DNA from: Promethearchaeota archaeon
GTDB lineage: Archaea; Asgardarchaeota; Lokiarchaeia; Sigyniarchaeales; SOKP01
Direction of reading: 5' to 3'
Length of the DNA stretch: 52,458 nt
NCBI GenBank assembly: GCA_048939015.1
Contig: JBHLPW010000038.1
Span: 1-52,458 of the forward strand
Below, in pieces: positions 1-52,458 of this stretch (position 1 is the first letter of the stretch; every line of letters begins with the position of its first letter). Below the pieces are notes generated by a model. The model was given only the letters and a program-made list of their open reading frames with translations, was not told the DNA's origin and searched no databases. The position numbers and the translations under genes were made by a program.

Positions 1-1
1 C

Positions 2-913
2 TTCAATATGAGATGGCTGACTGATTACAAACCCTAACATTGATTCAGATATTGGTATGAATTTATCGAATTTTCCTTTGAAATTATTTTTAATTTTATC
101 TAATAAAAGTTTTTTAATAACCTGTGACTTTCCAATCTTTATATATTTGATATATTTAAAAAAGTCAGTATCGATCATTTCGCGATAAATGGATTTGTTC
201 AAATCATAAATAACAGTAGCAGGAAAGAAACATTCATCTCTCCATTTGTAAATTGAATGTCTTTTATATTGGCTCAAATCAAATATATTATCAAAAAATT
301 TTGTGATAGTTAGCTTCTCTCTATTAATCAATCCTTCTTCTCCAAAAACCTGATCCATATAAATATCTTTAAAATGTACATACACTTCAAGATCTTCAAA
401 AGTTTCCTTCAGATCTGCGATTTTATTTTTTGGAATTTTGCCTAATGAATCATCCCAATAAAGGAGTAAATTAAAAATGCTTTTATAATTTTTAAAATAG
501 ATATAAAGATCTCCTTGAGATAGATCCTTTTTTAAATCATCATTATCTTTACTCTGTTTAATTGCTATATCAATATCTATAATTTCAAAAAGCTTTTTCA
601 AAAATTCAAGAAATTTTATAAAATTCTCAAAATCACCAACAGAGGGGGGGAATATATGCCGAATAGCATTAGGGCTAGCTGATTTTAATATAGTAAAATT
701 ATTCATAAATAAAAATTGAATTATTAATTTTGGAAATTTGTTTGTAGGATCTCGTATATTTACAATTTCTTTAAATGGCGTGTCATCAGATATGGTGAAT
801 TTTTGGTTAGAGAGTCTTTTCATCTCTTTGATTATTGGTGTATCCTCATAGTATCCATAAAATTCTTTAAGGGAAGCTATAATTGGTTTCATATAATTCA
901 ATTTATCTATCAT
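2..913 (-). CDS. Hypothetical protein, truncated by the window edge (>=304 aa)
   Basis: Hand translation from ATG at 913 (MIDKLNYMKPIIASLKEFYGYYEDTP...) stays open to position 2 in very AT-rich DNA. Absent from the ORF track because no stop lies in the window. No motif recognised. Confidence 0.8.
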   Translation of the reverse strand, partial: MIDKLNYMKPIIASLKEFYGYYEDTPIIKEMKRLSNQKFTISDDTPFKEIVNIRDPTNKFPKLIIQFLFMNNFTILKSASPNAIRHIFPPSVGDFENFIKFLEFLKKLFEIIDIDIAIKQSKDNDDLKKDLSQGDLYIYFKNYKSIFNLLLYWDDSLGKIPKNKIADLKETFEDLEVYVHFKDIYMDQVFGEEGLINREKLTITKFFDNIFDLSQYKRHSIYKWRDECFFPATVIYDLNKSIYREMIDTDFFKYIKYIKIGKSQVIKKLLLDKIKNNFKGKFDKFIPISESMLGFVISQPSHIE

Positions 914-1077
914 TTCAAATCATAAATCTTCTTTGTGTCTATTATAATAATAGTTGGATGAATTATTAAACTTTTGGTGATTTATCTTATAATTTATATT
1001 AAAAATCACAACATTTAAATATGTAGTTTTTTCTTATATTTTATAAACTTAATCAACAAAAATAATAAAATTAAAAA

Positions 1078-1647
1078 GTGATAATTATGTGTTTAGAGAC
1101 TAGTTTAGTTAAAAATCCTTATCTAAAAGATATTCATGTCTATATTGATGGAAGTAATATAGCTTACTCGCGCTTTAATGAGCTTCAAAAACCAGTTTTA
1201 TCAGACTTATTATTGGTTTATGACTATTTGGTAAAAATTTTGAAATTTAAACAAGAAAATATTCATTGTATTTGTGATCCTGCCCTCAAGTATTATATTG
1301 ATAAGCCTATTGATTACCGAGGGCTAATTAGAGAGGGTGTAATTATTGAAGCACCGAAACTAGCAGATGAATTTATTCTTAGCTTCGCCCTTAAACATGA
1401 TACTTGTTTTATTATTTCAAATGATAAATTTAGAGATTACATTGAACAATTACCAAGTAGACAGTGGTTAGAAGAAAGAAGAATAAGCTTCATGATAATT
1501 AACGAAGAAGTCTGTTTAAGTCCAAACATAGATTATACTAAAATTACTGATTTTTTTTTATATAGACAATCTGATTCACCAGAAGTAACTACTATAGATA
1601 TTTTAAAGCAAATTGAAAGATCTGAAGGAGAATTAAATCTATTTTAA
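1078..1647 (+). CDS. NYN/PIN-domain ribonuclease, Zc3h12a (Regnase)-like
   Basis: Motifs VYIDGSNIA, ICD, ADEFILSFA and IISNDKFRDY supply the conserved acidic residues of the Zc3h12a-like NYN family. The true start may be ATG at 1087. Confidence 0.85.
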   Translation: MIIMCLETSLVKNPYLKDIHVYIDGSNIAYSRFNELQKPVLSDLLLVYDYLVKILKFKQENIHCICDPALKYYIDKPIDYRGLIREGVIIEAPKLADEFILSFALKHDTCFIISNDKFRDYIEQLPSRQWLEERRISFMIINEEVCLSPNIDYTKITDFFLYRQSDSPEVTTIDILKQIERSEGELNLF

Positions 1648-1669
1648 ATCACAAAAAGGAGGTGAAAAA

Positions 1670-3973
1670 ATGGTCGAAAAAGAAAAAAAATCTGTTAGTA
1701 ATTTGTTAGATAAACAATATGGAAAAATAAATTATAGTGGAAGACGCGGAAGAGCTATTCATGAAGCTTATTCTAAATATTACAAGAAAATATTTAAAAC
1801 CCCAGATCGAAATAGAAAACTTAATTATCGAGTATTTAGTGAAAGACTAACAAAGGCAAAAGCGGATATATTAGTCAATATCAAAATGAATTCTGATTTT
1901 GAGCTTTACCATGAGGATGTAAAAGTACTCCTAAATAGCTTGCATAAAGAGATACGAAAAGTAGCAAAACAGCTGGCAAAAGAGAACTATTGTATAATAG
2001 TACCAAAAGATATTGAAATTGAGCTTTTTGGTGGAGAATCTTCATTTGAAGTTGAAGCTATAGGGAAGATTGGAGGATTAGAAATCCCTGCTCAACTTGA
2101 TTGCCTAATTGAAATTGATTCAGAAAACTTTATTGTCAGAGACTTTAAATCTTATGATCGGGAAAATGAGGATGATCCAATGAATCCTAAGTCACAACAT
2201 CATCGAGCCTTTATGCAGGTATGCCTATATGCAATAATTTTCGAAAAGTTTAGATATCAGAGATGTAAAACTATTCAGTTAGCATACTTTCCAAATAAGA
2301 TAATATCTTATGACTTTACTGATGAGTTAAAAGAAGTTGCTAAAAGATTCGCAATGGACACTGCTTTTGATGGTTTTGAAGGTATTAACTTTCAATTTTC
2401 TATAGTTGATGAAAATCAAATAGAAGAGCAAGTAGCTATCGGTAGAACTACTGCTACTACACCCCCAGAGTTTCCAAGTGTTGAACAAACTTCTGATTTT
2501 CATGATGATGACAGTTTAGGTTGGATTAACACAATCAAAGGAAAACCACTACAACTTATAATGGGTCAGGATAATAAAATGGAGGGCTTTTTGTATCCTA
2601 ATAAGGCACACCGAATAAAAGTGGGCTACTGTGTTATAGTAGAAAAAGAAGATGATGGTGTTAGAATCATGTGCATTACAAAAAAAATTGAATGTTCTGA
2701 AGACTGTTTTCCAGGAGAAACTTCAAGCCATAAAGAAGAAAATTATAAAATTACGTTGATTCCAGAAGGTCAATTTACTCCAGAAGGATATCATGACTTA
2801 TTACCACAAACCGTTATTGGTGGAAAAATTAAAATTCCCACAAACGAAGAATTCTGTGAATTTAAGAAGATACCTCAAAATGGACTATCAATCGGTAATA
2901 TTCAAGGTTTGAACACAGGAATACCATATCCACTTGAAATTAAAACATTGTATCAGAGTGTATTTATGAGTGGTCAACAAGGTACTGGAAAAACTTCTTC
3001 ACTAAAATCAATGGCGCTACAAATAGCCCAAGTTATGAATGCACCCGCACAAATCATACTTGATAACGAAGGAGAATATAGTGATTTGAGAGATATTCCT
3101 ACGAATAAAAACGCTGAATATGTAATGAGAACGCACGGAATTAAAGAACTTGAACTCGGACATTTTCGCTTGATAAATATAGACACGAAAGGGGGCTATT
3201 GTCTAACATTGAAAGCAATAGATCCTGTTGATTTGCCCTATTTTCTACACGAGTTAACAGCGATCTCTCATGACACATTACAAACGATTATCTATGATAT
3301 AATTGAAGATCATAAGGAACAAGATTTTACATTGCTAGAATTAGTGAAATTAATCATAAAATACATGGAAAACAAAAAGTATGGAGCTACTGATGGAACT
3401 AAAAAGGCAATAATGAGAGCCATGACCTCGATCTCTCTAAGAATCTTTGATGTACCTGGTGTGAAACCAATTGATTTTGAATCAATTTTAGTCTCTGGAA
3501 GAGTGACCGTAATCAATACCTATAACCTACGCGATTCTCATCAGAGAATTGTTGGTCTTTATCTTTTAGCAATGCTTCATAAAAGAGCTTTAAAAGGCAA
3601 AGAGAAAATCAACGTGGTGTTTTTCTTAGATGAAATTCAAAGATTAATACCAAAATCAAAATCAACATCTGATTCAGAATATCAGAAGCGTATAATTAAA
3701 TTCTTAGATGAAGTGGTACATCGAGGCAGAAAAAGAGATTATGGTGTTGTATTTGCTACTCAGAGTGTCTCTGATGTGAAGAAAGAAATCATTGATTTAT
3801 GTAATACTAAAGTTTTCTTTCAGACCCAGGGAAGCGGAATCAATTACATAAAGGAGTATTTCAGTAACAAGGAAGATTTGGAGCGATTGAAAAAGCTTCC
3901 AGTAGGACAAGCTTTCATTACCAGTAAAGGCAAGCATGAACCAGTCGAAGTTAAATTTCCTAATATAAACTAA
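1670..3973 (+). CDS. PD-(D/E)XK nuclease fused to a HAS-barrel/HerA (FtsK-HerA superfamily) ATPase
   Basis: N-terminal GRAIHE, EIEL, QLDCL, RDFKS and QVCLYA match RecB-type nuclease motifs. C-terminal Walker A GQQGTGKT, Walker B VVFFLDEIQ, and RGRKRDYGVVFATQS are typical of HerA. Strong SD AGGAGGTG upstream. Confidence 0.88.
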   Translation: MVEKEKKSVSNLLDKQYGKINYSGRRGRAIHEAYSKYYKKIFKTPDRNRKLNYRVFSERLTKAKADILVNIKMNSDFELYHEDVKVLLNSLHKEIRKVAKQLAKENYCIIVPKDIEIELFGGESSFEVEAIGKIGGLEIPAQLDCLIEIDSENFIVRDFKSYDRENEDDPMNPKSQHHRAFMQVCLYAIIFEKFRYQRCKTIQLAYFPNKIISYDFTDELKEVAKRFAMDTAFDGFEGINFQFSIVDENQIEEQVAIGRTTATTPPEFPSVEQTSDFHDDDSLGWINTIKGKPLQLIMGQDNKMEGFLYPNKAHRIKVGYCVIVEKEDDGVRIMCITKKIECSEDCFPGETSSHKEENYKITLIPEGQFTPEGYHDLLPQTVIGGKIKIPTNEEFCEFKKIPQNGLSIGNIQGLNTGIPYPLEIKTLYQSVFMSGQQGTGKTSSLKSMALQIAQVMNAPAQIILDNEGEYSDLRDIPTNKNAEYVMRTHGIKELELGHFRLINIDTKGGYCLTLKAIDPVDLPYFLHELTAISHDTLQTIIYDIIEDHKEQDFTLLELVKLIIKYMENKKYGATDGTKKAIMRAMTSISLRIFDVPGVKPIDFESILVSGRVTVINTYNLRDSHQRIVGLYLLAMLHKRALKGKEKINVVFFLDEIQRLIPKSKSTSDSEYQKRIIKFLDEVVHRGRKRDYGVVFATQSVSDVKKEIIDLCNTKVFFQTQGSGINYIKEYFSNKEDLERLKKLPVGQAFITSKGKHEPVEVKFPNIN

Positions 3974-3981
3974 TTTTTTTT

Positions 3982-5640
3982 TCAATTTTTTTGTTTTCTA
4001 GCATCAATTTCACTAGGTGATAAGAGCTTTTTTTCACCATTTTTTCGCATATAGACTCTTAAACTTCCATCAGATGTCTTAAACCAACTTATATCTCCAA
4101 AGTTAGACGAGATTTTTATCCTAATAATTGATTTTCCTTTGTATATTCTTGAATCTATTCTGTAATTATCTTTACCTAAATAATTAAAACATCTCTGTCT
4201 TATCTCTCGCTTTAATTGATCTAAAGTCTTATTTGTCTGGTTAAGATATGGTTCTAAACCAATTATTTTTGCAGTACTTTTTTTTGATTCATCAATACCA
4301 ATAAAAATATAACCTCCTCCTGCGTTTTCGAAAGAATTGATATGACCATAAATGTCATTACCAGATCCATCACCCTTAGTTGTTTCATTAGGAATTGATT
4401 TGAATTCAATATTATAATCTTCTCCCCCTTTTTCTTCAGCATCTAATATTGTTTTGATCCATTGTTCAACAGAGGGTTCAAAAGGTTTAATTTCATCAAA
4501 AATAGAATCTTCAGAGAACATCTCTAAAATATCATCTAACTCTTTTCTTATTAAATCATAAGTAATAGGTAGGGCATTATGACTATAGATTTCTGAGGTT
4601 AAAACATTGTCTGAAGTAATAAAAGTTCTTAAAAGAATCGAATCTTCGATAAATGAATTTATGGAAGAATACTGAATTGCATACAAATGTTTTGCAGGAT
4701 AATATTCTCCAATTTCTTCTTCGATTAATTTAAATTCATTGCTTTTTTCTTCATTCAAGCTCTCATATATGAAAAGAACTTTAACATCTTCTCCTCTTTC
4801 ATTATTGTAATATTTTTGAGTATAAGCAGTGATTTTTATAGGTTGTTTAGAATACAGAAAAAATGAATTTCTAATACGAGGAAAATTATCTATTATTAGT
4901 TTTGGATAATATTCCAAAAAATCTTCCATAATTTTTTTTAAAAATTTTATTTTTTGGCTAATAGAATACAATTCTGATTGTTTGTAACCTTTTCGTTTCC
5001 TCTTAGGACCATTTAGCAATGCATCAAGTGTAATATCAGCTTGGGGTAAATTAACAGTATAAATTGGAGTTGGATTTTTAAATTTAAAATTGCTAAAAAA
5101 GAAATCAAGATCTTCTCTTAAAAAATCTATAGCTGTACCTGCTATTCCACGATATATTTTAGAAGAGGGAGAACGAAAAAAAATTCCCTTTCTATCTCTT
5201 TCTACCTCATATTTTCTATTATAATTATAAATTAATCTAGGAGCAGAATTTCCACGCTTAATTACAATGTCTTTCATTGTGGGAAAAAATAATGTTCTAA
5301 CAGATTCATAAATATCTAATTCTTTTTGAGCTAAATGAAATTGTTCTTTATATTTGTTTTTTGGATCAATATTTACCTCTATTGATAATTCTCCATAAAT
5401 ATATAATATTGCATGTGGAATTTTTGATACAATTTCGTTTTCAAAATAATCACATAATTCTTCTTCAGATGGAATACATTTAGGATCTTCTCTAAGGTTA
5501 GGACCTATTATAATACGTGAATGTAATTGATATGTCTTATTTTTAAAAATGAATGTCCCATTACTCATCTGAATTAAATTATCAGTTATTGTCTTAAAAA
5601 GATCTTTCATATTACTTAATTTTATATCAGACATCTTCAA
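3982..5640 (-). CDS. Protein with a C-terminal Schlafen/AlbA_2 domain
   Basis: C-terminal EDYNIEFKS...INSFENAGGGYIFIGIDE...IIGL...VYMRKNG pattern of AlbA_2. The ~400-aa N-terminal region is unrecognised. Confidence 0.8.
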   Translation of the reverse strand: MKMSDIKLSNMKDLFKTITDNLIQMSNGTFIFKNKTYQLHSRIIIGPNLREDPKCIPSEEELCDYFENEIVSKIPHAILYIYGELSIEVNIDPKNKYKEQFHLAQKELDIYESVRTLFFPTMKDIVIKRGNSAPRLIYNYNRKYEVERDRKGIFFRSPSSKIYRGIAGTAIDFLREDLDFFFSNFKFKNPTPIYTVNLPQADITLDALLNGPKRKRKGYKQSELYSISQKIKFLKKIMEDFLEYYPKLIIDNFPRIRNSFFLYSKQPIKITAYTQKYYNNERGEDVKVLFIYESLNEEKSNEFKLIEEEIGEYYPAKHLYAIQYSSINSFIEDSILLRTFITSDNVLTSEIYSHNALPITYDLIRKELDDILEMFSEDSIFDEIKPFEPSVEQWIKTILDAEEKGGEDYNIEFKSIPNETTKGDGSGNDIYGHINSFENAGGGYIFIGIDESKKSTAKIIGLEPYLNQTNKTLDQLKREIRQRCFNYLGKDNYRIDSRIYKGKSIIRIKISSNFGDISWFKTSDGSLRVYMRKNGEKKLLSPSEIDARKQKN

Positions 5641-5679
5641 TTCTTTTCTTTTTCGTTAAATCTACACTTTAAACCCTTT

Positions 5680-5811
5680 TTATTTTTTAGAACTCTTATC
5701 TGCAGCACTCATAGAACGTGATTTAAACCCCTTATCGCCTTTTGAGCCTTTCTTATCTTGACTTGATTGAATCCTTCTTGCGGCTTTTTGAGTCATTTTA
5801 CTTTTTGCCAT
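5680..5811 (-). CDS. Small basic hydrophilic protein (43 aa), SMP/LEA-like
   Basis: ATG at 5811 follows a strong SD (AAAAGGTGGTGG). Translation MAKSKMTQKAARRIQSSQDKKGSKGDKGFKSRSMSAADKSSKK. The MT..AA.RIQS...GF..R..SAA pattern recalls small SMP-domain-like proteins. Below the ORF-track cutoff. Confidence 0.75.
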   Translation of the reverse strand: MAKSKMTQKAARRIQSSQDKKGSKGDKGFKSRSMSAADKSSKK

Positions 5812-5844
5812 TTAATTACCACCACCTTTTATATTATTTTTACA

Positions 5845-6258
5845 TTATCTTTTTGTAAGTTTGCCACATTTAGGGCACTTATACCAATTAAACTCCTTTA
5901 GAAGAGTCATTGCTTTCTTGCATTTTATACAATAAATCCCTGATGTTTTATTTTTATTGACATTTTTTGGAGATTCTAATTTTAATATTGGTTTATTTCT
6001 CGAGAAATTTTTTAATGGTTTTAACTGAAAAACAGTTGCTCCATTATCAGAGAAGTCTTTACTGATAATTATATGCCCATTCTGAGTAGCATCGTTTAAA
6101 AATCCCTCTGAACGAAGATAGTCTCTTATCTTAGTACCATGTTTATATCCATGTATTATTTCCAAACTATTATCTCCAATTTCCTTACATTCATCAAATT
6201 TAAACATTATTTCATCTATTGCGTCTTTTAGAAAAAGATTATGCACATCTAATTTCAT
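5845..6258 (-). CDS. Smr/MutS2-domain protein with C-terminal Zn ribbon
   Basis: KLDVH...LEIIHGYKHG is Smr-like; C-terminal CIKC...CPKCG. Confidence 0.75.
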   Translation of the reverse strand: MKLDVHNLFLKDAIDEIMFKFDECKEIGDNSLEIIHGYKHGTKIRDYLRSEGFLNDATQNGHIIISKDFSDNGATVFQLKPLKNFSRNKPILKLESPKNVNKNKTSGIYCIKCKKAMTLLKEFNWYKCPKCGKLTKR

Positions 6259-6586
6259 TTCGCTAAGGTTTATTACTTATTGTATAAAATTGGTCAATTT
6301 TGTTTATATCTATTTTGATTTCCAATCTATATAAATTTTAGTGTATAGTCTAAAATCTCTTATATAGTGAAAGAATTATTTATTTAGATTCAAAATCCGA
6401 TAATTAAAGACTCAAGATTCTGACAAAAACCTAAGTTTAAATTCGTATTGGAGAAATAAGCTCGGGTGATTTTAAGTGGAAACTCAGAAATTCGAAAATT
6501 GCAGTTTATGGGCTCGATCTTTGGAATTAGAATAATCTTTTATTAAAATAAGAAATTTTTACAATTTCAAACCATTATATATATTA

Positions 6587-7360
6587 ATGAAACTCAATGA
6601 TATTGAAATTAAAGAGCGAATTAAATTGCTTGAAGAATATAAAGAAAATCTTCAACTAATTAAAAACAATCTTCATAATGAAGATAAACTTAATGAAATT
6701 CATGAATTTATACTATCCAAATCAGGAATAATTCAGTCTTATCTTGAAGATATTGGATATAAGGTTGATAATAATTTTTTAAGTAAAGCACTAAACTTTA
6801 CAAGTATTCCATCATATTTTTTTGCTTTATCAACAAAACAAGAAACTATAGTAGATATTTATTTCTCAAAACCTATTACAATTCTAGCTCAATATATTGA
6901 TAGGTACAGGAAATATAAAGATGTTAATAATATATATCTTCAAACTGGTTCAATTCTTGAACTGGAAAAAATATTAATTAAAAATATATATGAACAAGTC
7001 TTAAAGAATCCAGATTTGTATCATTCTTCCTCTCGAAGTATTTCAAATTCACGTAAGAGAGCTGTCAAAATACGAGATCAATACCAATGTCAGTTATGTC
7101 AAAAAATTTTTGAAGAAGATAATTTAGTAATTGATCACATATTTCCATTTAGTCTAGGTGGCTCAAATGAAAAGATTAATTTAATGAGTTTATGTAAAAA
7201 ATGTAATGATGATAAAGGAAAAAGACTTGATTATTATAGGAGTGAGGAAGGGAGAATAAAATTAGAGGAAAACATTCAATCTTTTGTAAGAGACTTATTG
7301 ATTATTCAAAACTTTGGAAAATGGTTGAAAAGAGCAGGAAATGCTCGAGGTAACACTTAA
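6587..7360 (+). CDS. HNH endonuclease
   Basis: VKIRDQYQCQLC...IDHIFPFSLGGSNEKINLMSLCKKCNDDKG is a canonical McrA-type HNH motif. Confidence 0.9.
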   Translation: MKLNDIEIKERIKLLEEYKENLQLIKNNLHNEDKLNEIHEFILSKSGIIQSYLEDIGYKVDNNFLSKALNFTSIPSYFFALSTKQETIVDIYFSKPITILAQYIDRYRKYKDVNNIYLQTGSILELEKILIKNIYEQVLKNPDLYHSSSRSISNSRKRAVKIRDQYQCQLCQKIFEEDNLVIDHIFPFSLGGSNEKINLMSLCKKCNDDKGKRLDYYRSEEGRIKLEENIQSFVRDLLIIQNFGKWLKRAGNARGNT

Positions 7361-7730
7361 TCGATATAAAGTTTTGAATATATTAAATATCTCATAGATA
7401 AAAACAAGACTGTACAAAAAATACGAGACAAAGTTTATTAGAGATTATTGAAATTCTCTCAGATGCAAGGTTTAAAATATTTAAAGATGTAAGAAAAGCT
7501 AAAGATTAATTCCATTTTAACAGAAAATAAAGAATAATAATAATTCGAACAACATTAAAAAATTGAGCACTCAAGGATTTAAAATCTTTTTATTTATAAG
7601 TATCTATTGTATAATTCAGATTTGGGAACTTTCAAAAAAAAGAAATCTCCGGTTTTTTGAAATAGAAATTTTTTATTTATAAATGATTGACAGATCTTTT
7701 TTACAAACTTAAAACAAGGAGTTTGGAAAA

Positions 7731-8363
7731 ATGACTGAAATCGAACAAAGTAATACAATTAAGTCTGGTTTTCAAAATGAACTGTTCCAACAATTAGAGG
7801 GACTATTCGAAGTATATTTATTAAAAGATATTCGTGAAAAATTAAGAAAAAAGCTTAAAACCTTGGAAAAAATGATAAAGGGAGAAATTAACACAAAATT
7901 TGCCAACAAATTAGAAGCTTTTAAAATAATTTCTACAGAAAAAAATCATAAATTTAAAGAGCTTATGTTAAGACTTGAACCAAGGTATAACATTTTCAAA
8001 TTAGTGAGAGAGCTTAAAAATAACCAACAATACCTCAATAATCTCGATAAGGAGAGAAGGAAGCGACATGTTGATGCAGATCAATATGAGATTACTAAGG
8101 GGTATTATCTCCAGAAATTGATTGATATACATGAATCAGTTGACCAATTGAAAGAAGGTGCAATAACTTATTATCAAAAATTAAAAGGTGATTTAATTAT
8201 GCTTGAAGATCGTCGTATTAGATTAACTACAGAGAAGCTGAGAAAAAAAATAACTAAAGAAGAATTCAAGGATAAATCTAATGGGATTGAGGTCTTAAAA
8301 CATAATTTAGAAGAGAAGTTGGCTTTCTTAAAAGTAGAAATTATTGATTTAGAAATTGAATAA
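7731..8363 (+). CDS. Coiled-coil hypothetical protein
   Basis: K/E/L-rich helical sequence with SD AAGGAG upstream; no catalytic motif. Confidence 0.7.
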   Translation: MTEIEQSNTIKSGFQNELFQQLEGLFEVYLLKDIREKLRKKLKTLEKMIKGEINTKFANKLEAFKIISTEKNHKFKELMLRLEPRYNIFKLVRELKNNQQYLNNLDKERRKRHVDADQYEITKGYYLQKLIDIHESVDQLKEGAITYYQKLKGDLIMLEDRRIRLTTEKLRKKITKEEFKDKSNGIEVLKHNLEEKLAFLKVEIIDLEIE

Positions 8364-8382
8364 AGAAGGGAGGTAAAATTGA

Positions 8383-8736
8383 ATGGTAAAATATTATAAG
8401 CATAATAGAACAATAAAACTCTTAACATTATTTGGAGGACTCTCCAGTTTACTTTATTGTTTATTTCAAATATCAACTACAACTGAGTTAATTACATGGT
8501 ATCTTATCTTTGGGTTCGATAGATTTGTACATAATCTTATTGGTATGATATTTGCAGCATTGACGTTATTTACTGCCTTTAAACCTTATGATCCACTTCC
8601 ACGACATTGGCTTCTTCTTTTAGTATTTGGAATACTAACCATTATTTTCAGTTGGATAATAGCAGGAGTATTAGTAATAGCTAGTGCTATAGTATGTCTC
8701 TATGATGATATTTTTAAGAAAAAAACCTTTTTTTGA
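8383..8736 (+). CDS. Small integral membrane protein
   Basis: About 3-4 hydrophobic segments; SD GGGAGGT upstream. Confidence 0.7.
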   Translation: MVKYYKHNRTIKLLTLFGGLSSLLYCLFQISTTTELITWYLIFGFDRFVHNLIGMIFAALTLFTAFKPYDPLPRHWLLLLVFGILTIIFSWIIAGVLVIASAIVCLYDDIFKKKTFF

Positions 8737-8814
8737 TTTTTTTTTTCATAACTAATTTTTCTTTATAAATAAGTGCAAGTATAATTTTCTAAAATTAAAT
8801 TTATAGAATTAAAA

Positions 8815-11800
8815 ATGAATAAGAAAAGACATAAAATCCTGATTTTTTGGAGTATTTTTCTGTTTATCGGATTATCAACAACTATTATTGGAGGTATAAG
8901 TCGAAGTTCAAAACCTTTATATTATGAAACGAAGAATAATAATGAATTAACTGAAAATCCTCTAATTTCAAACCCACAGAGTAACTATGAGATAATTACA
9001 GACACTTTTGCGAATAAATTAAATCAATATTCCTCTTTTGGGTACTTTCCTCAAATATATCAGTCCTCTCTGCAAGCTACATATTATGCTCTGTATATTC
9101 TTGAAGCTCTCGACGAATTAGATCAAATAAATCAAACAAAAATTACCGATTATATCATTTCTCATTATGATGAAAGTTTACAAATCTTCATGGATGAATA
9201 TTCTTACAGATATTTAGACACAGATTTTTCTCAATGCTATTATCCTTTTACTTCTGTTCTTGAAGTTAATTGTTATGCGATATTGTCCTTAAATATACTG
9301 GGGCAATTGGACTTGATAAATAGTCAAGATTCAATAGACTTTATCTGGAGTTGCTGTAATCCAGAAAGTTCTGAAAATGGGTTTATAGGACAGCCTTATG
9401 ACTCAAATTTAGTAAATAAGTTTAAAATAGCAACAATGGATAATACCTACTATGCTCTTAGAACGCTTGACTTATTCTTGAATGATTGGAGCGGATATGA
9501 TAATGAAATGACAAGAATTACGCAGTATATTAATGGATTACAAATGGTTAATGGAGGGTTTAATAATGATAATAATAGCACTTTTGATTCTCTTACTTCA
9601 CTCATTTTTGAACCAAATTTACTATCCTCATATTACTGCATTAAGAGTTTAGAAATATTAAATCTAATAAATACGATAAAAATCACTGATTTTTACCAAT
9701 ATTTAGACAACCTGTATGATGATTCCCTTCATACCTTCCAGATATGTAGCTTTGGGATGCCGGACTTTTGTAATATCATTGCTACCGCATTAGGTTTAGA
9801 ATTATCAAATATAACGGGATATTCAAGCATTAACAGTGCAGGAATAATAAATTTCCTTTTGTCTAACCGAAATAACTTAGGTAATTGGGATTCATCAACA
9901 GTTTTTCAAAATCATGAACTGATTGATACCTTTCAGATAATTCGAAGCTTAAAAGAATCAGGGGAAATTTATCATTTAACTACTCAAGATAAAAGTCAGA
10001 TAGCTAATAGTATGGGTTATTTTAAGCAAAATTATGGATATTCTTTAATTTCTAATGATTATATGTCAATTGACCTTATCTACACTATTGTACAATCATT
10101 TGATTTATTCAATAGTATCCCCGATTTAGATATACAAGGATTATATAATGCAATTGAAGATGCATTTCAATATTTTAGCTTTATTGATTGTTATGGATTT
10201 TCTGGAAGTACAAATTTTAAAAATTTTATTGGATTTCGGTCTTATCCTATCGAATTTTATAATCTAGGTTATCGTCGATATACACATGAAATTGACGGAC
10301 TATATAATCATAAATTTAATTATAAAGCGTTAAGTTCCCTACAAAGTATATTTAAGTTAGATGACCTTAATTCATACTATGATTTAACAATATTAATCAA
10401 TAATATCTTAGATTCTCAGTTCTTAAATTCAGAATTTGAAAATTTTGGAGCATTTTTACCATTTTTAACAGATACCTTAAAACTTCCTGAATCTCAAAAT
10501 AAAAGTATATTTTTAGAAAGTAGTTATTATGCTATTAAAACATTAGAATTGTTGGTTGATTTTTTAGATCTTGGAAATATTGCTAATTTAACATTTAATA
10601 AGGGTGCTTTATATGGATTCGTTAATAGAAACTTGCATGAAACTAATTCAATGATATATTTCAAAACACCATATGCCTCAAATACAGAAGAAATTCTTAA
10701 ATGTACATATTACTCGATATATATCATTAAAGCTTTAAACTTATTTGATTTGGATAAGGTGAAATTAAAAGATTATGTTTTATTTAATACAGATTATTCC
10801 AATGTAGAAAACATTTACTATTCTTTTAAGATCTCTGAAATTTTAGATTTTGAAATTGATTTTAATGCTACATTAACGAATTCCTTAATTAAGCAAATAT
10901 ATTTTGAAAATGAAAATGAATTTTATGAGAGTTTTAAGAGATTAGAAATTGATCAAGAGATTTTTTTGTGGATCTGCGATATGGCGAGAAATAGTGAGTT
11001 ATATATTGAATGCGATTATATTCCATCAATTTCGTTAGGAAGCGTTAACACAATCACAGCATATTTTAGTAATTTAATTTTCAAGGAATACGGACAATTA
11101 ACTACTGTTACTTTTGTAAGCACTGAGTTTGGAACCTTAAGCCTAGAAGAACAATTTGACAATTCATACCAAATTAACTTTTTGGTACCAGAAGACCCAA
11201 AATATCTTCCTTCTATTGAAGGAACATTAAATATATATGATCATTCGGAACTTATAGGACAAGTTCCTATTTTTTTCGAAACAACCTTTGAACAGATAAT
11301 AGATTATAAGGTGACAGAAAATGATAAAGAAATAACCTTCAATGTAAATGTCTCCCGTAAAATCAATTCAGAGTTTCATCCTATTCACAATTCAACAGTT
11401 GTGGTTCATGTATTTAAGGATGGTTTATCTGGGGAAGCAATAAATTTCACTAAAACAGATTTGACAACATATTCGAAATTTTCCTGCAATTACAAATGTG
11501 AAGGATCTGGGAATTACTTTTTCAATATTACTCTCGTCGATAAATTCTACCCAAATGGATTATTCTTATTTGAATATGAGATAAAACCAGATTTATATAT
11601 ACCTTCGCAACCAATACCGCCTCCAGAACCAATAATTCCTCCTCTATTTGGTCTTTTTGATTTGAATGGGATTATTTTAGCAATATTAGCTTCGATAATC
11701 ACAGCAATAACAGTAGGTGGTGTAATATGGTGTGGAAATTTGATAAAAAAGAAAATTCATGGTGAAACAGGAGATGTTTTTGAAAAAGTTATAGAGAAAA

Positions 11801-11856
11801 ATCAAGGTAGTGACATGAAACAAAAGTATCCAGTTCTTTTTGAAGACTGGGATTAA
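8815..11856 (+). CDS. Large membrane-anchored protein with prenyltransferase/squalene-oxidase-type (alpha/alpha barrel) repeats
   Basis: Repeated T/S-YYA/C-(L/I)...L units (ATYYALYIL, NTYYALRTL, SSYYCIKSL, SSYYAIKTL) and GGF/NGF turns. N-terminal signal/TM, Pro-rich linker, C-terminal TM. Confidence 0.7.
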   Translation: MNKKRHKILIFWSIFLFIGLSTTIIGGISRSSKPLYYETKNNNELTENPLISNPQSNYEIITDTFANKLNQYSSFGYFPQIYQSSLQATYYALYILEALDELDQINQTKITDYIISHYDESLQIFMDEYSYRYLDTDFSQCYYPFTSVLEVNCYAILSLNILGQLDLINSQDSIDFIWSCCNPESSENGFIGQPYDSNLVNKFKIATMDNTYYALRTLDLFLNDWSGYDNEMTRITQYINGLQMVNGGFNNDNNSTFDSLTSLIFEPNLLSSYYCIKSLEILNLINTIKITDFYQYLDNLYDDSLHTFQICSFGMPDFCNIIATALGLELSNITGYSSINSAGIINFLLSNRNNLGNWDSSTVFQNHELIDTFQIIRSLKESGEIYHLTTQDKSQIANSMGYFKQNYGYSLISNDYMSIDLIYTIVQSFDLFNSIPDLDIQGLYNAIEDAFQYFSFIDCYGFSGSTNFKNFIGFRSYPIEFYNLGYRRYTHEIDGLYNHKFNYKALSSLQSIFKLDDLNSYYDLTILINNILDSQFLNSEFENFGAFLPFLTDTLKLPESQNKSIFLESSYYAIKTLELLVDFLDLGNIANLTFNKGALYGFVNRNLHETNSMIYFKTPYASNTEEILKCTYYSIYIIKALNLFDLDKVKLKDYVLFNTDYSNVENIYYSFKISEILDFEIDFNATLTNSLIKQIYFENENEFYESFKRLEIDQEIFLWICDMARNSELYIECDYIPSISLGSVNTITAYFSNLIFKEYGQLTTVTFVSTEFGTLSLEEQFDNSYQINFLVPEDPKYLPSIEGTLNIYDHSELIGQVPIFFETTFEQIIDYKVTENDKEITFNVNVSRKINSEFHPIHNSTVVVHVFKDGLSGEAINFTKTDLTTYSKFSCNYKCEGSGNYFFNITLVDKFYPNGLFLFEYEIKPDLYIPSQPIPPPEPIIPPLFGLFDLNGIILAILASIITAITVGGVIWCGNLIKKKIHGETGDVFEKVIEKNQGSDMKQKYPVLFEDWD

Positions 11857-11945
11857 ATCTCTTTTTTTTTTAACTTTCCAATTTAAGTTTACTTTTTATT
11901 CTTTTATTGGAATAAACAATAAAGAGTAAATTCAGTTAAAACTTT

Positions 11946-13733
11946 ATGGTAGAAATTTGTAAAAGTAATTTATTAAAGGAAAAAGCTAAGATTAAATTTC
12001 ACAAGAAAATTATATTAATTTCACTTTTTATCATCAATATTTTTACTTTCTCGGTTTATTCATTAAATGAAGGGAAAATTGATGCTTCTGTAAATTATCA
12101 AGAACTTAAAACAGCTAATATTATTGGTACTGACGATCGCGTGAGAGTTACATCCAGTACATCTTATCCTTGGAGTACAGTTGTTAGATTGCATATCACG
12201 TGGGGAACATATAATACATTCGCTACAGGTGCTTTAATAGATAAAAATCATGTGCTAACAGCTGGACATTGTGTTTATTCACATACACATGGGGGTTGGG
12301 CTGACAGTATTAAGGTTGTACCTGGAGAAGATAATGGAAACGAACCGTATGGATACGCTTGGGCAATTAAGATGCGTTGTTATGATGATTGGAAAAATTT
12401 TGCTTCTCCTGAACATGATTTTGCGCTTCTAACACTCGATAGAGATATTGGCTTGACAACTGGATGGATGGGATTGTATACAACATTATCTTCAAGCTCA
12501 ACATATTCAGAACTATTATATACGGCGGGTTATCCTGCTGAATTGGATAATGGAAGAAATATGTATTGGACTAATGATTATGGGTATGAAGCAAATGAGT
12601 ATAATCATTGGTATTATTTAGATACCAGTGATGGTCAAAGCGGCGGTCCTATATGGATATATGATAACGGATTACCGTATATTCTATCCGTTGTTACTTC
12701 TGGTGTAGTTGGATTAAACATTAACTATGGTACGAGAATAAACCAAAATAAATACTATTGTATCGATAATTGGATAAGTGCTGATGAAACATCTACTGAT
12801 AAACCTGACTTAGTATCCGAATATAGTGAATTAGCGGGGTATAATGTAGATATGGTTGGAGCAGGAATAACCCCATTTGAAACATGGTGTAAAGTACGTA
12901 ATATAGGAACGAGTTCGGCAAATAATATAATTATATCATACTATGCATCAAAAGATACTACTATTAGTAAATCGGATTATTTCATCGGAAATGACATTGT
13001 TCAATCTCTAACTCCTACAGCTTCTATAGATTCTCATTGGTCTGGTACATTCCCTGATAATATTCCTAGTGGAAATTACTATATAGGCTGGATCATAGAC
13101 TCAGATAATTCAATTGATGAATTCAAAGAAAATAACAACTTTAACTTTGTATGGACTTCCCAATTGTTAGTTGATGCTACTCCTCCAAATAATCCGACAG
13201 ATTGTACTCAATTAAATGGCACAACTGAAAGTGCTGTATTACAGAATACTATTTCTAATCCCGAATTTAGTTGGAGTGGAGCTGTGGATTCGCATACAAG
13301 TGTAGTGGGATATTATTATTACTGGGGTGGAGACCTTTATGGAACTTCAACCAAATTTACTTCATTACCATATTATGATCCCTCAGTAGTTAATAATGGA
13401 ACTTATTATTTGAGAGTCTGTACCCAAGACATTGTGGGTAATTTAGCTCCATGGATTACACTTTATGTATTTAAATATGAAGATAAAATTAATAATACAA
13501 ATGGCGATCCCTTTGATAATTCCACTGTAGATCCTACTGATGATCCTAATGATAACCCCATTGATGATTCTGATGAAGATCTAAGTGATAATACTAACAA
13601 TGATGTCGAAGACGATCCTAATAACAATGACAACATTAACTTAGGAGAAAATCTTATGTGGGAATATATCCTTACTATTGGGATATTGGGCTTGTTAGTT
13701 TTTTTATTTTTAAAAGTGTACTCGAGAAGATAA
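11946..13733 (+). CDS. Secreted, membrane-anchored trypsin-like serine protease (glutamyl endopeptidase type) with a CARDB-like domain
   Basis: IIGTDDRVRV mature N-terminus, TAGHC (His), HDFAL (Asp), GQSGGP (Ser). CARDB-like PDL...VRNIG...IDEFKENNN, then a D/N/P-rich linker and C-terminal TM. Confidence 0.88.
   Translation: MVEICKSNLLKEKAKIKFHKKIILISLFIINIFTFSVYSLNEGKIDASVNYQELKTANIIGTDDRVRVTSSTSYPWSTVVRLHITWGTYNTFATGALIDKNHVLTAGHCVYSHTHGGWADSIKVVPGEDNGNEPYGYAWAIKMRCYDDWKNFASPEHDFALLTLDRDIGLTTGWMGLYTTLSSSSTYSELLYTAGYPAELDNGRNMYWTNDYGYEANEYNHWYYLDTSDGQSGGPIWIYDNGLPYILSVVTSGVVGLNINYGTRINQNKYYCIDNWISADETSTDKPDLVSEYSELAGYNVDMVGAGITPFETWCKVRNIGTSSANNIIISYYASKDTTISKSDYFIGNDIVQSLTPTASIDSHWSGTFPDNIPSGNYYIGWIIDSDNSIDEFKENNNFNFVWTSQLLVDATPPNNPTDCTQLNGTTESAVLQNTISNPEFSWSGAVDSHTSVVGYYYYWGGDLYGTSTKFTSLPYYDPSVVNNGTYYLRVCTQDIVGNLAPWITLYVFKYEDKINNTNGDPFDNSTVDPTDDPNDNPIDDSDEDLSDNTNNDVEDDPNNNDNINLGENLMWEYILTIGILGLLVFLFLKVYSRR
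13495..13640 (+). repeat. Low-complexity Asp/Asn/Pro linker (D-D-P-type repeats) inside the protease gene
   Basis: GDPFDNSTVDPTDDPNDNPIDDSDEDLSDNTNNDVEDDPNNNDN; recurring GATGATCCT-like units. Confidence 0.6.
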
Positions 13734-13792
13734 CGATTAGATGGATGTGAATTATAATTTTTTTTTAAATAAAATGAAATTTAGAATTTTAT

Positions 13793-15850
13793 ATGACAGA
13801 AAATATTAAGAGTCCTTCTAATTGCTGTCGATATTGTGGTTGGTTAATACAGCAAGATATTGTTCAAAAAATTGTGGAAAATAATGAACCTGTAATCTGT
13901 GAGTTTTGTGGAATTGAAATTACTCCAGATGTTATTAAAACTAGAGAAATATCAGATAAAGTTCCTCATCAAGAAAAATCTAATCTTAAAGAGCAAGTAG
14001 AGCAAAATAACGAATCAATAACAAAAAGAATTGGTAAACTTGAGAAATCAAGAATGTATTCTGTGAATATGATTTTAGAGGACAAGGATTTTCCTCTGAT
14101 ATTCAAAGAAAATCTAATTATTGTCATTTCTCGTTTATTATATACTCTTATTAGGGAATGGGAGCAAACTAATAATGTGAATATTCATCGTGCAGGGTTA
14201 AACCAATCTATTCTCACATATCTAGCAAAAGAATTAAAGCCTATATTGGGAAAGCGAATAAGTAGAAAATATTTAGAAAATTTATGTAATATTTCTACTG
14301 GAGATTTTGATAATTTATTTAGGCAATTTCAGGAAAAATTAAAGTTGGATCAAGATTATCGAGCACACTTTAAAGCATTTTTATTTTGGCTAATGAGAAT
14401 TATATTCAGGTTAATCTCGGATATGTGGGAAATGAAAAACCTTCCTAAATTTCAAGCAACTATCCTTAAGGATTTAAAAAGTTACCCTTTCAATTGGAAT
14501 GTTAAATTAAGTGAATCTGATATTCCGATTGAAGAAAAAATTGAATCTTTGGGATATAATGTAAAAGATTTCATTGATGAACTAACAGATGAATTAAATA
14601 ATTATCCTGAAGAAATGTATAAATTGAATCCAAATAGAGTTTTAAAAGGCCATAGTGGATATACTTTAAAAGATCTTTCTAAATTATGGGGGCATCATGA
14701 TGGTTATGTTTCAGAACGATTAACAGATCATAAAAATCAACCAAATTACATTCTTCCCAAGAAAAATCTGAAAGAACTTGAAACTGCTATTAGAAATAAA
14801 TTTGGTAAAAAAGCTAACCATAGCTACCAATTGATAAATTCTCACAAAAATAGTCTATTATCTCTTAATCTATTCATCAAAAAACTTCGAAAGGAAATAG
14901 GAAAGATTTCAATAAAGGTGAAGACTACACTTGAAGATATCGCATTAATATTTGGATACGGATATGGAATGATGAATTATATTCGCCATAATCCGAACTT
15001 TGTCCTAACAAAAAGAAGATTATCTATAATAAGAGGAAATCTAAAATTGATATTAAGTAAAAAAGCTAGGGATGTATTAAAAATAGTTGATAAATATCAA
15101 AAACACAATCCTAGTATGCTTGATTATGCTAACCAGAAATACACAATAACACAACCAAATTTTTTTAGTAATATATTCGAAGATCCTCAAATAATGTATT
15201 GGTTTGGTTGGTTATGTTCAGATGGATGGGTTTCTAGACATGGTAATAAACATTATCAAATTCAACTTAAATTAAAGAGAAAGGATCGTATTATTATAGA
15301 ACGATTTGCTACTGTTATAGGGTATAACCAGGATCGAATTTATGATGAGTCTTACTTAATTGAGGATGAGGATGGAGAGTTAAGAGTGATAAATAGTTCT
15401 AGAGTAATTTTTGGTTGTAAACCCATGTGGTTAGATTTAGATAAGCTTGGTATTTTTGAGTTCAAAATTCATGGACATGTTCCATGGATTATCAAAGATC
15501 TAATTAAAAGAGCAAGAAGAAAAAATAAAGAAGGGAAATTAACAGAGACTATGGAAGGGCGTCTAGCGTTATGCTTTCTTATGGGATTTTACGATGGGGA
15601 TGGTAATTATCGTGGTGGTATGTCTGCTAGGATTTTAAATACTAAAAAAAGTTTTTTAGAAGAGATAGCAAGTCTATTTGGTATTTCAAATGATGTTAAT
15701 GAAAATAATAAAAAAATAATAGATGAAAAAACACATAAGATAATTTGGAAAACAAGATATCAACTTCATTTAGGTCCACAATTGTTTAAGCAAATGTTAC
15801 TTACCTACAAGGATAGTTTACCAAGAAAAAGACCTGATGGTTATCAATAA
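13793..15850 (+). CDS. Free-standing LAGLIDADG endonuclease-domain protein with N-terminal Zn finger
   Basis: Two LAGLIDADG-like helices (YWFGWLCSDGWV, FLMGFYDGDGN). N-terminal CRYC...CEFC. Ends with ...LPRK, as many LAGLIDADG domains do. Confidence 0.8.
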   Translation: MTENIKSPSNCCRYCGWLIQQDIVQKIVENNEPVICEFCGIEITPDVIKTREISDKVPHQEKSNLKEQVEQNNESITKRIGKLEKSRMYSVNMILEDKDFPLIFKENLIIVISRLLYTLIREWEQTNNVNIHRAGLNQSILTYLAKELKPILGKRISRKYLENLCNISTGDFDNLFRQFQEKLKLDQDYRAHFKAFLFWLMRIIFRLISDMWEMKNLPKFQATILKDLKSYPFNWNVKLSESDIPIEEKIESLGYNVKDFIDELTDELNNYPEEMYKLNPNRVLKGHSGYTLKDLSKLWGHHDGYVSERLTDHKNQPNYILPKKNLKELETAIRNKFGKKANHSYQLINSHKNSLLSLNLFIKKLRKEIGKISIKVKTTLEDIALIFGYGYGMMNYIRHNPNFVLTKRRLSIIRGNLKLILSKKARDVLKIVDKYQKHNPSMLDYANQKYTITQPNFFSNIFEDPQIMYWFGWLCSDGWVSRHGNKHYQIQLKLKRKDRIIIERFATVIGYNQDRIYDESYLIEDEDGELRVINSSRVIFGCKPMWLDLDKLGIFEFKIHGHVPWIIKDLIKRARRKNKEGKLTETMEGRLALCFLMGFYDGDGNYRGGMSARILNTKKSFLEEIASLFGISNDVNENNKKIIDEKTHKIIWKTRYQLHLGPQLFKQMLLTYKDSLPRKRPDGYQ

Positions 15851-16005
15851 AATATCAATAATTTTTGACAAAAATTAGCTTTATTGATTATTCAGTTAGA
15901 AAATAGACTAAAATAATTTATAAATTAGAATATAAATCTTTTTTATTATTATCATTTATTTCTAGAAAAACAATCAAAAAAATAACAAAATTAAGATGAT
16001 AACTA

Positions 16006-16302
16006 ATGACCGAAGCAAAGACGCCAATTGTGATAAGTAAGGAAGACTGTCATAGATGTGCGGAATTAAAGGAATGGTTAAAGGAAAATGACGTTAGATA
16101 TATTGAAAGGGATATAAATGATGAGGAATTTGTACATGAGTTATTACATGATGACAATTTTTTAACAACGTTCTGTGATGCAGACGGTTGTATTGTAAAT
16201 ACACCGGTGGTAATACATAAAGGAAAGTATTGGTTTAAAGAGCTCTGGGGTGTATCTGGTCTTAGAGAGAAAGAAGCCAAGAAATTATTTGGAGTTAAAT
16301 AA
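16006..16302 (+). CDS. Glutaredoxin-like protein
   Basis: SKEDCHRC CxxC motif, Y.ERDI, and cis-Pro motif TPVVI. Confidence 0.8.
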   Translation: MTEAKTPIVISKEDCHRCAELKEWLKENDVRYIERDINDEEFVHELLHDDNFLTTFCDADGCIVNTPVVIHKGKYWFKELWGVSGLREKEAKKLFGVK

Positions 16303-16321
16303 TTCTTTTTTTATTTATACC

Positions 16322-16921
16322 TTATTTTTTAAATTCTACTAATCTTTTTATTACTTTTCGTATTGCTCTCAACCCCTCTTCATCTTTTTCAATACCTTGT
16401 TTTCCCTCATCTCTACTCCATAAAGTAGCACCGAGGTTTGCTCCAAAAGCACCACCTGATATTGGAAGTATATGATTTTGTTGGTAAAAATCTAAAATAC
16501 TTCTTATAGCAATCTCTTGACCTCCATTTCTATCTCCTCCAACTGCCAATGCTGCTCCAATTTTATCTTTAAACACATTAGGATTCTTAGCAACCAATGC
16601 ACGACACCGATCCAATACCGTTTTTAATTGACCTGATAAATTGCCTTGAAACACTGGAGTACCAAATAAATAAAATTTAGCATTTTCCAATTTAGAATAA
16701 AGTTCTACCATATCATCCTTATGGATACATCCCTTTTTCTCTCGAATACAATAATCATCATGAATACAGAATTTAATTTCTTTCTTTCTAACACTCCAAT
16801 ATTCAGTTTCAAACCCAAACTTTTCAGTAGCATAATTTAAAGCATATTGGACTGCATATTCTGTCCCTTGTTTCCGAGGACTGCCACATATCCCAAGTAA
16901 TAAATTCTTCTTTTCGACCAT
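16322..16921 (-). CDS. Iron-sulfur flavoprotein (Isf) / flavodoxin-family protein
   Basis: GICGSPRK FMN loop, FCIHDDYC...GCIHKDDM cluster motif, GTPVF, VGGDRNGGQE. Confidence 0.88.
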   Translation of the reverse strand: MVEKKNLLLGICGSPRKQGTEYAVQYALNYATEKFGFETEYWSVRKKEIKFCIHDDYCIREKKGCIHKDDMVELYSKLENAKFYLFGTPVFQGNLSGQLKTVLDRCRALVAKNPNVFKDKIGAALAVGGDRNGGQEIAIRSILDFYQQNHILPISGGAFGANLGATLWSRDEGKQGIEKDEEGLRAIRKVIKRLVEFKK

Positions 16922-17007
16922 AATAATTCATTTAACTTGCTTTTATTAATAATTAATCATTATGTATAAAAATAAAGTCTTAAAAACTTATAGCCTAATA
17001 ATTCAAG

Positions 17008-17661
17008 ATGGATTCAAGCAAACCTAGTTTAGCTAGAATTAAGATTAAATTTCCAGAACAACTATGGATTTCTGAAATTTTTAAAAATTTTCCTGATATA
17101 AAAATGGAAATTTCCCATTTTCTACCTTATGACCTTGAGAAATCTATTGGAAATAGTCTAATTGAAATTTTACATTATGATATAGATTCGATTATAGAAG
17201 AGATTAGTCATCATCCATCTGTTTTTGAGTTAAGTGTAATAGAGAAACAAGAAAATAAAGTTAAATTTAATGTGAAAACAAAAGATCCATATTTATTATA
17301 TGCTATAATAAAATGTGGAGTACTTGTGAACTTTCCGGTAAGAGTAGTAGATGGTTATGCTTATTGGAGGCTTATATCGAGTAGAGATAGAATAGATCAA
17401 CTATTAACTCTATTTGAGGAGAAAAATATTAATTTTGAATTGTTAAGAATTGGATTATCTCCTTATTCAATCGAAGACGATGAAAGTAAGTTATCCTTTG
17501 ATGAATCTAATATCCTTGATAAGGCTATTTCTTCAGGATTCTTTGAAGTTCCTAGAAAAATATCATTAGAGGAATTAGCAAATGAATTAGGTAAATCTAA
17601 ATCAGCACTTTCTGTAATGCTTAGAAAAATCATCAAAAAGAAAGTTGTATTTGAAAAATAA
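17008..17661 (+). CDS. Bat/HTH_10-type archaeal transcriptional regulator
   Basis: C-terminal AISSGFFEVPRKISLEELANELGKSKSALSVMLRK is the bacterio-opsin-activator-type HTH. Confidence 0.85.
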   Translation: MDSSKPSLARIKIKFPEQLWISEIFKNFPDIKMEISHFLPYDLEKSIGNSLIEILHYDIDSIIEEISHHPSVFELSVIEKQENKVKFNVKTKDPYLLYAIIKCGVLVNFPVRVVDGYAYWRLISSRDRIDQLLTLFEEKNINFELLRIGLSPYSIEDDESKLSFDESNILDKAISSGFFEVPRKISLEELANELGKSKSALSVMLRKIIKKKVVFEK

Positions 17662-17691
17662 TAAATAATTAATATAAAATATAAAAAAAAA

Positions 17692-18480
17692 TTATAGCGA
17701 TTCTTCTTTTAATATATTTCCTTGGATGCCAATAACAACATACTTTATAGGAATTTTTCTACTTGCTCGTTTAGCTCCTTCTTGAGCTAACGCTAATAAC
17801 CCAGAACAACAAGGAACTTCCATTATAGCAACTGTAAGTGTATTTATTTTAGTGTCATCAATTAAAGATTTAATTTTTTCTATGTAAATTTCTTTACCCT
17901 GGTCGAGTTTTGGACAAGCAATAGCAATTGATTTTTGTTTTAAGAAATCTCTATGAAAATCACCATAGGAAAATCCAACACAATCAGCTGCAAGTAATAC
18001 ATCTGCACCTTGATAGTATGGAGCTCGAGGATTAATTAAATGCATTTGAATTGGCCACTGTCGTAGAGCTGAAGGAATCTTTCCAGACACTTCATTCATT
18101 TGTGCTTCAGGTTCTTCAAATACCATTGTTTGAGCAGAAGGGCAACCACACTGATGTGCATGTTCAGAGACAATCTGTTTTATTTGTTGAATCTCAGCTT
18201 GCTCACTATGTTTCATAGTCTCTAAATGCTTTTCAACTGCTTCTTCATCAAATTCTAAGGCATCTCTTTCAACTATTTCAAGCGCACCCTCAGGACACCC
18301 AGAAATACACGCACCAAGACCATCACAGAAAACTTCGTTTACCACCCTCGCTTTCCCATCTATTACTTGTAAAGCTCCCTCTGCACAATCTATGACACAA
18401 TTACCGCATCCGGTACAAAGATCTTCATCAATTTTAATAATTTTTCTATTAACCATTTTATGTTGTTTTGTTTCAGTCAT
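17692..18480 (-). CDS. 2x[4Fe-4S] ferredoxin-domain protein with conserved Cys-rich C-terminal domain
   Basis: CTGCGNCVIDC and CDGLGACISGCP; C-terminal LRQWPIQ, AADC, ACPKLD, MEVPCC. Confidence 0.88.
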   Translation of the reverse strand: MTETKQHKMVNRKIIKIDEDLCTGCGNCVIDCAEGALQVIDGKARVVNEVFCDGLGACISGCPEGALEIVERDALEFDEEAVEKHLETMKHSEQAEIQQIKQIVSEHAHQCGCPSAQTMVFEEPEAQMNEVSGKIPSALRQWPIQMHLINPRAPYYQGADVLLAADCVGFSYGDFHRDFLKQKSIAIACPKLDQGKEIYIEKIKSLIDDTKINTLTVAIMEVPCCSGLLALAQEGAKRASRKIPIKYVVIGIQGNILKEESL

Positions 18481-18501
18481 GATTAAATCGAATACTAGTG
18501 A

Positions 18502-18534
18502 TTATTTATCTTTGATTTCGAACATGTTCATTTA
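18502..18534 (-). promoter_or_regulatory. Palindromic operator GAACATGTTC (18520-18529) 10 nt upstream of a TATA-like box (ATAAATAA)
   Basis: Minus strand reads TAAATGAACATGTTC-gaaatcaaag-ATAAATAA, ~22 nt before ATG 18480. The same 15-mer and spacing recur upstream of the CooS-like gene. Confidence 0.7.
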
Positions 18535-19010
18535 AGAATTGAGAATGAATTTGACATAAAGATTACTTAAATTTCTTTTAAAAATTATTCCAGACTATAA
18601 ATCTAAGTAAAAAAATAGAGAAATTATTAAAAAATGGAAATTTAGGGAGGTTAAACTTAAAATAATCCCTGCATTTAAATCTTATTAAAAAAAAATTTTA
18701 TGTCTGCTGAGTTATAATAAATTAGAACAATTTAACGTTAAATATAAATAACAATATTACTTCTATTAATACAGACGTAAAAAAAAATTTCAGATCCTTG
18801 AAATTTTTAAGTTTAAGATTTATTTTTAAATTTTTTCTCTTTTATGATTGTCATTTTTAATTGTTTCGATAATAACAGTAGACAACTATCTTATAATTTT
18901 TCGAAAGTAAGTCTTTAAATTTGATGATATTATGAGATTAAATTTATTGGTGTTTCGATGAATGTGAATAAAACAATGTATAGTAAATTACGAAAAGAGG
19001 TATAAAATAA

Positions 19011-19895
19011 ATGACAATACATACAGAAAATTATTCTAAAGTTTTGAGAAAATATCCTTTCTCATTATTAGAAATGGATGGTTCATTGGAGATATGGCAG
19101 AAAATATATAGCCCTTACATAGATTCAATCGAGAATAAAATTAATGTCTCAAAAAATAATTCAATAAGCATATTTAGAAATCATAATTTTGCATTTGATA
19201 ATGAATTTCAGCAACGAATTGCTGATTTAATTATAAATAAAGATGCAGAACAGAGTTCTAATTCTGAAAAACAAAATGAAAAAACTAGAATCGAAGATCA
19301 ATATTCTGATGAAGTAGAAAAAGAAAATAGTAATCTAAAAATTACGTTCGTTTTTACAAATAATAAAATACAACCATTAAAATTAATTCAGATGCTAAAA
19401 TTAACTGGTGAAGTAGAGAAGTTCGCTCAATTACTGCATAAAAAAGAGTTTAAACAGTATTCTAAGATAATCCCTCAAATTATCTTTATATCCCTGTTTG
19501 GTTTTGACGCTCCAGTAGGAGACTATCTAAGAGATAATCTTCATGGAAAATTAAATAGAAATATATCAATCTTAGTTGTCCCGCCTATTGATAATAAATT
19601 ATGGAATAATTATTTTATAAAAAATTCAAAGGAAGGTAATAATGATTATAAAAAGCATAATTCGGGAATTAATTTCGAAGAGTATAATATTTTGAGAAAG
19701 AATGGAGCAGCTAGTCATTTACAAGTAAAAAAAATGGAGACTTACTATAAGGATTTAAAAAAAACTAAAGAGATTTCAGAACATAATTCTCAAGAGTTAA
19801 ATAATTGGGCACATCTCTTGAGTATTAATAATTCTCCTACACTATTGGATTTAGAAAAGTCAAAAAATAAAATTAAGGAATTATTGATTGAGTAA
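19011..19895 (+). CDS. Hypothetical protein
   Basis: 294-codon ORF with SD AGAGGT; no motif recognised. Confidence 0.65.
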   Translation: MTIHTENYSKVLRKYPFSLLEMDGSLEIWQKIYSPYIDSIENKINVSKNNSISIFRNHNFAFDNEFQQRIADLIINKDAEQSSNSEKQNEKTRIEDQYSDEVEKENSNLKITFVFTNNKIQPLKLIQMLKLTGEVEKFAQLLHKKEFKQYSKIIPQIIFISLFGFDAPVGDYLRDNLHGKLNRNISILVVPPIDNKLWNNYFIKNSKEGNNDYKKHNSGINFEEYNILRKNGAASHLQVKKMETYYKDLKKTKEISEHNSQELNNWAHLLSINNSPTLLDLEKSKNKIKELLIE

Positions 19896-20252
19896 TCTAA
19901 CGATAAAAGTTTAAAACAAGGGGAATGAAACTATTTGATTAAAATTTAATATTTCTTGTGAAAACCCTCAGTCATGCTATTGGTTTTTGATAAGACCTAC
20001 TATAAACCTGAACAAATCTTTAATTTATTACTGAAAAATGCTTTTGATAGTGTAAAGGCAATTCGATTTAAAGACCGGGATTCTTTAAATCTCAACTCTG
20101 CGTATAATGACGACTGTTGGATATTTAAAGGATATTGCTGCCAATCCGAGAATTGTAAACAACTTACTATTACTATTTAATGAAAATGGAACAATTTCTA
20201 AAAAAGGAAGAAAAAGGCAGTAATTGGCAAGAGAAAAATCCAAGTGTATTTA

Positions 20253-21173
20253 TTATGCAAGATTAAACAATTTTCTCGTTTTTTCTACTGTATCAGAATC
20301 AAATTTCTTAAATAAAGCATAAGCAGCAATTGGTACAACACATCCGCAATTGTCGCATAAAAGTGGTGAATTTCCCATGACACAAAACTTTTGTCTTCCG
20401 TCAGGAAAGAAACTTTTTACTTGACCGGTTTTAAATATACAATGTGGTACAAATTCTTTTGACATGTATACTTCTAACATTTTTTTTGAATAAAAAATAA
20501 AATTTCCATATTCACGCATTACTTTTAAAATATCTTTAATTGTCTTTTTTAATACATTTCCTTTTAACAAAAGTGGATCATTAGGATACCCTGTATATAA
20601 TAAAAAAACAAATCCAGAAGCACCATTATCGTGAGCAATCTTAACAATATCTTCAATTTCCTTATAATTTAATGCCATAATGGTTGATGTAACAACTGGA
20701 TTGCTTTCCCGAATATTTTGTATGACTTTTTCAAAAACATTCGCACCTCTTATCTTATCATGAGTTTCTTTAGTACCATCTATACTCACCCAGTATTTTG
20801 TTTGTTTATATCCTTTAAATCGAGGTAATTTTATAACTCCATTTGATACCACTTGAACTGATGGGAAAATTTTAAATGCTTCTTTTATAACATCCATTCT
20901 TAAAGTAGGTTCTCCACCAGTTAAAACAGCTATCTTTATTCCTATTTTTCTATGGTATTTAAAAATTTTAATCCAATCTTCGTTGGATAATTCTGCTCTT
21001 TTACTTTTTAATTCCGTTATTGACGAAAAAAAATAACAATGTTTACATTTTAAGTTACATTGCCAAGTTAAATCATAATTCACATATAATGGAACATTTC
21101 TTATAATTGACTGTAAAAATGATGGACCCATGGAAATAAGACTTATTACATTTTTTACTGAAACTAAGCCCAT
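20253..21173 (-). CDS. Radical SAM protein
   Basis: CNLKCKHC, LTGGEP, VSIDG..ETHDKIRG; extra C-terminal Cys cluster. Confidence 0.9.
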   Translation of the reverse strand: MGLVSVKNVISLISMGPSFLQSIIRNVPLYVNYDLTWQCNLKCKHCYFFSSITELKSKRAELSNEDWIKIFKYHRKIGIKIAVLTGGEPTLRMDVIKEAFKIFPSVQVVSNGVIKLPRFKGYKQTKYWVSIDGTKETHDKIRGANVFEKVIQNIRESNPVVTSTIMALNYKEIEDIVKIAHDNGASGFVFLLYTGYPNDPLLLKGNVLKKTIKDILKVMREYGNFIFYSKKMLEVYMSKEFVPHCIFKTGQVKSFFPDGRQKFCVMGNSPLLCDNCGCVVPIAAYALFKKFDSDTVEKTRKLFNLA

Positions 21174-21326
21174 AATTAATAATAGATTCGATGTTTTAAA
21201 AATAAGTACTATCTATATAAATTCTAAGTTGATTCATTACAAAAAGTTAACGATTTTGGAAATAAACACTGCATAACCCTAGAATAAAAAAAAGAAAAAA
21301 AAATTCAAAGATCTAAGAATAAGTTC

Positions 21327-23231
21327 TTATATACCTAATTTTTTTCGATTTGCTTCAATGTGAGTCATCATTGCATCAACTGCTTCTTTAGTGTCTGTTT
21401 CTACATGTAATACACCACCAGTTAAATCCCTACAATCTTTTGTTAAAAGGTTCACTAAGTCAGTGCCACCAGTAACGGTAGGTATTGGATTGACGTAAGT
21501 ATAAAGTCCAAAGGCTAGAGCGAAGATTGCATCTATAGTCGCTTTCTGCTCCATGTATTCTGGAGCTACGGCTACTACTGGTAAATCTGGAATTGGTACG
21601 CCACCAAGTGCAGCAGAGATAGACCCTACTAAGTCTGCGACTCTACCAGTATCAGTACAAGTCCCATAGCTAAGCACTGGGGGAATTCCTAATTTTTCAC
21701 AAACCACTTTTAGACCTGGACCTGCCATTTCTTTCGCTTCTGGTATACATAATCCTCCAACTTGTAATGCTCCATTACCACATCCCATTGACAATACTAA
21801 AACATCTCTTTTAATTAATTCTTTAGCCACTTCAATAACATGTACATCTTGTCCATAATCTCTCAGTGTAGTACAAGAAACTAAACCCGCTACTCCTCGT
21901 AAAGTACCATCTTTAATTAAATCAAGTAATGGTTCTAAAGTTCCTCCCAGGGCGGCAAGAATACTTTCACTTGAAAATCCCACTACTGCTTCATTCATAT
22001 CCAAATCAGTAATAGGTTTAACATTTGCTCTGCGTTCTTTGAAATTATCAATTGCCATTTGTAGTAATTTAGCTGCTTGAGACTCAGCTTCATCTGGTTT
22101 ATAATCTACTCTTTCAGTTATACCTTCAAAAGCTACAACTTCAGAAACTGGAACCAATTTAAATTTATATTTCTCAGCATAAAGAGGATCAATTGGCATA
22201 CAACAATTCATATCACAGATAAACGCATCGATGCAACCACTTGCCAAAATAGCTTCCTGCATTATCCAATTTCCGGTAAATCCATAAAAAACATCATCCA
22301 TTTCCCATCTTTGGATCATTTCTTGTCCAGTCTCAATATTAGCTATTACTCTTAGCCCTTTTGCTCCGACTGCTCTCGCTTTTTCTTGCCATTCAGATTT
22401 TCTAGCAAGTTGGACCATTGCAAATCCTAAGAATGGTTCATGCCCATTTGGAAGTATATTTACATAATCTGGGTCTAATACACCTAAATTAACCCTCATT
22501 TTATGGGGTCTAGGAACATTAAATAAAATATCCTGGGTGAATTCATTAACAATTTGACTTTGATAAGCCATTGCTATCCCGAGTCTCATTGCTTTAAGTG
22601 CTAAACTTGCATAATATCCATCTACGTTTGTTAAACAAGAACTAGTTGAAAACATCATTTCACCATATAATCCACCTGGAAAAATACCCAATTTTCTCCA
22701 AATTTCCTGTCTTTCAGGAGGTGCGAGTCTTTCAACAATTTTACTTTGCTCATCAAAAGGTGTGTTAAAGTCATCCTTCACAAAATAATATAAGTTGAGT
22801 GCAATATTTTTATCTGAACCAGAAGTATCTAACCCAAGACGCTCAGCAAAGCTTTTTAATTTCTCAGGTTCAGCAATTTTAAATGGTGTTTTTCCTTCTA
22901 CTGTAGCTTTTAATGTTTTTAAAGTTGTTTCTGTATGATAATGATAGGTAGACGCTCCCATAACATTCCTCAGAAGCATCATCCGCATTGCCATTCCATC
23001 TGCTGTAATTCCACATACACCACGTTTATCTATTGACGAATCAGCCCTACAAGGACCATTAGAACACAAATCACAACGTGCACCTTTTAAGCAAAATGGA
23101 CATCGTTTATCAGGGTCACCTCCAAATCCTTGTGCTACAAAACGATCCCAGATGTTATTCATGCCATCTTTTTTAAGTCTTTCATATACTTTTTGAACTG
23201 ATTTATGATAAGAAATCCTTTTGTTTTCCAT
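21327..23231 (-). CDS. cooS: CooS-family (CODH/prismane superfamily) protein, divergent CooS-V/clade-D-like
   Basis: CPFC...CDLCSNGPC...RGVCG (D/B clusters). C-cluster region NGHEP, DMNC, VSCTT, MGC, GTCTD and QKA. NIETG replaces the canonical ICCTG. Confidence 0.88.
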   Translation of the reverse strand: MENKRISYHKSVQKVYERLKKDGMNNIWDRFVAQGFGGDPDKRCPFCLKGARCDLCSNGPCRADSSIDKRGVCGITADGMAMRMMLLRNVMGASTYHYHTETTLKTLKATVEGKTPFKIAEPEKLKSFAERLGLDTSGSDKNIALNLYYFVKDDFNTPFDEQSKIVERLAPPERQEIWRKLGIFPGGLYGEMMFSTSSCLTNVDGYYASLALKAMRLGIAMAYQSQIVNEFTQDILFNVPRPHKMRVNLGVLDPDYVNILPNGHEPFLGFAMVQLARKSEWQEKARAVGAKGLRVIANIETGQEMIQRWEMDDVFYGFTGNWIMQEAILASGCIDAFICDMNCCMPIDPLYAEKYKFKLVPVSEVVAFEGITERVDYKPDEAESQAAKLLQMAIDNFKERRANVKPITDLDMNEAVVGFSSESILAALGGTLEPLLDLIKDGTLRGVAGLVSCTTLRDYGQDVHVIEVAKELIKRDVLVLSMGCGNGALQVGGLCIPEAKEMAGPGLKVVCEKLGIPPVLSYGTCTDTGRVADLVGSISAALGGVPIPDLPVVAVAPEYMEQKATIDAIFALAFGLYTYVNPIPTVTGGTDLVNLLTKDCRDLTGGVLHVETDTKEAVDAMMTHIEANRKKLGI

Positions 23232-23288
23232 AAATTACCACTTTTTTCAATTTTTATAAAATTGTCGTAATTAAAAAATAAGTAAATT

Positions 23289-23321
23289 TGATTTAAGTTT
23301 ATTTTAGAACATGTTCATTTA
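23289..23321 (-). promoter_or_regulatory. Second copy of operator GAACATGTTC (23307-23316) 10 nt upstream of a TATA-like box (TTAAATCA)
   Basis: Minus strand reads TAAATGAACATGTTC-taaaataaac-TTAAATCA; lies in the divergent cooS/NROR intergenic region. Confidence 0.7.
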
Positions 23322-23387
23322 GTTGATGTTTCTAGATTGTATTCTATAATAAAAACTTTAAAATAAGATGTTAAAACTAGTTATTCT

Positions 23388-24743
23388 ATGAAAGTAGTAA
23401 TAATAGGGAACAATGTTTCTGGGACTTTTACAGCCCAAAATTTAAGATCTCTTAATGATGAAATTGAAATAGTTATTTACACTCAAGAAGAATATCCTTA
23501 TTATACAAGAATCAATTTACCGGAGTTAATTTCAGAAAAAAAAACTATTGATGATTTAATCGTTTTTAACGATGATTGGTACAAAAATAAGAGATTAAAT
23601 CTTTTTCTTCGCAAGAGAATTAATAAAATTAATCCAAACAATAAAACAATTCAAATTGATGGAGATAAAGAACTAATTCACTATGATAAACTTATCTTAG
23701 CTCTTGGAAGTACTCCTAATATTCCTCCGATTAAAAATGCTGTTGAGATGGAAGGTAAAAAACAAGGATTATTTACATTAAGAAGTATTGATGATGCTTT
23801 AGACATAAAGAATTTTATTAAAAGTAAAAATTCTAAGAAAGCAATTATAATTGGTGGAGGTTTACTTGGATTAGAATTAGCAAATCAAATAAATGAAAGT
23901 AATTTAAATACAACCGTAGTAGAATTCTTTCCCCGTTTATTACCAAGACAACTTGATGAGGAATGTGCTAGTATGTTAAAAGAGGAAATCGAAAATCGAG
24001 GAATTCAAGTTATCTTAGATGCTGTTACAGAAGAAATTCAAGGTAATGGTATAATTACCGGAATTAAATTAAAAGATGGGCGTATATTAGATACGGATAT
24101 AGTTTTAATTCAAGCAGGAATTAAACCAACCATAGATTTGGCTAAGGAAACAACTATACAAACAAATAGAGGAATAATAGTGAATGAATTTTTAGAAACC
24201 AGTGAAAAAGATATATATGCTGTTGGAGATTGTATAGAATACAAAAACCAAATATGGGGTATTATTCCAGCATGCATGGAACAATCAAAAATAGTTGCTG
24301 CTTCAGTGCTTGGGTTAAAAAAAGTAGATTATAAAGGTACAACTCCAAAGAATACTCTTAAAATAGTTGGATTAGAATTAACTTCAATAGGAATCATCGA
24401 TCCTTCTAAAGAAGAAGGTGGTGCTTGGGACATCCTAAAAAAAGCCGATAAAAAGGATTGTTGTTACCAAAAGTTAGTGCTAAAAGGAAATAAATTAAAA
24501 GGTGCCATTTTATTCGGTGAAAATAAAGCTATGTCTTATGTTTATAACAAGATGGAGGAAGATGTTGACAGAGATGAGCTAAAAAAATTATTAGAATTAT
24601 ATTCTTATGTATGTAATAATTGTGGATCAGAATATGATGAAGCTAAAATGGGGGTACTTTTTAAAGATTTGCCTCCTGATTGGAAATGTCCAAATTGTAA
24701 TGGTTCTAAACAAGATTTTACAAAAAAAAAAGATAAAACTTAA
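23388..24743 (+). CDS. NAD(P)H:rubredoxin oxidoreductase-like flavoprotein with fused C-terminal rubredoxin
   Basis: IIGGGLLGLE, TS..DIYAVGDC; C-terminal YVCNNCG..YD...FKDLPPDWKCPNC. Confidence 0.9.
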   Translation: MKVVIIGNNVSGTFTAQNLRSLNDEIEIVIYTQEEYPYYTRINLPELISEKKTIDDLIVFNDDWYKNKRLNLFLRKRINKINPNNKTIQIDGDKELIHYDKLILALGSTPNIPPIKNAVEMEGKKQGLFTLRSIDDALDIKNFIKSKNSKKAIIIGGGLLGLELANQINESNLNTTVVEFFPRLLPRQLDEECASMLKEEIENRGIQVILDAVTEEIQGNGIITGIKLKDGRILDTDIVLIQAGIKPTIDLAKETTIQTNRGIIVNEFLETSEKDIYAVGDCIEYKNQIWGIIPACMEQSKIVAASVLGLKKVDYKGTTPKNTLKIVGLELTSIGIIDPSKEEGGAWDILKKADKKDCCYQKLVLKGNKLKGAILFGENKAMSYVYNKMEEDVDRDELKKLLELYSYVCNNCGSEYDEAKMGVLFKDLPPDWKCPNCNGSKQDFTKKKDKT

Positions 24744-24769
24744 ATATATATAAAAAGAGGTGGTAAATA

Positions 24770-24916
24770 ATTTCTATCTATCGATGTACAAGATGTAATT
24801 ATATTTACGATAATAATGAAAAAAAGATTCCCTTCGAAGATTTAAAGGAAGGAGAATTCAAATGTCCTAAATGTCGTTCTTCAAAAAAATTCTTTGTTAA
24901 GAAAGAACCTCTCTAA
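24770..24916 (+). CDS. Short, basic rubredoxin with non-canonical start (ATT, or ATA at 24767)
   Basis: (M)SIYRCTRCNYIYDNNEKKIPFEDLKEGEFKCPKCRSSKKFFVKKEPL. SD GAGGTGG at 24757-24763. In-frame TAA at 24764-24766 excludes any upstream ATG/GTG/TTG. Confidence 0.8.
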   Translation: MSIYRCTRCNYIYDNNEKKIPFEDLKEGEFKCPKCRSSKKFFVKKEPL

Positions 24917-25083
24917 AAACCTAAGATTTTTCCTTATTTTAATTATATTATTTTAATTTTATTATTATCGCTCATAGAATGGGTTTATATTTATAAATTA
25001 TTAAATTAATATTTTTTATATACAAACAACTACAAATCATAAAATCAAATAGACCAGCATAAAATTAAGAATAAGTGGTAAAA

Positions 25084-25221
25084 ATGGGAAAATGGGAATG
25101 TCAGGCATGTGGATATGTTTATGACGAAGAAGCTGAAGGTACTAAATTTGAAGATTTACCAGATGATTGGACTTGCCCTGTTTGTGGTGTTGGGAAAGAT
25201 ATGTTCGAAAAAATTGAATAA
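25084..25221 (+). CDS. Rubredoxin (short-chain, acidic)
   Basis: [45 protein letters not shown]; canonical CxxCG..YD...LPDDW.CPxCG. Below the ORF-track cutoff. Confidence 0.95.
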
Positions 25222-25367
25222 TTAATAATAATTTACTTCTTTCTAATTTTTTTTTATTGATTAGTTTCATTGAAATTTTATAATAAATAGCATATAAGTT
25301 TTTAATTTGATTTATATTACTATTAAAAAATAAGTTACAAATCCTAGTTAATGAAGGTGAAATTGAA

Positions 25368-26573
25368 ATTACTCATTTAGAATTAATGAAAGATATCTAC
25401 TATGTTGGTTATGTAGATTGGGAAGTACGGAATTTTCATGGATATTCTACTAACCGAGGGAGTAGTTATAATTCATATATAATTAAAGGAGAAAAAACTG
25501 TATTAATTGATACGGTCAAACGTCCTTATTTTGAATATTTTTTGGAGAATATCAAATATGTCTGTGATCCATCAGAGATCGATTATTTTATTACAAATCA
25601 TGTTGAGATGGATCATTCCGGTTCATTTCCCCTAATTCTAAAGCATCTTCCTAATGCTGAATTAATTGCTTCAAAGAGAGGAGTCGAAATTTTAAAAGCT
25701 CACTTTCATGAGGAAGTTGATGAAGAAATATTCAATAAAATTAAAGCAGTAGAGGAAGGAGATACTTTAGATATTGGAAACGGCAGAAAGTTTACATTTG
25801 TGCCAATTCCAATGATACATTGGCCCGATTCTATGGTTTCTTTTATGACTGATGAGAGTGGGAAAAACGTATTATTTTCTAATGATGCTTTTGGGCAACA
25901 TTTTGCAGCATCTAAGCGTTGGGATGATGAAAATGATCTTGCTGAAGTATTTCAAGAAGCAGAGAAATATTATGCGAATATCTTACTTCATCTTTCAATG
26001 TTGATTGCAAAAGCTATACCGAAGGTTGGAGCATTACCAATCGAGATTATATGTCCTTCTCATGGAATCTGTTGGAGAAAACATATTCCCGAAATTTTAG
26101 AAAGATATACTAAATGGAGTAAAGGGGAAATTGATGGAAAAAGTGTCCTCATAGTATATGATACAATGTGGGAAAGTACTGCTAAAATTGCTAAAGCTTT
26201 AACTAATGAGATTAAACATCGAGGAATTCCAGTAAAAAGATACAGATTAACTAGCGCAGATTATTCAGATGTAATTACAGAAGCTATGAAAGCAAAAGCA
26301 ATATTAGTAGGAAGCCCTACTCTAAATAATGGATTATATCCAACTGTAGCAGAATATTTATCTTATCAAAAGGGATTAAAACCTATGAATAAAGTAGGAT
26401 TAGCTTTTGGCTCATTTGGATGGGGTGGAGGAGCAGTAAAAGAAATAGTGGAAATGATGAAAGCTGCTAAAATTGATGTAATGGAAGATACAATAGAAAT
26501 TAAGTTTGTTCCAAGACCAGATGATTTAGATTTTAAAGAAATTGTAGATAAATTAATAGAAAAAATGGGTTAA
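25368..26573 (+). CDS. fprA: Flavodiiron protein (FprA, O2/NO reductase)
   Basis: [33 protein letters not shown], flavodoxin YDTMWEST and FGSFGWGG. The track starts at ATG 25386, but SD AAGGTGA (25354-25360) points to ATT 25368. Confidence 0.92.
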
Positions 26574-26587
26574 AAGAGGTAAAAACA

Positions 26588-27766
26588 ATGGATTTTATAC
26601 TAACTGAGGAACAAAAAGTTTTACAAAAAAAAGCAAGAGAGTTTGCTATTAATGAAGTCTTACCAGTTGCAAGAAAATATGATGAATCAGAAGAATTTCC
26701 CTTACCAGTTATCAAAAAAGCTTGGGAAGAAGGATTGTTAAACTTAGGAATCCCTAAGAAATATGGAGGTCCAGGGTTTGGTTTATTAAGTTCCTGTCTC
26801 GTTGTTGAGGAAATATCGTCTGCATGCCCTGGAATTGCAACTTCAATCTTTGATAATAATCTTGGTGCTGAACCAATTGTTATTGGTGGTAACGAAGAAC
26901 AAAAGCAAAGAATTTTGGGTGAATTAATTAATGAATTCAAATTAATTGCATTTGCTACTTCTGAACCAACGATGGGTTCTGACGTCGCTGGAATGAAATG
27001 TAGAGCAGAAAAAGATGGAGATGAATATATTTTAAATGGAAATAAATTTTGGATCACTAATGGTGGATATGCTGATTATATTACCATTTTTGCTACGGTA
27101 GATCCCGAACAAAAGCATAGAGGGATCGCAGCATTTATTGTAGATACAAAAAGTGAAGGAGTTAAATTAGGCAAACATATCCCTAAATTAGGTCAAAGAT
27201 CATCAAATACAGTTTCAGTTGGTTTAAAAGATGTGAGGATACCTAAAGAAAATGTTCTTGCTAAACCTGGAAGGGGATTTGTTTTAGCTATGCAAACATT
27301 TGCTCACACTCGTCCTGCTATTGGGGCATTTGCAATTGGATGTGCTCGTTCTGCGATGGAATATTCAATTGATTACGCTCAAAAAAGAGAAGCTTTTGGA
27401 AGACCAATTGGGAATTATCAAGTAATTCAGGAAAAAATAGCCAATATGTATAAGGATATTGAGGCTGCACGTTTACTAACATATAAAGCCGCATGGGAAG
27501 CAGATCAAGGCATGGATAATAATTTAAGTTCATCTATTGCTAAAGCTTTTGCCTCAGATGTTGCTATGAATGTAACAACAGAAGCGATTCAAATTTTTGG
27601 TGGTTACGGTTATTTAAGAACATATCCTGTTGAAAAATTATTTAGAGATGCAAAACTTTACCAAATTTATGAAGGGACGAGTGAGATCCAAAGAATTGTC
27701 ATTTCACGGTTTGTTACAAAAAAGTATGAACATGCAATGCCTTTTCTTGGAAAAAAGAGAAACTAA
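26588..27766 (+). CDS. Acyl-CoA dehydrogenase
   Basis: [44 protein letters not shown]. Confidence 0.95.
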
Positions 27767-27788
27767 TTAAATTCCAAAAAAATTCTTT

Positions 27789-28283
27789 TTATTCTTTATT
27801 TTTCAGCTCATTTTGCTTTTTCAACTTTTTTCTTCTAAGAAAATCATAGTATATTTTATAATATTTACGTTGGCATAAATTATTACAAAATACCTTGAAA
27901 TTGGGATCTAGCCACAGATTTTTTATTTCATATATCTTTAGATAGTTATGAAATTTACTAAATTTGTAAATATCTATTGGAGTTTCACAGAATAAACATT
28001 TTCTTTCACTTAATTCTCTCTCAATACTCTTTAATTCGTGAATTTTAAGATATCTAAAGCATTCACAACAATGAAATTCTAAAATGGGAGTCTGCCATAA
28101 TTTTAAAATATATACAGGAGTAAAATTTACATTATCACTTAAAAAATCATAAATATTCAGTTCTTTACCACAATTCCAACATGTTCTTTTCTTGAAGTAT
28201 TGTTCTGCTTTAATGAGTTCTCTTAATTTTTGAATTTTATCCCACATACCAGCGTTATTTAATTTTTTGAAGAACAAAGACAT
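27789..28283 (-). CDS. Hypothetical protein with two tandem Cys4 Zn-finger-like repeats
   Basis: RTCWNCGKELNIYDF...LW...FHCCEC and RKCLFCETPIDIYKF...LW...VFCNNLC. Confidence 0.7.
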   Translation of the reverse strand: MSLFFKKLNNAGMWDKIQKLRELIKAEQYFKKRTCWNCGKELNIYDFLSDNVNFTPVYILKLWQTPILEFHCCECFRYLKIHELKSIERELSERKCLFCETPIDIYKFSKFHNYLKIYEIKNLWLDPNFKVFCNNLCQRKYYKIYYDFLRRKKLKKQNELKNKE

Positions 28284-28365
28284 TTTTCAAATATATTCTT
28301 ATTTCTAATATAATAGATTATTAGTTTTTTATACTTTTATACTAATCGCTTATAAGAAGTAAGAT

Positions 28366-28914
28366 TTATGGAAATTCTAAGATATCTTTGACTGCTTCTA
28401 AGAAATTCTCCCGGATGATTGTTGGTTTTATTCCAAGGAACTTTAGATCATCTAAATGTTCAAATCCATGTCCTGTTGTGAGAAAAATTGTTCTACAACC
28501 TGCATTTATTCCAAATTGGATATCCGAAGGATGATCACCAATCATCCAAGATTTATTAATATCAATATAAAATTCTTTAATGATTTCATCAATGAATTTT
28601 GTTTTAGGCTTCCTGCATTCACAATTATCTTCCTTTACATGGGGACAGAAAAAAGTTTTAACAATCTCAATATTTTGTTCTTTTAAAACATTTATTAAAT
28701 GATTGTTGAAATTTTGAAAATCTTGTATGGAATAATAACCTCTACCTATTCCAGATTGATTTGTTACAATAAAAAACAGATAATCTTTCTGAAGTAATTT
28801 TAAACCTTCAACTACTCCATCTAATAATTCAAAGTCTTCTACTTTATAAGTATAATTTTTATCTTCAATCAATGTGCCATCTCTATCCAATATAACTGCT
28901 TTCTTCTTGTCCAT
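28366..28914 (-). CDS. gmhB: GmhB/histidinol-phosphatase-family HAD phosphatase
   Basis: LDRDGTL, VTNQSGIGRG, CPH...CECRKP, WMIGD..SD. Confidence 0.8.
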   Translation of the reverse strand: MDKKKAVILDRDGTLIEDKNYTYKVEDFELLDGVVEGLKLLQKDYLFFIVTNQSGIGRGYYSIQDFQNFNNHLINVLKEQNIEIVKTFFCPHVKEDNCECRKPKTKFIDEIIKEFYIDINKSWMIGDHPSDIQFGINAGCRTIFLTTGHGFEHLDDLKFLGIKPTIIRENFLEAVKDILEFP

Positions 28915-28926
28915 TTAGTCTCCCTA

Positions 28927-30282
28927 TTAAAAGAATATAAAAATGATGACTGCGAGGTATATAATTCCTAGTATAATATGTAATGCTGCAAAAATTCCTC
29001 CAACCTTTAATAATTTTTTATAGTTCATTCCTTCAACGCAATATCTGGTTGAAAGTTCCAATGTCATCATATCAGCAGCGCTCCCTTGTGGTAAGAAATT
29101 ACCGCCTAAATTTATCCCCAAAATAAATGCGATTAACAAGGGAACGGAAGAAAAACCAGAACCTATTAAAACTTGAATTACAGGTATGAAAAGAACTGTG
29201 ACAGGAACATTATCTAAAAAAGCTGAGAGAATAGATGACAGTATCAATATTAAAACACATAACAAAAATAGATCTGTAGGTGCGATTTGCAATACAAAAA
29301 TCTCTATTATGGCAATAATTCCCACTTTTTCAAAACAAAACACTAATATAAATAAACTTATAAAGAAGAAGGGTAATTTGAAATCGACTTTTTTGAAGTA
29401 ATATGAAAGATCTGGTTTTTTTTTACCAGATTCACTTCTCCTCGGATTAAGAAATACGAATAAAAGCATACCAAGGAGGCCTACAAGTAGAATATCAGGA
29501 ATAATAATTAGCATTATGAAAAAGATGATTAAAGCTCCTAAGTTCCGATAAAAGACTTTTGGATTAATTGATTCTTCTAATATTATTAATTCATGTTCTT
29601 CTATATGCTCAGTTTCTAAAGGTTCATTATAGTCAGTACAATGAGGTATCCAAATTTCTTTCATATGTTTTTTGAGAATAAAATAATCTAGAAGAGATAA
29701 AGTCAATAAAGTAGTAACAATAAAATAAATTGAAAGACTTGCAAAAAACCAAGTAGTTGACAATGTAAATCTACTCGCTATTAAAATATTTTGTGCAGAG
29801 CCAAAAGGAGTCAAAGTAGCAGCAAGATTAATACAGATAGTCATTCCTAATAATATTGGAGTAGGATTTATTTTCATTTTTTCACTAGTGATTATTATCA
29901 TTGGTATAAAAATAATTGCTACAGAAACATCTTCAATAAAAGCAGCACTTAAAGTTGAAATTAAGCAAATTACCCAAAAAAACCTTCTGGTATTAGTGTG
30001 GAACTTTTTAGTAATTCTTGAGGCAATTTCTTGAAAAATCAATTGTTCCTCTAATATTACTACTATTGTAAAAACAGATATTAAGAAAAAAATCACAGGC
30101 CAATCTATAGCTAAAATGAACTCTTCAATTGTAAAAGGAGTTGGTGAGAAGAGGAAGGTTGCAGTTGCTGCAAGAAGCATAGCTAATATACTATAAGTTA
30201 AAAAGTCGGTTTTTTCACGAAATAATGCTACAATTACAATACTAAAACAAAAAATTACAAATAACTGTAGAAATATAATCAT
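28927..30282 (-). CDS. SLC13/ArsB/NhaD-family (IT superfamily) permease
   Basis: Multi-TM; LSAAFIED, TPFGSAQN, SAFLDNVP, NLGGNFLPQGSAA. Confidence 0.85.
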   Translation of the reverse strand: MIIFLQLFVIFCFSIVIVALFREKTDFLTYSILAMLLAATATFLFSPTPFTIEEFILAIDWPVIFFLISVFTIVVILEEQLIFQEIASRITKKFHTNTRRFFWVICLISTLSAAFIEDVSVAIIFIPMIIITSEKMKINPTPILLGMTICINLAATLTPFGSAQNILIASRFTLSTTWFFASLSIYFIVTTLLTLSLLDYFILKKHMKEIWIPHCTDYNEPLETEHIEEHELIILEESINPKVFYRNLGALIIFFIMLIIIPDILLVGLLGMLLFVFLNPRRSESGKKKPDLSYYFKKVDFKLPFFFISLFILVFCFEKVGIIAIIEIFVLQIAPTDLFLLCVLILILSSILSAFLDNVPVTVLFIPVIQVLIGSGFSSVPLLIAFILGINLGGNFLPQGSAADMMTLELSTRYCVEGMNYKKLLKVGGIFAALHIILGIIYLAVIIFIFF

Positions 30283-30403
30283 CCTTCTCTTGAATAAAAA
30301 TATCTATATCATTTTACTATTTATTATTTTGATTAAAATACTTAAAACTTCATTGTTTTAAAATAATTGAAAATAAAAAAAAGAGATTTGTTTAATTTGG
30401 GAT

Positions 30404-30790
30404 TTAACTTTTCCATAAAAAGTGTATATTACAATATTCTCGCGCCCAGAGGCCTTCAGGATGAGCAACTGTAAAAGTTGCTTTAGGCTCGTCACCAGGC
30501 TTTAAGAATCTTCTCTCGTAGCATCCATCCTTGCATATTATTTCAATCCACATTATATAATGCTCATCGGTCATAGGATGAGGCGTTCCCATTGATATTC
30601 CCACATCAACAGTGACCTTATTGCCATCAACCGTAATTTTTGGAACATGCTTTTCTGTTTTCCAATCCTTAGTTTGTTCCTCCATAAGTTTCATCGGTTG
30701 ACCGCAACAAATAGTTTCAGGGGCGGCAGGATGTAATATTTCAATAACTTTTCCACAGATGCTACATCTGTATATTTCTTTTTGTTTCAT
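30404..30790 (-). CDS. dfx: Desulfoferrodoxin (2Fe superoxide reductase)
   Basis: CSICG...CCGQPM desulforedoxin domain; EKHVP, HPM..EHYI, YCNIH. Confidence 0.95.
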   Translation of the reverse strand: MKQKEIYRCSICGKVIEILHPAAPETICCGQPMKLMEEQTKDWKTEKHVPKITVDGNKVTVDVGISMGTPHPMTDEHYIMWIEIICKDGCYERRFLKPGDEPKATFTVAHPEGLWAREYCNIHFLWKS

Positions 30791-30879
30791 TTATTATTCA
30801 CGTATTATATTTTTATTTTTTAATCAGATATTTTAATTTTTAAAAATTATTATTTTAAAATAAAAATTCAATTCCATTA

Positions 30880-31470
30880 TTAGAAATCTTCACATTTCTT
30901 TCTATAGTACTCTCGAGGATGATCACAAGATGGACATTTAAAGTTTTTGGGTAATTCATCCATTTCAACTTCATAACCACACTCCATGCATACCCAGACG
31001 ATTTTTTTGCCACGTTTGAAGAAAGCATCATCTCCAACTAATTTTAAGAGTTTTCCGTATCTCTCAGAGTGATGTTTTTCAGCCTTTATGATTGCACTTA
31101 CTCTTTTAGCAACTTCAGGATATCCTTCTTTTTCAGCTGTTTTAACAATATCAGGGTAAAGTGTTTGCCATTCCATATTTTCTCCTGCTATTGCGGATTT
31201 TAGATTTTCAATCGTAGTACCAAGAGTAGTTGGGAATTCTGCATCCGGGAGAACTTTCATTTCATCAAACTTTTCTTCCTTCTTAAATTGCTGGAGCATT
31301 TTATAGAACCAACTACCATGTTCCTTTTCTTGATCTGATGTTTCATCAAAAATTTTTGAAACAAATACATATCCTTCTTTTTTAGCCACTTTAGAAAAGT
31401 AATTATACCTATTACGGGCTTGAGATTCACCAACGTATGCGGTATATAATTTTTTGGGAGTTTCTTTCAT
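30880..31470 (-). CDS. rbr: Rubrerythrin
   Basis: GESQARNRY, QEKEH, GE..E, AEKHH; C-terminal CMECG...CPSCDHP. Confidence 0.95.
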   Translation of the reverse strand: MKETPKKLYTAYVGESQARNRYNYFSKVAKKEGYVFVSKIFDETSDQEKEHGSWFYKMLQQFKKEEKFDEMKVLPDAEFPTTLGTTIENLKSAIAGENMEWQTLYPDIVKTAEKEGYPEVAKRVSAIIKAEKHHSERYGKLLKLVGDDAFFKRGKKIVWVCMECGYEVEMDELPKNFKCPSCDHPREYYRKKCEDF

Positions 31471-31595
31471 AATTTTTAACCTCTATTTTATAAATTGGAA
31501 ATTCGTTATATAAGATTATATTTGGATTAATAACATTTCGCCTTTTTTATAACTTTTTTACTTATAATTTAAAGAAAAACTAAAAAAAGTATATT

Positions 31596-33980
31596 TTAAT
31601 AATAGGTTTCTGTCATTCTACTTTCTTCTAGCTCTACGGGATAACCTTTTCTATGCCACATCATCATTCCTCCGGTTAAATTTCTGATATCCCTAAATCC
31701 TGCTTGAGCTAGAATTTGAGCAGCCATCATAGACCGGGAACCAGAATGGCATATTGCGATTATTTCCTCCTCTTTATAATCTTTAATAATTTCGGGGTTA
31801 TTTAATAACTCTCCTAAAGGAATTAATCTACTATTTTTAATATGACCATGTGGACCAAGATATTCTTGAGGTGTTCGAACATCAATCATAAGTGGTGGTT
31901 CTTCTTCAGTACTAATTCGTTCAAAGAGTTCGTCGGCACTAATATCTGAGACGGGAGCTGCATCAGGAGGTCTAAGTTCTTTTCTAGTTTTCTTTTTAAC
32001 AGGAATAATAACTTCATTTGGTTTAACCCTTTCTAATGTAGCAACTAACATACCCTTTTCTTTTCCAAGATGTAATAAATTTACTGCTTCGTTTAATTTG
32101 GAATAAGCTTCAACGCTAGATTTAAATCCGGGATCTGTTGCATATACTTTTAATTTCTTATTTTCTGGTAATGTTTCAAAACCTTTTATTAAAGCATTTA
32201 AAGGACCTGGACATGAAAGTCCACACGCATCTACTTCAATGTAATCTTCACTTTCAGTAGCCTTTTCATGTACAAATTCTTCGATAACATATTCAGAACC
32301 TCCACACGCAGCCATTATTTCTTCTGTTGTTGCATTTGCCATCTCATAAATTTTAAATCCCCCCGTTAATTCATATACTTCTTTAAAACCACTTTGCAAT
32401 AGAATTCTTAAAGCTAAATAACTCCTATATCCTACTTCACAGTAAACAAATATTGATTTGTCATTAGGTACTTCTCCTATACGTGTTCTAAGTTCCTCAA
32501 TCGGAATATTAACTGAGCCTCCAATGGATCTAGCAGAAAATTCCTCTTTAGTTCTAACGTCTAATAAAACAGCCCCATTATTTAAAGTATCAATTGAATC
32601 ATGCCAATGCCAAATCGGCATATCTTTTCTAAGATAGTTTGATGCAACAAACCCAGCCATGTTTACGGGATCTTTTGCGGAACTGTAAGGAGGAGCGTAA
32701 GTTAATTCTAATTCTTCTAAATCAAAAACAGTTCCGTTAAACTTTATCACAGTTGAGATAACGTCAATCCTTTTCTCAGTACCAGGACCTCCGACTGCTT
32801 GCGCTCCAAGAATTTTACCATTTGGGATCTCAAAAATTAATTTTAATGTTATCGGTATTGCTCCAGGATAATAACCTGCATGATTATTAGGATGAATATA
32901 AATTTTATCATAATCTATATTTTGATTTTTCAATTGTTTTTCAGTTAATCCTGTGGAAGCGACTGTTAGGTCAAAAATCTTAACAACAGATGCTCCTAAG
33001 ACTCCTTTATATTCTGAATTTCTTCCAGCAATATTATCTGCTGCTATTCTCCCTTGTTTGTTTGCGGGACCTGCTAAGGCAATCGATATTGGTTTTTTAA
33101 GCTGAAAATGATCAACTTGAATAATATCACCAACAGCATAAATATCCAAATTAGATGTTTGCATTCTATTATTAACGATAACATACCCTTTTTCTGAAAT
33201 TTTTAAACCAGCTTGTTTAGCTAATGTGTTTTCTGGTCTAATACCAATAGATAAAATAACCAATTCTGTTTCTATCACACGACCACTTTTTGTTTTAACA
33301 AAAGGTTCGCCTTTATCATTTCTACCAAAAGAATCAACAGGATCCTCTAAAACTAAACAAACACCATTTAATATTAATTCTTGGTGTATAAATTGTGCTA
33401 TTTCCTTATCTATTGGAGGCATCACTTGATCCAGCATTTCAACAATTTTAACTTTCACACCTTTCTCTACTAGGTTTTCTGCCATTTCTAATCCAATGAA
33501 ACCTCCTCCTACGATAACGGCTTTTTTTATATTAGATTTTTCAACATATTCACGTATTTTTATCGCATCTGGAATTGTCCAAATTGTAAAATAAGGAACA
33601 TTACTGAGCCCATGAAATGAAGGTACAATTGGTTTTGAGCCAGTTGCTAAGATTAAATAGTCATATTCAAGAATATATTCATTTAAATGTTCTAAATCTT
33701 TTACACTAACTATTTTTTTGTCTTTATCTATTGAAATTACCTCAGTATTAATTCGAACATCAATATTAAATCTTTCGAGGAATGTTTCTGGTGTTACTAA
33801 TTCCAAAGACTCACGATCTTTTATTACATTTCCTACATAGTAAGGTAATCCACAATTCGCGAATGATACATATGGACCTCGATCTAACATTGTTATTTCG
33901 AAATCTTCTCTTAATCTTCTTAATCTAGCAGCAGCAGAAGCACCTCCTGCCACACCTCCAATTATTACTACTTTTTTCAT
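31596..33980 (-). CDS. CoA-disulfide/persulfide reductase (Npsr/CoADR) fused to rhodanese, TusA-like and a second rhodanese domain
   Basis: GGVAGGASAA, SFANCGLPY, YAPPYS; rhodanese YCEVGYR; TusA-like VDACGLSCPGP; rhodanese ICHSGSRS. Confidence 0.92.
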   Translation of the reverse strand: MKKVVIIGGVAGGASAAARLRRLREDFEITMLDRGPYVSFANCGLPYYVGNVIKDRESLELVTPETFLERFNIDVRINTEVISIDKDKKIVSVKDLEHLNEYILEYDYLILATGSKPIVPSFHGLSNVPYFTIWTIPDAIKIREYVEKSNIKKAVIVGGGFIGLEMAENLVEKGVKVKIVEMLDQVMPPIDKEIAQFIHQELILNGVCLVLEDPVDSFGRNDKGEPFVKTKSGRVIETELVILSIGIRPENTLAKQAGLKISEKGYVIVNNRMQTSNLDIYAVGDIIQVDHFQLKKPISIALAGPANKQGRIAADNIAGRNSEYKGVLGASVVKIFDLTVASTGLTEKQLKNQNIDYDKIYIHPNNHAGYYPGAIPITLKLIFEIPNGKILGAQAVGGPGTEKRIDVISTVIKFNGTVFDLEELELTYAPPYSSAKDPVNMAGFVASNYLRKDMPIWHWHDSIDTLNNGAVLLDVRTKEEFSARSIGGSVNIPIEELRTRIGEVPNDKSIFVYCEVGYRSYLALRILLQSGFKEVYELTGGFKIYEMANATTEEIMAACGGSEYVIEEFVHEKATESEDYIEVDACGLSCPGPLNALIKGFETLPENKKLKVYATDPGFKSSVEAYSKLNEAVNLLHLGKEKGMLVATLERVKPNEVIIPVKKKTRKELRPPDAAPVSDISADELFERISTEEEPPLMIDVRTPQEYLGPHGHIKNSRLIPLGELLNNPEIIKDYKEEEIIAICHSGSRSMMAAQILAQAGFRDIRNLTGGMMMWHRKGYPVELEESRMTETYY

Positions 33981-34109
33981 AAAAAAACCTGATTCTATAT
34001 TTGATTACAATCTCTTTAACTATTTTTATAACGCGATTAATTTAAATTTGGCTATTATAAGTTAGAAAAATTACTATATAATCCAGTATTTTAAAAAAAT
34101 GATATTAAT

Positions 34110-35243
34110 ATGGATGATAACAAATTATTAACCGAAATAAATTCATGTGTAGACTGTAAGGTTTGTATGGATGTATGCGATACTTATAAGGTTACCCTTG
34201 ATGAATTAAAATCCCCTAATGGAAGATTAAAAATAGCTGAAAAAGTTTTTTCTAATAATCATATTACAGAAGAGGAGCGTTTAGCGCTCTATACTTGTAC
34301 ATTATGTGGATTGTGTGATTTAACTTGTCAACAAGAAATTCAAATATCAGAGATTATTCTATCATCAAAAATTAGGCTTGTAAATGAAAATAAAGGACCA
34401 TTAGAAATACATAATAAAATTATAAAAGGTATTATTGAAAAAGACAATTCGGTTGGTGGAAATCCCGAAGAAAGATTAAATTGGTTGCCTGAAAGTTATA
34501 GAACAAAAGAACTATTTGAAAAGAAAGATTCAGATACTCTGTTATTTTTAGGATGTATGTCTTCTTTTCGTGTACCCGAAAGTGCTCTTGCTCCCTATGA
34601 AATTCTAAAACTAGCTAATTATGACTTTAAAATTTTAGAAAAGGAACCGTGTTGTGGAGAATATGTATATTCCGCAGGAAATCTTAATCTTGCTAAGAAG
34701 ATTTTTCAAGAAAATATTGAACTGTTTAAGAGAAACGGAGTAAAAAATTTGATAGTTACATGTGGAGGTTGTTTATATGCCTTTGATAAAGTATACAGAA
34801 AATATTTTAAAGATTTTAATCTAAATGTAAGGCATATAATTGAAGTCATTTATGAATTGGAAAGAACTAATAAAATCACATTAAAACCATTAAATAAACA
34901 AATTACCTATCATGATCCTTGTCGTATAGGGAGAAAATATAAAAGTGGGCCTTTATACTCTGAACCTCGAAAACTTTTAGATAAATGTGGCCTAAGAGTT
35001 AAAGAATTATCTAATAACCCAGAAGAATGTCCTTGTTGCGGAGCAGGTTCCGGAATTAGAGGTGTTGAGAGTAGTATTTGTATTAAAATAGGTAAAGAAT
35101 TATTTAGTAATATCGAAACTAGAGAAATAGTTACCTCTTGTCCTTTATGTGTATTTAACTTTAGATATGTTAACTACAAAAACCAAATGGATAAAGAAAG
35201 TAAATATATAACTGATTACCTTTTGGAATCAATGAAAAAATAA
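34110..35243 (+). CDS. HdrD/GlpC-like Fe-S oxidoreductase (2x[4Fe-4S] + CCG domains)
   Basis: CVDCKVCMDVC, CTLCGLCDLTC, EPCCG, TYHDPCRIGR, CCGAG, TSCPLC. Confidence 0.9.
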   Translation: MDDNKLLTEINSCVDCKVCMDVCDTYKVTLDELKSPNGRLKIAEKVFSNNHITEEERLALYTCTLCGLCDLTCQQEIQISEIILSSKIRLVNENKGPLEIHNKIIKGIIEKDNSVGGNPEERLNWLPESYRTKELFEKKDSDTLLFLGCMSSFRVPESALAPYEILKLANYDFKILEKEPCCGEYVYSAGNLNLAKKIFQENIELFKRNGVKNLIVTCGGCLYAFDKVYRKYFKDFNLNVRHIIEVIYELERTNKITLKPLNKQITYHDPCRIGRKYKSGPLYSEPRKLLDKCGLRVKELSNNPEECPCCGAGSGIRGVESSICIKIGKELFSNIETREIVTSCPLCVFNFRYVNYKNQMDKESKYITDYLLESMKK

Positions 35244-35248
35244 AAAAA

Positions 35249-36049
35249 TTAACCTCTATAATCTAAAATTATTACGGCATCCACAAATAGTTCGTAATTA
35301 TCATCTTCGTCGAAATCATGTATAATAACTTTTTCTACTTCACCGAGTTCTCCTTTTATCTCATTCAGCTCTGATTGACGGAGAATCTTTACATCAGATT
35401 GTTTTAATTTTTTCGCAATTTCCACATTTCCAGGGATTTCTTTTGCAGAAGTTAATACTATTACTCTCCCCGTATATTCAGTTAATTTCAGAGCTAATTC
35501 TAAAGAAGCATCCCCCGTATCAACTATCAATGTTCTTTTTTCTCTTAATTCTTCGAGATCGGGCACTTCTAGATAGACTCCTTTCCCTTTGAATTCATCA
35601 ACTCCCAGAATTACTCGTACGTCAAGTTGACATGAAGTAACTACTTCTATTTCTGGTTGTGTGCCCTCACGATAATTATTTATAGCTGCTTTTAAGGCAT
35701 CTGCGGCTAGATTTGAACAATGCATTTTGATAGGAGGTAAGCCGTCTAATTCCTCTGCGACATCACTCCGAGTAATTTTATATGCCTCATCAAGAGTCAT
35801 ACCTTTAGCCATCTCAGTTACCATTGATGAAGTCGATACTGCTGATCCACAGCCAAAAGTTCTGAATTTAATATCATCAATGATATCTTCTCCTTTTTCA
35901 TTTTTTCCTACTTTTATAAATATTTCCATTAAATCTCCACATACAGGATTTCCAACCTTTCCATACCCATCAGGATTCTCGATTGAACCCACATTTCGTG
36001 GATTCCGAAAATGATCCAATACTTTATCTGTATATTTATGTACACTCAT
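35249..36049 (-). CDS. iscU: Fe-S scaffold IscU/NifU fused to a thioredoxin-reductase-like Rossmann domain
   Basis: HFRNPRNVG, GNPVCGD, FGCGSA, LPPIKMHCSNLA. C-terminal GVDEFKGKGVY...LIVDTGDASLELALKL...VDAVII. Confidence 0.88.
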   Translation of the reverse strand: MSVHKYTDKVLDHFRNPRNVGSIENPDGYGKVGNPVCGDLMEIFIKVGKNEKGEDIIDDIKFRTFGCGSAVSTSSMVTEMAKGMTLDEAYKITRSDVAEELDGLPPIKMHCSNLAADALKAAINNYREGTQPEIEVVTSCQLDVRVILGVDEFKGKGVYLEVPDLEELREKRTLIVDTGDASLELALKLTEYTGRVIVLTSAKEIPGNVEIAKKLKQSDVKILRQSELNEIKGELGEVEKVIIHDFDEDDNYELFVDAVIILDYRG

Positions 36050-37240
36050 TTAATTTTCCTCCTTTTGTAATTTTTTTAATAAATCTGAAGGTGTAAGTGG
36101 TGATAATATTCTTAATTTTCTTACTATTCCAGGTAGTACTTCTATAATTTTATCAATATCCTTTTCTTCTGTAAATCTACCTAGAGTTAATAATAAACTC
36201 CCATGTGCCTCCTCATGTAATAGTCCACATGAAATGAGAGTATGGGAGGGTTCTAGAGTCTTTGAAGAACAAGCAGAACCGGTTGCTACCTCAACATTTT
36301 CGTCCTTTAAGGAGAGAAGTAATGATTCACCTTCAATATAATCAAATCGGAAGTTAGCATTATGTGGTGTCCTTTTCTCAGGATGCCCGTTTAGATAGGA
36401 TTTAGGAATTTTTAAAACTTCCCTAATTAGTTTATCCCTAAGAATTTTTAATCTTGTTGCTTCATCATTTATTTCTGCCTTCATTATTTCAGTGGCTTTA
36501 GCAAATCCTATTATTCCAGACATATTTTCTGATCCAGATCTTATACCTTTCTCTTGACCTCCTCCAATAAGTAAAGGATTTACTCTAACTCCTTTTTTTA
36601 GATATAATGCTCCTACACCCCTTGGACCATAGATATCGTTTGATGATAAAGTAAGTAAATCAAAAGGTACTGCTTGTACATCAATAGGTATAGAGTTTTC
36701 ACTAGCTACAGCATCAGAATGAAACCATATATTATTTTTTTGAGCAAGTTCCGCAATTTCTTCTACAGGCTGGATAGTCCCGATTTCGTTACTAGCTGTA
36801 GAAATTGATATCAAAATTGTTTTATCATTTATGAGACGTTCTAATTTTCCAAGATTTATCATTCCAAATCTGTCTACTGGAACTCTACTCACTCTAAATC
36901 CTTGTCTCTCTAAATATTTACCAATATTTATTATCGAAATATGTTCAATCTCTGATATAACGATATGATTTCCTTTTTTTTGATTTCGAAGAGCAGCTCC
37001 AATTATTCCTAAATTGTTTGATTCGGTGGCCCCTGAAGTAAATATTATATTGTCGGGACTTGGAGCATTAATGAACTTCGCAACTTTAAGTCGAGCTTCA
37101 TCTAAAGAATTTGTAGCATTATATCCATAAGTATGTAATGAAGATGGATTTCCAAATTCTTTAGTGAAATATGGTTTCATTGCCTCAAATACACGAGGAT
37201 CTACTGGTTTAGCTGCTTGGTAATCTAAATAAACACTCAT
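36050..37240 (-). CDS. iscS: Cysteine desulfurase (IscS/NifS type)
   Basis: YLDYQA, GNPSSLH, FTSGATESNN, GGGQEKGIRSGSEN, ATGSACSS. The usual PLP-lysine motif reads SSNDIYGP. Confidence 0.92.
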   Translation of the reverse strand: MSVYLDYQAAKPVDPRVFEAMKPYFTKEFGNPSSLHTYGYNATNSLDEARLKVAKFINAPSPDNIIFTSGATESNNLGIIGAALRNQKKGNHIVISEIEHISIINIGKYLERQGFRVSRVPVDRFGMINLGKLERLINDKTILISISTASNEIGTIQPVEEIAELAQKNNIWFHSDAVASENSIPIDVQAVPFDLLTLSSNDIYGPRGVGALYLKKGVRVNPLLIGGGQEKGIRSGSENMSGIIGFAKATEIMKAEINDEATRLKILRDKLIREVLKIPKSYLNGHPEKRTPHNANFRFDYIEGESLLLSLKDENVEVATGSACSSKTLEPSHTLISCGLLHEEAHGSLLLTLGRFTEEKDIDKIIEVLPGIVRKLRILSPLTPSDLLKKLQKEEN

Positions 37241-37258
37241 CTCTTACACCCATTTTAT

Positions 37259-37513
37259 CTATTTCAATTTTTTAAAAATAAATACTAAATCATCGCCATC
37301 TTTATTAAATTCTACTATCTTTGTATCAGTCCTTTTTGCCCATCTCTTAAGATCCTCTTCAGCAGCAGGATCATCAGCAATTACTTTAAAACATTGTCCT
37401 ACACTAAGAGTTTCACTTAAATTTCTTACTTCAAATAATGGTTCTGGACAGAATAAACCACGAGTATCTAATTCTTTATCAATTGTAATCCCTTTATTTT
37501 CCTCATTACTCAA
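37259..37513 (-). CDS. tusA: Sulfur carrier TusA
   Basis: LDTRGLFCPEP, ADDPAAEED; TTG start with SD AGAGG. Confidence 0.9.
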   Translation of the reverse strand: MSNEENKGITIDKELDTRGLFCPEPLFEVRNLSETLSVGQCFKVIADDPAAEEDLKRWAKRTDTKIVEFNKDGDDLVFIFKKLK

Positions 37514-37718
37514 TTCAAAAACCTCTTTAAAATGATTCTATTTCTTAATTTTCCTTGAGTTATAAACGATTTATAAAGAGTATAAATCTTCTCATTATAA
37601 TTTAGTAAATTTTAGTCTAATTAAAAAGAATTCTATAAAATCCATAGAAAAAGATAATTATATTTTATAAATCTCAAAAATAAAAGCTTAAAAAAGCTGA
37701 ATTTAGATAGAAAGGGTA

Positions 37719-38351
37719 CTAACTTCCCGCTAATCGTTTAATATGTTTTACACCATCAACAGCGTCATCTGCAAAATCATCAGCTCCAAGTCTTTTTGCA
37801 AGTTCCATATTCAAAGGAGCACCACCAACAATTAATTTAACCTTATCACGTAATCCAGCAGCTTTTAATGCTTCATGAACTGCTTTTATATTTTCAACGG
37901 TCATGGTTAATAAAGAACTTAGAGCAATTATAGTCGCACCAGTTTCTTTAACCTTTTCAATTATTAGATTCTCATCGACATCCATCCCCATGTCATGCAG
38001 TTCAAAGCCAGAACTTAATAGAAGAGAACCAAGTATGTTTTTTCCAATATCATGATTATCTCCCTTCACCGTAGCAATAATTATCTTTACTTTATCCTCT
38101 GTTTTATCCGCAGCCTCTAATGCAGGCTTCAAAATAGCAAAAGCTTCTTTCATTGTTTCTCCTGCGAGAACGAGTTCTGTTAAATAATATTCTTTTTCTT
38201 CATAACGGCGCCCTACTTCGTCCATTCCTTCGGTTAAGGAATTTAGTATATCAAAAGCATCCTTACCCTCACTTAAAGCTTCTTTTACGGCATCTGCAAT
38301 ATCATCAACTTCTAATTCAATTACTAATTCTGTAAGTTTTTCAAAATCCAT
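37719..38351 (-). CDS. Methyltransferase-cognate corrinoid (B12-binding) protein
   Basis: B12 cap GMDEVG; TVKGDNHDIGKN (DxHxxG), SSLLTMT, IVGGAP, LGAD. Confidence 0.92.
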   Translation of the reverse strand: MDFEKLTELVIELEVDDIADAVKEALSEGKDAFDILNSLTEGMDEVGRRYEEKEYYLTELVLAGETMKEAFAILKPALEAADKTEDKVKIIIATVKGDNHDIGKNILGSLLLSSGFELHDMGMDVDENLIIEKVKETGATIIALSSLLTMTVENIKAVHEALKAAGLRDKVKLIVGGAPLNMELAKRLGADDFADDAVDGVKHIKRLAGS

Positions 38352-38471
38352 AAAAATCTCTTTCCTTTAAGAATATATGACAGTAGTTATTATAAAAATA
38401 AATTAAAATTATCCTTTAAATCTTATTTTAATATTAATATATATTAGACACAAAGGATAAAATTTTAAATT

Positions 38472-38627
38472 AAAAAAAGAGATCGAGGGAGATGAGAAAA
38501 AAAAAATCTTAAAAGTCTAAGATTTCACAAAATTTAGATAGTTACCATTTTAATTAGGAAATTCCTCATTAAGTGTATGTCACATTAATTTTAGGGGATA
38601 TTATTTGTATTTTCTCAATCTTCCCTC
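38472..38627 (-). ncRNA. Candidate structured non-coding RNA or miniature inverted-repeat element
   Basis: Terminal arms 38610-38627 and 38485-38500 pair over 16 bp with two bulges and enclose three hairpins. TATA-like TTTAAATA lies ~25 nt upstream and a T7 tract just downstream. Confidence 0.35.
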
Positions 38628-38773
38628 TAGTTTATAAGTATGATACTTTTGTATTTAAATTTAATTGCAATTTTTTACTATTCCTAAATTTCGAATTAGG
38701 CTGGTTTTATGATATTACTATATTTTATTATTTTTGACACTAAAGATTTAAATAAGAAATTATTATAAAAACC

Positions 38774-39559
38774 GTGCCAGAAAAAGAAAACAATTTTGAG
38801 GATATAAATCAAAAAAGTACAAAAGAATTCATTGAAAATATATCAAAATTTAATCCTCCAGTAGACAATAATATAAAGTATGCGATTTATTGTGAAGAAT
38901 TAGTTAAAGATTATGAGATTGGGGACTTTATTGTTAGAGCCGTTGATAATATTTCTCTCTCAATTCTCAATGGAGAATTCTTGGTTATTAAAGGTCCTAG
39001 TGGTGCGGGTAAAACTTCACTTTTAAATCTATTAGGTGGATTAGATTCTCCTAATAAGGGAGTTATTTTTAATTTTGGTGTTAAGATCTCAGATATGGAT
39101 GAAGAATCATTAACGACATGGCGTTTATTAAATTCAGGATTTGTTTTTCAGAATTATAATTTAATTAGCACCTTAACAGCTGAGGAAAATGTCATGTTTC
39201 CTATGAATCTTTCAGGTGTTGACTTTAAGATGCAAAGGGAACGTGCAAAAGAACTATTGAGGAGAATGGGACTTAGTGAAAGGAGAGAACATTTACCATT
39301 TCAATTATCTGCAGGTGAACAACAACGAGTAGCAATTGCAAGAGCATTAGCAAATAATCCACCAATGATTATTGCTGACGAACCAACAGCAAATTTAGAT
39401 AAGACTACAAGTAAGTTCATTCAAGAACTTTTTACAGAATTGAAAGATAAAGTTAGGACAATTATTATAGCAACTCATGATGATTTTTTAATAAGCTTGG
39501 CTGATAGGGTAATTACTTTTGACGATGGAAAAATTATAAAAGAAGAAATAATGAATTAA
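38774..39559 (+). CDS. ABC transporter ATP-binding protein (LolD/MacB type)
   Basis: GPSGAGKT, GFVFQNYNL, LSAGEQQRVAIARAL, ADEPTANLD. Confidence 0.95.
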   Translation: MPEKENNFEDINQKSTKEFIENISKFNPPVDNNIKYAIYCEELVKDYEIGDFIVRAVDNISLSILNGEFLVIKGPSGAGKTSLLNLLGGLDSPNKGVIFNFGVKISDMDEESLTTWRLLNSGFVFQNYNLISTLTAEENVMFPMNLSGVDFKMQRERAKELLRRMGLSERREHLPFQLSAGEQQRVAIARALANNPPMIIADEPTANLDKTTSKFIQELFTELKDKVRTIIIATHDDFLISLADRVITFDDGKIIKEEIMN

Positions 39560-39586
39560 ATCGAAAATTAAGAATAGAAATATAAG

Positions 39587-41494
39587 ATGTCCGCTCTCGA
39601 TTTTGCTTTAAAAGACCTCTACAGGAAGAGACAATCAAATTATCCATTTCTTTTAATTATTACTATAATTATTGCGCTTACAGAATTTTTAATATATTTT
39701 ACATCATCAATCGGATTAAACATTTTTTATCAAACTGCTTTTATGAATAGGTTTTATTTCTCTGGAGGAATTAGTTCTATGTATAAACAATTCAATTCTT
39801 TGATCCAAATAATTTTAATAATTTTAACAATTGCAATTGTAATTACTGTTACAACTACACTAGTTATCTCTAAAAAAAGAGATATTGCTATTATGAAAGC
39901 TTTAGGTACTCTCCCCAGAAAATTATATAGCTTTTACTTACTCGAAAGTTATATCTTATATTTTATTGGATTTTTATTTGGATTAATCCTGGGATTAGTA
40001 GCTTTTGGAGTGTTTGCTTTAATAATGATTTTCATTAATTTTCCAATCATTATACAAATCGATTTATTTTATACCCCCATTTTATTTTTTTGTTGTATTT
40101 TAGGTATTTTTTTCTTTACAGGATATACTCTTAGAAAAATTGGGAGACAAAATATTATTAACACATTCTCGAAAGATTTACCATATGACTATGATGCCTC
40201 TAAACAAATAAACTTTATCCCTAAATGGTTAATCTCGATTGGATTTAATATAAAAATGGCGATAGTTAATACATTGAGGAAAAAGGGAGAATTTAGAAGA
40301 TATTTATTTATCTTTTCAATAATCGGTCTAGTGATTTTTACTTTAGGTTTGGGGACAATTGTTTTAAGGACAACAACTCAGAAGTGGATTAATAGTTCTC
40401 AAAATGAAAATATAATAATAATTGGGCACATAGATGTTTTAAATAGTTATTCATCAATGTATAGAATGTTTTCTGAACCTAATTTAATCATTGAAGAGTC
40501 TAATATTAACTTCTTAGAACCACATTATTTATTTAATCTTAGTGATGTAAATGAACTGTTTAATATTAGCGAAGTTGAAAAAATTGATGAAAGGTTAGTT
40601 AATTTCTACAGTGTGGAAGAAATTCCCGGAATTATTATACATGAAGATGATTCATATGAGATTATAGGGCAACATAGAACAGAGATTATTCCAATTATTG
40701 GTATTAATCCTGATAATTTAATTCAAAATTTTGAGACCGAGGGAGCATTTTTTACCAATGAAGATGCTTATTATAATATGAGTGTAGGAGATGGGCTAGC
40801 TAATAATTTATTTGATTATGCAATATATCAAAGTTTAAGACTTGATTTAATTGGATCAACATTTCACATTAGTGGCGTGGTTATTGATAGCTTATATTCA
40901 GGATGGGCAGGATATGTAGGATTAGATATTATTCAGCAAGCTCTAAATTTATCATCAGAAATTAATCTTATTTCAATAAAAATACAAGATGGCGCATATA
41001 GTAAGATAGAAAATTCACTTGAAAATATTTCAGATTCTATCGGAGAGAATTTTACTTACTTAAAATTAGATGAAATTTTTCAAAGCAATTTAGATTTCTT
41101 GAGTAATTTATCATTATACCCGATATCTTTGATTATTGTGATTTCAATATTAAGTATATTATCATTATATAATTATCAGAAAGCAGGAATAATGGAAAAG
41201 GCAAAAGATTTCCTAATTATGCGCGCTATAGGCTCAAAAACATCATCCTTGAAAAGAATTCTCTTTTTGGAGTCAATTTTTATTCTTCTGCCCTCTTTAC
41301 TTCTAAGTCTAGCAATAGGAATGATAGTAAATTCTTTATTTTTGTTTAATCGAGTCTTTTTACCACCTTTGTATGTTCCATTTATAGTTTTTTTAATTTT
41401 GTTTGTAATTTTTATCATATTTAATTTTTTAAGCACTTTTCCAATTATTAAGAAAATTAATAACTTTACAGTAAAAGATTTTACAATGTATTAA
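39587..41494 (+). CDS. FtsX/MacB-like ABC permease with two permease domains
   Basis: KKRDIAIMKALG and KDFLIMRAIGS motifs, multi-TM, follows the ATPase gene. Confidence 0.88.
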   Translation: MSALDFALKDLYRKRQSNYPFLLIITIIIALTEFLIYFTSSIGLNIFYQTAFMNRFYFSGGISSMYKQFNSLIQIILIILTIAIVITVTTTLVISKKRDIAIMKALGTLPRKLYSFYLLESYILYFIGFLFGLILGLVAFGVFALIMIFINFPIIIQIDLFYTPILFFCCILGIFFFTGYTLRKIGRQNIINTFSKDLPYDYDASKQINFIPKWLISIGFNIKMAIVNTLRKKGEFRRYLFIFSIIGLVIFTLGLGTIVLRTTTQKWINSSQNENIIIIGHIDVLNSYSSMYRMFSEPNLIIEESNINFLEPHYLFNLSDVNELFNISEVEKIDERLVNFYSVEEIPGIIIHEDDSYEIIGQHRTEIIPIIGINPDNLIQNFETEGAFFTNEDAYYNMSVGDGLANNLFDYAIYQSLRLDLIGSTFHISGVVIDSLYSGWAGYVGLDIIQQALNLSSEINLISIKIQDGAYSKIENSLENISDSIGENFTYLKLDEIFQSNLDFLSNLSLYPISLIIVISILSILSLYNYQKAGIMEKAKDFLIMRAIGSKTSSLKRILFLESIFILLPSLLLSLAIGMIVNSLFLFNRVFLPPLYVPFIVFLILFVIFIIFNFLSTFPIIKKINNFTVKDFTMY

Positions 41495-41613
41495 TGATTT
41501 TATTTGAAAAAATTGAAAATGATAAAGTTGATTAGTAGACATTAATAAGTTAAATTTTAATTTCTAAAATTGTATTAATAAATTAATTTCTAATAAATTA
41601 GTGATTCTTTTCT

Positions 41614-42930
41614 ATGATTGAGGATGCTTTAAGAAATAAAATCAGAGAATTAGAGTCAGAATTAGAGAAAAGGGATCAAGAAATCGAACATCTCGATGAT
41701 GTTATAGAAGAATTACAGGATAAAATAATAGAATTGGAAGATCTCAGAAAATTAGAAGAAGGGGCAAATAAAAAAAGTAAAAAAATACAAGCAGCAGAAA
41801 CAAGATTTGCCTATGAACTCGAAGAAAAGGATAGGCAAATACGAGAATTAAAAAATAACATGGGTTTCTTGAGAAAAGAAAAAGTACAACTTCAACAAGA
41901 ATTAGAAAGAATAAAGTCCGAGAGTAAGGATTCATCTGTTATTAGAGTAGAAGATTTAAGAAGTAAACAACCACTTAATGCTTTAGTTAAGGATTTACAA
42001 GAAACTGTTAATAAACAACGTTCTATAATCAATAAACTGAGGGCTACCAATGCTGATAGTGAAGATTACGCTGAAAAAATTGTTCAAAAGAACGAGCAAA
42101 TTGAAATGTTAAGGGAAGAGATCTCAGGACTAAATCAAAAGCTTAAAGATCTTAGTTCTCAATCCGACAAAGGTAGTGATTCAATTGCTAAGAAATTAAT
42201 TGAGGATCTTCAAAATCAATTAACCAAAGCTAAAAGGCAAATAGTTGATTTAAAACAAGAATTAGAGAAATCTAAAAAAAAAAATAAAAAGAAAGAAAAA
42301 GAAATTCCCAAAGTTGAAGGTTACAAAAAGGATATCAATGAATTAAATGAAAGACTCAAAATAAAAAATAATGAAATTGAAGATCTAAAAAAAGAGATTA
42401 TTATTTTGAAAAAATCAGAAATTGCTACCAAGTTTGAACAAAACGGGAGCCCTTCTGATGATATGATCAAAACATTAAAAGAAGATCTCCAAACCAAGTT
42501 AAACAGGTCGAAAATGCAGATTAAAGCACTTCAAGATGAACTTAGTAAATATGGGAAAGGAACACCAATAGAATCAAGTGATTCTCAAAAAGATTTAGAA
42601 GGGAAACTAAAAATGCAAAGAGAGATGGCAATATTCCTTCAAAAACAATTAGAAACCAAAGAAGGAGAAATTGAAACAATAAAAAATGAGGCTGTACAAA
42701 TAAAATCAAAATACCGACAATTAGAAAATCAATCTCGAGTAAAAGATCAAAAACTTAGTGATTTACAACGCCAGTTAGATTCTATAAACCTTCAAACCCA
42801 AGAACCACTAAAAAGGGAGGATCCTGATTCAGCATTGAGAGTAAGGGAGCTTAAGAATAAAATCGATAATCTTAAAAAACTTAATAATGAACAAAGAATA
42901 GAGATTTCTCAGTTAAGAAAAAAAATCTAA
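41614..42930 (+). CDS. Long coiled-coil protein
   Basis: Heptad-rich K/E/L/Q sequence throughout; no Walker motif or TM. Confidence 0.75.
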   Translation: MIEDALRNKIRELESELEKRDQEIEHLDDVIEELQDKIIELEDLRKLEEGANKKSKKIQAAETRFAYELEEKDRQIRELKNNMGFLRKEKVQLQQELERIKSESKDSSVIRVEDLRSKQPLNALVKDLQETVNKQRSIINKLRATNADSEDYAEKIVQKNEQIEMLREEISGLNQKLKDLSSQSDKGSDSIAKKLIEDLQNQLTKAKRQIVDLKQELEKSKKKNKKKEKEIPKVEGYKKDINELNERLKIKNNEIEDLKKEIIILKKSEIATKFEQNGSPSDDMIKTLKEDLQTKLNRSKMQIKALQDELSKYGKGTPIESSDSQKDLEGKLKMQREMAIFLQKQLETKEGEIETIKNEAVQIKSKYRQLENQSRVKDQKLSDLQRQLDSINLQTQEPLKREDPDSALRVRELKNKIDNLKKLNNEQRIEISQLRKKI

Positions 42931-42937
42931 CTTCATT

Positions 42938-43918
42938 ATGGAATTAATTATTTTAGGAAGTGCCGCTGCAATTCCTATAAAAAATCGAAATTTATCCTCT
43001 ATTGCTATTAAATATAAAAACCAGACTGTTATTTTTGACTGTGGTGAAGATTTCCAACGTAAATTTGCTGAAGCCTCTCTTAAATTTAATAAACCATTAA
43101 AGATCTTTATAACGCATTTTCATGGGGATCATATTATTGGACTCCCTGGATTCTTATTTCGATTAAGCTTAAACGATAGAACGGCACCGTTGATGATCTA
43201 TGGACCTCAAAATTTATTTCTTTATTTATTTCTCCATAGAAAAATTCTAGGATTGAAGGCTAAGTATCCTATTAAGATTTGTGAAATTAACCATGAAACT
43301 GATGAATTAACCGAGTTTGAGGGATTAGATTCAGAGGTACCAAAAAGAACAATCAGGATCGATAATAATATTGTTTTCGATTCTAAACACTTTTCTATAA
43401 AGTATGCTTTAGTGGAACACTCTGTTATTACATATGCGTATGCATTCGTTGAAAAACCTCGCTATGGAAAATTCAACCCAAATAGAGCGAACGAGCTTAA
43501 GATACCCGAGGGTCATCTTTGGAAGACACTCCAAGAGGGAAAGATGATAGAAATTAATGGAAAATCTATTGATCCTCTTAAAGAAGGAATTATCGGTCCA
43601 AAAAGTCCAGGAAGAAAGATAACTTATTCTGGAGATATGAAACCAAGTGATTCTTTGATACATCTAGGAAAAGATTCTGATGTTTTAATTCATGAGGCTA
43701 CTTTTGCAAAATCATTAGCAAAAACTGCTGAAGAAAAACAACATTCAACCTCTGTTGATGCTGCAAATGATGCTATAAGAATGAATGCAAAACAATTGAT
43801 TCTCACTCATATATCTTCACGATATCAAGAAGATGCCGTAAAATTACTCGAAGAAGCTAAAGAGATTTTTCCAAATACTATGTTAGCGGAAGACCTATTA
43901 AAAATTGAATTAAAATAA
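42938..43918 (+). CDS. rnz: Ribonuclease Z
   Basis: FDCGE, ITHFHGDH, exosite GP...GRK, YSGD, HEAT, HS, LTHISSRY. Confidence 0.95.
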   Translation: MELIILGSAAAIPIKNRNLSSIAIKYKNQTVIFDCGEDFQRKFAEASLKFNKPLKIFITHFHGDHIIGLPGFLFRLSLNDRTAPLMIYGPQNLFLYLFLHRKILGLKAKYPIKICEINHETDELTEFEGLDSEVPKRTIRIDNNIVFDSKHFSIKYALVEHSVITYAYAFVEKPRYGKFNPNRANELKIPEGHLWKTLQEGKMIEINGKSIDPLKEGIIGPKSPGRKITYSGDMKPSDSLIHLGKDSDVLIHEATFAKSLAKTAEEKQHSTSVDAANDAIRMNAKQLILTHISSRYQEDAVKLLEEAKEIFPNTMLAEDLLKIELK

Positions 43919-43978
43919 TACAATATTAACATCTAATTATTAAAAAGACGATACAAAAAATCTAATTTAACTTATGAT

Positions 43979-44197
43979 CTAAATTCCACCGGCGATATGG
44001 GGAAGGATAACCACTTCTGATTGTTCATTGATGACGGTATCGGGTGTAGCTTTCTTTCCATCCACTAATATCCCGAAATACTTGTTTTCCAAGTTTAATT
44101 CTTGTAATAGGTCAGCCACGGTCATTGTTTTTTCAGGTTTGAAAGTTTCATACAAACCAGTATCTAATAATTCTGAAACTTGTTTTATACCAATCAC
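43979..44197 (-). CDS. MoaD/ThiS (SAMP-like) ubiquitin-fold protein
   Basis: TVADLLQEL...ILVDG...VVILPHIAGG followed by one extra Ile. Confidence 0.85.
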   Translation of the reverse strand: MIGIKQVSELLDTGLYETFKPEKTMTVADLLQELNLENKYFGILVDGKKATPDTVINEQSEVVILPHIAGGI

Positions 44198-44254
44198 CTA
44201 CAATTTTTTATTATTAATAATATACTCGCTATACTATTTAATATTATTTCTTTA

Positions 44255-44366
44255 GATTTATTCGTTTCAAATTGATGTGAATTAATGTTTTTGAAAAGAA
44301 TCTGGTTGATTTTTTAGTTATTCATATTGTTTTTTTGAATACAAAAAAAAAGAAATGATCTTTTAT
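44255..44366. repeat. Degenerate ~110-bp non-coding direct repeat, copy A
   Basis: Shares colinear blocks with 45647-45758: GATTTATTC, ATTGRTGTGAAT, GTTTTTGAA, AATACA9, GAAATGATCT. Confidence 0.6.
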
Positions 44367-44414
44367 ATGAATTTGATATAATTATTAAAATCTTGAGATA
44401 GCGTGCAATTTATT

Positions 44415-45452
44415 TCAAAATCTTATCCTAGGATCCAGAAATCCATAAAGAATATCAGTTATTAATGTAGTTATAACAAATATTATTGTAATCACAAATA
44501 CTACAGCATTCAGTACCCAATAGTCTTGTTCCCGAATTCCTTCTACTAATGCTAATCCAATTCCATATATACCAAATGTAGTTTCTGTTAAAACCGCACC
44601 AGATAATAATCCAGCAAAATTTAATCCAATTACTGTGGCCGTGGGAATAAGCGCATTCTTTAAAGCATGAGTATGAATTACATCTTTCTCTTTACACCCT
44701 TTTGCCCTCGCGGTTCGTACATAATCTTGTTGCAATACTTCTAACATACTTGAGCGCGTCTGTCTTACGATCCCTGCGATGGTAACAAATGCTAAACAAA
44801 ACACGGGCATTGTAATGTGCCATAGATAATCGATAACCAAATAAAAGTAACCTCCTAATATTGAGTCAATTAAGAAGAATCCTGTTATAAATTCAGGGTC
44901 AGGGTATTGCGCTTGTTTATAGCCAACTATTGGAAAGATTTCCACTTTATAGCCTAGGAAAAATTGCATAAACATTCCCAAGAAGAAAACTGGAACTGAA
45001 ACGCCTATTAATGCAATTCCCCTAAAAATAGTATCTCTCGCTTTATTTCTGTGAGTAGCTGAAATTATCCCAATCTTAATTCCTAAATATGATGCAATTA
45101 ACATTGAAAAAATTGTGAGATCTAAAGTTCGAGGAAGGCGTTTTGCGATAAGCTCCCAGACTGGAGTTCCTGTAGAAACCCCTAGAGAGATGCCCCAATT
45201 CCCTTTAAATAAGTCTGACAAATATCTAAAATACTGATTAATTATTGGTTGATCTAGGCCTAATTCGTGTCGCGTTTGTTCAATTAAAGTTGGATTAATG
45301 TGAGGTACACTTTGTGCTTGTAATAATGCTATAACAGGATCTCCAGGCATCAATCTAGATAGAATAAAAGTTATGGTTAAAGCTCCAAAAACCACTGGAA
45401 TAAGAGAGATAAGCCTCTTTAAGATATATTTCGCCAGACTCATAGCATTCAA
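44415..45452 (-). CDS. dppB: Peptide/nickel ABC transporter permease (DppB/OppB type)
   Basis: MPGDP, LGLDQP..QY, RSSMLEVL.QDYVRTARAKG, LDPRIR. The true start may be ATG at 45443. Confidence 0.92.
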   Translation of the reverse strand: MNAMSLAKYILKRLISLIPVVFGALTITFILSRLMPGDPVIALLQAQSVPHINPTLIEQTRHELGLDQPIINQYFRYLSDLFKGNWGISLGVSTGTPVWELIAKRLPRTLDLTIFSMLIASYLGIKIGIISATHRNKARDTIFRGIALIGVSVPVFFLGMFMQFFLGYKVEIFPIVGYKQAQYPDPEFITGFFLIDSILGGYFYLVIDYLWHITMPVFCLAFVTIAGIVRQTRSSMLEVLQQDYVRTARAKGCKEKDVIHTHALKNALIPTATVIGLNFAGLLSGAVLTETTFGIYGIGLALVEGIREQDYWVLNAVVFVITIIFVITTLITDILYGFLDPRIRF

Positions 45453-45646
45453 ACTTTAATTTTTTACTTTTAAATACTACCATAACATAATAGGCTAGTT
45501 ATGATATTAAATATTTCCAATAGAGGTTATTTATAGTTATACTTTCGGCAATTCTTTGAAAATTCCGAAACTAAGTGGAAGTTTTGAAAAACAGATATAA
45601 AATATTAGAGCAAAAATGTATGTTAAAAAAATTAAGGATAATATTT

Positions 45647-45758
45647 GATTTATTCATATCCCATTGGTGTGAATCAGAGTTTTTGAAGAATTTTTTCTTG
45701 AATTTTTGATATTCTGATTATATTTTTAAATACAAAAAAAAATGAAATGATCTATTAT
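45647..45758. repeat. Degenerate ~110-bp non-coding direct repeat, copy B
   Basis: Colinear match to 44255-44366. Confidence 0.6.
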
Positions 45759-45841
45759 TAGATTTTATGAAAAACCATTTTTTTTTTATTTTTACATTAA
45801 TTTCTATAATTAGGTTTTTGTTGAATTGAGGAGATTTTAAA

Positions 45842-47494
45842 ATTATTGAAGACGAAGAGTTCATAGATTATACAGAGTATTTAGATAAAATAAGAAAATA
45901 TGAATCTAAACTTAAACAGCTAACTGATCCACTAGAGAAAAAAAAAATAATAAAGGAAATGGTTTTAGGCGCAATAAATTTCTCTAAGGAAATTGCTGAA
46001 TCTGGAGAATATTTTGAAGCAGGAGAGTTTCTTTTTTCTGTAGCTGAAATTCTTGAAAATTTTGATTATTCAGAAGCACTTAAGATTTATCGACAAATAA
46101 TTGACCTTTACAAAAAATTAATTGTTGATTTTAAGCTTCAAGCAAAATTACACGAGATAGCCGAGTTATACTTACGAATAGCAGACATTTATCAAGATAA
46201 GATTGAAGATTTGCAATCTGAAGAAAAAAATATCATAAATAGTATTAAATTTCTAAAACAAGAAAGCAAACTTTTAAAGGAGTTTGATGAAACTAGAAAG
46301 CTTGCCCAAAATTATCAAAATATTGCAGAATTATTTCTAAAAATTTCTGATTTTAAAAACGCAATAAAATATTACGAAAAAGTCATAGATATATCAAAAC
46401 CAAATAACTATTTTGATATGTTATCTTACTCTTATCGACAGATTGGATCTTGTTATGAAGAAATTGACGATTATAACAAATCACAAGATATAATTTTAGA
46501 TGGAGTAGAGCATTTCTCTAATTTACTTGCAAAATATGAAGAAAAAAGTGATAAATTAACCTTATCTCAGATTTATCAGATAATGAAGAACCTTAATAAA
46601 ATTTTGGATAAAGAGGAACAATATACTATTTTTTCCAAAAAAGAAGCAGGAGCATATATTGATTTAGCAGAAAAATTGGAAAAAAAAGAAGAGAATTTCA
46701 ATAAAATTGGTAGATATTATCGAGGGGCGGCTCTATGTTATCAAGATATTCAAAATAATTTAATTGAATGTGCTTCTTGCTTTTTATTGGCAGGTAATTT
46801 TTCAGAAAAGATAAATGACTTTAATCAAGCAGCACTAAATTTTGCTGATGGAGCAAATATCTTTAAAGAAATGAAAAACTTTGAAATGGCTTACAAACAT
46901 TTTGTTAAAGCGGGTGATAACTTTTGGAAAGTAGGCAGTATAAATGAGTCCACAGAAAGCTATTTAAATGCTTATGATATAGCTGTGGAAGGAGAATTAG
47001 AGTTTAATAGATTTGGGATTTTTAACCAAATTATCAGAGGTTTAAATAAAATTGCGGAAGAGGGTCTGAAAAATAAACAATTTTTTACAGCCGCTACTCT
47101 TATTTTAGAAAGCATAAAATTCTATGAACAACTAGATACTGCTAAAGATTTCCTTTTACGAGAAATGGTTAATAACCTTTATCGCTACTATTATAGAGCT
47201 GCAAATCTTAAAAAAATAGGTTATTCCCATATTGTGCAAAGCTATGTTCTTGCTTCAATCTCATGTATCCTAACTGGAAAATTAAAGAAAGCTTGGGAGA
47301 TTATTTCCGAAATCGACAGTGAAGGTAATACTGTAAAAAAATATAAAGAAATTATTAAAATAATGATTAAGCAAGTTTCAGAAGGAAAAGAAGTAGTGTT
47401 AGAAATTTTTCCTTACGATTTAAGAAGATTAATAGAAAGTTCAGAAGAAATAACGTTTTTATTGAAATTATTTAAAGGATTTAAAATAAAGTAA
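45842..47494 (+). CDS. TPR/SNAP-like alpha-solenoid protein
   Basis: Repeated A..Y/F..AA helices. The track starts at ATG 45959, but the frame is open for 39 further codons to ATT 45842, which lies 8 nt after SD GAGGAG. Confidence 0.8.
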   Translation: MIEDEEFIDYTEYLDKIRKYESKLKQLTDPLEKKKIIKEMVLGAINFSKEIAESGEYFEAGEFLFSVAEILENFDYSEALKIYRQIIDLYKKLIVDFKLQAKLHEIAELYLRIADIYQDKIEDLQSEEKNIINSIKFLKQESKLLKEFDETRKLAQNYQNIAELFLKISDFKNAIKYYEKVIDISKPNNYFDMLSYSYRQIGSCYEEIDDYNKSQDIILDGVEHFSNLLAKYEEKSDKLTLSQIYQIMKNLNKILDKEEQYTIFSKKEAGAYIDLAEKLEKKEENFNKIGRYYRGAALCYQDIQNNLIECASCFLLAGNFSEKINDFNQAALNFADGANIFKEMKNFEMAYKHFVKAGDNFWKVGSINESTESYLNAYDIAVEGELEFNRFGIFNQIIRGLNKIAEEGLKNKQFFTAATLILESIKFYEQLDTAKDFLLREMVNNLYRYYYRAANLKKIGYSHIVQSYVLASISCILTGKLKKAWEIISEIDSEGNTVKKYKEIIKIMIKQVSEGKEVVLEIFPYDLRRLIESSEEITFLLKLFKGFKIK

Positions 47495-47647
47495 ATAGAC
47501 ACTTTTGTAAAGGCTTTTTCTGCCACTTTAAAACTTAAATATTTAAAATTAGTTCTTTATGTGAGTATTAATAAATATTTTTTAAAATCCCTTATAATAA
47601 TAAAACCTTGTAAAAAATTAATCGAAAAAATCAAAAAGCGGTTAATT

Positions 47648-49144
47648 ATGAAAAAAATAAATAAAATTCTCATAATCATTGCACTTTGTGCCATATTCGT
47701 TGGTGTAACAATTCCATTTACTTTAATCAATTTTGGAGGTAGAGGTACTAGTAATCAACCTCCAGGGATTCCGACTATAACCACCTCAAATCAAACTATT
47801 ACAACTGATCGATTGACAATTCAATGGACTAGTGTGACTGGAGCAAATAATTATTGTGTATATGTAGACAATATATTTAATGTAAGTTCTATTGATACTC
47901 AAGAGGAAGTAATATTTTGGGGAAATGGTACCTATCAAATTACTGTAACTGCTGTAAATGCGTGGGGAGAATCTCAACATTCTAATCCTATTACTATTAC
48001 CGTTGGTATTCCACCAATAATCCTGGGTAATGTCTTGATTTATATCAACTCGACGATCTATAATAGTATATCCTCTAATATCACACAATATAAACAAGAC
48101 ATAATTACTCAAGGATATACAGTAAATATGTTTAATTGGTCTATTAATAACGTTACTCAACTTAAGAGTCATATAATACCACGTTATTCAAACGGTTCAA
48201 TCGGTGCAATTTTAGTGGGCAAGCTTCCATATGCTAAAGCGCGATATTATGACTCTGCATGGTTTATGTATCGTCAATTTTCTTGTGATTATTATTTAAT
48301 GGATTTGGACGGAAATTGGACTGATGTGAATTCAAATGGTTTTTATGATGTCGGTGCTACAGATAATCATATTGAACATAATAATGGTACTGCAGATGCA
48401 CTTCCAGAAATTTGGGTTGCCCGTATAAGTCCATATACTATTTCTATGGCAGGGTTTAATCCGATCATGGCGTTAAACAATTTCTTCAATAGAACTCATA
48501 ATCTAAGAACTGGTGTTACATATCGCCCAAATAAAGCACTCCTTTATATTGATGATGAATGGGCAGCTTGGACGAGTGAATGGATTAGTGCTTTTACTGC
48601 TTACACAGGAAGTAATCTTACTTGTGAATCAGATTACGATTATTTAAATTATGATTTTACAAATTCCATAAGCTTTCTTTCAAACATATCAGATGTCACA
48701 CATCCTGCTTTTACTAATTTTGAACTTGTTCATGTATTGGTTCATTCTAATGGCACCGAACAACAATTTGGGCTTAATTCATATCAATATCCTAATTATA
48801 ATGCTACTGATGGTATTTTAACATATCAAAATATCTATAATAATGGACCACGACCATTATTCTTTAATTTATATTCTTGCTTTTCAGCAAATCTGATGAC
48901 TACAAATAATATTGCTACCCATTACCTTTTTAGTGGCCAAACGTTAAATGTAATAGGGTGTTCAAGGTCAGGAGGGATGTGTCTTTATCAACCGTTCTAT
49001 GATTCACTAAAAAATGGGAAGATTTTCGGAGAATCTTATAAAGATTGGTTTAGTAACCCGGAAATTATTCAATTTAATCATTGGGAAGAAGTATATGGTT
49101 TAAAATTTTTTGGAGATCCTTTACTTACTATACAGATGACATAA
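47648..49144 (+). CDS. Membrane-anchored FN3 + peptidase C25 (gingipain-like) protein
   Basis: N-terminal TM (MKKINKILIIIAL..., ATG 47648 preferred to GTG 47561). FN3 W..V.GA..Y.VY...Y.ITVTAVN.WGES..SN. GAILVG, DYYLMDLDG.W, PEIWVARI, putative His (VHS) and Cys (YSC), FGDP. Confidence 0.7.
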   Translation: MKKINKILIIIALCAIFVGVTIPFTLINFGGRGTSNQPPGIPTITTSNQTITTDRLTIQWTSVTGANNYCVYVDNIFNVSSIDTQEEVIFWGNGTYQITVTAVNAWGESQHSNPITITVGIPPIILGNVLIYINSTIYNSISSNITQYKQDIITQGYTVNMFNWSINNVTQLKSHIIPRYSNGSIGAILVGKLPYAKARYYDSAWFMYRQFSCDYYLMDLDGNWTDVNSNGFYDVGATDNHIEHNNGTADALPEIWVARISPYTISMAGFNPIMALNNFFNRTHNLRTGVTYRPNKALLYIDDEWAAWTSEWISAFTAYTGSNLTCESDYDYLNYDFTNSISFLSNISDVTHPAFTNFELVHVLVHSNGTEQQFGLNSYQYPNYNATDGILTYQNIYNNGPRPLFFNLYSCFSANLMTTNNIATHYLFSGQTLNVIGCSRSGGMCLYQPFYDSLKNGKIFGESYKDWFSNPEIIQFNHWEEVYGLKFFGDPLLTIQMT

Positions 49145-49232
49145 GAAATGTAAGCAAATTCTAATAGAAAATTTTAATAAACCTTCTTTTCTTTATTTTT
49201 TACATTTTAACATCTATTGAGTATTAAATAAA

Positions 49233-49901
49233 ATGCATGAAAAAAAAAGCAAAAATATCATTTTAAGTTTCGATCTTGATAACACTTTAATTAATAACAG
49301 GGAAGGGATTATAGCATCTTTCAATTATGCATTAAACAAATATAATTTACCTCTACAAGAAGAATCTGAAATAGAATGTATGATTGGAATCCCTTTAATT
49401 GAGATGTTTGAAAGTATTACTGACTATGATTCTTCGAAATTGGTTTTTGCTTTTAGAGAATATTATGGGAGAAAAGGAATTTATAAAGCAAATATTTTAC
49501 CAGGGATTAAAGCTACATTGAAAGAATTAAGTGAGTTATCCTATACTTTAGGAGTAATAACATCAAAAAAACAGGAAATGGCAGTTAAAGTCCTAGAAAT
49601 TTTAAAACTTCATGAATATTTTGATTATGTTATTGGAGAAACAGAAGATACCAAAGAATTAGGAAAACTTGATCCAAAACTAAAATTAAAAATCGAAGAA
49701 AACTACCCTGGATATAAAATTATAATCATTGGGGACCATCCTAAGGATGTCTTACTCTCTAATAATTTAAACTGCCCATTTATCGGAGTATTGACAGGTC
49801 ACCATTCATCCAAGCAGTTAAAAGAAATTAAAAAAGGAAAAGCAATAATACTTAAATCTGTTAGTGAAATAACTAATGAGATAATTATATCTTTAATTTA
49901 A
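49233..49901 (+). CDS. HAD-superfamily phosphatase
   Basis: FDLDNTL, ITSK, IGDHPKD. Confidence 0.9.
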   Translation: MHEKKSKNIILSFDLDNTLINNREGIIASFNYALNKYNLPLQEESEIECMIGIPLIEMFESITDYDSSKLVFAFREYYGRKGIYKANILPGIKATLKELSELSYTLGVITSKKQEMAVKVLEILKLHEYFDYVIGETEDTKELGKLDPKLKLKIEENYPGYKIIIIGDHPKDVLLSNNLNCPFIGVLTGHHSSKQLKEIKKGKAIILKSVSEITNEIIISLI

Positions 49902-49969
49902 AATGCAAATCTTTTTTTAATTAATCTCTAATAAAAAAGAGAAAAAAAGTAATAAATTTTAACTGTCTT

Positions 49970-51427
49970 TTATTCTTTTGACCAAGATTCATATTCCTTC
50001 ATAAATTCCTCTGGCTTCCATTGAGTATCCATAAATTTTGGAATTCCAGAACTATCTCTAGGTCCAACAACTACAAATGCATCTGCTTCATCTTCCAATG
50101 CTCCGCTCAAACGAGCAGCCATACCAGGGATAACAAGAATTCTATGTTTAACTTTATCAAAAACTCCAAATTCTTTTACGGCCTCCGCTATTGAACCAGC
50201 ATTAAATTGACCCCCTGCAACAGCACTTTCTATTCCAATACCTTCGCTATCAACTACTAAAAGCCAACAACTTAAATTTGCTCCTTGTAGATCCTGCTCA
50301 ACTGGGATTTTAGTCATCCTATAATTACTAGTAACAAAGATTGGAGCCATATCTCCAGGTTCTCCAATTTTATAAACTCCAGGATCAACCGCAGGGTAAA
50401 TTCTAGGATCTGAAAAAACACTCTGTCGTAAAGTCATTAAAGCTAAGAGTGCCCAGACTTCTTCCTTCTTCTGACCAGTGTGTAATACTAATAAATTTGT
50501 ATCGATAGATTCCATTATAGCACCCATTATCACTTCTTGATATTGATGTTCCCATAGTTCTTTTTCATTTCCAATCTTTACTTGACTCCAATATGCTGCA
50601 GGTACACCCATAACTGGCCAACAAGCATTCTTATCTTCTTTATTTATTGCTGCGGTTCTTAATTGCATAATTCTGTCATATGTAATTGAAAGATTGCCCG
50701 GTCCAAAATAAGTCCCTGGATCTAATACAATCTCCTTCACGCCAAATTTCTGTAGAGTAGCACTTAATGACATTAATTCATCTAAATCACTAGATGTAAT
50801 CGCAACAGGTAAGTTATTCTCTATTGCAAATTTACCAATTTCCTCCCAGTTATCTTTTGTAACCGCATAGAGGAGAGGTTTTTTATCCTTGATTTCTTGA
50901 GCAGCAGTAATTAAATTTTCTGTATTAAAACTACATAACATGACAGGAAGATTAGAATTTTCGTTTATTTTTTTAGCTGCTAATTTAAATTGATCTTTAT
51001 CTCCTGAAACATTTCTTAAAGCAATACCATCAAGAGTTAGAACATCTCCAATTCTTTCAATTTTAAGTTCTGAAAGATATTTAGTAAGATCTTCTAAATC
51101 TGTCTCATCATCTGCAATTTCGATAAAGAGCGCTGTCTGATTATAAAACGTTAATTGATGTCTCATCAAAATTTCTTCTCCCCCAATAGTTACAGATTTA
51201 TCTCCAATACCAATTGTGACAGGTACTTGAGGAGGAGTCAAAAGTTTAATAAGCTTTTCTCTATTGTTTGCCTGTTTTGGATCCTGCATTAAATGAGTAC
51301 AATCTTGAGGTTTTACTTTCCTTTCTAACGTGTCTGTTGCAAAAGCCATGCAAGTATCATATCCGCAGTCCTTGCAATTTGATTTATCTAAGAGAGCATA
51401 AACTTCTAACGGACTTGGTCTAGCCAT
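49970..51427 (-). CDS. cdhE: Acetyl-CoA decarbonylase/synthase gamma subunit (corrinoid Fe-S protein large subunit)
   Basis: NCKDCGYDTCMAFA...C, IGGEE.L.RH, FSDPR, VTSNY, A.AGGQF, LVIPGMAARLSG, VVGPRDS. Confidence 0.93.
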   Translation of the reverse strand: MARPSPLEVYALLDKSNCKDCGYDTCMAFATDTLERKVKPQDCTHLMQDPKQANNREKLIKLLTPPQVPVTIGIGDKSVTIGGEEILMRHQLTFYNQTALFIEIADDETDLEDLTKYLSELKIERIGDVLTLDGIALRNVSGDKDQFKLAAKKINENSNLPVMLCSFNTENLITAAQEIKDKKPLLYAVTKDNWEEIGKFAIENNLPVAITSSDLDELMSLSATLQKFGVKEIVLDPGTYFGPGNLSITYDRIMQLRTAAINKEDKNACWPVMGVPAAYWSQVKIGNEKELWEHQYQEVIMGAIMESIDTNLLVLHTGQKKEEVWALLALMTLRQSVFSDPRIYPAVDPGVYKIGEPGDMAPIFVTSNYRMTKIPVEQDLQGANLSCWLLVVDSEGIGIESAVAGGQFNAGSIAEAVKEFGVFDKVKHRILVIPGMAARLSGALEDEADAFVVVGPRDSSGIPKFMDTQWKPEEFMKEYESWSKE

Positions 51428-51611
51428 TTCATTTTCTCCAAATTCTTATTTAATCTATAGAAAATATTCAATAAGTATGGGTACTCTAATTGTAAATTTA
51501 ATTAAAAATTTGGGTTCTTAAAATTGATTATGACTTTAACTCTCTTCTACATTTGGTTTCTAAATTAAAGTATTAGAAAATTATTAAAAAACATCTATAT
51601 TTAATTAGTTA

Positions 51612-52458
51612 ATGGTAAAGGTTCAAAAAGACTTTGAGGATCTTAATTCTTTATTTTATCCTAAACATATTGCGTTTATTGGGGCTTCAGAAAACTCAAG
51701 ATTAGGCTCAATGATGTATTTACCAGCATTCAAGGAATCTTTATGGTCTGACACTTTTTATCCAATAAATCCAAAATATGAGGAGGTTTTGGGTTGGAAA
51801 TGTTATCCATCCGTTTTAGATGTTCCTTATCCAATTGATACAGCATATATTTCATTGAATACTAAATTTATCTCAAAAGCTCTTAAAGAATGCGTTTCTA
51901 AAAAAATTAAATGGGTAATCATTTTTGCGTCAGGATTTTCTGAAACTGGAGATTTTGAAGGAAAAAAACTAGAAGAAGAGCTTATAAAAATTATCAAGGG
52001 CTCCTTTACAAGGATAATTGGACCAAATTGTTTAGGTCCAATAAATGCAGAAAATGGAATGGCATTCTCATTTACATCCCAGAGTGGAAAATATGGTGGA
52101 GTATCTTTTATGTCTCAATCCGGAGGTCATTTAACCCAATTAATCAATATTGGATATAAACGAGATATACGGTTCCGTTATGGTATTAGTTTTGGAAATC
52201 AAATTGACTTAAATTGTATAGATTTTTTTAGATTTTATTATCAAAATACAAAAACAGATATAATTGCCGCTTATTTAGAATCAACTGGTTCAGCATCGGG
52301 GCATGAACTGTTTTTGGAACTAAATAAAACATCTCCGATCAAACCAGTTATTTTATGGAAGGGAGGTTATACCAATTATGGATCTAGGGCTGCTTTTTCT
52401 CATACTGGTGCATTAGCTTCAAATAATATCCTATGGCATGCAATGGCTAAACAAACTG
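51612..52458 (+). CDS. Acyl-CoA synthetase (ADP-forming) CoA-binding subunit, truncated by the window edge
   Basis: MVKVQKDFEDLNSLFYPKHIAFIGAS...YPINPK...FASGFSETG...IIGPNCLG...SQSGG...SFGNQID...WKGG...AAFSHTGALA. Absent from the ORF track because there is no stop in the window. Confidence 0.92.
   Translation, partial: MVKVQKDFEDLNSLFYPKHIAFIGASENSRLGSMMYLPAFKESLWSDTFYPINPKYEEVLGWKCYPSVLDVPYPIDTAYISLNTKFISKALKECVSKKIKWVIIFASGFSETGDFEGKKLEEELIKIIKGSFTRIIGPNCLGPINAENGMAFSFTSQSGKYGGVSFMSQSGGHLTQLINIGYKRDIRFRYGISFGNQIDLNCIDFFRFYYQNTKTDIIAAYLESTGSASGHELFLELNKTSPIKPVILWKGGYTNYGSRAAFSHTGALASNNILWHAMAKQT

What the first reader, a model, noticed from the sequence alone, without database searches (positions are those of the whole stretch)
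1078..3973. Candidate undescribed two-gene defence system: Regnase-like NYN RNase plus nuclease::HerA fusion
Seen: two co-oriented genes 22 nt apart, with a strong SD before the second and a T-tract after it. Gene 1 is a Zc3h12a-type NYN RNase with intact acidic motifs; gene 2 is a PD-(D/E)XK nuclease fused to a HerA ATPase. Established: HerA paralogues pair with effectors in anti-viral systems (Sir2-HerA, DUF4297-HerA), whereas housekeeping HerA works with NurA/Mre11/Rad50, none of which is in this window. Inference: a HerA motor carrying its own DNase and coupled to an RNase from the same family as the animal immune regulator Regnase-1, giving dual DNA/RNA targeting or abortive infection. 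I do not recall this pairing as a named system.
Basis: partly seen in the sequence, partly recalled or inferred. Interest (0 to 1): 0.88.

Follow-up and report, generated by a model that had tools for sequence, protein, structure and literature searches.

The report
Asgard nuclease-HerA motor with docked NYN
A Lokiarchaeal genome carries a rare, patchily distributed gene set in which a DNA-pumping HerA ATPase fused to a Cas4/RecB-type nuclease sits next to a Regnase-like NYN nuclease that ends in a short conserved tail; it is most likely an undescribed variant of the HerA-plus-nuclease antiviral systems, but nobody has tested it.

Summary
Gene 1 (1087-1647, +) is a Zc3h12a-type NYN nuclease. 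Gene 2 (1670-3973, +) is a Cas4/RecB-like PD-(D/E)XK nuclease, then a HAS barrel, then a HerA ATPase. They lie 22 nt apart, with GGAGGTG before gene 2 and a T-tract after it.

- **A real unit.** The same genome has a second, diverged copy of the pair. NYN lies directly upstream in 18 of 35 informative related loci.
- **A private tail.** A ~20-residue C-terminal tail marks the NYN partner. In this genome only the two NYN genes beside the two fusion genes carry it. An unrelated small partner protein in another clade has the same tail.
- **NYN is dispensable.** On the fusion tree it looks ancestral, but it was lost at least six times and replaced once.
- **Not just two genes.** A large divergent gene is usual. 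Here it is an SMC/Rad50-like ABC ATPase cut by the contig end; elsewhere it is a wHTH-TPR protein or DpdB.
- **Accessory.** The fusion occurs in 9 of 400 genomes of the phylum. No PADLOC system matches as a whole, and I found no paper that names it.

Verdict: a new variant of HerA-effector or "HerA/FtsK capture" defence systems. The defence role is inferred. This scan reached similar conclusions on other genomes (e1-3326836, e1-5620762).

The parts
2..913 (-). First 304 aa of a divergently transcribed large protein: an N-terminal domain of unknown family that, in full-length homologues, is followed by an SMC/Rad50-like ABC ATPase. The gene runs off the contig start.
   Evidence: No Pfam hit of its own. 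Homologues sit at the same divergent position in L045 (965 aa, 57% id), L046 (1421 aa) and L041 (479 aa). These carry SMC_N (E 1e-26), AAA_23 and AAA_15 after the shared N-domain. A matching C-terminal piece (LSGGE, IIDEP, HHH_5) lies at the very end of contig C103 of the same genome. The join between the contigs is inferred.
914..1086 (.). AT-rich divergent intergenic region between the SMC-like gene and the NYN gene; presumed promoters.
   Evidence: Sequence read. No promoter test was done, because the sigma-70 scan does not apply to archaea.
1087..1647 (+). Gene 1: Zc3h12a-type NYN (PIN-like) nuclease, 186 aa. The ORF is open from GTG 1078; ATG 1087 is the likely start.
   Evidence: Pfam PF11977, E 2.5e-10. 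PDB matches to ZC3H12A/B/C and KHNYN. Conserved acidic and SND motifs in 18 homologues, which start MCLE.
1579..1644 (+). C-terminal tail of gene 1 (PEVTTIDILKQIERSEGELNLF), a candidate docking peptide for the fusion protein.
   Evidence: It is the only part shared with the unrelated small partners of another clade (hhalign prob 94%, E 8.8e-8). A tail HMM hits only the two partner genes among 30,446 frames of this genome, and only the upstream partners in the related loci. Codon-position identities of 0.62/0.79/0.47 show protein-level constraint. Binding itself is inferred.
1658..1664 (+). GGAGGTG Shine-Dalgarno-like motif 5 nt upstream of the gene 2 ATG, within the 22-nt gap.
   Evidence: Read directly.
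1670..3973 (+). Gene 2: single-chain Cas4/RecB-like nuclease, HAS barrel and HerA ATPase, 767 aa.
   Evidence: Pfam PDDEXK_1 + DUF87 + AAA. AF2 model with pLDDT 78. Foldseek top hits are HerA chains. 85 near-full-length homologues of >=49% identity, none with a functional name.
1742..2365 (+). Nuclease domain (residues ~25-232): PD-(D/E)XK of the Cas4/RecB/AddB/AdnAB/Exo5 type, with D144, D158-F-K160 and Q183xxxY187.
   Evidence: Domain model with pLDDT 88. VIA Z 12.0 (Cas4 7mi4), 11.2 (AdnA), 10.9 (ACE1), 10.3 (AddB). Foldseek E 1.6e-5. Invariant residues. No conserved four-Cys cluster.
2366..2506 (+). Variable, acidic, probably disordered linker (residues ~233-279).
   Evidence: pLDDT 28-44 in the model. 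Poorly aligned and length-variable among homologues.
2507..2929 (+). Beta-rich HAS-barrel-like region (residues ~280-420).
   Evidence: All-beta secondary structure in the model. Covered by the structural alignments to HerA chains.
2930..3970 (+). [quoted passage not shown]
   Evidence: Pfam DUF87/AAA. PADLOC mad8 1.1e-20 and HerA 5.5e-19, domain-level only. Invariant residues.
3974..3998 (+). T-rich tract after the gene 2 stop, overlapping the 3' end of the convergent AlbA_2 gene (3982-5640, -).
   Evidence: Read. Terminator function not tested.

Best explanation
This is an accessory conflict (antiviral or anti-plasmid) module of Lokiarchaeia-type Asgard archaea.

- **Core.** The core is the gene 2 protein. 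I infer that it forms a HerA-type hexameric ring that pumps DNA. Its own Cas4/RecB-like nuclease domains are tethered by a flexible linker on the HAS-barrel side, which is where NurA, Sir2 or DUF4297 sit in solved HerA complexes. Translocated DNA would therefore be cut by the same polypeptide.
- **NYN partner.** The NYN nuclease is an add-on second effector. I infer that it is recruited through its ~20-residue C-terminal tail. The evidence is that the tail is private to partners of this fusion and is kept when the NYN body is swapped for an unrelated small protein.
- **Divergent gene.** The divergent large gene probably senses or loads onto target DNA, or regulates the operon. Here it is an SMC/Rad50-like ABC ATPase; elsewhere it is a multi-wHTH-TPR protein or DpdB.
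- **Shown.** Domain identities, intact catalytic motifs, conserved adjacency, tail specificity, patchy distribution, and repeated partner loss or replacement.
- **Inferred.** Hexamer formation, DNA pumping, tail docking, the nucleic-acid target of NYN, and the defence role itself.
For: **The genes form a unit**
- A second copy of the pair lies on contig C47 of the same genome: NYN 62% and fusion 43% identical, same order.
- Of 35 loci that keep the fusion start and at least 700 nt upstream, NYN is directly upstream in 18. One further locus has an HTH gene between the two.
- In 135 genomes of the same family, all 5 full-length tail-bearing NYN genes touch a fusion gene. About 60 other NYN-domain hits there lack the tail.

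**The tail**
- It is the only region shared by the NYN partners and the small partners.
- Genome-wide it occurs only on the two partner genes, and in the related loci only on the upstream partners.
- The constraint is at the protein level.

**Enzymes look active**
- Invariant catalytic residues in both proteins.
- Folds are HerA and Cas4/RecB-like.

**Accessory character**
- Found in 9 of 400 genomes of the phylum, 7 of 134 in the family and 3 of 53 in the genus.
- A relative in the same genus keeps only a C-terminal fragment, residues 508-767.
- On the fusion tree, NYN loss needs 6 changes.

**Neighbourhood**
- In the window: a Schlafen/AlbA_2 protein, a weak Smr hit (below Pfam's cut-off), and an HNH nuclease.
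- On C47: an HNH nuclease, a truncated MCM and two more HerA-like ATPases.
- In the small-partner clade: DpdB (PADLOC E 7e-29) and a TGT-like gene.
- In two loci: Csa3-like HTH genes.

**Canonical repair partner is elsewhere.** A NurA gene lies on contig C107.

**Precedent.** HerA with nuclease or NADase effectors, and REase-HerA/FtsK fusions, are established or proposed defence systems (PMC11291478, PMC11514289, PMC10853773).
Against:
- No known defence system is detected as a whole.
- The neighbours are suggestive domains, not named systems.
- HerA, nucleases and an SMC/Rad50-like ATPase are also the parts list of the archaeal HerA-NurA-Mre11-Rad50 end-resection operon.
- HerA-like ATPases are common in archaeal mobile elements (PMC4158269, Table 1), and the C47 copy sits near an MCM-like gene.
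- NYN is missing in 7 of 35 informative loci, so it is not essential to the core.
- The join between contigs C103 and C8 is inferred, not assembled.
Confidence: 0.6

Rival explanations
1. An accessory DNA-end-processing or repair machine, parallel to HerA-NurA-Mre11-Rad50 or to AddAB/RecBCD. The SMC/Rad50-like ATPase would recognise DNA ends. The HerA ring would translocate the DNA. The fused RecB-like nuclease and the PIN-like NYN nuclease would resect it.
For: - The four activities match the archaeal end-resection operon: ABC ATPase, HerA and two nucleases.
- The nuclease fold is the one used by the helicase-nucleases AddAB, AdnAB, RecBCD and Dna2.
- The best structural match of the motor is the HerA of a HerA-NurA complex.
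Against: - The distribution is very patchy, 9 of 400 genomes.
- There are two diverged copies in one genome.
- A close relative holds only a decayed fragment.
- Partners are variable and interchangeable.
- A NurA gene lies elsewhere in the genome.
- The SMC-like partner is seen at only 4 loci.
Confidence: 0.2
2. Cargo or working machinery of an integrated mobile element or virus, used for DNA pumping, partition, packaging or competition between elements rather than for host defence.
For: - The C47 copy is flanked by a truncated MCM, an HNH nuclease and two more HerA-like ATPases.
- HerA-like helicases are among the commonest families in archaeal 'dark matter' islands and are viewed as possibly viral (PMC4158269).
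- The patchy distribution fits mobility.
Against: - The pattern scan of IMG/VR viral contigs found no relative.
- The proteins scanned beside either copy gave no integrase or capsid hit, and the window holds no tRNA gene.
- The joined C103-C8 island appears bounded by redox housekeeping genes.
- A packaging ATPase would not need a fused RecB-like nuclease and a NYN partner.
Confidence: 0.13
3. The conserved tail is not a docking peptide for the fusion protein. It is instead a general short linear motif, for example a PCNA- or SSB-type interaction tail or a degradation tag. On this reading the NYN gene is only loosely linked to gene 2.
For: - The tail ends in ...L-x-L-(F/Y), a pattern reminiscent, from memory, of C-terminal PIP-like or aromatic docking tails.
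- Some loci work without any tail-bearing partner.
Against: A general motif should occur on other proteins. The tail HMM finds none in 30,446 frames of this genome or 7,380 frames of the related loci, apart from the genes directly upstream of a fusion gene.
Confidence: 0.07

Closest known systems
DUF4297-HerA and Sir2-HerA (Nezha / 'Gao_Her') anti-phage systems
   Same: A HerA-type ring ATPase is coupled to an enzymatic effector encoded next to it. The motor's fold matches these HerA chains (Foldseek E 1e-18 to 1e-16). In both cases the module is accessory.
   Different: Here a Cas4/RecB-like nuclease is fused to the N-terminus of HerA, and the separate partner is a NYN nuclease with a private C-terminal tail. 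No Sir2 or DUF4297 is present. The PADLOC HerA models of those systems match only weakly (E 1e-8 to 3e-3). Sequence similarity to solved HerA is marginal (E 0.0014).
DndH of DndFGH and other 'HerA/FtsK capture' systems (PMC10853773, PMC12839542)
   Same: A PD-(D/E)XK-fold endonuclease and a HerA/FtsK-class ATPase lie in one polypeptide. They associate with rapidly varying wHTH proteins, and the proposed role is to intercept and cut invading DNA. The small-partner clade lies beside DpdB and TGT-like genes, and TGT is a component of the BRC capture system in PMC12839542.
   Different: DndH is ~1700 aa, with an inactive helicase, TRDs and an inactive methylase, and its nuclease lies just before the ATPase without a HAS barrel. 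Here the protein is 767 aa: a RecB/Cas4-type nuclease, a linker, a HAS barrel and a HerA ATPase. No DndF/G is present.
Archaeal HerA-NurA (with Mre11-Rad50) end-resection complex
   Same: A HerA hexamer with a nuclease on the HAS-barrel side. It gives the best structural matches (9x1m, 4d2i). An SMC/Rad50-like ABC ATPase gene lies next to the operon in this window.
   Different: No NurA or Mre11 is adjacent; NurA is on another contig. The nuclease is fused and of a different fold. The distribution is patchy rather than housekeeping.
MADS (methylation-associated defence system; bioRxiv 10.1101/2023.03.30.534895)
   Same: The best PADLOC matches are mad8 for the fusion's ATPase (E 1.1e-20) and mad3 for the SMC-like neighbour's homologue (E 2.6e-31).
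   Different: MADS is an eight-gene bacterial operon with an N6-methyltransferase. No methyltransferase was found among the neighbours scanned. The MADS profiles were built from HHpred alignments against PDB, so the matches are probably generic to HerA-like and SMC-like ATPases.
Regnase-1 / ZC3H12 family and KHNYN (eukaryotic NYN RNases)
   Same: The same Pfam family, PF11977, and conserved catalytic motifs.
   Different: There is no CCCH zinc finger or other eukaryotic accessory domain. The similarity is at domain level only (PDB E 0.004-0.5). The same NYN subfamily occurs in this archaeal family as ~150-aa stand-alone proteins and as TPR-NYN fusions.

Membership tests
Zc3h12a-like NYN nuclease domain (PF11977) | Profile match above the curated cut-off | tested here: met
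   40.7 bits against a cut-off of 23, E 2.5e-10, residues 20-146.
Zc3h12a-like NYN nuclease domain (PF11977) | Conserved acidic/Asn catalytic residues of the PIN-like fold | tested here: met
   D64, D94-E95 and S111-N112-D113 are invariant and D21/N24 nearly invariant in 18 homologues. The aligned motifs IDGSN and SND match ZC3H12B/C. Activity was not assayed.
Regnase/ZC3H12 proteins proper | CCCH zinc finger following the NYN domain | tested here: not met
   Pfam scan at E<=1 found no zinc-finger family. The protein ends 40 residues after the NYN core, with the tail.
HerA (HAS barrel + HerA/FtsK-class ATPase) | DUF87/HerA central-domain profile match and HerA fold including the N-terminal barrel | tested here: met
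   PF01935, 33.9 bits against a cut-off of 23.2. Foldseek top 40 hits are all HerA chains, E down to 1.5e-21.
HerA (HAS barrel + HerA/FtsK-class ATPase) | Intact Walker A, Walker B and arginine finger | tested here: met
   G440-K441-T442, D654-E655 and R658 are invariant in 15 homologues. The assignment of R658 as the arginine finger is inferred.
HerA (HAS barrel + HerA/FtsK-class ATPase) | Hexameric ring that translocates DNA | not testable with these tools
   Six copies (4,602 residues) exceed the complex tool's 1,000-residue limit. Inferred from the fold only.
Cas4/RecB-like PD-(D/E)XK nucleases | PD-(D/E)XK core with the D...(D/E)xK and QxxxY motifs, and the family's fold | tested here: met
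   PF12705, 30.8 bits against a cut-off of 22. D144, D/E158-x-K160, Q183 and Y187 are conserved. VIA Z 12.0-8.3 to Cas4, AdnAB, ACE1, AddB, RecE, MGME1, Exo5, RecB and Dna2.
Cas4 proper | Four conserved cysteines binding an Fe-S cluster | tested here: not met
   Only C199 is invariant and C185 nearly invariant in 20 N-domains. I therefore file it as RecB/Cas4-like, not as Cas4.
Sir2-HerA / DUF4297-HerA defence systems | Adjacent Sir2 or DUF4297 (Cap4-like) effector | tested here: not met
   The partner is NYN. PADLOC gives no hit for it, and Pfam shows no Sir2 or DUF4297 in the neighbours.
HerA-NurA-Mre11-Rad50 repair operon | Adjacent NurA and Mre11 | tested here: not met
   No NurA or Mre11 among the window genes scanned. 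The genome's NurA is on contig C107.
HerA-NurA-Mre11-Rad50 repair operon | Adjacent Rad50 | tested here: inconclusive
   The divergent gene is an SMC_N/AAA_23 ABC ATPase by homology. It is cut by the contig end. Whether it is Rad50-like or of a defence type (LmuB, PtuA or mad3-like matches) is unresolved.
MADS | Eight-gene operon including an N6-methyltransferase | tested here: not met
   Only mad8- and mad3-like ATPase matches. No methyltransferase in the genes scanned.
'HerA/FtsK capture' systems (as defined in PMC10853773) | Active endonuclease combined with a HerA/FtsK ATPase, plus variable DNA-binding (wHTH) components, in mobile neighbourhoods | tested here: met
   Nuclease-HerA fusion. 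Divergent multi-wHTH-TPR genes at about 17 loci. Patchy distribution. This is a loose class, not a family with a profile.

The most novel reading that the evidence does not exclude
The fusion protein is a hub that accepts interchangeable 'plug-in' partners through one private ~20-residue C-terminal docking tail. The partners seen so far are a Regnase-type NYN nuclease or an unrelated small protein. Different divergent sensors feed into the hub: an SMC-like ATPase, a wHTH-TPR protein, or DpdB with DNA-modification genes. This would be an Asgard-specific modular immune platform. Its effector exchange would work by a peptide tag rather than by domain fusion. Its NYN arm would belong to the same family as animal antiviral RNases.
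Probability: 0.35. Interest if true: 0.72.

Novelty: new variant of a known kind. Interest (0 to 1): 0.6.

Why it matters
HerA-based defence is so far known from bacteria, where the effectors are separate proteins (Sir2, DUF4297). Archaeal, and especially Asgard, immunity beyond CRISPR, RM, viperins and Argonautes is poorly mapped.

This family would add three things:
- A self-contained nuclease-motor.
- A partner-recruitment tail that can be tested directly with small peptides and truncations.
- A Regnase-type NYN nuclease in the closest prokaryotic relatives of eukaryotes.

It also shows how such systems change. The NYN partner was lost at least six times, replaced once, and combined with three kinds of upstream sensor genes. 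The fusion architecture also occurs, unnamed, in bacteria (Myxococcota and Pseudomonadota leads). A functional result would therefore reach beyond Asgard archaea.

Tried and rejected
- **Complex prediction.** Fusion alignment A1 with NYN alignment A2 as a 1:1 complex returned 'no answer' (score 0.00, below the mark). This counts neither for nor against binding. A hexamer could not be submitted because of the size limit.
- **Viral contigs.** The pattern scan found no relative. It relies on two short patterns, so it is weak evidence of absence.
- **RNA genes.** Rfam and tRNA scans of the window found nothing.
- **Known systems.**
  - PADLOC gave no whole-system match. I judged the mad8 and mad3 matches generic, because the MADS profiles were derived from PDB-wide HHpred alignments.
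  - The NCBIfam matches (VirB4, CedD, HerA_antiphage) were far below their cut-offs.
- **Literature.** Searches for NYN with HerA, Cas4-like with HerA, and Asgard defence found no description of this pair. The library lacks most subscription papers, and Iyer et al. 2004 on FtsK-HerA could not be read.
- **Rejected: chance adjacency.** Duplication of the pair and recurrence across loci rule it out.
- **Rejected: the tail as a nucleotide-level regulatory element.** Third codon positions vary most.
- **Rejected: a housekeeping role.** The module is present in 9 of 400 genomes.


Full report
**What is there**

The window is the first 52 kb of contig C8 of a 4.86-Mb, roughly 29% G+C metagenome-assembled genome. 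Named homologues place it among Lokiarchaeia/Promethearchaeota.

- **Layout.**
  - Two co-oriented ORFs lie at 1078-1647 and 1670-3973.
  - They are 22 nt apart, with GGAGGTG at 1658-1664.
  - A T-rich tract at 3974-3998 abuts a convergent gene.
  - Homologues of gene 1 start at MCLE, so ATG 1087 is the likely start.
- **Gene 1.**
  - It is a Zc3h12a-type NYN domain: Pfam E 2.5e-10, above the cut-off.
  - PDB sequence matches are ZC3H12A/B/C and KHNYN.
  - The acidic and SND motifs are conserved.
  - It has no zinc finger, so it is not a Regnase orthologue.
- **Gene 2.**
  - Pfam finds PDDEXK_1, DUF87/HerA and AAA.
  - The whole-protein AF2 model has pLDDT 78, and its top Foldseek hits are only HerA chains: HerA-NurA, Sir2-HerA and DUF4297-HerA.
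  - The N-terminal domain folded alone has pLDDT 88. It matches Cas4, ACE1, AdnAB, AddB, RecE, MGME1, Exo5, RecB and Dna2, with Z 12.0-8.3.
  - The motifs D144, D/E158-x-K160, Q183xxxY187, Walker A and B, and R658 are conserved.
  - The four-Cys cluster of true Cas4 is missing.
  - A ~47-residue low-confidence acidic linker joins the nuclease to the HAS barrel.

**Is the pair a unit?**

Yes.

- The same genome has a second copy on contig C47, in the same order: NYN 62% and fusion 43% identical.
- The fusion family has 85 near-full-length members of at least 49% identity in public data. All come from Loki-type MAGs or marine sediments, and none has a functional name.
- I collected 7 genome loci and 80 metagenome loci. 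Thirty-five of them keep the fusion's start and at least 700 nt upstream. Their upstream gene is as follows:

| Upstream of the fusion | Loci |
|---|---|
| NYN directly upstream | 18 |
| NYN with an HTH gene in between | 1 |
| A different 111-144-aa protein with no Pfam family | 8 |
| A 94-aa tail-bearing ORF, not classified (L051) | 1 |
| No small partner | 7 |

- In 135 genomes of the same family, the five full-length tail-bearing NYN genes all touch a fusion gene. About 60 other NYN-domain hits lack the tail. These are ~150-aa stand-alone proteins or C-terminal domains of TPR proteins.

**The tail**

- NYN partners and the unrelated small partners share only their last ~20-25 residues, with consensus TT(L/I)DVL..IE.(S/T)EG.(F/L).L(F/Y). 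hhalign gives probability 94%, E 8.8e-8.
- I built an HMM of this tail and searched it against all 30,446 stop-to-stop frames of at least 40 aa in the genome.
  - It hits only the two NYN genes beside the two fusion genes (E 2.4e-11 and 5.8e-10).
  - The next best hit has E 2.6.
- In 7,380 frames of the related loci, it hits only the genes directly upstream of fusion genes.
- Pairwise nucleotide identity by codon position is 0.62, 0.79 and 0.47. The conservation therefore acts on the peptide, not on a DNA or RNA signal for gene 2.
- The simplest reading is a docking peptide that recruits whichever partner carries it to the fusion protein. This is an inference; no tool result shows binding.

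**Evolution and distribution**

- The fusion is found at E<=1e-30 in 9 of 400 genomes of the phylum, 7 of 134 in the family and 3 of 53 in the genus. One occurrence is in another family, labelled Heimdallarchaeota.
- One same-genus genome keeps only residues 508-767 of the fusion, next to an AlbA_2 gene.
- On a maximum-likelihood tree of 30 fusion proteins:
  - NYN-linked members are spread over the whole tree, including the basal clade.
  - The 'no partner' state needs six changes.
  - The small-partner state forms one clade.
- NYN therefore looks ancestral, repeatedly lost and replaced once.
- The window's fusion sits in a clade (77-82% identity) whose other members mostly lack NYN. Its NYN is closest to that of a locus whose fusion is only 43% identical. 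This suggests reshuffling between copies.

**Third components**

A large gene transcribed divergently from the operon is usual.

- **wHTH-TPR protein.** About 17 loci, including the C47 copy, have a protein of 716-1377 aa with two or three MarR-like wHTH domains and TPR arrays. It occurs with or without NYN. Only seven proteins in this genome have that wHTH module. TPR-NYN fusions elsewhere in the family hint that TPR and NYN work together.
- **DpdB.** In the small-partner clade the divergent gene is DpdB (PADLOC E 7e-29), and a TGT-like gene lies nearby.
- **SMC-like ATPase, in this window.**
  - The divergent gene here, at 2-913 (-), is cut by the contig start.
  - Its homologues at the same position in three other NYN loci are SMC_N/AAA_23 ABC ATPases of 479-1421 aa.
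  - A matching C-terminal piece, with the ABC signature, Walker B and an HHH domain, lies at the very end of contig C103.
  - Beyond that piece lie redox housekeeping genes like those to the right of the island in the window.

The remark that no Rad50-type gene is in the window does not hold as stated.

**What it is like**

- The nearest experimentally studied systems are DUF4297-HerA and Sir2-HerA (PMC11291478, PMC11514289, PMC11472057).
- The nearest described architecture is the nuclease-HerA/FtsK fusion of DndH and the 'HerA/FtsK capture' systems (PMC10853773, PMC12839542).
- The module meets none of the defining partner requirements of those families (see Membership tests).
- PADLOC's best matches are mad8 for the fusion and mad3 for the SMC-like neighbour. 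They are at ATPase-domain level and probably generic, because those profiles were built from PDB-wide alignments.
- The same single-chain architecture exists, unnamed, in bacteria. One example is a Pseudomonadota 'Dna2/Cas4 domain-containing protein' of 1017 aa. An Atlas cluster of 73 mostly Myxococcota proteins is a lead only.

**Function**

- I favour a defence or conflict role (0.6). The grounds are patchiness, paralogy, decay, partner turnover, suggestive neighbours (AlbA_2, HNH, a weak Smr hit, DpdB/TGT, Csa3-like HTH, further HerA-like ATPases) and precedent.
- An accessory end-resection or repair machine (0.2) fits the parts list but not the distribution.
- A mobile-element function (0.13) fits the C47 context, but the viral-contig scan and the absence of integrase or capsid genes give it no support.
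- Nothing has been tested experimentally, and I could get no expression data.

**Relation to earlier notes of this scan**

After I had reached the tail and partner-swap result independently, a look-up showed two earlier follow-ups on other genomes with like conclusions: e1-3326836 and e1-5620762. They are not independent evidence.

- The genome-wide exclusivity of the tail.
- The tree showing repeated NYN loss.
- The SMC-like third gene across the contig break.
- The TPR-NYN fusions.

Noticed in passing
L101 (G000:C47) 1053-16832: The second copy of the module sits in a 16-kb stretch. That stretch also holds a 596-aa HerA-like ATPase next to a truncated MCM (429 aa), an HNH protein (319 aa), and a 657-aa HerA-like ATPase next to a 683-aa wHTH protein. 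A thermosome gene follows. Three HerA-class ATPases in 15 kb suggest a defence island or an integrated element.
   Followed up: partly
L019 (G019:C11) 6589-8783: A same-genus genome keeps only the last 260 residues of the fusion (87% identical), directly after a 403-aa Schlafen/AlbA_2 gene. In the window, an AlbA_2 gene (3982-5640, -) is also the immediate neighbour. The recurrence of AlbA_2 may be meaningful.
   Followed up: partly
L113:394-1908, L107, L112, L115, L120, L108: In other genomes of the same archaeal family, the same NYN subfamily occurs as the C-terminal domain of TPR-repeat proteins of 345-504 aa, without the tail.
   Followed up: partly
L046:885-5150 (-): A 1421-aa homologue of the window's divergent gene combines the unknown N-domain, an SMC-like ABC ATPase and a C-terminal DUF87/HerA-like P-loop in one protein.
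   Followed up: no
L015, L018, L030, L033, L044 (upstream and downstream of the fusion): The small-partner clade is embedded in a conserved cluster. It contains a DpdB-like gene (PADLOC E 7e-29), a TGT-like gene (350 aa) and several conserved genes of unknown function. This resembles a Dpd-type DNA-modification locus.
   Followed up: partly
L041:2904-4175 and L043:4656-5852: A 398-424-aa protein with a C-terminal Csa3/ArsR-like HTH (PADLOC Csa3 E 8e-8; AAA_14 weak) is inserted directly upstream of the fusion. In L043 it stands in place of NYN.
   Followed up: no
window 5845-6258 (-), 6587-7360 (+): A small protein with a weak Smr hit (E 3.7e-4, below Pfam's cut-off) and a 257-aa HNH endonuclease follow the AlbA_2 gene. 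Smr-domain proteins of the same cluster recur downstream of the fusion in L018, L031 and L032.
   Followed up: partly
window 13793-15850 (+): A 685-aa ORF has a weak LAGLIDADG_3 match near its C-terminus (E 1.2e-4). It may be a homing endonuclease or an intein-containing gene.
   Followed up: no
G000:C107:6230-7111: The genome's only NurA homologue stands without an adjacent DUF87/HerA gene within 1.5 kb on either side.
   Followed up: partly
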